38,846 nucleotides of DNA, taken from sequence record DRR378314_766; one strand, 5' to 3'. Position 1 is the stretch's first letter. Each line of letters starts with the position of its first letter. The notes beneath the pieces were generated by a model. It did not search any database, was not told the origin of the DNA, and saw only the letters and a list, made by a program, of their open reading frames with translations. The position numbers and the translations under genes were made by a program. Of this stretch, positions 1 to 38,846 are shown piece after piece.

Positions 1-26
1 ACCACCAAAATGGTGTTCAATAAGTT

Positions 27-33
27 GTTAGCA
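27..33 (+). mobile_element. Integron recombination core site (R' box) at the start of cassette 1; end of a divergent attC or an attI
   Basis: GTTAGCATTA (27-36) is the exact reverse complement of TAATGCTAAC (659-668) at the 3' end of the same cassette. The upstream sequence differs from the other attC ends and is cut by the window edge. Confidence 0.75.
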
Positions 34-46
34 TTATTTAAGTTTT

Positions 47-661
47 ATGGAGATATATTTGAATAACAATAATTCTCAAGCATTGGATTTTCAATTAAAT
101 GCTTGTCTAGATGCTGTAAAGGAAAGTAACAAATTAATTGAAAAATACACCTTGTTAGCATTTGTGTTTTTTTGTACTGGAGCTGTGATTTCTCTATATC
201 CAGCAGTCGATGCAACATCTCTTCTGGGGATAAAACTTACAAGAATTAGTGCAATGAATGTACTTTGGTTTTCAGGTGTTGTTGCATTTCTAATGAGAAC
301 TTTAAGTTTTTCAAGCTACGAGTTGTCTTTAACTAAATTAAAGAACTTGTACAAAGAAAGGTATAAAACAGAAATAACACCGTGGTTTGTTACTCCTTTA
401 GGCGCAATTGCATCATTTACTGTTCTTTCTGCTGGGGATGCATACTCTAAGTTAATGAAAACTATTATTGCAATTGTATTATTCTTACCATTCGTGTTGG
501 TATGTAAATTTAATATTGAAAATTTCGAGCGAGACGGCTCTCTATTAAGTACATTATTTGCGATCTCAGTTGTTTTTCTAATTTTGCTGTTCAATTTAGA
601 AGGAAAAATTGCACGTAGAGAGCTAAATAATGTTTTAGTTAAGCAACTTGATGCAACATAA
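47..661 (+). CDS. Integron cassette 1: hypothetical multi-pass membrane protein
   Basis: 204 aa ORF with several hydrophobic segments, very AT-rich, lying exactly between the R' box and attC; family not recognised. Confidence 0.8.
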   Translation: MEIYLNNNNSQALDFQLNACLDAVKESNKLIEKYTLLAFVFFCTGAVISLYPAVDATSLLGIKLTRISAMNVLWFSGVVAFLMRTLSFSSYELSLTKLKNLYKERYKTEITPWFVTPLGAIASFTVLSAGDAYSKLMKTIIAIVLFLPFVLVCKFNIENFERDGSLLSTLFAISVVFLILLFNLEGKIARRELNNVLVKQLDAT

Positions 662-761
662 TGCTAACAAGGCGTTTAAACGGAACTAAAACAGTGGGTT
701 ACGTTTCGCTTCGCTACACATTTTAACCCACTATTTTAGTCCGCTTAACGCGGCGTTATGT
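662..761 (+). mobile_element. attC: attC site 1 (100 bp)
   Basis: TGCTAAC...GTTATGT. Arms GCGTTTAAACGGAACTAAAACAGTGGGTTA and TAACCCACTATTTTAGTCCGCTTAACGC pair with two unpaired bases, the typical attC fold. Confidence 0.93.
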
Positions 762-776
762 GGTTTTTGGAGAATT

Positions 777-1100
777 ATGGATAGTTGTGAAATTAACGTA
801 GAAAGAGATAGTGTTTGTATGGGAGATGATTTCGATGCGCCACACTCTTACAATTTTAAACTCTCGTTAAATGCTTCTATTGATGATGTCTTTGCTCACT
901 TAAAAAGTGAGCATTACTTACCAAGTGTGGCTGGTAATAATCATTCTTGGGATGCAATAATTGACGGGAAGTCTATTGCTATTTTTAATGGTAACAAACA
1001 AAGCTCGGAAGCATCTATATATCTATCTTCAAAGGTCTCTGAGTTTACAGTAAACGGTATTGTGAGAATGTCTTTCCAATACAATAGTGCCACCACATAA
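777..1100 (+). CDS. Integron cassette 2: hypothetical protein (107 aa)
   Basis: GGAG RBS; the TAA stop lies inside the R'' box. The cassette ends GTTATGTGGT (755) and ACCACATAAC (1092) are complementary. Confidence 0.85.
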   Translation: MDSCEINVERDSVCMGDDFDAPHSYNFKLSLNASIDDVFAHLKSEHYLPSVAGNNHSWDAIIDGKSIAIFNGNKQSSEASIYLSSKVSEFTVNGIVRMSFQYNSATT

Positions 1101-1189
1101 CAAGGCGTTTAAACGGAACAAAAACAGTGATTTACGTTTCGCTACACATTATAACCCACAATTTTTGTCCGCTTAACGCGGCGTTATGC
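1095..1189 (+). mobile_element. attC: attC site 2 (95 bp), same repeat family as attC 1
   Basis: ACATAAC-AAGGCGTTTAAACGGAAC...GTCCGCTTAACGCGGC-GTTATGC; near copy of 662-761 lacking one TTCGC unit. Confidence 0.93.
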
Positions 1190-1212
1190 ATTATTCAGAG
1201 GTTGTACATTAT

Positions 1213-1707
1213 ATGGCAAGATTAATTTTAGTTTGTGGGCCTACAGGAGTTGGCAAAACAACTTACTCTCTATCACTCGCTAAAAAAATAGAGGCAATAA
1301 AATTCTCTATTGACCCTTGGATGCAAACACTATTTTCAAAAGATATGACAAGTCTCGATTTCGAATGGATGATGGAAAGAGTTAATCGATGCTCAGAACA
1401 AATTTGGCAGGTTAGTGAACAGATTTTGGCAATTAATGGAAACGTGATATTGGATCTTGGGTTCACTACCAAAGAGCAAAGGGATATCTTTGTTAATCGA
1501 GCAAAACTGGTTGGACTAGATCCTGAAATACATTATTTGGACGCTTCTACAGATATTCGAAAACAGCGTGTTGAGAAACGAAATACCGAAAAAGATCCGG
1601 CAGTTTATGCTTTTGAAGTAACTGACATGATGTTTAACTTTATGGAACCAAGATTTGAGGTTCCAGATGAAAATGAGCTCAAAAATGGGCGTAAAATTAA
1701 TGCATAA
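1213..1707 (+). CDS. Integron cassette 3: P-loop kinase / AAA_33-like ATP-binding protein
   Basis: Walker A GPTGVGKT near the N-terminus, VILDLGF Walker B-like segment, RxxxR lid. Start set at ATG 1213 after GAGG. Cassette ends GTTATGCATTA and TAATGCATAAC are complementary. Confidence 0.85.
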   Translation: MARLILVCGPTGVGKTTYSLSLAKKIEAIKFSIDPWMQTLFSKDMTSLDFEWMMERVNRCSEQIWQVSEQILAINGNVILDLGFTTKEQRDIFVNRAKLVGLDPEIHYLDASTDIRKQRVEKRNTEKDPAVYAFEVTDMMFNFMEPRFEVPDENELKNGRKINA

Positions 1708-1752
1708 CAAGGACAATAACAAACACCCAATAACAAATAACAAAGACACCCA
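1702..1752 (+). repeat. Degenerate terminal attC: R'' box followed by stacked TAACAA repeats
   Basis: GCATAACAAGG starts like the other attC sites, then TAACAA occurs at 1705, 1717, 1731 and 1738; no right arm or R' box found. Confidence 0.7.
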
Positions 1753-1905
1753 TCACAAAGTTTGTAATTTATTTGCTCAATTAAAGTGGCTGTCTACTTT
1801 ATTTGGCTGCAAAAAGCAGAAGTTGCCGAGAAGACCCAAACCATCACTCTAATGCTATTGATTTCGCACAGGCTGTTTGGCAGTCACATTTGACCTTGTA
1901 CAAAC

Positions 1906-1980
1906 TATTGTCGACACTTTTAACGCGTTTCGCCTAACATTACAATATAATAGTAAGTATAACTATATATTGTCGACAAT
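1906..1980. promoter_or_regulatory. Tandem GntR/FadR-type operator sites
   Basis: TATTGTCGACA at 1906-1916 and 1968-1978; the second extends to the perfect palindrome ATTGTCGACAAT (1969-1980). Confidence 0.65.
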
Positions 1981-2019
1981 TAGTGGTTTAATAGCCTCAC
2001 TTAAATATTGGAGGTGGCT

Positions 2020-2712
2020 ATGAGTGTTTATGATTTTTTTGGAACTGTTAATACTGTTTTTATTTTTGTCAGTTTGTATGGTGTTTTGTCGCAAGTAAGA
2101 ACAATTTGGCGTAGGAAGAAAGAAGAAGTAGGCACTGGTTCTACAGAGTTGTTATCTATTAATCAATTTATTGTCAGTTACTTAGCGTACTTCTCGTTTT
2201 TTATTTATGGTTACTCTATAGAGCCTTTTAATCATTACATAGTGTGGCCTCGTTTGATAGCAACTATACTGGTAGGCGTTATTTTGTATGAAATATGGCT
2301 TGATAGAAAAACAAATGCGTCTACTTACGCTGTTTTAATTGCTTTAGTTTCTTTAACGTTAGGAATGGCGGGGCTGTTTTATGGTGATACATTTGTTGAC
2401 GAAGGACGTTATGTGTCGACAACTATCATTCTCGTCATATCGCTTTTAATAGCGCAAGGTTATTATCATCAAATAAAGTTAATTATCAAATCTGGTGCTA
2501 CAGGTGCAGTCGATTTAAAAATGAGTCAATTTATTTTTATGATGGATATTTCAACTATCGCCTTTGCTTTGAGTATGGGAATTGAAAACGGTTGGCCATT
2601 AATGGTTCTTGCTATAACGAGTGGAATAACAAAAATAATCATAATGTATTTGTTCAAATGGGTTAAGTTAAGCCCTGTGGCTATAGAGCGTAGAAAAGAA
2701 TACAACAGTTAA
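2020..2712 (+). CDS. 7-TM PQ-loop/SWEET-like membrane protein
   Basis: GGAGG RBS before ATG 2020. Two internal repeats (SQVRTIWRR..GSTELLS and HQIKLIIKSGATGAVD), each followed by hydrophobic helices. Confidence 0.6.
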   Translation: MSVYDFFGTVNTVFIFVSLYGVLSQVRTIWRRKKEEVGTGSTELLSINQFIVSYLAYFSFFIYGYSIEPFNHYIVWPRLIATILVGVILYEIWLDRKTNASTYAVLIALVSLTLGMAGLFYGDTFVDEGRYVSTTIILVISLLIAQGYYHQIKLIIKSGATGAVDLKMSQFIFMMDISTIAFALSMGIENGWPLMVLAITSGITKIIIMYLFKWVKLSPVAIERRKEYNS

Positions 2713-2785
2713 TATGATAAATAATATGATTTATTTTCCACCTGCAATGTCAATGAACTAAAGACGAATTTCGCCAATGAGCGAG

Positions 2786-2817
2786 AAGCAGGCTTACTTT
2801 ACTCATTAAGCCTGCTT
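2786..2817. terminator. Stem-loop between convergent genes
   Basis: AAGCAGGCTTA...TAAGCCTGCTT 11-bp inverted repeat. Confidence 0.6.
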
Positions 2818-2862
2818 TAAAATACACTTGTTGTTTACCTAGACGAAAAGCCTATATGGGGT

Positions 2863-4047
2863 TCAATCTTTCACTAAGTTTAAGCTTGCGTCCTTTCTAT
2901 CAAGTATTCCGCTATAACGTGTTAATACAAGCGCAACTAAAACAACCACTGCGCCTGCCCAAGGTGTATTCATCAAGCCATGCTCAGCAACAATATTACC
3001 CCCTCCCCATGCACCTATTGCAATACCAATATTAAAAGCTGCGATATTTAAACCTGATGCAACATCTACGGCGTGTGGTGTGTGTTTTTCGGCTAACTTA
3101 ACTACGTATACTTGTAAACCGGGTACATTTCCAAAGGCAAAGGCTCCCCAAACCAAAATAGTAAGCACGGCGGTAGTCGGGTTGTAAGCTGTATAGCCCA
3201 ACATAAATAATATGCCTGCAAGACCTGCGAAAATAATTGTTAAAGCTTTAATTGGGCCATAGTTATCGGCCATTTTACCGCCCCAGATATTGCCCAAAGC
3301 AACTGACACACCATAAACTAAAAGTATCAAGGCTACAGAGCTTGAATCAAAACCACTTACTTCATTAAGGATAGGCGCTAAGTAAGTAAATGCGATAAAA
3401 GTTCCACCGTAACCAATAGCCGTAATTGCATAAACTAATAGTAATCGAGGGTGAGTTAAGACTTTTAACTGGGCTGTAATATTTGTTGGTTTAGCTTGTT
3501 TTAAATTACTCGGTACTAAAATGGCACTGCCAATCATAGCCAGTAAACCTAAAATTGATACGGTTAAAAAAGTTGCTTCCCAGCCAAAAACTTGACCAAT
3601 ATAAGTGCCCAGAGGAACCCCTGTAACTAAAGCGACAGTTAATCCTGTAAACATAATGGCTATAGCGCTTGCGCCTTTTTCTTTAGGTACTAAACCTGTC
3701 GCAATGGTCGATCCTATTGAAAAGAATACACCATGTGCTAATCCAGTTAAAATTCTGGCTATTATCAAAGCCTCAAAACTCGGTGCTTGCCATGCCACTA
3801 AATTGCCAATAACAAATAAGCCCATAACAGATAGCAATACATGTTTTCTGTTCCACCTACTGGTTAGCGCTGTTAACACCGGTGCGCCAATGGCCACACC
3901 TAAAGCATATAGACTGACCAGTAAGCCTGCTGAAGGTATTGATACATTAAGGTCTTGTGCCATTGTTGGAAGTAGTCCAACAATCACGAATTCTGTTGTT
4001 CCTATGGCAAAAGCGCTAAGCGCTAATGCTATCAATGCAAGTGGCAT
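2863..4047 (-). CDS. MFS transporter, DHA1 / AraJ-like family
   Basis: N-terminal AFAIGTTEFVIVGLLP, RILTGLAHG and GVPLGT motifs, about 12 TM. Start set at the ATG after GGAG. Confidence 0.93.
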   Translation of the reverse strand: MPLALIALALSAFAIGTTEFVIVGLLPTMAQDLNVSIPSAGLLVSLYALGVAIGAPVLTALTSRWNRKHVLLSVMGLFVIGNLVAWQAPSFEALIIARILTGLAHGVFFSIGSTIATGLVPKEKGASAIAIMFTGLTVALVTGVPLGTYIGQVFGWEATFLTVSILGLLAMIGSAILVPSNLKQAKPTNITAQLKVLTHPRLLLVYAITAIGYGGTFIAFTYLAPILNEVSGFDSSSVALILLVYGVSVALGNIWGGKMADNYGPIKALTIIFAGLAGILFMLGYTAYNPTTAVLTILVWGAFAFGNVPGLQVYVVKLAEKHTPHAVDVASGLNIAAFNIGIAIGAWGGGNIVAEHGLMNTPWAGAVVVLVALVLTRYSGILDRKDASLNLVKD

Positions 4048-4163
4048 CATGATCTCCAAATAAGTATATGTAATAGATATAAAGTAATGCGCGAAATTAA
4101 ATCGCTTACTTTATTTGTTGACGGCATTATTAACTGATAAACTTTTGTTATAAATAGTGCTAT

Positions 4164-4182
4164 TTACAAAATACTTTTGTAA
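4164..4182. promoter_or_regulatory. Putative LysR operator
   Basis: TTACAAAA-TAC-TTTTGTAA inverted repeat in the divergent MFS/LysR intergenic region. Confidence 0.5.
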
Positions 4183-4196
4183 TAAATGAGGTTAAT

Positions 4197-5084
4197 TTGA
4201 GTTTAAAAACAAGATCTGACGACTTAGAACTTTTATTAGCTGTTATTGAATTTGGTGGTTTCTCTGCTGCCGCAGATGCACTTAATATTCAGGTGGCGCG
4301 TATTTCTCGCTCAGTGACTAAAATTGAAAAAGCCCTTAACACAGCCATTTTAATTAGAACGACTAGGCGAGTGATGCTAACTGATGAAGGTAAAAAGTTT
4401 ATCGATGCGGTTACTTTAGGCTTAAAACAAATTCAAAATGCGGAATCTTCCCTTATTGTTAAAGGAAAAGTGCTTCAAGGTAAATTACGTGTCGACGCTG
4501 TGAGTCCTTTTATATTTCACCAATTAACACCTCATATTAATGCATTCACTAAGGCTTATCCTGAAATAGAGATTGAATTGAACTCTAACGAAGAAATTGT
4601 TGATTTAATTGAAAAACGAACTGATGTTGCGATAAGAATTGGAAAATTAGAAGATTCAACTTTACATGCTAGCGCATTAGGAAAAAGCCCGCTTTTTGTA
4701 GTCGCATCACCTAAATACATTGCACAAAGTGGTTTACCAAAAACGCCCGATGAACTTAAAAACCATAAGTTAATTGGTTTTTCAAACATTAAGTCACTCA
4801 ATCAATGGCCTGTAAAAGGCTTAAATAATATAAACCCTAACATGACAGCGAGTAACGGAGAAACCATTCGGCAACTAGCTTTATCTGGAAGCGGTATTAC
4901 TTGTTTATCAGGTTTTATGGTTAATTCAGATATTGCAGAAGGTCGACTAATATCACTTCTTGAGCCATATAGGTTAATGGGTTCTGATCGTGAATTGGTA
5001 AATGCTGTTTACTATAAATCCCCACCGGTTGCTGAGAGAGTTAAAGCATTTATTGATTTTATTAGACCGAGATTAACATTGTAA
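4197..5084 (+). CDS. LysR-family regulator (CrgA/DmlR/YafC-like)
   Basis: HTH GGFSAAADAL...SRSVTKIE...RTTRRVMLTDEG; DVAIRIG; VASPKY. Confidence 0.95.
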   Translation: MSLKTRSDDLELLLAVIEFGGFSAAADALNIQVARISRSVTKIEKALNTAILIRTTRRVMLTDEGKKFIDAVTLGLKQIQNAESSLIVKGKVLQGKLRVDAVSPFIFHQLTPHINAFTKAYPEIEIELNSNEEIVDLIEKRTDVAIRIGKLEDSTLHASALGKSPLFVVASPKYIAQSGLPKTPDELKNHKLIGFSNIKSLNQWPVKGLNNINPNMTASNGETIRQLALSGSGITCLSGFMVNSDIAEGRLISLLEPYRLMGSDRELVNAVYYKSPPVAERVKAFIDFIRPRLTL

Positions 5085-5186
5085 TGATTGATATTTGTGA
5101 CGGCTATTGGCGCTTTTCGAAGTTCAGCTATGTGCTTGTACTAATAACAGAGACTTTACTTCAAATCAAACCTATAAAATAAAGCT

Positions 5187-7523
5187 TTAAATTTTCAGGT
5201 CTTTTAGTTTCAAACTAACTCGTTTCGCTAATTTTCTTGTGCGTTGTTGATGCTCCTGCAATACAGTATTGAATTCAGCTTGATGCTGCGTAGGCTTCAA
5301 TAAATGATCGTCTTGCAAAGTCCACCATTCTCGATCAAAGGTTTCAAGCCAGCCATGATTTAACGCTTTACGCAAATGCTTTATAGTTTTAGCAGGGTTA
5401 TGCAACTGAGCGTTTACTTGAGCTAACGCCATATCTGCCTGTGCTTTGTCATGAACCTTATTTAAAAGAAGAAATTGCTCCACATTATTTAATACAACAT
5501 TGGCGTACTCTTGTTCATTTAACTTCAATAAGGTTGCGCCATAGAGCAGCAACGCTAAATAATTGTCACTTGTCACTTCAATTACGCCGGCATTACGCCA
5601 ATCAGCATAAAGGTTTAACAATGAAGTTTGGGCTTGCTCATACATAGCAGCTCTATATTGCGCAATAGCTAAACTGTATTTGTACTTATAGCTATTTGGT
5701 TGAGTGTCACTTAGTTGTTCTAATAGAGAAACTGCGTTAATTGGCTCACCTTTGAGGCCGTAATCTATTAGCTTGAGAGAGTTTTTAAAATGTTCGTGTT
5801 TTGATGTCATGCGAGCCAATATTTTATTGGCTTCTTCATCCTGCCCAATACTTAAGTACGAAAATATAACCTGCTCACAATATTCGTCACTAGAGCAATA
5901 TTCAAGCTGCTCGCTATTGCTTAAGTGCCATTGAGCGATGGCATTAATTGAGCTTGGCGTATTGCGAAATATATGGGTGGATTCAACAATGTTTGGATCT
6001 CGCTCCGGTTCCAAAATTATAGCTCTACGATACAGATTTTGCGCTGTATCTAACTTTCCTCTAATTGCTAAATATCGGCTATATATGCTTTTTAATGATG
6101 CTGAAAGAGGGTTTAAATCAATGGCATGCTCCATATGTTTTATGACTAACGCTTCTTTTCCCATCTGGTTTAGTAGTGAGCTATACCAATGGTGTGTTGT
6201 TGCATTGTCTTCAAGCGCTAAGGAACGTTCGAACTTTTTCTGTGCTTCATTCAAGATAGTTAAAGGGGCTTCGGAGTAACTTGCATTAAGAGTCAATAGC
6301 ACCCCTTTAGCTGCAAGCGCCATCGACGAGTTTGGCTCTAAAGCTAATGCTTGCTCTATATGAGGAAGTCCTTTATTAACCGACTTTTTCGCACTCCAAT
6401 TCGCGTAATAATGAAATTGGCTGTAAGTGATGGCCAGTCCAACGTGTGCGTTCACGTAATTAGGCTCTAACTCGAGACTATGTTTAAAATAAGTCTCTGC
6501 TTTTGATAGTGAGGTTGGCGTTCTTTGCCGCCAGTGATATTGACCCATTAAAAACCATTCGTATGCTTGGCTGTCTATTTTCTTTTTGGTCACGATTTGG
6601 GCTTGTGAACTTGGTTGAATAGTCAGCCTAATTTCGCGGCTTATTTTATCCTGCAAACTGAATAAATTTGATTTTGTACTGTCAAAACTTTTTGCCCAAA
6701 GCAATCGTCCATCAAACGTGCTAATTATTTGTACATTTACTCTTACTTGATCCGCTGATTTTTGGACGCTACCGTCTAATAAAGCTTCTACCTTAAGGGC
6801 GCTACCAATTATGGATGGATCCTTATTTCCTCTGAAGTTGAAAGAAGATTCACGAGAAATTACCTTTAAAGGTTTTGATTGAGAAAGCTGGTTAATGATT
6901 GCGTCAGAAAGTCCCTCTGTAAAATGTACATTGTCTTCATTATCATTTAGGTCTTCAAAGGGTAATACAGCAATTGAGCTAATAGCTACATAATCATCAT
7001 TCTCAGGTTCTTGATATACTCGAAAGAAAATAACGATAATGATGACGGCAATTAACAGCAATAAGAGCGAACTTTCTATAAAATTAGGTTTACGATAGTT
7101 CGTTTGTAAATTAAGCGTATTTGAGGGCGCTTCTGGTGGTTGCGTGTTTTCTACTAGCGGTTTTACGGCTGCAACTAAACAATAGCCAACATTAGGTATC
7201 GTTTTGATAAATGTTGGTTGGCGAGCATTGTCTCCTAATGCTTTTCTAATTTTACTGATCGCTACAGATAATATCTCTTCGTTGACAATACTCTCTTGCC
7301 AAACATGCTCAATAATTTGTCCTTTGGTTACACTTTTACCAGCATTATGAATGAGAAATAAAAGCACTTGCATACTCTTATTATCAATTGACTTTTGTTC
7401 GTTATTGTCTTTAAACGTATTGGTGATTGGACAGACAACCCATCGTCCTAATTGATATTTTTGACTGTTTTGCAAAGACATATCCGAAAAGTAATTTTTC
7501 TGAAGTGTATTATAACTGAACAA
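5187..7523 (-). CDS. CadC-like winged-helix regulator with TM, TolB-like and TPR domains
   Basis: HVW...LSVAISKIRKALGDNARQPTFIKTIPNVGY wHTH; one TM; SIAVLPFED; AYEWFLMG TPR region. The true start may be ATG 7481. Confidence 0.9.
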   Translation of the reverse strand: MFSYNTLQKNYFSDMSLQNSQKYQLGRWVVCPITNTFKDNNEQKSIDNKSMQVLLFLIHNAGKSVTKGQIIEHVWQESIVNEEILSVAISKIRKALGDNARQPTFIKTIPNVGYCLVAAVKPLVENTQPPEAPSNTLNLQTNYRKPNFIESSLLLLLIAVIIIVIFFRVYQEPENDDYVAISSIAVLPFEDLNDNEDNVHFTEGLSDAIINQLSQSKPLKVISRESSFNFRGNKDPSIIGSALKVEALLDGSVQKSADQVRVNVQIISTFDGRLLWAKSFDSTKSNLFSLQDKISREIRLTIQPSSQAQIVTKKKIDSQAYEWFLMGQYHWRQRTPTSLSKAETYFKHSLELEPNYVNAHVGLAITYSQFHYYANWSAKKSVNKGLPHIEQALALEPNSSMALAAKGVLLTLNASYSEAPLTILNEAQKKFERSLALEDNATTHHWYSSLLNQMGKEALVIKHMEHAIDLNPLSASLKSIYSRYLAIRGKLDTAQNLYRRAIILEPERDPNIVESTHIFRNTPSSINAIAQWHLSNSEQLEYCSSDEYCEQVIFSYLSIGQDEEANKILARMTSKHEHFKNSLKLIDYGLKGEPINAVSLLEQLSDTQPNSYKYKYSLAIAQYRAAMYEQAQTSLLNLYADWRNAGVIEVTSDNYLALLLYGATLLKLNEQEYANVVLNNVEQFLLLNKVHDKAQADMALAQVNAQLHNPAKTIKHLRKALNHGWLETFDREWWTLQDDHLLKPTQHQAEFNTVLQEHQQRTRKLAKRVSLKLKDLKI

Positions 7524-7776
7524 TGCTGATTAACCTTTACTTTTTATCGTATGCAAACAACGCCTTGTCTTATTTTGCTATAAAAACATAAAGCCTAATA
7601 AACTCATGTATTTAACGATTGATTTTAGAACATTTAATATGATTTAAGTTGGGTAAGGTGCAGTTCAAATGTACTTTGTGCGTACTTTATTTGCGTTTTG
7701 GTAATGAGTTTTGTGAAATTAAATATCAGTTTTAAAACGCAAACATATTTTCGATATTATAATTATAGGAATAAAC

Positions 7777-8964
7777 ATGTTCGCAAATTATCGGTTCAAA
7801 TTACTCACTGCATTACTTCTACTTATTTCGTTTGCGGGCTTTTCAAAAGCCACTGAGCTTAAAGCACCAAGAGCCTCAGCCGAAGAGGTTAAAATAGACT
7901 TTTGGGACATGGCTCCACTAGAAAAGGCCTTTATCAATATTGCACCAGAAAAGTTAGCAGACAATATAAAAGTAGGAAAACTGGGTATTGATGGAGGTAA
8001 CAAAACTCCTATATTAAAGTTAGCTAAAGCGTTAGCTGAAAGTAAGTATGGGAAATATGACAGTTTACTTATTAGCTACAAAGATAAACTATTGTTTGAG
8101 TCTTATTATAAGCGTGGACGAATCGATTTACCTCATTTCCAGTTCTCTGCCACCAAAGGGCATACTAGTTTAGTTTTAGCTAGAGCCATTCAATTAGGTT
8201 ATATCACAATGGCTGACTTGAATAAGCCTTTGATGAGTTTTTTTAAAGAACTAGATACCAATAAGTTGGCAGAGGGTGCAGAAAAAGTCACTTTACATCA
8301 CGTGCTTTCAATGAATTCTGGCCTTAGGTTCACTGATGAACAACTTAAAGACTTTAGAGAAAACCGTGATAAATATTCCGGCGTTGCTGAAGTGCAAGCT
8401 TTCTTGGAGTTCACCAAGCCAATAACTAAAGAGTCTCAGGTTTACAAATACCAAGCACCCGATCCCATTTTAGTAATGCACGTTTTGAACGCGGTTGTGC
8501 CAGGAACAGCTAAAGACTTTATTGAGAAAGAGTTCTTAAACAAAATGGGGATATTTAACTATGAGTGGAAGCTAGGCCCTAAAGCACTTCCAAAGGCAGA
8601 AAGTGGCCTGAATTTAACCCCTCGTGACATGCTCAAAATAGGAAAAATGATTATCAATAAAGGACGGTGGAAAAATGAGCAGCTTATATCAGGAAACTAT
8701 TTAATGGCTGCATTTAAAGCAGTTACCAAGCCAACTCAAAGTTGGGTCCCAGCGAGTTTTAATTATGGCTATTTATGGTACCAGACCGACATCGCTTTAA
8801 ATAATAAAAACTACAACGTTAATTTTGCTTGGGGAGCGGGTGGAAACCGAATCATTGTAGTTAATGAGCTTGATTTAGTGATAACCGTAACTGGTCATGA
8901 CGAAGAAGATGTCGTTTTTGAGCCGCTAGTTAAAGCAATATTGCCTGCATTTATTAAAAGCTAA
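7777..8964 (+). CDS. Secreted serine hydrolase, beta-lactamase (class C-like) family
   Basis: Signal peptide, SATK (SxxK), LHHVLSMNSG, YKYQ, LTPRDMLKIG, YGYLWY, AWGAGGN. Confidence 0.88.
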   Translation: MFANYRFKLLTALLLLISFAGFSKATELKAPRASAEEVKIDFWDMAPLEKAFINIAPEKLADNIKVGKLGIDGGNKTPILKLAKALAESKYGKYDSLLISYKDKLLFESYYKRGRIDLPHFQFSATKGHTSLVLARAIQLGYITMADLNKPLMSFFKELDTNKLAEGAEKVTLHHVLSMNSGLRFTDEQLKDFRENRDKYSGVAEVQAFLEFTKPITKESQVYKYQAPDPILVMHVLNAVVPGTAKDFIEKEFLNKMGIFNYEWKLGPKALPKAESGLNLTPRDMLKIGKMIINKGRWKNEQLISGNYLMAAFKAVTKPTQSWVPASFNYGYLWYQTDIALNNKNYNVNFAWGAGGNRIIVVNELDLVITVTGHDEEDVVFEPLVKAILPAFIKS

Positions 8965-9139
8965 TACTAAATGGCAGACAACTAAGTAGATGTGTAGTTG
9001 CCTGCTATCAATTGTCAGATAGAAACCAGATCAATATCAGGCTTTACTTATGATTTATATTTCTTTGCTTTGCAAAAGTGGTAATAGATAGCTTTTATAT
9101 TGGGTAAACCTGACAGTTCAAGTTAAGGTTTACTCAATT

Positions 9140-9163
9140 AAGGGGCAATTAAACGCCCCTTTT
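9140..9163. terminator. Intrinsic terminator-like hairpin next to the iadA stop
   Basis: AAGGGGC-AATTAAAC-GCCCCTTTT between convergent genes. Confidence 0.65.
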
Positions 9164-9164
9164 G

Positions 9165-10331
9165 TTACTCAAACGGCCCTTTTATCACTGCAAATCCATT
9201 GTCTACCATTAGACTGCCTTGGCTCCAAACATGCGTAGGCTTGAGGCTTTGGCTATCCATCAATACTAAATCAGCATCAGTGTTTATCGCTATATTGCCC
9301 TTTTTAAGGCCTAATACGTTGGCAGGGTTACTAGTTATAGCCATTAATGCGTGTTCAATACTTACACCATGCACATTGACAGCCTCTACAAAAGAGTCGT
9401 GTAAGGACGCTTCTTTACCCACCTCTAGGCCAATTAAATTAAAATCAGCATCAAAAATAGGCAGGCTGGCATGGCCGTCTGAACTCATTGTTAGCTTTGT
9501 TTTATCAACACCTTGGTCTAAACAATAAGCAAGGGCTCTTGCAGCTGCGTATTCACCGTTCGCTAAATCGTATTCAGTGGTGCTGGTGGTAAAGTCAATC
9601 GTGCCACCGCCTTTACAAAACTCAATACCGGCATCTAACAGGGCTTTATTACGGTTCATATGAGTAGGGTAAAACTGCGTTAACGAGATATCTGTCTGTT
9701 GCTCAATTTCATGCAAAATGCTGAGATGGGTATCAACAGGGCCCACATGAATACTCACCGTGCCTTTTTTGCCGCTAAGCATTCCTGCCACTTTAGCTTG
9801 TGCGGCAAGTTCTGCTAGTTGCTGAACCGTAGGTTGACTACTGCGGTGATCTGAAATGGCCACTTCACCGACACCAATAAACTCGTCAATATACATCAAA
9901 TCATCAGTAATAGAGCCCGTGAGGGTTTTTGCCGGAAGGTGATACGAACCCGTGTGACAAAATACATTTAAGCCCAACTCTTTTAATCCTTTCGCTTTTG
10001 CGACTAAATTAGTGAGCGTTCGGCTGCTTGAATCTGTACCAAGTGCTGCAACAACGGTGGTTATGCCATGTAAGGTGGCATCGGTTAAGTTCATTTCAGG
10101 TGTACGGCTGGCAAAGCCTGCTTCGCCACCACCGCCCGTAATATGTACCAGTGAATCAACAAAGCCGGGTGTGAGTATACAGCCTGTACCGTCAATTACT
10201 TTTATATTTGTATTGCTGTCTATATTTATCTTTTTTTGAAAATCAACGATTTTACTACCAGCTATTAGTACATCCATTTTCCCATGAGGGGTGGGGGTGT
10301 AAAGGTGTGCCCCACAAATAAGTGTTAACAT
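9165..10331 (-). CDS. iadA: Isoaspartyl dipeptidase (beta-aspartyl peptidase)
   Basis: PGFVDSLVHITGGGGEAGFASRTPE, TGSYH, AISDHRSSQPT, PTHMNRN and SSDG motifs. Confidence 0.96.
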   Translation of the reverse strand: MLTLICGAHLYTPTPHGKMDVLIAGSKIVDFQKKINIDSNTNIKVIDGTGCILTPGFVDSLVHITGGGGEAGFASRTPEMNLTDATLHGITTVVAALGTDSSSRTLTNLVAKAKGLKELGLNVFCHTGSYHLPAKTLTGSITDDLMYIDEFIGVGEVAISDHRSSQPTVQQLAELAAQAKVAGMLSGKKGTVSIHVGPVDTHLSILHEIEQQTDISLTQFYPTHMNRNKALLDAGIEFCKGGGTIDFTTSTTEYDLANGEYAAARALAYCLDQGVDKTKLTMSSDGHASLPIFDADFNLIGLEVGKEASLHDSFVEAVNVHGVSIEHALMAITSNPANVLGLKKGNIAINTDADLVLMDSQSLKPTHVWSQGSLMVDNGFAVIKGPFE

Positions 10332-10343
10332 ATAAACGTCTTT

Positions 10344-11750
10344 TTATTGATAATTAATAAAATAAGCAAGAAAGATAAAGCCGCTTGCTAATGCAAAAAG
10401 TGCTGCGGTAAAACGCCAAATAAAGGCCGCCCATTCGCTCCAATCTAATTTAACAATTCCTAAGCAGCCAATGAGGCTGGCAGAGGTAGGTATGAGTATA
10501 TTAGTGAGTCCATCGCCCAACTGAAAAGCCAGTACCACGATTTGACGAGATACGTTGAGTAAATCGCCTAAAGGAGCCATTAAAGGCATGGTGATAGCAG
10601 CTTGCCCCGATCCTGATGAAACAAAGAAGTTAAATACACTTTGAAATAACAACATTCCCCATGCCGCAACGTAGTCAGGCACGGCAGCGATACTACTTGC
10701 ACTGTAATACAAAAGCGTATTGAGTGTAGAGGGCGTGCTCAAATCGCTGCCGCCTAAAAGCAGTACAACGCCTTTTGCCAATGCGACTAATAGGGCGGCG
10801 GGTAATAACTCTTGCGCACCATGTTTGAAGGCATCGGCGCTTTCATTGGCGCTTTGTTTGTTAAACACACTGGCAATAAAAGCACTGACTAAACCTATAC
10901 AGAAAAACTGTGCTGCCAGCTCAGGAATGTAGTACTGGCGAGCCATGACACCCCAGATAACCCAGGCAATACCAGCAACAAAGGTCACTAGAATTAGTTT
11001 GTCGGTAATATCTAGCGTTGGTTGGTTACTTGGCTGTGTTTGTTCAGTTTTGGTCTGCCTTATTGAATTGGCGTAGCGCACAGTAAATACCAAGCCAAAC
11101 AGCGTGAATACACACCAAGCCGCCATTCTAAAACCTGCGCCAGAAAATACCGGGATCTCTGCAATAGATTGGGCAATTGCGATGCTAAATGGGTTCATCC
11201 ATGAGGTGGCAAAACCAATTTGAGTTGCTACGTAGGTCGTTAAGACCGTGACTTTTGCGTCATAGCCTAGTTGCTTCATGATAGGCAGTAGCACAATGCA
11301 AAAAGCAATGGCTTCTTCGCCCATGCCAAATACGGCGCCACCCAACGAAAATAATAAAAATATGAGTGGGATAAACAGCCATTCAACACGTTGTGTTTTA
11401 TGAATGAGGGCCATAATACCGTTATTAATAGCACCCGTTTTCATAATAATGCCAAATGCACCACCGGTAATGAGTATAAACGCCATTACACCTATGGTTG
11501 CGCCATATTTATCGCCCGATACAAGCCCTTCAAATAACACATTTGCAAGGCCTATTTCACCGCCTTCGGCAAAAATAGGTGCTGTTGTGCTCTGTGTGAC
11601 AGGTTGGTATTGAGCAAGTTCAACTCGGTTGCTGCCCTGCTCAGCATTAAAAAAACCGGGTGTAATAAATAAGGTGGCCAGGTAGGCAATAACAGCCACT
11701 GATAACAAGATGATACTTGCATCAGGCATGGTAAATTGTTTGTTTTTCAT
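10344..11750 (-). CDS. yfcC: YfcC-family putative basic amino acid / dipeptide transporter
   Basis: GGAVFGMGEEAIAF, QIGFATSWMNPFS, FNFFVSSGSGQAAITMP, AFQLGDG. Start at ATG 11750 or TTG 11768. Confidence 0.92.
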   Translation of the reverse strand: MKNKQFTMPDASIILLSVAVIAYLATLFITPGFFNAEQGSNRVELAQYQPVTQSTTAPIFAEGGEIGLANVLFEGLVSGDKYGATIGVMAFILITGGAFGIIMKTGAINNGIMALIHKTQRVEWLFIPLIFLLFSLGGAVFGMGEEAIAFCIVLLPIMKQLGYDAKVTVLTTYVATQIGFATSWMNPFSIAIAQSIAEIPVFSGAGFRMAAWCVFTLFGLVFTVRYANSIRQTKTEQTQPSNQPTLDITDKLILVTFVAGIAWVIWGVMARQYYIPELAAQFFCIGLVSAFIASVFNKQSANESADAFKHGAQELLPAALLVALAKGVVLLLGGSDLSTPSTLNTLLYYSASSIAAVPDYVAAWGMLLFQSVFNFFVSSGSGQAAITMPLMAPLGDLLNVSRQIVVLAFQLGDGLTNILIPTSASLIGCLGIVKLDWSEWAAFIWRFTAALFALASGFIFLAYFINYQ

Positions 11751-11794
11751 AATTTCACTTTTAACCAAGGAAGGTTATTGCTTAAAAAGATCAG

Positions 11795-11894
11795 CATCCA
11801 ATAAGTCTAACACTCATAATAAGTGGCACAACAATTTAACTGTTGCGCCACTGAGTGCAATTTGGATGGTGTAGCGGATAGCACGGCTATCCGC
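11795..11894 (-). other. Intergenic RNA structure between the receptor gene and yfcC
   Basis: GCGGATAGC-N3-GCTATCCGC hairpin (11874-11894) plus nested stems CATCCAA/TTGGATG, CACTCA/TGAGTG and AGTGGCACAACA/TGTTGCGCCACT; no U-tract. Confidence 0.6.
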
Positions 11895-11902
11895 AAGTAA
11901 CT

Positions 11903-14872
11903 TTAAAAGCGATAGCTGGCACTAAGCGTGTAGCGTGTGCCGAAGGCATTGTGATTTATTGAGTCAAAACCACGGCTTGAACCATATAGTTTAGGCGGCT
12001 CTTTATCAAAAATGTTATCTATACGCACTCTTATCGCGAGTGCATCGTTAACAAAATAACCTGCTGATAAATCCCACACTAGCCAATCATCCACTTGGTG
12101 GTTACCTTGTGAATCAAGTTCACCGAGCTCATCAAGCTCGTCAATTTGACGGCCTCTAAGCCCTTCAATATCATCTTCATAACTGCTGGTGTAGTTTGCG
12201 CCAAGGTTTAGGTAGTAGCTTTGTGCTTCCCAATCGATTGATACACGGCCGATGTTTTCAGGGTAGCGATAGGTACCAATGAGTTTTTCGATTGCATCAG
12301 AGCCCGGTTTATTACGCTCAAACTCAAGGTAGTGAGTACCGTCAAATGCAAATGTTAAGTCACCACCAGATAGTGTAAAGCGGTGATCAAACTTAATATC
12401 AATCCCTGCTAATGTCTGTGTGCCGGTGTTTTCAAGTGGGATAACATGATCACGAAATAATGGTAAGTATTCTTCACCAGGACGGGGATAAAAACCTTCA
12501 GGATTTTTACTGTTGGCTTCGCTATCTTCGATATTTTCACCGATATAGTTAACCAATATTTCACTTAGATTGGCACCATCTTGCTCGATGTCTAAACCGC
12601 TATCATCATAGACACCACATAATCTATTATCGTAAGAAATACCTTCCTGACCTTCTGGCACAATGCCACAATGACGAAGTGACGCGTCCGTGATAGCACG
12701 ATCAAGTACCGCAGTCATATTAGTATCAATCACTTCTTCGTGATCAAACTGCCAATAATCAACGGTCAAGTTAGTATCAACGCTTGGGCTCCACGCAAAA
12801 CCAACACTAATAGCTTCAGATTCCTCAGCTTTAAGGTTCTTATTACCGAGCTCAAGTGAATTAACACTGACCTCAGTACCTTGACCTGCACAGTATAGGT
12901 TTGACACGGCATTATTAGCTGCACAATCAAAGGTTGATTGAGTGGTTCTTAATTTAACACCCGCTTGGGTCAATGAAGGCGCACGGAACGACGTTGACCA
13001 CGAACCACGAACAACTAACGAGTCAGTAGGGCGATAGCTTAGGCCTATTTTCGGGTTAAATGTACCGCCAAAGTCATCATAATGATCGTAACGACCCGCT
13101 GCTTGTAATTCTACCTGGTCGGTCAATGACACATTCAACTCAGCAAATGCAGCGTATTGAGTACGATCAGCCTCTGATAAGCTTGAACCAAAACCAAATA
13201 CATCTACTAGGTAGCCGTTTTCAGGACGTGCTTGTGAATCAAGTGATGGTATGTCGCTTAACTCTTCACGGCGAGCTTCAACACCAAATGAGGCATAAGC
13301 GGGTAAGTCATTAAAAGTAAATAGCTCACCGTTAAAGTTTGCATCCCAGCCGTATACGGTGCTTTCGCCACTACGGGTTGGGCGTGCCTGTGCCGTTGCT
13401 AAAACCGCATCATTAGCAGCATCGCCTTGCACAAATGGATTATAAAATGGCAGTAAGTCGCCTGATGCACAGTTAAGGCTTTCGCCATCATAACTTGCCA
13501 GTGTACCGTCTGAACATAACTCACCTGTAATTGCAGCGTGGAATTGATAACGGTTATACACACCATCAATGGCTTCTTGTTCTGAACTTGAGCGAGAGAA
13601 CGTTACGCCAGACTCCCAGCCCCAATCACCAATATCGCCAGCAAGGCTACTTACTAAGCGAAAGTTTTTAGTTTCTACTTCCACTGTACGTGGGGCGTTA
13701 AAGCGTGCATCAAAACCAAAACCATAAACTTCGCGACCCGCTTGGGTGTCAAATGGGTCAATGTAGAGCTTATCCATTAAATCATTACTGCCGTCTGCAT
13801 TATCATAAATAAATAGTGCATCTTCTAAGATAAACGGGCCATCATCATCATTGATTTGATTAATAGGTGAAGGAGACGAATAGGCTCTAGACTTTGTTTG
13901 ACTGTAGAAAAAGTCAGTGTGCCAATCAAGTTCACCCACATTGCTGTTAAACATGAATCCAGTTGATAGACTTTCAAATGGCGTGTCTAGGTAATCATCT
14001 TGATTTGGGTAGTAGGCACAAATTTGTTCACCAAATTCAGTAGTGACTAGCTCAGTTTTGCAGTTTGGAGCCGGTAACTCATTACCATCACGGCTACTGA
14101 AATAATAAATATTTGGTGAGTTTTCGAGTTTTGGTAAATATGAATAGCCATTAACCAATGAAGGCGATGCAGTGTAATCGCGATCGGTTGCTTTGAATGC
14201 GTTTCGGTCATAAATGTCGGCAAATACCGTTAAGTTACTGTCGCCAATTTTAGTACCATAAACCAAGTTTAATTGTTTTTTACCTTCATCGTGACTGTTA
14301 AAGCTGTTGCCTAAAGAGGCATTTATTTCAGCGCCTTCAAAGTCATCTTTTAAAATATAGTTGATTACACCAGCTACAGCATCAGCACCATAAACAGCTG
14401 AGGCACCCGTGGCTAAAATATCAATACGCTCGATGGCAGCCAGTGGAATAGAGTTTACATCGACGAAGTTTTCAGTGCCTGCAGCAAATGAGCTGGGGGC
14501 AACACGACGACCATTAATAAGAGTTAATGTTGCTGAAGGGCCCATACCACGAAGGCTTGCAGCAGATTGGCCAGCCGGTGTTGAGGTTGAGGTGCCGCCA
14601 CTTTCTGAAGTTGAAAAGGTGCCGCTGCCGCCTTTAAATACTGATAAGTCTTTTAATAACTCATGAATAGTATTCGCCCCTGAGCGCTTTATTGCGTCTT
14701 GGTCTAATACCGTTAATGGGATTGTACCTTCAAGGTCGACGCCTTTTAAGCGTGATCCAGTAATTTCTACTCGCTCAATGTTTGTTGATTCATCATTTTC
14801 TTGTGCATACACAGTGGTGACAGGGCAAAGCGATGCGCTTATTGCCGCTGCAATAGTTAGTTGACGAAACAT
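11903..14872 (-). CDS. TonB-dependent receptor
   Basis: Signal peptide, TonB box IERVEITGSR, plug LRGMG..TLTLINGRR, SAVYGADAVAGVIN, C-terminal YRF. Confidence 0.97.
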   Translation of the reverse strand: MFRQLTIAAAISASLCPVTTVYAQENDESTNIERVEITGSRLKGVDLEGTIPLTVLDQDAIKRSGANTIHELLKDLSVFKGGSGTFSTSESGGTSTSTPAGQSAASLRGMGPSATLTLINGRRVAPSSFAAGTENFVDVNSIPLAAIERIDILATGASAVYGADAVAGVINYILKDDFEGAEINASLGNSFNSHDEGKKQLNLVYGTKIGDSNLTVFADIYDRNAFKATDRDYTASPSLVNGYSYLPKLENSPNIYYFSSRDGNELPAPNCKTELVTTEFGEQICAYYPNQDDYLDTPFESLSTGFMFNSNVGELDWHTDFFYSQTKSRAYSSPSPINQINDDDGPFILEDALFIYDNADGSNDLMDKLYIDPFDTQAGREVYGFGFDARFNAPRTVEVETKNFRLVSSLAGDIGDWGWESGVTFSRSSSEQEAIDGVYNRYQFHAAITGELCSDGTLASYDGESLNCASGDLLPFYNPFVQGDAANDAVLATAQARPTRSGESTVYGWDANFNGELFTFNDLPAYASFGVEARREELSDIPSLDSQARPENGYLVDVFGFGSSLSEADRTQYAAFAELNVSLTDQVELQAAGRYDHYDDFGGTFNPKIGLSYRPTDSLVVRGSWSTSFRAPSLTQAGVKLRTTQSTFDCAANNAVSNLYCAGQGTEVSVNSLELGNKNLKAEESEAISVGFAWSPSVDTNLTVDYWQFDHEEVIDTNMTAVLDRAITDASLRHCGIVPEGQEGISYDNRLCGVYDDSGLDIEQDGANLSEILVNYIGENIEDSEANSKNPEGFYPRPGEEYLPLFRDHVIPLENTGTQTLAGIDIKFDHRFTLSGGDLTFAFDGTHYLEFERNKPGSDAIEKLIGTYRYPENIGRVSIDWEAQSYYLNLGANYTSSYEDDIEGLRGRQIDELDELGELDSQGNHQVDDWLVWDLSAGYFVNDALAIRVRIDNIFDKEPPKLYGSSRGFDSINHNAFGTRYTLSASYRF

Positions 14873-15101
14873 ATTAATTTACCTTTTGTCTTATTCAAGA
14901 GTCAAAACATGCTTTAAATACAGCAGCTTGCTCATTTTTATTATGATTTTTCCAATCGAATTGAGGCAAAATTAATAGCAGCGGCAAAGCGCAGCTAAAA
15001 CTAATGTTATTTTAGTTTTTATTTGCTTTAAATTTGATTGGTTTCAGACAGGGCAGTGATGTTTAGACACAGTTAGCCCCTCACGAGAATGTGAGGTGTG
15101 G

Positions 15102-15176
15102 CTACTCGTCAAACCACTCCGAAAGGTAGTGAGGAGAGTAGAAATATGTACAAAGCGATGTTGCGTTTTTAAACAT
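15102..15176 (-). CDS. Putative leader peptide / small ORF MFKNATSLCTYFYSPHYLSEWFDE (24 aa)
   Basis: Translated by hand: ATG at 15176, TAG at 15104-15102, GGATTGGAATT immediately upstream; co-oriented with the receptor operon and overlapping alternative hairpins. Confidence 0.5.
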   Translation of the reverse strand: MFKNATSLCTYFYSPHYLSEWFDE

Positions 15177-15196
15177 AATTCCAATCCAAAAGGTTT

Positions 15197-15226
15197 TTGA
15201 CAAAGCTAGTTATTGAGTGCTAGCTT
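15197..15226 (+). promoter_or_regulatory. Putative sigma70 promoter of the cyanophycinase, overlapping an inverted repeat
   Basis: TTGACA-N18-TAGCTT with a TG extension; AAGCTAG...CTAGCTT inverted repeat (15203-15226). Confidence 0.5.
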
Positions 15227-15316
15227 ACTCGCGATTTAAAAGTTCCTTTTTTTTATAGCAAGCATAAAGAGACACTGCAAGCTATTTATCATTATATTTT
15301 ACATGCGAGTAACATT

Positions 15317-17017
15317 ATGGAAATCTTTCAGGAACAACTTAAGCTTAGGCGGTTTGATGGTTTTTTGGCAGCATCTTTGCTGATTTTAGCTTCATATTCT
15401 TCCACGATATCTGCAAATGAAAAAAATCAGACCTTGGTTCTAGTGGGAGGCGCTTTAACAACATGTTCAAGCATGAGCGCCAAAAACTGCCAAGATAAAC
15501 AACAGTTAAGTGGTAAAAGCGCAAACCAATATCAATTAAACCGCGACACATTAAATCAAGTAAAATTAAATTGGCCCAATGATAATGCAGGACATCGCAA
15601 TAAAACATTGCAAGTTTTAGCTACAATGGCACGCCAACATCCTTCACCTTATACCAAGAGCGATCTGCTGTGGGCATGGCGAGATTTAAACAACGCATTA
15701 CTTAATCAATTAACCGATGTAGAGTACAACTTTGTTATCGATAGTATAGAAATACCAGTTGTTAATGCTAATCAAGCGCGACTTAAAGAAGTCGTCAATA
15801 CCACACTAAATAGTGAAACTGCGGCTAACGATATTTTAGATTTTATTTCGGCTACTGCGAAAGTAAGTGCAACTAAGCCTAGCCTTTTAGCTATTACAGC
15901 TTCTAGTCGCGACCCTTATGAATCAGCAGACTTTTATGAAGGATTACTTGATTTCAATGGTATTGCATCTAAGTGGCTGGCGTTGACACCTGCGCTTGCA
16001 AGGGCGATCACCAGCGGGGAATGTGCTCAATTGACCAGTATCCGCGAAAAAACCATGAATGTGTATAATCGTGATGCTATCTACCCCGATCGTATTAAGG
16101 CAGAGTTAGCGCTGTGCGAGCAAGGTGTTGAAAATTTGGTTAAGGTAATTGAATCGGCAACGGGTGTCATGCTTAATGGCGGCGACCAAAGCTTAACGCG
16201 CAAAGTATTATTCGATGAGCAAGGTAGACCTTACCCGTGGACAGAGGCATTACGCTCACGTCCGTTGTTGGTAGGAACAAGCGCCGGTACTGCGATTCAA
16301 AGTGGTGGTAAAAATCAATATGGACAGGTGGCGATGATCACTAACGGCACAAGCCTTAGCGCTTTGCGTGATGGTGCTTTCGCTCAATCAGCACCTAGTG
16401 AACGCTGCACGACTGACTGTGATAAAGGTCTGTCAGGTGACTCATTAACCTACCAAGGTGAGGGGGGCCTAGGCAGCTTTAACTTCGGTATATTGGATAC
16501 CCACTTTAGTGAGCGTGATCGTACGGCACGTTTGGCAACATTGTTAGGTGCGACAAAGCAACCTTATGGATTTGGTGTTGATGAGACAACCGCATTGGTG
16601 GTTATAAACTCTGGTAGTTCTAGACTGATGACTGTGATTGGTAAAAATGGTGTTGTCTATTTACATAAGTCAAACAGCGCAGAGGGTTTTAATTATTCGT
16701 ATTGGCCTGTGGGCACACGCGTAAATATAACGAAGGATGGCTTTAGTATTAATGACAAAACGATCGCAAATGCATTGCCAAAAATGAAAATACCTCCTTT
16801 GCCTATGCAGCGTTTTACCAATATTTTTACTGATACTAAACTACGTTCGTTAACGCAAGCCATGTGCTTGACCAATGATACGCAAGCGACAGCACAACAA
16901 GATGAGTTTTCTGTTGCTATTTCAGGCAATGAAGACAGCCAATTTTACCGTGTTAACAGCTCAAAACATGGGTGTTTAGTTGACAATTTAGCTATTAAAG
17001 TTAAACAGATTCAGTGA
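15317..17017 (+). CDS. Secreted cyanophycinase (CphE-like, peptidase S51)
   Basis: Signal peptide, LVLVGG, GGDQ, catalytic GTSAG (Ser), DTHFSERDR (His) and GVDETTA (Glu). Confidence 0.9.
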   Translation: MEIFQEQLKLRRFDGFLAASLLILASYSSTISANEKNQTLVLVGGALTTCSSMSAKNCQDKQQLSGKSANQYQLNRDTLNQVKLNWPNDNAGHRNKTLQVLATMARQHPSPYTKSDLLWAWRDLNNALLNQLTDVEYNFVIDSIEIPVVNANQARLKEVVNTTLNSETAANDILDFISATAKVSATKPSLLAITASSRDPYESADFYEGLLDFNGIASKWLALTPALARAITSGECAQLTSIREKTMNVYNRDAIYPDRIKAELALCEQGVENLVKVIESATGVMLNGGDQSLTRKVLFDEQGRPYPWTEALRSRPLLVGTSAGTAIQSGGKNQYGQVAMITNGTSLSALRDGAFAQSAPSERCTTDCDKGLSGDSLTYQGEGGLGSFNFGILDTHFSERDRTARLATLLGATKQPYGFGVDETTALVVINSGSSRLMTVIGKNGVVYLHKSNSAEGFNYSYWPVGTRVNITKDGFSINDKTIANALPKMKIPPLPMQRFTNIFTDTKLRSLTQAMCLTNDTQATAQQDEFSVAISGNEDSQFYRVNSSKHGCLVDNLAIKVKQIQ

Positions 17018-17056
17018 GTTTTTATAAAGGTCAACAGAACCTAAGCTAGGCAATAT

Positions 17057-17085
17057 TAAAGCGATGGGCTTATCCCATCGCTTTA
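17057..17085. terminator. Bidirectional terminator
   Basis: TAAAGCGATGGG-CTTAT-CCCATCGCTTTA between convergent genes. Confidence 0.8.
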
Positions 17086-17091
17086 TGTTAT

Positions 17092-18204
17092 TTAAATTCG
17101 TTCTATCGACCATTGTACTGCTATCAATGCAATAATAAGAGAGCCTGCTGGCATCACCCATTTTTGATATACAGCATATCTTCTGCAGCTTATCAGTAAA
17201 GGTAAGGTAGCGGCTAAAATAGCTAATTGACCTATTTCTACTCCTAAATTAAATGCTAACACACTGAGCAATTGATAGTCGTTTGATAAACCGAGCTCAC
17301 CCAAAACACCCGCAAACCCCATACCGTGTAGTAGGCCAAATGCAAAGGTTATCCAGCCTAAACGCAATACCAATGGCCAAATATTATTTAGTGCAGCAAA
17401 TAATACTGAAATGGCTATGCCAAATTCAACCCATCGGCTATTAGGTGAAAGCAGCTCCATTGCAGTTGCTGTCAACGTAATAGAGTGAGCCAAGGTAAAC
17501 GCTGTTACTATCCAGGCGGTATGCTTAAAAATAGCAATTTTTGATGTGACTCCTTGCCATTTACTATCTTTTCTTACCAATACGCAGGTAAGTAATAACG
17601 CAATTAAAAATAGAATATGATCAAGACCTAGCCAAATATGCAATATCCCTTGATAGACATATTGTTTAAATGTTGCGAGGTAACTGGTGCTTGTAAAGTC
17701 GAACGCCTGGGTTGCTTGATCAGCGCTCATAACACGCGTTTGCGAGTTCACAGTGGTGATGACCTTGTGATTAGCGTCGATATCAAAAAATGCGCTGTAT
17801 GTAAGTATTATCGCGCTTTTTTCAGCACAGTTTACGCTTATGGGCAATACAACATACGGTTGATTAAAGTGATTATCGAGCTTCAAATCGTTGTCGCTTT
17901 GTATAAGGCAGGCTTGTTCGTCAGTTGATGATATCTTGATTGATGCATACATAAACTCATTTAAGGCAGCACGCTTGGCGGTGATTTCATGCCAAGCAAT
18001 ATTGCCATCTTGATTAAGATCGAATGCAATTTTATGTTCTAAATCAATCAGTGGGATCTGCCAAGTACCGCTAAATTCATTAAGTGTTTCAGATGATTCA
18101 ACTTTATTTAAACTGAGATAGCTGGTACTAAGTTGATGAGCAAAAGCGGTGCTGCTGAGTAATAGGCACACACTATACAATAAACTGTGAATGTAATATT
18201 TCAT
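17092..18204 (-). CDS. HupE/UreJ-family membrane protein with an N-terminal periplasmic domain
   Basis: Signal AFA-H; GILHIWLGLDHILF, FTLAHSITL, FGLLHGMGF, FNLGVEIGQ. Start 18204 forms an ATGA overlap with the upstream gene. Confidence 0.92.
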   Translation of the reverse strand: MKYYIHSLLYSVCLLLSSTAFAHQLSTSYLSLNKVESSETLNEFSGTWQIPLIDLEHKIAFDLNQDGNIAWHEITAKRAALNEFMYASIKISSTDEQACLIQSDNDLKLDNHFNQPYVVLPISVNCAEKSAIILTYSAFFDIDANHKVITTVNSQTRVMSADQATQAFDFTSTSYLATFKQYVYQGILHIWLGLDHILFLIALLLTCVLVRKDSKWQGVTSKIAIFKHTAWIVTAFTLAHSITLTATAMELLSPNSRWVEFGIAISVLFAALNNIWPLVLRLGWITFAFGLLHGMGFAGVLGELGLSNDYQLLSVLAFNLGVEIGQLAILAATLPLLISCRRYAVYQKWVMPAGSLIIALIAVQWSIERI

Positions 18205-19208
18205 AATTTTGCCTCTTTTGCGCGTGCCAACAGTTGCTGGTCTGCTTGTAGCTTTGCCTGCTGCCAATTAATTTTTGCCCAATAAAGTGCTTTATCAGGC
18301 TGTTGATCAAGGTCTAAATAATAACGAGCAAGATCGCTGGCATGAAATACATCTTGGCGCAGTTCTCTTAATTGCACGCGTTTTGACATAAGAGTTTGCC
18401 ATTGAGTTTGTGGGTTTTTTGTGTTGTTTCGCTCGGCAATCGCTAAACGAAGTAATAATGCATCTTCTAAATTTTCATTATCGTGAGTTAGTGAAGGTAA
18501 AGAGTTCAGTATTTTTTGATAAGACCCTAAAGCTAAATGAATATCAGCCCACAATACAACCAAACTAACAGGGGCTGTATTTAACTCAATTGAGCGAATA
18601 TGATCCAATGCTGCTTTTGGTTTATTAAGCCTAAGCGCCATCTCACCAAGCACATGACGGGTGGTTTCATTTTGCTTATTAATAACAATACTATTTTTTA
18701 AACTTTGATAGCTTTGTGTTAATTGGCCATCTTGGCTTAATGCATCTAATGCACATGTGTTTACTACATCCATAGGTGCTAAGCCTACAAGATTTAAGCA
18801 TTGTTGTTTTGCTGCGGTGAATTTGCCTTGTACCATCAACATATTTGCTTGTAGTAGATGGCTATTAACGTGTTGGGGGTCTTTTTGTAATACTTCTTGA
18901 GTAATACTTAATGCTTGTTCAAATTGATGTTCACGTTGTAAAACACGAGCGTACATGTAACCAATATCGGGTGTTTTAGATTGTTTGTAGCGCAATTCTA
19001 ATTGTGATTTTAACAGCCCTTGGCGTAATTCTGTTTGACCTACTTGCTGCGTTGTAATGAGTAATGCCATTAACTCATTATTATTCAATATCGCCGTACT
19101 AACAGAGCGTGCCTTGGCTATTATGGTGTTATCGGCAGGTATAATTGGTTCAGCGAATAAACAAGGTGAAAGTACTAGAGCAAAGTAAGTAAAGGCACGA
19201 ATCAACAT
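18201..19208 (-). CDS. Exported TPR-repeat protein
   Basis: Signal peptide, GGAG RBS, TPR-like helices (ARVLQREHQFEQAL, ANMLMVQGKFTAA). Confidence 0.85.
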   Translation of the reverse strand: MLIRAFTYFALVLSPCLFAEPIIPADNTIIAKARSVSTAILNNNELMALLITTQQVGQTELRQGLLKSQLELRYKQSKTPDIGYMYARVLQREHQFEQALSITQEVLQKDPQHVNSHLLQANMLMVQGKFTAAKQQCLNLVGLAPMDVVNTCALDALSQDGQLTQSYQSLKNSIVINKQNETTRHVLGEMALRLNKPKAALDHIRSIELNTAPVSLVVLWADIHLALGSYQKILNSLPSLTHDNENLEDALLLRLAIAERNNTKNPQTQWQTLMSKRVQLRELRQDVFHASDLARYYLDLDQQPDKALYWAKINWQQAKLQADQQLLARAKEAKL

Positions 19209-19258
19209 AGTGTCTCCTAAAAAGGCCTTCCATGGCCTGCAAGTTGGTATTAAAAAGC

Positions 19259-19774
19259 TTAATTATCCGTTAGCAAGTCGTCATAATTGACTTTTGCATC
19301 GGCATTAGTAAAGGCACGTCCGTTAACACTTAGCGGCTTGTCTGTAGGCGCTTGATTAAACGCAGCACGACTAAACTGGGCAAAGTCAACTTCCAGTACT
19401 TCAATTGTAATATCAACCATGGCTGTTACTTGTTCATTGACACCATCGCTTACAGCAAAAGTAAAACTGTCTGTGCCAGTTGCTTCTGCATTCGGTGTGT
19501 AAACATAGCTACCATCAGTATTAACTACAACCATGCCTAGCATAGGTTCAGTGACTAAACTAAATGTCAGCGTATCACCCTCAGGATCAGTGCCTTGTAG
19601 CATATCTTCAATGGTTACTTCGGTTTGTGTTGTAACCATATCTGCAGATGCGGTAGGTGCTTTATTCACCACTGGTGGTGGCTCTACGCTATTTTTGTCA
19701 TCATCGTTATTACAGCCACTAAGCACCAAAACTGTGAGTAGGGTCGCAATGTGTGATAATTTTAACTGTTGCAT
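19259..19774 (-). CDS. Lipoprotein with a cadherin/Ig-like domain
   Basis: AAGGAG RBS, lipobox LSGC, NKAPTA...TDPEGD...DGSYVYTP...GTDSFTFAVSDG. Confidence 0.9.
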   Translation of the reverse strand: MQQLKLSHIATLLTVLVLSGCNNDDDKNSVEPPPVVNKAPTASADMVTTQTEVTIEDMLQGTDPEGDTLTFSLVTEPMLGMVVVNTDGSYVYTPNAEATGTDSFTFAVSDGVNEQVTAMVDITIEVLEVDFAQFSRAAFNQAPTDKPLSVNGRAFTNADAKVNYDDLLTDN

Positions 19775-19784
19775 GAGTTTCTCC

Positions 19785-21377
19785 TTATTTAGACCCTGCA
19801 AGCGGTGTTGCAAGGTACGGGAAAGTTGAATCCATCATCGTTGCGTCAAGTGGAGCACCATCAGTAAACGGCACGTTACCGACACTTGCATCATCACTGG
19901 TACACAGGCCTAAATCAGTATCGGTGCCATTTACAGGCACTGGGTAACATAGGCGGCCCATAACAACACGCAGGGCAATATCGACTACATCATCACCAGG
20001 GCGACGACCATTTGGGAAACCCGCTAAATCATCACCAGCAACACCAAAAGCAGATTGATCGGCTTGCGCTTTTGCGGCAATAGCCGTATTTAGGCGTAGC
20101 ATTTCGGCGCCCGTGACCGTTGCTAATTGGTTAACACCAGGGAAGCCAGTTAAAAATGCTGTAACTAGGTCATTTCTAGGAAAGTTAGTTGGAGCAAGTG
20201 TTTCTAGGTTAGCGCCAAGCGTTGTATTTACTGCATCTTTAAAGAGAATATTCAGTAGCTCAGGTAATGAAGGGTGTGTCACATAGTCAATAAACTGTGC
20301 GTCGTCTTTTGGTTGAGATGTTGAGAATGTATCTTTATCTTTTAAACCAATAACAAGTTCGTTGACCAGTGGGTTACCTAATCGCGATACTTGTGTTAAC
20401 GCTCCGCCGTTAGCCGCATTGTTAGCAAATTTTGCATTTGGATTTAAAATACGTGCTTGCGGTAAGCTTGCAGTAGTCCATGAGCCAATAGTGCCATTAC
20501 CTTCGCCAGTTACGCATGCCTTAGGAACTTCAACAGCAATGGCGGTTACATTCTTATCCTTAAGGTCATCATTATCCATACTTTGTGTTATGCCGCCTGG
20601 GAAGCCTTCGCCATCACCTGCACCTGGTGCACTATCACCTTCTACTGGAACGTAGTTAACCAAATCAAATGTTTTACCTAGGTTTACAACAAATGGGTCT
20701 TTACGTTGTCCAACAAATACTTTTGCCATAGCGTCGCAGCCAGGAACAGCTACATTATAAACAAATTGATCGGCGTACGTTTTGTAGCCGTCCATTGAGC
20801 TAAATGTTTTATTACCAATATAATCAAGTGGTTTACCAAACTCGTTTGTATTCGTGTTGCTGTTAGTGAGCATCGTTTTTGTGCCAGTGCGCATAGGGCC
20901 TGATATCATGCTCATGGTGTATGATTCGCTAAAATTAACCGCTGAATTATCACCAGAGGCAACACCACCTACATTTTTTAAAGGCACAGCGACAGTGCGC
21001 TGGTTATCAGCAGGGCCAACTGTTAACGCTACGCCATTATTATCATTTGGCAGCATGCTTTTAAAGTTGAAGGCAAAAGTAATGTCTTCAACAGCATCAC
21101 CATCGTTATCAATATGAATACTGTAAGTGGCATCAGGATCCATGGCGAAATAATTTGGCCCGCCATAACCATCTTGCAATGGAATATAGTTGGCAATAAA
21201 TGTCACGTAGTCGCCTCGGCCTTGCTCATAACTATTAAATGCATAAAAGTCGGTTGAGTCTAACGTTGGAAAGCGACTAATGTTTGGCGCCTCACGGTGG
21301 CTAGATGCCTCAATTGGGACGCTCACTAAGGTGCTGCATACTACTACTGCTAAAATGGACGGAGTTAATACTTTCAT
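19785..21377 (-). CDS. DUF4331-family secreted protein
   Basis: Signal then SSHREAP; DSTDFYAF, FVGQRKDPF, QVSRLGNPLVNE, GFPNGRRPGDDVVD, FPYL. Confidence 0.9.
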   Translation of the reverse strand: MKVLTPSILAVVVCSTLVSVPIEASSHREAPNISRFPTLDSTDFYAFNSYEQGRGDYVTFIANYIPLQDGYGGPNYFAMDPDATYSIHIDNDGDAVEDITFAFNFKSMLPNDNNGVALTVGPADNQRTVAVPLKNVGGVASGDNSAVNFSESYTMSMISGPMRTGTKTMLTNSNTNTNEFGKPLDYIGNKTFSSMDGYKTYADQFVYNVAVPGCDAMAKVFVGQRKDPFVVNLGKTFDLVNYVPVEGDSAPGAGDGEGFPGGITQSMDNDDLKDKNVTAIAVEVPKACVTGEGNGTIGSWTTASLPQARILNPNAKFANNAANGGALTQVSRLGNPLVNELVIGLKDKDTFSTSQPKDDAQFIDYVTHPSLPELLNILFKDAVNTTLGANLETLAPTNFPRNDLVTAFLTGFPGVNQLATVTGAEMLRLNTAIAAKAQADQSAFGVAGDDLAGFPNGRRPGDDVVDIALRVVMGRLCYPVPVNGTDTDLGLCTSDDASVGNVPFTDGAPLDATMMDSTFPYLATPLAGSK

Positions 21378-21416
21378 GATTGCTTCCTTTAGTTTTAGAT
21401 TATATTCATAGCTAAT

Positions 21417-21443
21417 AACGGGGGAGCGGTTTGATTGGATGCA
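21417..21443 (-). promoter_or_regulatory. ECF sigma promoter of the DUF4331 operon
   Basis: TGCATCC-N16-CGTT, same motif and spacing as 22901-22927. Confidence 0.85.
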
Positions 21444-21566
21444 GGAAATGTAAGATTAATTTAAATAAATGTGAAATTTACTCTTATGTCACTGATTATA
21501 TTGTTTTTTTATTTTTGATTATTTTGCATTATTGTTATGGATTACAGTGCGCTAATTAACAAAAGC

Positions 21567-21591
21567 AAAAAAGCCAGCTAATGCTGGCTTT
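21567..21591 (-). terminator. Intrinsic terminator after the anti-sigma gene
   Basis: GCCAGC-N4-GCTGGC followed by six U on the minus strand. Confidence 0.8.
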
Positions 21592-21643
21592 GTATTATTT
21601 CACTGAATAGTGGGAATGCATTTTAATTACTTAAGGTGCATTT

Positions 21644-22339
21644 TTAAAGCAATATAAGCTCTGTTGTATACAATACTTCTGTAGGCAGACCCGTCGGTGA
21701 GCCACCAATTGGCTCTAAACTAATCGCCAGTAGTGCAATATCTTGGGCACTAAAACGGCTATCTTTGAGCAATGATTTGACGCCATCTTTTGGTAAAATA
21801 CCTAAAGAAATGGGGGTATCTTGGCCTTTGAGAATCATCCATAATTGGTAGTCTTTATCGTTTCTTGCAACTAATTTGTCACTGGCTTTAATAGATAAGT
21901 TTTGCTCATCTATATCAATAAACCACAATGGTTGCTCTGTTGCATCTTTAAACAAAGCAATTTGTTGTGTGGGTTGCACCGGCGCTTGTGGCTGCCAAAT
22001 AATCACTGCAAGTATAATACTGGCCGCTGTCGCAATTAAAGACCATGCCTTCCAAATATGTGCTTTGGGCTTGATGACATTTGAGTCAGTGGATGATTGT
22101 ATTGGCTTAGAAGCATCGATACGCTGAGATATAATTTGCCAAACTTTATCACTTGGTTGCTCTGATTGTATTGAGCTCGCTAAGTTATTTAAGTGTTGTT
22201 CCCATATCCACGTTGCTTCTCTAATACGTGTAGAAGTGAGCATTAAGCGTTGAAAACGCTTACGAGCTGAGCCTGTAAGTGTGCCTAAAACATACTCTGC
22301 TGCAAGCATATCTATCAGCTTTTGATTGTCATAATTCAT
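21644..22339 (-). CDS. RskA-like anti-sigma factor
   Basis: AAEYVLGTL N-terminus, single TM, YQLW, AISLEPIGGSPTGLPT; ATGA overlap with the sigma gene. Confidence 0.93.
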   Translation of the reverse strand: MNYDNQKLIDMLAAEYVLGTLTGSARKRFQRLMLTSTRIREATWIWEQHLNNLASSIQSEQPSDKVWQIISQRIDASKPIQSSTDSNVIKPKAHIWKAWSLIATAASIILAVIIWQPQAPVQPTQQIALFKDATEQPLWFIDIDEQNLSIKASDKLVARNDKDYQLWMILKGQDTPISLGILPKDGVKSLLKDSRFSAQDIALLAISLEPIGGSPTGLPTEVLYTTELILL

Positions 22340-22875
22340 AGCGTTAAGCACCTCTGCAGCTGTTGTAAGCCCCGTCTGATCCAGCTTTTAACTGTGCCAA
22401 GTGGAGTGTCTACGTGATCCACCAATTCGCTGTGAGTTAACCCTTTATAATAGGCTAAATGGATCGCTTGTTTTTGCTGCTCATCCAATTGTTCCATACA
22501 ATCAACGAGTTTAGTTTTATCTTCGTAATCGACAGTTATTGCAGTATCTGCAATAGGTTCAAAGTGATCGTTGTCATCATCTAGGCTTTGTTCTTTACGA
22601 ACCTTATGATAACGCAGTGAATCTAAGCTTCGATACCGTACAATACTGATCATCCAGCTAATAACAGTTCCTTTGCTGGCTTGGTATTCAGATGCGTTAT
22701 GCCATATTTTAACGAACGCATCTTGCAATGCTTCTTCCGCATGAGCGCGATTTGTTAACATTTTTAAGCTGATGGCAAATAGTTTTGGGCTAGTTGCATT
22801 ATATAGTTTTGCAAAAGCCTGTTTATTTCCTTGCGCTGTTTGACTCAGCAGCGGTAATAGTTCATCGATTTCCAT
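22336..22875 (-). CDS. ECF sigma factor (SigK-like)
   Basis: AFAKLY, AEEALQDAFVKIW, LAYYKGLTHSEL, PLGTVKSWIRRGL. Confidence 0.96.
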   Translation of the reverse strand: MEIDELLPLLSQTAQGNKQAFAKLYNATSPKLFAISLKMLTNRAHAEEALQDAFVKIWHNASEYQASKGTVISWMISIVRYRSLDSLRYHKVRKEQSLDDDNDHFEPIADTAITVDYEDKTKLVDCMEQLDEQQKQAIHLAYYKGLTHSELVDHVDTPLGTVKSWIRRGLQQLQRCLTL

Positions 22876-22900
22876 AGAGTTCCTGTTGTTATTATTAGTA

Positions 22901-22927
22901 AACGTTTGAGGTTGATAATTGGATGCA
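22901..22927 (-). promoter_or_regulatory. Autoregulatory ECF sigma promoter
   Basis: TGCATCC-N16-CGTT ending 26 bp upstream of the sigma start codon. Confidence 0.85.
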
Positions 22928-23174
22928 AAATAAATTGTATGGTTAAGTGCAGAGTATAATGCTTTAAATCTAGCAGTGATTTACGGCTTGGCAAGCATAG
23001 TCGATCAGTTTTTAAGCATACTAAACGTATTAAATTAATACAATTAAAGCAAAAATAGGCTAAAAGGTTAAAAAAATGTGTTTTTCCACAATAAAAGCAC
23101 CCTTTTAGATATGGTTAAACAGTGGGTGAATGTAATACACTGTGGGAAAAGCACACAACACAAGAGAGATTAAA

Positions 23175-24176
23175 ATGGCAGCATTTGGTACGGTATTTAT
23201 GCCACAAATGATCCAAGCGAGATTTACTGATAATGCTTGGAGTGAGAGTGAAATTGTTCCATCAGATAAAATAGAACTACACGCTGGAGCACACGTTCTT
23301 CACTATTCGAGTACATGTTTTGAAGGTTTAAAAGCATTTCGCCATGATGATGGCTCAGTATACATTTTCAGAATGGATGCAAATATTGCGCGTATGCAGC
23401 AAAGCTCGAAGTTATTAAGTTTGCCAAGCTTTGAAGGGCCAAAGCTTAAAACAATGATCACAGATATAGTAAAAGAATACGCTGACGAAACACCTTTACC
23501 ACCGGGGTCAATGTACATTCGCCCAACGCACATTGGCACTGAAGCTGCGATTGGCAAAGCGGCGGTTCCCTCTGCAAGTTCACTTATGTATGTATTGCTT
23601 TCACCAGTAGGGGATTACTTCGCTGGTGGCTCAACCGCACTGCGCGTATTACTAGAAGAAGATGGTATGCGCTGTGCGCCGCACATGGGAATGGTTAAAA
23701 GTGGTGGTAATTATGCCAGTGCATTGGCGCCAATTTCAGCAGCCCGTGAAAAATACCAAGCAGATCAAATTTTATTTTGCCCAGGTGGTGACGTACAAGA
23801 AACCGGTGCTGCTAACTTTATTTTAATTGATGGTAACGAGATCATCACCAAAGCGCTCGACAGCACATTTTTACATGGTGTAACACGCCACAGTATTTTG
23901 ACTATTGCCAAAGATTTAGGCATGACAGTGTCAGAACGTAACTTTACAGTTACTGAATTATTAGAGCGTGCAGCTAAGCCAGGCACTGAGGCTGCGCTTT
24001 CTGGTACAGCTGCTGTGCTCACTGCGGTGGGGACTTTTATTCATAATGATAAAGAATATAAAGTAGGTACTGGCGAGCCGGGTCCAACGACAACCCGTTT
24101 ACGTCAAGCATTGAATGATATTCAGTGGGGTAAAGCACCAGATACACATGGTTGGTTAACCAAAGTAGACGTTTAA
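23175..24176 (+). CDS. ilvE: Branched-chain amino acid aminotransferase
   Basis: LHYSSTCFEGLKA, YIRP, PLP lysine in VKSGGNY, ETGAAN, LHGVTR, GTAAV. Confidence 0.93.
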   Translation: MAAFGTVFMPQMIQARFTDNAWSESEIVPSDKIELHAGAHVLHYSSTCFEGLKAFRHDDGSVYIFRMDANIARMQQSSKLLSLPSFEGPKLKTMITDIVKEYADETPLPPGSMYIRPTHIGTEAAIGKAAVPSASSLMYVLLSPVGDYFAGGSTALRVLLEEDGMRCAPHMGMVKSGGNYASALAPISAAREKYQADQILFCPGGDVQETGAANFILIDGNEIITKALDSTFLHGVTRHSILTIAKDLGMTVSERNFTVTELLERAAKPGTEAALSGTAAVLTAVGTFIHNDKEYKVGTGEPGPTTTRLRQALNDIQWGKAPDTHGWLTKVDV

Positions 24177-24448
24177 TTTCTGTGTAATTCATTATGCCTA
24201 AGAGAAAGCTAGCCATAATACTGGTATGCTGAAACTTGGGCTTTTTCATTTCAATATCCTACCCTTAAACTGTAAGTAACTCACACCTGTGTGTAAAATC
24301 AACGCAAAGCTTTCAAAATGAAAATTTTAGTTATTGAAATATAAAAACTTTTATTTTAATTATCTCGGCGTAATTATTGCAAACTAACCTACAAAGTGGT
24401 TTGTTCATTCAGTACTAACCACATAAAATTAATAACAAAGGAGAATCT

Positions 24449-26074
24449 ATGTGGGCCGCAATTAGTTATATTGTATTGGCAGTGGTTTTTATTGTGATGG
24501 GCTGGCAAGTTGATGCTGTTTATTTTTCCATTATGTTTTATTGGACTGCACTGTCATTGCTACTTGTAGGTGGTGCGTATGTGTTTAACGTAGCCAAAAT
24601 TTTTCGTAAGCGTGAAAACGGTGTCATTCCCTTTTATATCCGCTGGGCTTTTGTGCCTTTTTTATTGGGTGCACAAGTGTACAACGCTTGGAGCCGAAAA
24701 AGAGATAAAGTACCGCCATTACAACAGATAAATGATCACTTATTTTTAGCGTGTCGCTTATTTCCCTCAGACATAGACACCATGAAAGAGAATAATATCA
24801 CAGCTATCTTAGATGTAACTTGCGAGTTCGATGGACTAGAATGGTCATCGACTCAAGAGAATATCAAATACCTGAATATCCCTGTACTTGATCATCGCGT
24901 GCCTACGCGATCACAGCTTAATCAAGCTTTAAATTGGATTGACCATCATATTAAAGCTAATCGCCGTGTGGTGGTGCATTGTGCACTGGGTCGTGGACGG
25001 TCAGTATTTGTTATGGCAGCTTATTTATTGAGTCAAAATAAGGACGCTGATGTTCATCAAGTATTAGCACAAATTAAAGAGACCCGTGAAACAGCTAACC
25101 TCAATAAACACCAATTACGTCATTTAGTTAAACGCCATCGTAGTGGGGAGTTGCTTATAAAAAATAAAGCAGTGTTAATTGCAAACCCAGTATCTGGTAC
25201 AAAACTGTGGCAACAAAAAAAGGACATGATTATTAATCGCTTGTCTGCCTATTACGATTTGAAAGTGTTAACAACCTCAAAAGAAGAAAATGGTATTGTA
25301 TTAGCAAAGCAAGCTATGAGTGACAGCCCAAATTTGATTATTGCCTGTGGCGGCGATGGAACAGTTACAGAGGTTGCCAGTGTACTTGTTAATACCGATT
25401 GTAAACTCGGCATAATTCCGTTGGGTACAGCTAATGCTCTTGCTCATGTTTTGATGGGGATAAAATCTAAATTAATCCCTGTTGAAACGGCATGTGACCT
25501 TATCATAGATGGTCAAACTCAACGTATGGATACAGCTTACTGTAATGGCGAGCTTATGCTGCTATTGGCTGGAATTGGCTTTGAGCAAACGATGATCGAA
25601 AAAGCTGATCGCGAAAGTAAGAACGCGGTTGGTCAAGTTGCATACTTACAAGGTTTTTGGCAGGCATTAGGTCAGCAAAAAGCGCAAAAGTTGAGTGTAA
25701 AGTTAGATGACAATGCGCCTCAAGAATTATTTACAAACAGTCTGATTGTTGCCAATGCTGCGCCGTTTACTACATTGTTGGCCCAAGCTAGCGGTCAGCC
25801 TGATCACAATGATGGCTTACTAGATGTTAATTGGCTAACGCCCAATGTAGATAATTCGACCAATGTGCTTAGCATTGCAGAGCTTGTTTTAAGCAGTGTA
25901 ACGCAGGCTCACTTAGCGATAAACTCGCACCACACCAATGCTCGTCGGGTGGTGGTAAGCGCTGCTGATGAGGTTAAATATGTCATAGATGGAGAAGTTA
26001 AAACAGCAAATGAATTAGTGATCGAAATTGAACCAAGCTCACTCGCTGTAGTGTGTGCAGAGCAGCCAGTTTAA
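24449..26074 (+). CDS. Membrane-anchored dual-specificity phosphatase / diacylglycerol kinase-family fusion
   Basis: N-terminal TMs; HCALGRGRS (CX5R); ANPVSG, GGDGT, PLGTANA and IDGE kinase motifs. Confidence 0.92.
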   Translation: MWAAISYIVLAVVFIVMGWQVDAVYFSIMFYWTALSLLLVGGAYVFNVAKIFRKRENGVIPFYIRWAFVPFLLGAQVYNAWSRKRDKVPPLQQINDHLFLACRLFPSDIDTMKENNITAILDVTCEFDGLEWSSTQENIKYLNIPVLDHRVPTRSQLNQALNWIDHHIKANRRVVVHCALGRGRSVFVMAAYLLSQNKDADVHQVLAQIKETRETANLNKHQLRHLVKRHRSGELLIKNKAVLIANPVSGTKLWQQKKDMIINRLSAYYDLKVLTTSKEENGIVLAKQAMSDSPNLIIACGGDGTVTEVASVLVNTDCKLGIIPLGTANALAHVLMGIKSKLIPVETACDLIIDGQTQRMDTAYCNGELMLLLAGIGFEQTMIEKADRESKNAVGQVAYLQGFWQALGQQKAQKLSVKLDDNAPQELFTNSLIVANAAPFTTLLAQASGQPDHNDGLLDVNWLTPNVDNSTNVLSIAELVLSSVTQAHLAINSHHTNARRVVVSAADEVKYVIDGEVKTANELVIEIEPSSLAVVCAEQPV

Positions 26075-26338
26075 TTACTTTTTAATACTTGGCCAGACGA
26101 AGCCGCTTGCTTGCGGCTTTGTTTCAACACAGTTATCAAGATAAAGCTGTTCTACCTTAGTGCGTGCCCAAGGGGTTTTGCGTAAAAATTTAAGGCTCGA
26201 TTTAACGCTAGGATCAGACTTAAAGCAGCGAATGTCCACTTGTTCGCCCATGGCTTTCCAGCCGATTGTTTGTTCAAGTTTTACGACGATTTGTTCAAGG
26301 GTTATGCCGTGTAATGGATTGTTAGCTTGCTGATTCAT
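26075..26338 (-). CDS. VF530 / DUF2132-family small protein
   Basis: NPLHGITLE...[28 protein letters not shown]. Confidence 0.9.
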
Positions 26339-26438
26339 AATTCACTATAGCGTTAAAAAATTCGGGGCTATTGTAGCCTAAGTGGCCGTTGATACCAACG
26401 CGATATCTTTGTGTAGTATTAAATAACCCCAGTTTTGG

Positions 26439-26756
26439 CTAATTAACCCGAATTGTTTTAGGTGCTTTTGGATAAATAATCTCGTTTTCATCACTGAGCA
26501 TTAACCATATCAATGAACTATTATTATGCTGCGGTTTTTTTGCAGTGCATATGACTTTTAAATTAGCCATGATAACGACAGCACCTTCACTGTAGCGTTT
26601 ATCATCAAACCAACAGACAGATTGCTGGTTAATAACATCTTGTGGATTTAATAATAATGTTGTTTTTAGATTGTCTCCAAAGCTATTTACAGAGTAAATA
26701 AAACAAACAAAACATAGACCTATAGTAGTTAAAATTCTCATATTCAGCCTTTGCAT
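26439..26756 (-). CDS. DUF1496-like exported protein
   Basis: Signal-like N-terminus; CWFDDKRYSEGAVV...C motif; GGAG RBS. Confidence 0.75.
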   Translation of the reverse strand: MQRLNMRILTTIGLCFVCFIYSVNSFGDNLKTTLLLNPQDVINQQSVCWFDDKRYSEGAVVIMANLKVICTAKKPQHNNSSLIWLMLSDENEIIYPKAPKTIRVN

Positions 26757-26778
26757 TAAAAAATAACTCCACTAAGCT

Positions 26779-26857
26779 TATACCCAAGTTACCAAGAATT
26801 ACCAGTAGCAATTTTTCAATTGGTTGCTAATAAGTGTTTTAGAGTGACTTGGGTATA
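26779..26857. mobile_element. MITE/ERIC-like intergenic element
   Basis: Terminal inverted repeats TATACCCAAGTTAC and GTGACTTGGGTATA, internal TAGCAA/TTGCTA. Confidence 0.6.
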
Positions 26858-26913
26858 AAATGTGTTAGGGTAAATAATCAATAAAATAATAATTTCGAAA
26901 ACAAGGTGAACAC

Positions 26914-27147
26914 ATGCAATTTAACCAAAAGATGATGGATGAATTTGAACTGCTTGCTAAATTTCCTGTTAGCAGCAAAATGCAAGGTATTAAGATTCAT
27001 AGCGATGCAAACGACAGTGTTATTAGCGCCGCACAGCGTTTATTTGAAAAAGGGATTATAGATAGCCCAGACGGCGGATATTTAACCGATCTGGGCTTAG
27101 ATTTAATTGAGCATGTTACTGTGATACACAGCGCGCTGAGTAGTTAG
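26914..27147 (+). CDS. TIGR02647-family small protein
   Basis: MQGIKIHSDA...AAQRLFEKGII..PDGGYLTDLG. Confidence 0.85.
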   Translation: MQFNQKMMDEFELLAKFPVSSKMQGIKIHSDANDSVISAAQRLFEKGIIDSPDGGYLTDLGLDLIEHVTVIHSALSS

Positions 27148-27773
27148 CCAGCATCAAGCTGATTTTGCGGTGCTGCATCACTAAATGCAGCTAACGTATT
27201 ACAATGCGCGTATATGGCTGCTATTTTTGGATACGCAGTCATATCGACATTAAAGCGCAACGCATTAAATACTTGTGGCACTAAACATACATCAGCTAGA
27301 CTCGGTTTATCTCCAACACAAAAATCATGCTTCTCATCCAGTAATAACTCTAGCTTTTCAAAGCCTACTTCAACCCAATGACGGTACCATTTATTTTTGG
27401 CTTCATCATCAACCGCAAGCTCAGTGCTTAAATACTTAAGTACGCGTAAGTTATCGATAGGGTGAATATCGCACGCTACGGCATAACTTAAATTACGGAT
27501 TTGTGCTTTTTCCCATGCATTGCCGTAAATCAACGGGTGTTGAGGGTACGTTTCATCAAGGTATTCTAAGATGGCTAACGATTGCCCTAGCACTCCTTCC
27601 TCAGTTTCCAGCGCGGGTAATAACCCTTGTGGGTTTTTACTCAGGTAGTGCTCACCTTGCTGCTCTGACTTTAATAAGTTTACAGGTACTAGCTCATGAT
27701 CAATGGCTTTTAAATTAAGTGCAATACGCACACGATAAGCCGCAGATGAACGAAAATAAGTATACAGTTTCAT
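27144..27773 (-). CDS. maiA: Maleylacetoacetate isomerase (GST zeta)
   Basis: LYTYFRSSAAYRVRIALNLK; ADVCLVPQVFNA. Confidence 0.96.
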   Translation of the reverse strand: MKLYTYFRSSAAYRVRIALNLKAIDHELVPVNLLKSEQQGEHYLSKNPQGLLPALETEEGVLGQSLAILEYLDETYPQHPLIYGNAWEKAQIRNLSYAVACDIHPIDNLRVLKYLSTELAVDDEAKNKWYRHWVEVGFEKLELLLDEKHDFCVGDKPSLADVCLVPQVFNALRFNVDMTAYPKIAAIYAHCNTLAAFSDAAPQNQLDAG

Positions 27774-27782
27774 GAAATGACC

Positions 27783-29078
27783 TTATTCAGCTTTAAAATG
27801 TTTTTTAATTGTACGCCAGCAATCAGTATAGTTTGGTTGGCGCTCTTTGCCTTCGAGGGCATATTTTGTAGGCGAAATTACATAGCGCGACTCAAACATA
27901 AAGGCGAGGGTGTTTTCGTAGCGCTGAGGCTCAAGTTCAGCATTTGACGCTTTTTCAAATACATCGGCTTCTGGCCCATGTGGCGACATACAATTATGTA
28001 AGCTCATTCCACCAGGCACAAAACCATGCTCTTTGGCATCGTACACACCTTCAATTAGCCCCATAAATTCACTCATAATATTACGGTGATAATAAGGTGG
28101 GCGGAAGGTGTTTTCAGCGACCATCCAACGTGGCGGGAAGATTGCAAAATCAATATTTGCAACGCCTTCAGTACCTGATGGTGACGTAAGCACTGTGAAA
28201 ATTGACGGATCTGGGTGATCAAAGCTTACTGTGTTCATCACATTAAAGCGTGCTAAATCGTATTTATACGGCGCGCTATTGCCTGTCCACGCGACAACAT
28301 CTAGCGGGGAGTGACCAATATCACAGCTGAACATATTGCCGTTAAACTTAGCGATTAATTCAAACTCGCCTTCTTTATCTTCAAACGCGGCCACAGGGTA
28401 TTGAAAATCACGATCGTTTGCATAGCCGTTTGCGCCCACAGGGCCTCGCTCAGCTAATACATATGCGTGGCCGTAGTTTTCACAAATATAACCTCGGGCC
28501 GTGTCAGTGAGTAGCATCACTTGGAATTTAATACCACGAGGTATTACCGCAATCTCACCAGCCTTCACAGTTAAGTTACCACATTCAGTTTTAAGCAGTA
28601 GCTCGCCTTGCTGCGGAACAAACAGCATTTCACCGTCAGCATTATAAAAATAGCGGTCGGTCATTGATTTATTGGCTACATATACGTGAATACCAATTCC
28701 TGCTTGGCCATTAGCATTGCCATTGGCGGCCATTGTGATCAGACCATCTATAAAATCTGTAGGTTGGCTTGGAATATCAATAGGGTTCCAACGTAACATA
28801 GTGGGTGGAGTCGGTACTTCAGTGATTGGTGCTGTGCGAATTAAGCCATTGTCTATAGCAGTGTAATCACCTTGTACCACTGAAGGGCGAATACGGTACA
28901 TCCAAGTGCGACGGTTATCAGCACGCGGGGCAGTGAACGCTGTTGTACTAAATTGTTCAGCGTACAAATCATATTTTACTTTTTGAGGGCTAAATTGACC
29001 AATAGGTAATGCACCGGGTAGGGCTTCGGTTTCAAACTCATTACCAAACCCTGTCATGTATTTTAATTCGCTTGTCAT
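27783..29078 (-). CDS. hmgA: Homogentisate 1,2-dioxygenase
   Basis: [50 protein letters not shown] before ATG 29078. Confidence 0.97.
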
Positions 29079-29111
29079 CACTCGACTCCTTTGTGTTTTA
29101 CTGTAAGATAC

Positions 29112-29123
29112 TCTCATGTGAGA
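29112..29123. promoter_or_regulatory. Putative MarR operator upstream of hmgA
   Basis: TCTCA-TG-TGAGA inverted repeat in the divergent intergenic region. Confidence 0.55.
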
Positions 29124-29216
29124 TTAAATTCAAACCTTCTGTTTTTATCGTGCTGTACATATTTATGAACAGGAAAAACACGACTGTAAAGCCCATTTGG
29201 GCGGAGATTTAAGAAG

Positions 29217-29648
29217 ATGGCACTCGATTTAGCGACCTTTTTACCTTATCGATTAGCAAACCTAGCCAGTAAAATGAGTGAGGAGTTTGCGGATGTATAT
29301 CAACAACAAAGCGACTTAACTATTCCACAATGGCGTATTTTATTTAATTTAGCGCAGTTTGGGCAAAGCCATGCAAAAGCTTTGTGTGAGCAAGCAGCAA
29401 TGGATAAATCAACTGTGTCACGCGCTATCAAAGCATTAATAGATAAGCGTTATGTGTTGAGTTTAGAGAATCCACAAGACAAGCGAGCCAATCTACTGGC
29501 ACTGAGTGATGAAGGTCATAGTTTATATCAACAACTGGCACCAGCTGCATTAGCGTGGGAGCAAGGTTTATTAGCGTCATTAACGCAAGATGAGTATACG
29601 GTTTTGTTAAGTTGCTTAGATAAATTACAGACAAAATTAGAGGCGTAA
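29217..29648 (+). CDS. MarR-family regulator of the hmgA operon (HmgS-like)
   Basis: FLPYRL, LTIPQWRIL, MDKSTVSRAI, DKR; divergent from hmgA. Confidence 0.92.
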   Translation: MALDLATFLPYRLANLASKMSEEFADVYQQQSDLTIPQWRILFNLAQFGQSHAKALCEQAAMDKSTVSRAIKALIDKRYVLSLENPQDKRANLLALSDEGHSLYQQLAPAALAWEQGLLASLTQDEYTVLLSCLDKLQTKLEA

Positions 29649-29651
29649 AAC

Positions 29652-29677
29652 AAAAAGCCCATCAAAAGATGGGCTTT
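29652..29677. terminator. Bidirectional terminator
   Basis: AAAAA-GCCCATC-AAAA-GATGGGC-TTT. Confidence 0.85.
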
Positions 29678-29708
29678 AGAATAACGTGTACCAAGTTAAC
29701 TTGGAAAA

Positions 29709-32700
29709 TTAGAAAGTGTATTTAACACCAACACGCATTTCCCATAGTGATGGTCTTGACTCAATGCTTGTACCTGATGGGTCTTTAAACTCATTAAATA
29801 CATACTGGCCATTCACGATGTCAGCTGAAACAGCACTTTGTAGTGCACTGCCCGTTTTAAGTACGCCCCAGTCATCGTTTATCATGTTACCGATGTTTTT
29901 GATAACAAAGTAAGCTGAACCTTTTTGGCCTTCGCCAAAGCCCATAAACTCTTGCTCAACTTTGAAATCTAACGTTACCCACCAGTCGCCATCGACGCTG
30001 TTACGGTTGTTAATTTTACCGCGTGTTAGGCCTTCACTTTCAACCCACTCATTAAATGCAGCTTGGTCAAAGTCATCGCCATACACAACTTGGCTGTCGT
30101 CAAGTGTTGGTACATATAGTAATTGACGGCTGTTATCGTTATAACCTAAGCCACCTGAGCGCGAATCAAACGCGTACGAATACGGGTTTGTTTGCTGTGC
30201 TTGACCAAATAAGTTGAACTTAGTCTCGTAGCCATCAAAAATTTCATGGTTATACGATACGCTCATAGTGAAACGATGAGGGATTTCGTAGTTAGACGTT
30301 GCAAGGCCTGGGTTTTCTGAATCAGATACCGCAACACCATGGTAGTTTGAGAATGCCACAGAGCTAGTCATTGGGTGAACATCTTTAGCAATGGTGTACG
30401 CATATGAAAGCGCTAAATCAATACCGTTATCAAAAGATTTATTCATCGCTAATGATAAGATTTGCGAGTATGCATCAGTGCCTTTTACATTGGTAAGAAG
30501 GAAGTCTGAACCACCGTTGTAAACCGGGCGGCCGTCTGGTGCAACACCTGTTTGCTCGTAAGCTAGGTTTTGAACGACTGCTGAGTCTTGCTTATCAGTG
30601 TAAAGATAATCAACGTTGAACACGTAATCGTTTTCAGTGATATAAGTACCACCTAAAGAGAACTTCCATTCTGAAGGAATTTCAAAGTTAGGATCAGTTA
30701 CGTTAACACCGGCATCCGCACCACCTTGACTGACTTTGTCATAAAGGTCTTGTGGAATATCAAAACCAGGTTGGCCATTGCCATTAAATGCAACTGCATT
30801 ATCACCTAAGATTTGCATACCACGTTGGTTAACTTGGATATTACGAACGCCATCGTTTGAGTAGCTGTTTGAAATCCAAACATTTGGGTTACCGCCTGAG
30901 TAAAGGCCGATACCACCACGGAACTCTAACTGGTCGCTGTAAATCCAGTTAACACCTAAGCGCGGTTGTAATAAGTCAATACCGTCTAAGTTTTGGCTGT
31001 TTGAAAAACCGTAACGGTCTTCAAAGTTTTGGTTATGTGTTGGTACATCATCGCTGGTGTAAAAATCATAACGAAGACCGGCAACAATTGAGATATCGTA
31101 ATCAATTAGGTCAAATTTATCTTGGAAATATAACGTGTTTAATGCGTATTTGAATTCACCCGCGGCGTCATCAGGGTTATGGCTTGATGCGTTACCGTAG
31201 TAAACACGTGCAATACCATTTTCAAAGTCATCCATGTTAGAGAAACGGTATTCACCTTCATTGTGTTGTACAAATAAGTTGAATACATCTAGCTCTTCAC
31301 GCTCATAACCAAATGAAAGTTCGTGATCTTCTAGGTAGTAAGTACCTGCAAGTTTAAGCGATAAGTTATCGTATTTAAGTTTATTCGCTTGGCGAGAATC
31401 ATCTGGACCAAGGTATACGTCAACATCACCAGTATCGACTCTAAACTCACCAAAACCTGATGCAGCATCAAGTGAATTTTGACGGTTATCAAGCTTTGAA
31501 TAGCCTACGCGTACTTCAGTTGAAAAGTCATCTGTCCAATCTGAGTAGAACGACGTTACGTATGATTGAAGTTCTGCGCCACGCTCATAGAAGTGATTTG
31601 ATAAAGATAAACGGCTAGAACCACTATCAGATTGCGCCAGTGAATAACCATCGTTGTAGTTATAAGCAAAGCTTGCACGGTGATCGTTGCTGATGTTCCA
31701 ATCAAGTTTGATTAAGATTTTTTCATCTTCAACTGGCATACTCGGTACCATAGTACCTGGATCGTAGTCATAAGAGTCGATAGAAATTTGTCTAATGCGG
31801 TCTACCGTTGCTTGGTCAATACGGCCGTTTGCAAACGGGGCATAGTCAAAAATTTGTGCGCCTTCAAGCTTTTCGTATGAAGTGAACAAGAATAACTTAT
31901 CTTCAATTAGCGGAAGACCTACATTAAAGCCATAACGTTTTTCTGAGTAATCACCTAAGTCTTGTTTTTCGCCTTCGATTGAATCGCCAGACATTGCATC
32001 ATTGGTGTAGTCGTAGAAAAAACCACCTTTGATTTCATTTGTACCAGACTTAGTTACTGCGTTGATGTTACATGATGTGAAACCACCATATTGTACATCA
32101 AATGGTGCAAGCTCTACGGCTACTTGTGCGATTGAATCGAAAGAGAATGGCATTCTTTCAGTTGGATAACCGCTTGAGTTCAAACCGAAGTTATCGTTCA
32201 TACGTACACCATCAACAGTTAAGCTATTGAAACGTGGGTTACCACCACCACAGTTAATAGCGCCTGCGTTTGTCTCGTCAATATAGATACGTGGGTCGGC
32301 ACGAATAACGTCTTTTAAGTCACGATTGATCGCTGGTTTGTTTTCTAAATCATCTAAAGAGAAATGAGAAGCAGGGCCAGTGCTGCCTGATTGTGAGCTG
32401 ATAGGTGCACCACTTACAACAATTTGTTCCATTTGTTGTGAACGCAGGGCCACAGAAATAGGGTAAGTTTGACCTAGTGTTAAATAGACGTCGTCTAGTT
32501 GCGCGTCTTCGTAAGTATCAGAATCTACGATTATTTTGTATGGGCCACCAACACGTAAACCCTTTGTAGAAAAGTTACCTTGTTCGTTTACCGTTGTTGT
32601 TTTTGTTGAACCTGAAGGTATATGAATAATAGTAATTTGCGTGCCTGAGGCAGGGTTACCATTAGGGCCTGTGATTTGACCTTTTACAGATGATGCAGTT

Positions 32701-32783
32701 TCATTTGCAAAAGCAGCACCACTTGCGCCAACACATGCTGCAATAGCAAGTGATAACGCAGTTTTGCGTAGTTGAATTTTCAT
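29709..32783 (-). CDS. TonB-dependent receptor, Oar-like with N-terminal extension
   Basis: Signal, GLRVGGPY extension domain, NSLTVDGVRMNDNFGLN, INAVTKSGTNE, C-terminal YTF. Confidence 0.96.
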   Translation of the reverse strand: MKIQLRKTALSLAIAACVGASGAAFANETASSVKGQITGPNGNPASGTQITIIHIPSGSTKTTTVNEQGNFSTKGLRVGGPYKIIVDSDTYEDAQLDDVYLTLGQTYPISVALRSQQMEQIVVSGAPISSQSGSTGPASHFSLDDLENKPAINRDLKDVIRADPRIYIDETNAGAINCGGGNPRFNSLTVDGVRMNDNFGLNSSGYPTERMPFSFDSIAQVAVELAPFDVQYGGFTSCNINAVTKSGTNEIKGGFFYDYTNDAMSGDSIEGEKQDLGDYSEKRYGFNVGLPLIEDKLFLFTSYEKLEGAQIFDYAPFANGRIDQATVDRIRQISIDSYDYDPGTMVPSMPVEDEKILIKLDWNISNDHRASFAYNYNDGYSLAQSDSGSSRLSLSNHFYERGAELQSYVTSFYSDWTDDFSTEVRVGYSKLDNRQNSLDAASGFGEFRVDTGDVDVYLGPDDSRQANKLKYDNLSLKLAGTYYLEDHELSFGYEREELDVFNLFVQHNEGEYRFSNMDDFENGIARVYYGNASSHNPDDAAGEFKYALNTLYFQDKFDLIDYDISIVAGLRYDFYTSDDVPTHNQNFEDRYGFSNSQNLDGIDLLQPRLGVNWIYSDQLEFRGGIGLYSGGNPNVWISNSYSNDGVRNIQVNQRGMQILGDNAVAFNGNGQPGFDIPQDLYDKVSQGGADAGVNVTDPNFEIPSEWKFSLGGTYITENDYVFNVDYLYTDKQDSAVVQNLAYEQTGVAPDGRPVYNGGSDFLLTNVKGTDAYSQILSLAMNKSFDNGIDLALSYAYTIAKDVHPMTSSVAFSNYHGVAVSDSENPGLATSNYEIPHRFTMSVSYNHEIFDGYETKFNLFGQAQQTNPYSYAFDSRSGGLGYNDNSRQLLYVPTLDDSQVVYGDDFDQAAFNEWVESEGLTRGKINNRNSVDGDWWVTLDFKVEQEFMGFGEGQKGSAYFVIKNIGNMINDDWGVLKTGSALQSAVSADIVNGQYVFNEFKDPSGTSIESRPSLWEMRVGVKYTF

Positions 32784-32961
32784 TATTAATTTCCCGTGTA
32801 AGGTATTATATTTTAGTAATTTTAAGTTGTAACATGCTTGGTTTGCTAAGCATTAAATTGTACCCATTCATTTTATTACAAATAGATTACATTGCACACA
32901 AATTTGTAATAAAAATAATGATAGGCGCTGAAATGAGTGCCTTAATCATGAAATACACTGT

Positions 32962-32995
32962 AATTTAAGTGTTTTTTATGACAGTAGTATGAAAT
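32962..32995 (-). promoter_or_regulatory. Putative Pho box promoter
   Basis: ATTTCAT-ACTA-CTGTCAT, then 10 nt, then TAAATT. Confidence 0.55.
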
Positions 32996-33011
32996 CGATT
33001 ATTTTAGATAT

Positions 33012-33040
33012 AAAAAAACCCGCCAATAAAGCGGGTTTTT
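33012..33040. terminator. Strong intrinsic terminator between the tandem receptors
   Basis: A7-CCCGC-N7-GCGGG-T5. Confidence 0.9.
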
Positions 33041-33063
33041 GATTATTCACTTACACAGTGGTA

Positions 33064-36000
33064 TTAGAACTTGTAGCTAATACCAATTTTAGCTTGCCAT
33101 GCAGATGATGACGTTGTGATTTGGCTGTAGTTACGAACATCAGCACCGTTATAACGGCTATCGATGATGTAGCGGCCTTGGTCATCTAAACCACCAAAGT
33201 CATACACAGCTTGGTCAGAGAAACCTAGGCGTTTTTCAACACCCCAATCGCTATTAAGCAAGTTTGCGAAGTTATCAACCATGAAGTAAACCTCACCGCT
33301 GTGGCCTTTAGCAAAACCAGGGATTTGTTGCTTGATGCTTACATCCATTGTGGTAACCCAAGGTTGAGTACCTGTGTTACGGTTTAGTATAGTGCCACGT
33401 TCAGAAATACCTGCACGATTAAGGAGTGTTTCAAGTTCTGACCAAGTCATGCCTGATTCTTCCCAGTTTACATTAGCGTCATCAGCCCCTGTTGGGATAT
33501 ACGCTAAGTAAGCAGAGCTTGAGTTAAAATCACGTGAGTCACCTAAATCACCATCTCGGAACATACCCATAGTGTAACTAAATGGACGACCTGAACGACG
33601 CTCAAAGTACATGTTGAACTTAGTTGCATAACCTGCGAAAAACTCAGTGTTGTAGCTCACGTTGACTTTAAAGCTGTGCTCAACTTCATATGAACCACGG
33701 TGCGCTAAATCTTGGTTACGGTTTTGCGTAATGTTGTACTGGTAGTTACTTTGTGCACGCGATGAAGAACCTGATGCTGCTTCAGTGATATCTTGGTGCG
33801 CATAGCTTGTTGAAATATAAAGACCGTTGTCCCACTCTTTTGCAAGAGCTGTTGAGAAGATAACTGAACGACCGTCTTCAGATGAATTTGTCATCGCAAT
33901 ATCAAAGTTATCTTGTAAATCGCCAGTGTATATACTCTCTTGAATTAAACGATCACCATCAGCAGCTGTGCCAACAGGACGAATGGCTGTGTTGTGCCAA
34001 ACCGCTTCATTTTCTTTAACATGGTAAGCAATTTCAGCCTGCCATTTGAAGCCATTGCCTAGTAACTCTGAATCAAAATCGTATTCAAAGCCTATTTGCG
34101 AACGAATGCTAGAAGGTAATTCAAAGTTTGGATCAACATAGTTCGTGCTACCTGCACCTTGAACTAACGTGTTTTTAATTTCATCTGGTACAACGGTAAT
34201 GTCTGCAGGGTTAGCCGCATAGTATTCGTCGATAGCGCTTTGTGGTGCTGCAACGAATGTAATACCGTCATTTTGGTATGAATTGTTATACCATACGTTT
34301 GGAATACCACCTTGGAAACGACCAATACCACCATTGATAGTAAGGGCTTCGGTTGCATAATACTTAAAGCCAGCACGTGGTAAAATAATATCTAAACCGT
34401 CTAGGTTTTCTTGGTTAGTAAAGCCATAGGTGCTCGCAAAGTTTTCATTCAGCGTTGGTTTGTCATCTGACGCTAAACGCTCATAACGAAGACCTGCTGA
34501 TAATTCTAAATCGTCGCCAATGTAGAAAGTATCTTCAATATATAGCGCTAATTGACTGCGAGTTGCATCGTATGCTGTATCTGCTGGGTTATTTGTGTAC
34601 GCATTGCTGTAAGAGAAGTCATACGTATCTCTAAAGTTACCTACTTCACGGTTTGCAAATCCGTCAAACGTATCAAATTCCCAAGAGCCTAGTGAGTTTG
34701 CGGCGAATAGATTGTAAAGATTAAGTGACTCGTAACGCGCACCAAAGCTAAGCTCATGCTCATCTAAAAGGTAGGTTGCGTCAAGCGTTAAGGTAAGGGT
34801 TTCAGTTGCAGAAGAGTTTGCATGGCGGAATTCGTCAGTACCAAACTGGAATGCAGGCCCACGGAAGCGCTCTTCAACTTTTACACTACCGATGTTTGAA
34901 TTTGTAATGCTGTCAGAAGTAACATCTTTGTATGCAATACCGATTTCAGTAGAGAAGTCTTCATTCCAATCAGAGTAAAGCTTGGATGAGAAGTTATTAA
35001 ACTTAGTTGCATAGGTGTAACGTGATGATGCTAAATCAACCGTACTACCGCCTGTGCCAAAATTACGCTCATCTTGGTCATCTTGCCACTGGTAAGTAAA
35101 GTCTAAACGGTGGTCATCATTAACATTCCAGCTTAGTTTAACCAATAAAGATTCATTGCTATCTTCAGGGTCACCACCTAATGAGTCTTGCATGCCGTAA
35201 ACTGAATCTAGAATTGAGATAAACTGGTTAAAGCTTTCTTCAGATACATCGTACTCGTTGGTCGCGCCTGAATCTTCAAAACCGTAATCTAGGTCAAGCT
35301 CGCTCTTCCAGCTGTTGTAGTTTACAAAATAAAATAGTTTATCTTCAATTAGCGGGCCGCCAATATTAAAGCCAAAACGCTCTTCTGTTTGGTTTGGTGA
35401 TACTTTGTTAACTTCATAGGTGCGGTGGCCATCTTTATCTAATACAGGGCTGCCATCAGCTGTAATTTGTGAAATGCTGTCCACATCACCGGCGATATCA
35501 GGTGTTGATGTTTCGTAAAAACCAGAAAACTTAAACTCGTTAGTACCTGACTTTGTTACGGCGTTGATTGTGCCGCCACCAAAGTTGCCTTTAGATGCAG
35601 AGAAAGGAGAAACATCTACAGAAATTTGTTCGATCGCATCAAGTGCTACAGGAGGTTGCGCAGTTGGGTAACCACCATAGTTAAGACCGAAGTCATCGTT
35701 TTGGCCAATGCCATCAACTGTTAAGCTATTTGAACGCGGGTTGCTACCAGCAAATGTTAGTTCGCCATTACCGTTGATGCTTGCAAGTGGGTTTAAACGG
35801 GCAACATCTTTAATATCGCGATTAAAGCTTGGCATATTATCGATGGTGTCTTCACCGAATACGCTGCTAGAACCACCTGACTGTTGTACAATTTTATAGC
35901 CAGATACTTCGATCTTTTCCATGCTTAACGGTGCTAACTGTGACGATAAACGATATGTATCACCTAGCTCTAAATAAATGTTATCCAACGTTGTGTCGTT

Positions 36001-36270
36001 AAACGTGTCTGAATCTACAACAACCGTGTAAGGACCGCCTACGCGAAGACCATTTGCGATAAACGTACCACTTTCGTTAGTCGTTAATTCACTCACAGTA
36101 CCTGTTGGTTGGTGGATAACTTTAATTTTAACATTGGCAGCGGCAGCGCCAGAAGGCGTAGTAATTTTACCGCGCATTGCTGATGATGTATCTGCTGCCA
36201 TAGCACTCGTTGAAACACCTAAAGCGAGTATTACCGCTCCAGTTAATTTCGAAAGACGAAGCTTGTTCAT
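33064..36270 (-). CDS. TonB-dependent receptor, Oar-like, paralogue of 29709-32783
   Basis: Signal, GLRVGGPY, NSLTVDGIGQNDDFGLN, INAVTKSGTNE, C-terminal YKF. Confidence 0.96.
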   Translation of the reverse strand: MNKLRLSKLTGAVILALGVSTSAMAADTSSAMRGKITTPSGAAAANVKIKVIHQPTGTVSELTTNESGTFIANGLRVGGPYTVVVDSDTFNDTTLDNIYLELGDTYRLSSQLAPLSMEKIEVSGYKIVQQSGGSSSVFGEDTIDNMPSFNRDIKDVARLNPLASINGNGELTFAGSNPRSNSLTVDGIGQNDDFGLNYGGYPTAQPPVALDAIEQISVDVSPFSASKGNFGGGTINAVTKSGTNEFKFSGFYETSTPDIAGDVDSISQITADGSPVLDKDGHRTYEVNKVSPNQTEERFGFNIGGPLIEDKLFYFVNYNSWKSELDLDYGFEDSGATNEYDVSEESFNQFISILDSVYGMQDSLGGDPEDSNESLLVKLSWNVNDDHRLDFTYQWQDDQDERNFGTGGSTVDLASSRYTYATKFNNFSSKLYSDWNEDFSTEIGIAYKDVTSDSITNSNIGSVKVEERFRGPAFQFGTDEFRHANSSATETLTLTLDATYLLDEHELSFGARYESLNLYNLFAANSLGSWEFDTFDGFANREVGNFRDTYDFSYSNAYTNNPADTAYDATRSQLALYIEDTFYIGDDLELSAGLRYERLASDDKPTLNENFASTYGFTNQENLDGLDIILPRAGFKYYATEALTINGGIGRFQGGIPNVWYNNSYQNDGITFVAAPQSAIDEYYAANPADITVVPDEIKNTLVQGAGSTNYVDPNFELPSSIRSQIGFEYDFDSELLGNGFKWQAEIAYHVKENEAVWHNTAIRPVGTAADGDRLIQESIYTGDLQDNFDIAMTNSSEDGRSVIFSTALAKEWDNGLYISTSYAHQDITEAASGSSSRAQSNYQYNITQNRNQDLAHRGSYEVEHSFKVNVSYNTEFFAGYATKFNMYFERRSGRPFSYTMGMFRDGDLGDSRDFNSSSAYLAYIPTGADDANVNWEESGMTWSELETLLNRAGISERGTILNRNTGTQPWVTTMDVSIKQQIPGFAKGHSGEVYFMVDNFANLLNSDWGVEKRLGFSDQAVYDFGGLDDQGRYIIDSRYNGADVRNYSQITTSSSAWQAKIGISYKF

Positions 36271-36309
36271 TTTGTTGATTCCCGTGTAATAGGTTATTTA
36301 AGGTTTTTA

Positions 36310-37170
36310 CTAATTGATGTTAGATGGCATCTTAAGTGCCTTGTCTAACGGTTTTGCTGAGCTATCGAACAAAGTATTCAATAACCCTGCGAGTCTGATA
36401 CCGGCTTGAAGTAAGCGCGTTTTAACAATCGGAATATTGTTGTAAATGTAGCTATAACTAACTTTATCGTTTTCTAATTTGTATAAGTTAGTGGCTAAGT
36501 TATGTGATTCGGTTAACCATTGCTCAGGTGAGCTTGCAAGGTACTCAGCTTTTATTTCAGCATTATGAATGTCGATAAATTGCGCAAACTCAGTGAACGA
36601 TAAGTTTTCGCTTTCAACTAATTTGGTATCCCACAGTGAATGCAGGTTGGTGTTTTCACCAAAGAAGGTTACTTTAATGCGGTTACCGCCTCTATCTTCG
36701 GCACGGCCAGCGTGAAATGGTTGGTGTGCATCACCCACTAAGTGAACAAGAAACCGCAGGCTAAAACGTTTAGCGTCCACAGTACTTTTTTCGTTCTTAA
36801 GCGTCTCAATAGCAAAGTACATTCCTTCAAGAATATTTTTTACGTTATCTTTATTTAATTGATGAGAATGGTCGTGAGAAAACTGTGAAGAATTAGTAGG
36901 GGAGTTAATGTAGTGCCAGCGAGAGGATTTCTTTTGCCAAAACTCACTTGGGTTCGAACGCATTTCATCAGCCCAAGTAGATATTTGTGCAAGGCTTTCA
37001 CCTTCTAATAGTTTGCTAAGTGATGAGCGGGTGGTATCGGTTATGTGGTTATCGGCAACCTGGCCAACAATCCTGTGGCCATTTTGACCCCAAGCGAGCG
37101 CATTTTGGGATGTAAAAAGAATGCTAATAGCTAAAAAACAACTGAGACCACTAATCCGATTGCTTAACAT
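36310..37170 (-). CDS. Secreted S1/P1 nuclease
   Basis: Signal ALA then mature WGQNGH; WAD, WHY, HLVGDAHQPFH and LHSLWD zinc-ligand motifs. Confidence 0.96.
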   Translation of the reverse strand: MLSNRISGLSCFLAISILFTSQNALAWGQNGHRIVGQVADNHITDTTRSSLSKLLEGESLAQISTWADEMRSNPSEFWQKKSSRWHYINSPTNSSQFSHDHSHQLNKDNVKNILEGMYFAIETLKNEKSTVDAKRFSLRFLVHLVGDAHQPFHAGRAEDRGGNRIKVTFFGENTNLHSLWDTKLVESENLSFTEFAQFIDIHNAEIKAEYLASSPEQWLTESHNLATNLYKLENDKVSYSYIYNNIPIVKTRLLQAGIRLAGLLNTLFDSSAKPLDKALKMPSNIN

Positions 37171-37390
37171 TTGTATTTTCCTAAAAATAAATTAACTGCG
37201 TACTGCACTATTCTTAGAGGTCAATTGTCCTGATTTTTAGTGGAATAGGAAGGACTCAACAAGATTCATAATTTCTTGTTCATAAACTATATTTATCAAT
37301 GGGTTATTTGTTTTGAGTAAAATTACCTATTGTAATGAGTAATTAAAATTGTTCAAATGGTGATATATTCGCTTTTGGATTGTTGAAGAT

Positions 37391-38284
37391 TTGAAAATTA
37401 AGCAGCAGATATTATCTCACTCTACATTTGTTACAGTTTTACTACTGTTTTTTGTGATGCTTTGGTTTACCACTCAATTGATTGTGGCTACTGAATCGAA
37501 AACGCTGAAGCCTTTAATAGAAACATCGAGCCGTTGTTTTACATCTGCGTCGCAAAACAAAGAGCAATTAATTATTTATGCAACGTCACAAAAAGTAGCT
37601 AAATCAATTATTAAAAGTTTGTGCGAAGATACTGTTGTAACAAAGCAATACGGTGAAGTACGAGGTTTTTGGGGTTATCGCACTGCTGACAGTATTGAGT
37701 TTGTGGGTAAAGGAATTGCTGATCTGATATTAGCGAAAAACAATATTATGTCTGCGTTTAAGGCAGAATCTACGTATAACTACCAACCAATTGTGGGTTT
37801 TCCAAGCTATACCGCATTTTTTATATCAGCAAAAGAAAAGCCTAAAATTGAAAAACAGTATTTTTTAGATAAGCGAATTGGCTTACTAGATTATCCAACC
37901 AGCCGCTCAGGTCATATTTTACCAAAACAAACCTTTAAAGAGTTAGGTATCAACTTAGAAAACTTAGACGTAACCTACGCAAGCTCCCACAGTGAACTTA
38001 GGGAGTTACTCGCAAACGGTGAGGTAGATATTATAGCCTCATTTTGGAAAAATACAGATCAACAAAGCTTTTCAAAAAACTATATTACGCCTATCAGTAA
38101 TAATATTATTGGCACACGCTGGTATTTAAAAATGCAACACGAAAATACTGACTTGCTATGTGCTATTCAAACAAATTTACTAGCATTATCACAATCACAA
38201 ACGTCTACTTACTTCAATCATGTTGAGCCCTATTGGCAATGCAGCGATTCAGGCGCTGTTTTCTTAGGAGAGGGTGATGATTAA
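37391..38284 (+). CDS. PhnD-like substrate-binding protein with an N-terminal membrane anchor or signal
   Basis: Hydrophobic N-terminus; IGLLDYPTSRSGHILP (PhnD SxSG motif), SH, GEVD. Confidence 0.75.
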   Translation: MKIKQQILSHSTFVTVLLLFFVMLWFTTQLIVATESKTLKPLIETSSRCFTSASQNKEQLIIYATSQKVAKSIIKSLCEDTVVTKQYGEVRGFWGYRTADSIEFVGKGIADLILAKNNIMSAFKAESTYNYQPIVGFPSYTAFFISAKEKPKIEKQYFLDKRIGLLDYPTSRSGHILPKQTFKELGINLENLDVTYASSHSELRELLANGEVDIIASFWKNTDQQSFSKNYITPISNNIIGTRWYLKMQHENTDLLCAIQTNLLALSQSQTSTYFNHVEPYWQCSDSGAVFLGEGDD

Positions 38285-38846
38285 TAAATTTTGCCAAGCG
38301 GTTATAGTACTTGTTTTTATATGCTCTATAGTGATTTTTAAAGCTGCGGGCTATCTGCAACAACAACACAATATTGAGAATGTTATTACCCAAGCAGAAA
38401 AGCGTATAGCCCTTGATATACCTCGCTTAGATTTATCGAATACGTTTTTAAAACATTCGGGCAATAGTGCAGCAATCAAAGGCTACCTCAAGCGATTGAA
38501 TAAGGCGCTAGAAAGTGACGCTGTGACTGTGGAGGCAATTGGTGAGAGTAAAATAGAAGCTGCAGACTTAAGCAGTAAGTCGGTAATTGTTCGCCAACTT
38601 GCAACCAGTGATAGTAGTGTTGCAGTCACGTTTCGGATTAACCATACATTTTGGCAGCTAGGTGATTTAGTAAGTGCTTTAATTTTGGCTTTGTTTGCTC
38701 TAGCTTTTGGTTATTGGGCTGGGAGTATTAAACGCTCCAAAGCGGGTGCTATTAGGGCACGCAAGCAAGCAGATGAAACCCAAGTACCAGAGCCGTTTAA
38801 ATTGGTTGTAGACCTTAATACTAAAACGTTGGGTAGTACGCATGAT
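38277..38846 (+). CDS. Partial 2-TM membrane protein, runs off the window; possible one-component sensor
   Basis: Translated by hand from ATG 38277 (GGAG upstream, overlapping the previous stop); open for 190 codons: TM, about 100 aa periplasmic domain, TM, cytoplasmic FKLVVDLNTKTL. Confidence 0.75.
   Translation, partial: MINKFCQAVIVLVFICSIVIFKAAGYLQQQHNIENVITQAEKRIALDIPRLDLSNTFLKHSGNSAAIKGYLKRLNKALESDAVTVEAIGESKIEAADLSSKSVIVRQLATSDSSVAVTFRINHTFWQLGDLVSALILALFALAFGYWAGSIKRSKAGAIRARKQADETQVPEPFKLVVDLNTKTLGSTHD

Follow-up and report, generated by a model that had tools for sequence, protein, structure and literature searches.

The window analysed here is a 38,846-nucleotide stretch of DNA (sequence record DRR378314_766). 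On its minus strand it carries genes for a TonB-dependent receptor, a YfcC/DcuC-family carrier and a beta-aspartyl (isoaspartyl) dipeptidase (IadA) and, on the plus strand, a divergent gene for an S51 peptidase (Table 1). Of 401 genomes of the family, 102 encoded an orthologue of the receptor (E <= 1e-150). The profile matched by the carrier, NF008611, bears the title 'putative basic amino acid antiporter YfcC'. Against TIGR02069 the S51 peptidase scored 75 bits, under the cutoff of 126.6, and its orthologues carry the name 'cyanophycinase' in RefSeq. Cyanophycin is a nitrogen store that is set free by dying cyanobacteria. With its cyanophycinase-like gene, iadA and a transporter, the locus resembles gene clusters for utilization or scavenging of this polymer. 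Clustering of these three types of gene in bacteria without cphA1 is a described arrangement (PMC10206079), and a TonB receptor adjoining a cyanophycinase gene has been noted in Citromicrobium (PMC3400609). Neither paper, as far as its available text outside the supplements goes, mentions a leader peptide or other regulatory element for cyanophycin clusters. The initial annotation of the window had described the locus as free of transcription factors. This held for the conserved four-gene cluster and not for the window itself, in which a LysR gene and a Trans_reg_C+TPR gene lie 1.6-5 kb away; neither gene was detected in 41 related loci of 8 kb.

Table 1. Positions of genes and candidate regulatory features at the locus, numbered from the first nucleotide of the window.
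Feature	Position	Strand	Details
IadA, beta-aspartyl (isoaspartyl) dipeptidase	9165..10331	minus	388 aa; TIGR01975, 441.6 bits vs cutoff 331
YfcC/DcuC-family carrier	10344..11768	minus	474 aa; NF008611, 597 bits vs cutoff 500; PF03606
TonB-dependent receptor	11903..14872	minus	989 aa; first gene after leader; Pfam Plug + TonB_dep_Rec_b-barrel
Possible second promoter	14940..14969	minus	TTGCCT-18-CATAAT; consensus scan, 9/12 matches
G-poor, C>G, A-rich tract, candidate Rho loading site	15022..15061	minus	+41 to +80 after stop
Long hairpin	15061..15114	minus	minimum-energy fold of 15060-15145: -28.4 kcal/mol, z -3.43
Leader ORF	15102..15176	minus	24 codons + TAG stop; encodes MFKNATSLCTYFYSPHYLSEWFDE
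Shine-Dalgarno-like GGATTGGA	15180..15187	minus	3' end 4 nt before leader ATG
Putative promoter of divergent S51 gene	15197..15226	plus	TTGACA (15197-15202), 18-nt spacer, TAGCTT (15221-15226)
Promoter-like site for leader transcript	15252..15280	minus	TTGCAG (15280-15275), 17-nt spacer, TATAAA (15257-15252)
Divergent S51 peptidase, cyanophycinase-like	15317..17017	plus	566 aa; PF03575, 26.4 bits vs cutoff 23.9

Upstream of the receptor gene, the initial annotation had pointed out an ORF of 24 codons on the minus strand. This ORF was confirmed, with an identical translation: GGATTGGAATT precedes an ATG at 15176-15174, and a TAG at 15104-15102 closes the 24 sense codons. GGA-, GAG- or AAGG-like stretches were seen at -14 to -4 in most relatives, by inspection rather than by scoring against a control. 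The in-frame extension past the leader stop is short in the window (six further codons). Taken alone, a 24-codon ORF is unremarkable; this one stands above chance because it was conserved, with a coding signature, throughout the related loci. Annotation and literature searches yielded no annotation or published description of the leader ORF. The string YLSEWF matched no paper, a search on leader peptide, TonB-dependent, attenuation and Alteromonas returned nothing relevant, and the locus goes unmentioned in the main text of a paper on the primary transcriptome of Alteromonas (PMC5864184). Five variants of the peptide had no exact match among approximately 15 billion proteins, and an NCBIfam profile search with the 24-residue peptide returned 0 families at E <= 0.01. 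Gene annotation of genomes misses a conserved gene here.

Conservation of the small ORF upstream of orthologous operons was the first check that had been proposed for it, and the ORF proved to be kept at the amino-acid level and to be unannotated. All 93 related loci that were examined, drawn from Pseudoalteromonas, Salinimonas, Alteromonas and many other genera, carried it ahead of the orthologous operon, always with an ATG and always with 24 codons; because the loci share phylogeny, these counts overstate independence. The 93 loci encoded 52 distinct leader peptides and ended the ORF with TAG (73 loci) or TAA (20 loci), never with TGA. Among 78 distinct loci, the base after the stop was A in 36, C in 33 and G in nine, and in none was it T. 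All 11 same-genus orthologous loci contained the ORF, as did all 40 sampled loci with receptor orthologues of other genera, and it was also found in three more families of the same order. When 185,579 species genomes were scanned with a degenerate pattern, all 41 true matches were the leader ORF, each with the receptor downstream on the same strand. The core of the peptide, Y-x-[YF]-x-x-aromatic-Y-L-S-E-W-[FW]-[DN]-E-stop, was found in 24 of 401 genomes of the order, as a single copy in each and always in the operon leader (reversed-pattern control, 0/401 genomes). A scan at class level found the core in one of 401 genomes, that of the nearest relative of the window.

Substitutions within the ORF followed the reading frame. 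In the codons of the 11 residues that never varied, positions 1 and 2 were fixed, save for the synonymous CTN/TTR first-position change at Leu18, and the third position varied (four codons for Ala5, six for Leu18 and four for Ser19). Entropy summed over the codons amounted to 15.3, 12.4 and 28.7 for codon positions 1, 2 and 3, respectively. The ratio pN/pS rose from 0.049 in codons 17-24 to 0.18 in codons 11-24 and 0.48 in codons 2-10. In the two control frames it was 1.1 and 1.3, and stops interrupted these frames in 47 and 57 of the 63 sequences. Between distant loci, nothing in the intergenic region could be aligned except the ORF. Since substitutions fell on third codon positions and pN/pS was low in frame, selection acts on the peptide itself. 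These results showed strong purifying selection on the 24-residue peptide and a fixed length, and its coding signature indicates that the leader ORF is probably translated.

The last codons of the ORF and its stop form part of a hairpin whose structure, but not whose sequence, is conserved. In the window, only one of 200 shuffles of 15060-15145 was equally stable. Codons 22-24, the stop and 2 nt (15114-15100) form the lower stem with 15078-15061, and the tip of the hairpin (P1), which begins 5 nt after the stop, consists of CCTCAC (15096-15091), a loop ATTCTC and GTGAGG (15084-15079), a stem-loop that the initial annotation had noted. Its statement that the stop codon is buried by CUACUC/GAGUAG pairing was likewise borne out in the fold of the ORF alone (-16.1 kcal/mol, z -2.09). 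A P1-type hairpin (dG <= -6, start <= 12 nt from the stop) occurred in 68 of the 78 distinct loci, compared with 18-39% of three control windows, and was built with 54 different 5' arms; the other 10 had no hairpin of this strength that close to the stop. The end of the ORF paired with the 30 nt after P1 at a mean z of -1.15, versus -0.33 and -0.06 in control windows. The stop codon was paired downstream in 53 of 78 minimum-energy folds, a figure to be read against the 44% obtained with shuffled downstream sequence.

Mutually exclusive hairpins, which had also been proposed, were not conserved. The second CCTCAC that would compete for pairing (codons 15-16) was confined to the clade of the window, and in 68 loci the 3' arm of the hairpin paired with the ORF no better than shuffled arms did (mean z -0.27). 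Pairing of a freed 3' arm with the C-rich tract was no better than that of a control arm (mean z 0.2 to -0.3). A second hairpin after P1 (P2) is not claimed; the 8 nt after P1 paired downstream at a mean z of -0.28. Neither the ORF-pairing nor the downstream-pairing tests found a conserved switch between alternative RNA structures.

Beyond the hairpin, the C-rich stretch without a U-tract that had been noted in the window was present as a G-poor tract with more C than G (11 C and 4 G in the 40 nt of 15061-15022) and no U-tract. Across the 78 distinct loci, the corresponding region, +41 to +80, contained C and G at frequencies of 0.24 and 0.09, with C exceeding G in 96% of them, compared with C/G ratios of 0.94-1.24 in the flanking regions. 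A conserved intrinsic terminator was not found within 200 nt; a hairpin followed by a T-run occurred at scattered positions in 34 of 78 loci, and intrinsic termination is therefore possible in some lineages.

Two rival explanations can be weighed against these data. In the first, the conservation would reflect only an RNA or DNA element, for instance a fold of the riboswitch type or a site bound by a protein, and the frame would be open by accident. The RNA of the ORF does fold more stably than shuffles (mean z -1.98 over 78 loci), and the TGTCAA upstream of it resembles a promoter box belonging to the divergent gene. Synonymous third-position substitutions in a single frame, with stops and high pN/pS in the others, and invariance of start, stop and length argue against this explanation, which we regard as barely plausible. 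Moreover, the best of three Rfam matches reached 27.9 bits against a gathering score of 43 (the others 19.7 vs 55 and 13.5 vs 63 bits), so that none was at the gathering score, and covariation inside the ORF did not exceed lineage effects (mutual information of 0.14-0.26 for proposed pairs vs 0.14-0.18 for unpaired controls). RNAalifold predicted 0 pairs on a MAFFT alignment of 30 sequences, a result attributed to misalignment of unrelated stem sequences. In a paper on cis-regulatory RNAs of Shewanella, the elements given ahead of TonB receptors are riboswitches for TPP and cobalamin only (PMC2659441).

In the second explanation, the leader would be a classical attenuator, in which ribosomes pause on the Tyr/Phe/Trp-rich stretch when aromatic aminoacyl-tRNAs are scarce and thereby switch RNA structures. 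Y11, Y13, Y17, W21 and F/W22 are indeed invariant or nearly so, positions 12 and 16 are often aromatic, and some genera have up to five Tyr within seven codons. However, among 63 distinct ORFs the non-aromatic residues K3, A5, L18, S19, E20 and E24 were as invariant as the aromatic ones, and the operon is unconnected to aromatic amino acids. The terminator and antiterminator hairpins with a U-tract that mark the trpL, pheL and hisL attenuators were not found in the leader, which had neither a conserved intrinsic terminator nor conserved alternative pairing. Starvation-controlled attenuation of this kind is consequently very improbable.

Transcription of the leader is predicted to start near 15245, downstream of a promoter-like site (Table 1) that aligns with TTGTCA/TTGCCA/TTGCAC-17-TATAA[AC] in other Pseudoalteromonas, Salinimonas and Alteromonas loci. 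A promoter consensus scan of the region gave six sites, versus 1.8 +/- 1.0 in shuffles; the promoter-like site of the leader was not among them because its -35 box matches the consensus at only 3 of 6 positions. The caveat, raised in the initial annotation, of a separate promoter for the receptor still holds, as the consensus scan reported TTGCCT-18-CATAAT at the same place. This site sits in a spacer segment of approximately 100 nt that is missing in relatives with a 124-136-nt spacer, and it may feed the receptor in the clade of the window. The spacer itself (14880-15040) was considered as a repeat element and rejected, since it was single-copy in the two nearest genomes, bar one 33-nt partial match. 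The putative promoter of the divergent S51 gene falls within the 5' UTR of the leader. Its TTGACA reads TGTCAA on the leader strand, a motif kept in nearly all genera that we infer to be the promoter box of the S51 gene.

In the RNA-seq library of one relative, a single contig ran from approximately 15223, some 47 nt upstream of the leader ATG, into the receptor gene; being one assembled contig, it proves neither where transcription starts nor that the region forms one transcript. Two further sequencing runs behaved like DNA, with whole-stretch contigs at flat depth. A contig of another run, which is RNA only by guess, ended at 14916, 44 nt before the receptor ATG; that run had no contig across the leader, a gap in coverage that carries no weight as evidence.

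The leader was always located directly upstream, and on the same strand, of an operon with a beta-aspartyl dipeptidase gene. The other genes behind it varied and encoded one of two types of TonB receptor or an ABC binding protein. In one other family, the leader stands before a TonB receptor of only 31% identity, behind which come YfcC and IadA. In a further family, the operon has no TonB receptor; the first gene after the leader encodes a binding protein of the Lys/Arg/Orn type (TIGR01096, 274 bits vs cutoff 256), and IadA comes next (TIGR01975, 389 bits). This linkage bears on the idea that the peptide is a small trans-acting protein that works on a transporter, the dipeptidase or a regulator, with the hairpin only setting the ratio of short to long transcripts. 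Selection at the amino-acid level would fit any functional peptide, and a stable hairpin directly after a small gene is in keeping with such a role; stable hairpins also follow other highly expressed short genes. Nevertheless, a length of exactly 24 codons in every locus fits the geometry of the exit tunnel better than a free peptide, and the ORF occurs once per genome and always in the operon leader. In addition, the absence of TGA stops and of T after the stop implicates the termination step itself, and the three transport systems linked to the leader share only iadA and therefore offer no obvious common partner protein. A trans-acting role is thus quite unlikely.

One trait of the metabolite-sensing arrest peptides as a class, a short ORF in an operon leader with an amino-acid sequence that matters, was found here (pN/pS 0.049-0.18 vs 1.1-1.3). 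Members of this class also stall the ribosome in a sequence-dependent way that a small molecule enhances. TnaC has 24 residues, with W12, D16, I19 and P24 among its conserved residues (PMC10941005), and a ribosome stalled at its stop codon blocks Rho, so that transcription continues (PMC10941005; 10.1101/2021.03.31.437805). The leader resembles TnaC in its 24 codons, its position before a catabolic or uptake operon and the spread of conserved residues along the peptide, and the layout is similar in that a conserved intrinsic terminator is lacking and a C>G tract follows the ORF. The shared length does not make the two peptides homologous, and their sequences are unrelated: the corresponding positions hold F/H/R/Y/S and other residues (12), H/F/Y/W (16), an invariant S (19) and an invariant E (24). 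Whereas TnaC terminates at UGA with RF2 and controls tryptophanase, the stop is TAG or TAA here and the genes that would be regulated encode a TonB receptor, YfcC and IadA. Furthermore, unlike in tnaC, the leader stop is enclosed in a conserved hairpin and the C>G tract lies approximately 40 nt beyond it, farther away than a ribosome at the stop would cover, so that direct masking of the tnaC type is not obvious.

SpeFL, the leader peptide of the ornithine decarboxylase gene speF in gamma-proteobacteria, has a basic amino acid as ligand (10.1101/604074). According to that study, the 3' end of the ORF is part of an mRNA hairpin, which the ribosome unwinds once it is at the stop codon. Attenuation is Rho-dependent and involves a rut site, and the ribosome stalls with UAG in the A site and RF1 blocked. 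The 34-residue peptide has an N-terminal sensor and a C-terminal effector with essential aromatic residues, and all three stop codons are used across species (10.1101/604074). The leader described here shares the stop-containing hairpin, the prevalence of TAG (73 of 93 loci), the C-terminal core rich in aromatic residues and a pathway producing arginine or lysine. It differs from SpeFL in having 24 residues, in never using TGA and in having no speF downstream, and its C>G tract lies downstream whereas the rut site of SpeFL overlaps the ORF; sequence similarity to SpeFL was not evident in a comparison made without alignment. Together, the stop-codon hairpin, the G-poor C>G tract behind it and the lack of a conserved intrinsic terminator correspond to the TnaC/SpeFL layout.

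A further parallel is provided by the arginine attenuator peptide (AAP) encoded by the uORF of Neurospora crassa arg-2, a 24-residue nascent peptide with which L-arginine stalls the ribosome and in which Asp-12 is essential (PMC7038982). The leader likewise encodes 24 residues, and arginine is an end product of the pathway. The eukaryotic uORF represses an arginine biosynthetic gene, in contrast to the bacterial element, which would induce a catabolic or uptake operon. The two cores offer a candidate resemblance, with a stretch of Tyr-Leu-Ser-acidic followed by Trp also in that of AAP; if real, it would reflect convergence and not homology.

Arrest at a stop codon need not involve an inducer. 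In Escherichia coli, the short leader ORFs PepNL and NanCL, of 14 residues, encode nascent chains that block release at a UGA stop (RF2), modulate the downstream gene and are relieved by read-through, with no inducer needed (PMC11890864). Unlike these, the leader has 24 residues and a TAG or TAA stop. It might nonetheless act as an inducer-independent arrest or coupling uORF, in which constitutively slow termination or mere shielding from Rho would make expression track translation or release-factor activity. The stalling of PepNL at its stop codon without an inducer sets a precedent (PMC11890864), the stop codon and its context are constrained in the leader, and its ligand is only a proposal. 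Set against this, the leader was tied exclusively to one catabolic pathway in four families and three operon designs, which favours a pathway-specific signal, and the conserved cluster contains no transcription factor that could supply such specificity. We therefore consider control without an inducer unlikely.

The reading that we prefer, with a probability of roughly 0.58, is that the ORF is translated into a leader peptide that regulates, in cis, an operon for scavenging of cyanophycin or beta-aspartyl dipeptides. From the analogy with TnaC and SpeFL, we infer that it would act through ribosome stalling and Rho. In the proposed mechanism, RNA polymerase would pause past the hairpin, and a ribosome on the leader would melt the hairpin on arrival at the stop codon. 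If the signal is absent, the peptide would be released and the RNA behind the polymerase left bare, allowing Rho to load on the C>G tract and to terminate transcription before the transport genes. If the signal is present, the 24-residue nascent chain, which would lie entirely in the exit tunnel, would block release at the stop codon; the stalled ribosome would then keep the hairpin open and hinder Rho, and the operon would be read through. The signal is most likely a product of the pathway, which would be L-arginine or lysine, or beta-Asp-Arg; the initial annotation had put forward beta-Asp-Arg, Arg or Asp as candidate ligands of such an arrest sensor. A more specific and tentative proposal, possible though on balance doubtful, is that the leader is a bacterial convergent counterpart of the fungal AAP, in which the chain and the exit tunnel would together bind L-arginine (or beta-Asp-Arg or lysine) and block release of the RF1 type.

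To our knowledge, nascent peptides with which the ribosome detects a small metabolite are few; TnaC, SpeFL and the fungal AAP are examples. Every addition to them has brought insight into the exit tunnel and the inhibition of release factors. The loci described here form a comparative set of 52 natural variants with fixed length, a conserved 8-residue C-terminus and a limited choice of stops, in three operon designs serving one pathway. Since the comparative evidence is clean, the hypothesis is directly testable with a short synthetic template. If the leader is indeed a counterpart of AAP, the very small group of metabolite-sensing arrest peptides would gain a further ligand and a further peptide fold, both new to it, and a ready, portable sensor of arginine or of the dipeptide would be at hand. 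Uptake and hydrolysis of cyanophycin dipeptides would then be switched on in marine gamma-proteobacteria without a transcription factor. A regulatory leader would also explain how Pseudoalteromonas, Alteromonas and their relatives, which are widespread marine heterotrophs, turn on cyanophycin scavenging.

The intergenic region at 14873-15316 (444 nt, read on the minus strand) separates two divergent genes, encoding an S51 peptidase and the first protein of a TonB receptor-yfcC-iadA operon. The ORF, the hairpins and the promoter-like site described in the initial annotation were each found in the window where it had placed them. The leader ATG is preceded by GGATTGGA, and a hairpin (CCTCAC/GTGAGG) begins 5 nt past the leader stop codon.

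Features of the leader region and adjacent genes in the window
Feature	Position	Strand	Remarks
Beta-aspartyl dipeptidase	9165-10331	-	TIGR01975, 441.6 bits
YfcC/DcuC-type carrier	10344-11768	-	NF008611, 597 bits
TonB-dependent receptor	11903-14872	-	Pfam Plug and beta-barrel; first gene of operon
Leader ORF	ATG 15176 to TAG 15104-15102	-	24 codons; encodes MFKNATSLCTYFYSPHYLSEWFDE
TTGACA (opposite strand of TGTCAA)	15197-15202	+	TAGCTT 18 nt later, 15221-15226
Leader promoter-like site, TTGCAG-17-TATAAA	15280-15252	-	predicted start near 15245
S51 peptidase, resembling cyanophycinase	15317-17017	+	PF03575, 26.4 bits; TIGR02069, 75 bits, under cutoff

The gene order cyanophycinase / TonB-dependent receptor - yfcC - iadA was also found in the RefSeq annotation of two Pseudoalteromonas records, in whose incomplete gene tables no gene was listed between cyanophycinase and receptor. 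Clustering of cyanophycinase, iadA and a transporter corresponds to the 'cyanophycin utilization / scavenging' arrangement described in PMC10206079. In one Pseudoalteromonas record (locus L135, NZ_CP045419.1), an arginase-family gene (11910-12114) adjoins iadA in convergent orientation, which fits arginine as the product of the pathway. Beside the S51 gene of the window lie genes (17092-21377) for DUF4331, Ig/cadherin-like, TPR and HupE/UreJ-like proteins, followed by an RskA-type anti-sigma gene (21644-22351); the DUF4331, Ig-like and hypothetical part of this set also occurs near the cyanophycinase gene of L135 (1-2026). Located 1.6 kb past the operon end, 5187-7523 (minus strand) encodes a protein of 778 aa in which an OmpR/ToxR-type winged-helix domain (Trans_reg_C) precedes TPR repeats; no homologue of this protein was detected in 41 related 8-kb loci, most of them too short to reach this position.

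Since a short ORF is by itself meaningless, its conservation was examined. Orthologues of the receptor, 97% to 62% identical, were present in 11 genomes of the same genus, all with the divergent S51 gene and all with the leader ORF (11/11 each). Among the five most distant of these loci, four aligned to the intergenic region of the window over the ORF only or, in one case, over the ORF and approximately 85 preceding nt; the fifth showed no DNA match and its ORF was recovered by translated search only. A scan for a degenerate pattern encoding FY.PHYL.EW in one genome per species (185,579 species) gave 45 hits, 41 of which were the same 24-codon ORF (38 in Pseudoalteromonas, two in Salinimonas and one in an Alteromonas MAG). 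The other four were unrelated chance matches that lacked the flanking residues, start and stop. The receptor was encoded downstream on the same strand in 41/41 true hits and the S51 gene was divergent upstream in 38; in the remaining three loci, fewer than 300 nt were present upstream.

Of 401 genomes sampled in the family, 102, belonging to 29 of 59 genera, encoded a receptor orthologue (E <= 1e-150). When the upstream kilobase of 40 orthologues from other genera (44-71% identity, spread over genera) was sampled, each contained a 24-codon ORF ending in YLSEW[FW][DN]E. All 93 leader-bearing loci, which comprised 63 distinct ORF sequences and 52 distinct peptides, shared the ATG start and the 24-codon length; their stop codon was TAG in 73 and TAA in 20, and never TGA. 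In 401 genomes sampled across the order, the core YLSEW[FW][DN]E-stop was found in 24, once per genome each time, distributed over four families as 11/30, 7/29, 1/29 and 5/28, while a reversed-pattern control gave no matches in the same genomes. With one mismatch permitted, a sample of 401 genomes across the class yielded the nearest relative of the window as its sole match, and the core was thus not found outside the order in this sample.

Substitution patterns indicated selection on the encoded peptide. Eleven residues (M1, K3, A5, Y11, Y13, Y17, L18, S19, E20, W21 and E24) were invariant in the 63 distinct ORFs. At these residues codon positions 1 and 2 were fixed, save for synonymous CTN/TTR change at Leu, and third positions were free, with four codons used for Ala5, six for Leu18 and four for Ser19. 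Column entropies summed to 15.3, 12.4 and 28.7 bits for codon positions 1, 2 and 3, respectively. Ratios of Nei-Gojobori proportions (pN/pS) were 0.049 for codons 17-24, 0.18 for codons 11-24 and 0.48 for codons 2-10, as compared with 1.1 and 1.3 in the other two frames of the same DNA, which contained stops in 47/63 and 57/63 sequences. This pattern shows that purifying selection acts on the amino-acid sequence of the leader, most strongly at its C-terminus. There is strong support for interpreting the small ORF, present upstream of the operon in 93/93 loci, as a leader peptide that is conserved and translated. Third positions at E20 (GAG in 58/63) and codon 23 (GAC in 50/51 Asp codons) were less free than expected. 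Some additional RNA- or decoding-level constraint acts at these codons, arising either from base pairing within the stop-codon hairpin or from the speed of decoding; Glu24 was encoded by GAG in 36 and by GAA in 27 ORFs.

RNA structure around the stop codon was analyzed in 78 distinct loci. A single hairpin with a dG of at most -6 kcal/mol, starting no more than 12 nt past the stop, was present in 68, against 18%, 29% and 39% in three control windows, and its 5' arms had 54 different sequences. Mean fold z relative to dinucleotide shuffles was -1.57 at nt 1-45 past the stop and -0.28 at nt 91-180. In the window, codons 22-24, the stop and two further bases (15114-15100) pair as a lower stem with 15078-15061, giving one long stem-loop (z -3.43). 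This lower stem was only moderately supported: across the 68 hairpin loci, pairing of the ORF end with the 30 nt right after the hairpin had a mean z of -1.15 (29% below -2), compared with -0.33 and -0.06 in two control windows, and in minimum-energy folds the stop codon was paired beyond the hairpin in 53/78 loci, versus 44% with shuffled downstream sequence. A telling case is the one locus in which codon 23 is GAT, where the pairing partner reads ...CTCATC. RNAalifold predicted no pairs from a plain MAFFT alignment, because unrelated stems were misaligned.

The initial annotation had proposed mutually exclusive hairpins. This competition depends on a further copy of CCTCAC, located in codons 15-16, that is present in the clade of the window (z about -2.3 to -2.9) but is not conserved overall. 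Over the 68 loci, pairing of the 3' arm with the ORF was at the level of shuffled arms (mean z -0.27, 9% below -2), and the freed 3' arm showed no preferential pairing with the C-rich tract. Covariation within the ORF (e.g., position 39 with 72 and 36 with 75) did not exceed that between unpaired control positions and may be a lineage effect. Hairpin-plus-T-run sites occurred in 34/78 loci at scattered positions, and a conserved intrinsic terminator was therefore not found by this search. The region 40-80 nt past the stop was poor in G (0.09; C, 0.24), with C exceeding G in 96% of the 78 loci and C/G ratios of 0.94-1.24 in the flanks. The base right after the stop was A in 36, C in 33, G in nine and T in none of these loci, and the following base was C in 64.

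The leader promoter-like site, which was missing from the list of the promoter consensus scan, aligned with TTGTCA, TTGCCA or TTGCAC-17-TATAA[AC] in other Pseudoalteromonas, Salinimonas and Alteromonas loci. Its 17-nt spacer (approximately 15258-15274) holds an inverted repeat whose sequence is lineage-specific (loci L006-L010, L035, L039, L052 and L076), for example CAGTAT/ATACTG, ACCCAAA/TTTGGGT, CCTGAATTCAGG or GCAGT/ACTGC. Nearly all genera (upstream regions of loci L001-L115) retain the element TGTCAA[A/T/C] on the leader strand, at a distance of 27-90 nt from the leader ATG on its upstream side. Read on the opposite strand of the window, TTGACA-18-TAGCTT may serve as promoter for the divergent S51 gene, inside the leader 5' UTR, in which case the two transcripts would overlap at their 5' ends; if the S51 transcript starts near 15233, the spacer inverted repeat would form a hairpin in its 5' UTR.

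In X8, a true RNA-seq library of a relative, a 457-nt contig matched 14768-15206 plus 17 bases of the relative's own sequence. It begins approximately 47 nt ahead of the leader's start codon and extends across leader and spacer to 105 nt into the receptor gene. Being an assembly rather than reads, it shows that leader and receptor are joined in assembled RNA (or contaminating DNA), and it does not mark a transcript start. A second promoter at 14969-14940, put forward in the initial annotation, is possible; the site lies in a single-copy stretch of approximately 100 nt that is absent from relatives with a 124-136-nt spacer. In X4, a run taken to be RNA only by guess, a contig over the 5' part of the receptor gene ends at 14916, which is 24 nt past the CATAAT box of this putative promoter, and leaves the leader uncovered; it is too weak to serve as evidence.

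By analogy with the outlines of SpeFL and TnaC action, RNA polymerase would pause at the hairpin, which the leader's ribosome would unwind on reaching the stop codon; ordinary release would then leave the RNA open to Rho. With a pathway product present, the nascent 24-mer, wholly within the exit tunnel, would block release, and the stalled ribosome would prevent termination. That the last eight residues are invariant, and that neither TGA as the stop nor T as the base after it is ever used, fits a mechanism that operates at termination. The obvious candidate signals are arginine, lysine and beta-Asp-Arg, since beta-Asp-Arg/Lys dipeptides are taken up and cleaved by the operon products. The C-over-G tract lies outside the footprint of the stalled ribosome, a weak point of the proposed mechanism. 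The proposed arrest/Rho mechanism and its candidate ligands are plausible.

The Y-L-S-acidic...W stretch of the leader may resemble the core of the fungal arginine attenuator peptide, a resemblance that serves as a lead only. Like the leader, that peptide has 24 residues, and it is described as arginine-responsive in PMC7038982. The leader lacks the defining residues of TnaC and differs from SpeFL in length and genomic context. No NCBIfam profile matched the leader peptide, five variants of it were absent, in an exact look-up, from approximately 15 billion predicted proteins, and 'YLSEWF' occurred in none of the main paper texts searched. Searches of such texts for leader peptides or attenuation together with both TonB-dependent receptors and Alteromonas, and for cyanophycin together with TonB-dependent, returned nothing on the leader. 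For these reasons the leader is filed as a new family unrelated to TnaC and SpeFL; it probably acts as they do.

Between families, residues 11-24 of the leader were shared and the N-terminal ten residues varied. In the first of the other three families, MIFSATLFQRYHFRNWYLSEWWDE and MFPASVSLERYHYRTWYLSEWWDE stand in front of the gene for a TonB receptor only 31% identical to that of the window, followed by YfcC (47-56% identical) and IadA (51-53%), with an S51 gene divergent upstream. In the second, MLKKAFNASVHRSSEFYLSEWFDE precedes a long open frame that reaches the contig end and, by eye, resembles a TonB-dependent receptor. In the third, the genes after MRKARGFFLAFYFKPFYLSEWFDE encode a periplasmic binding protein of the Lys/Arg/Orn type (TIGR01096, 274 bits versus a cutoff of 256) and IadA (TIGR01975, 389 bits), and further on a HisP-like ATPase and another binding protein of this type; this operon has no TonB receptor. 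Upstream of the third-family variant (loci L129 and L132) are genes for an Xaa-Pro-dipeptidase-like amidohydrolase and an ACP phosphodiesterase-like protein. Common to the regulated genes are a beta-aspartyl dipeptidase and an uptake system of the basic-amino-acid kind, which links the leader to the pathway rather than to one transporter.
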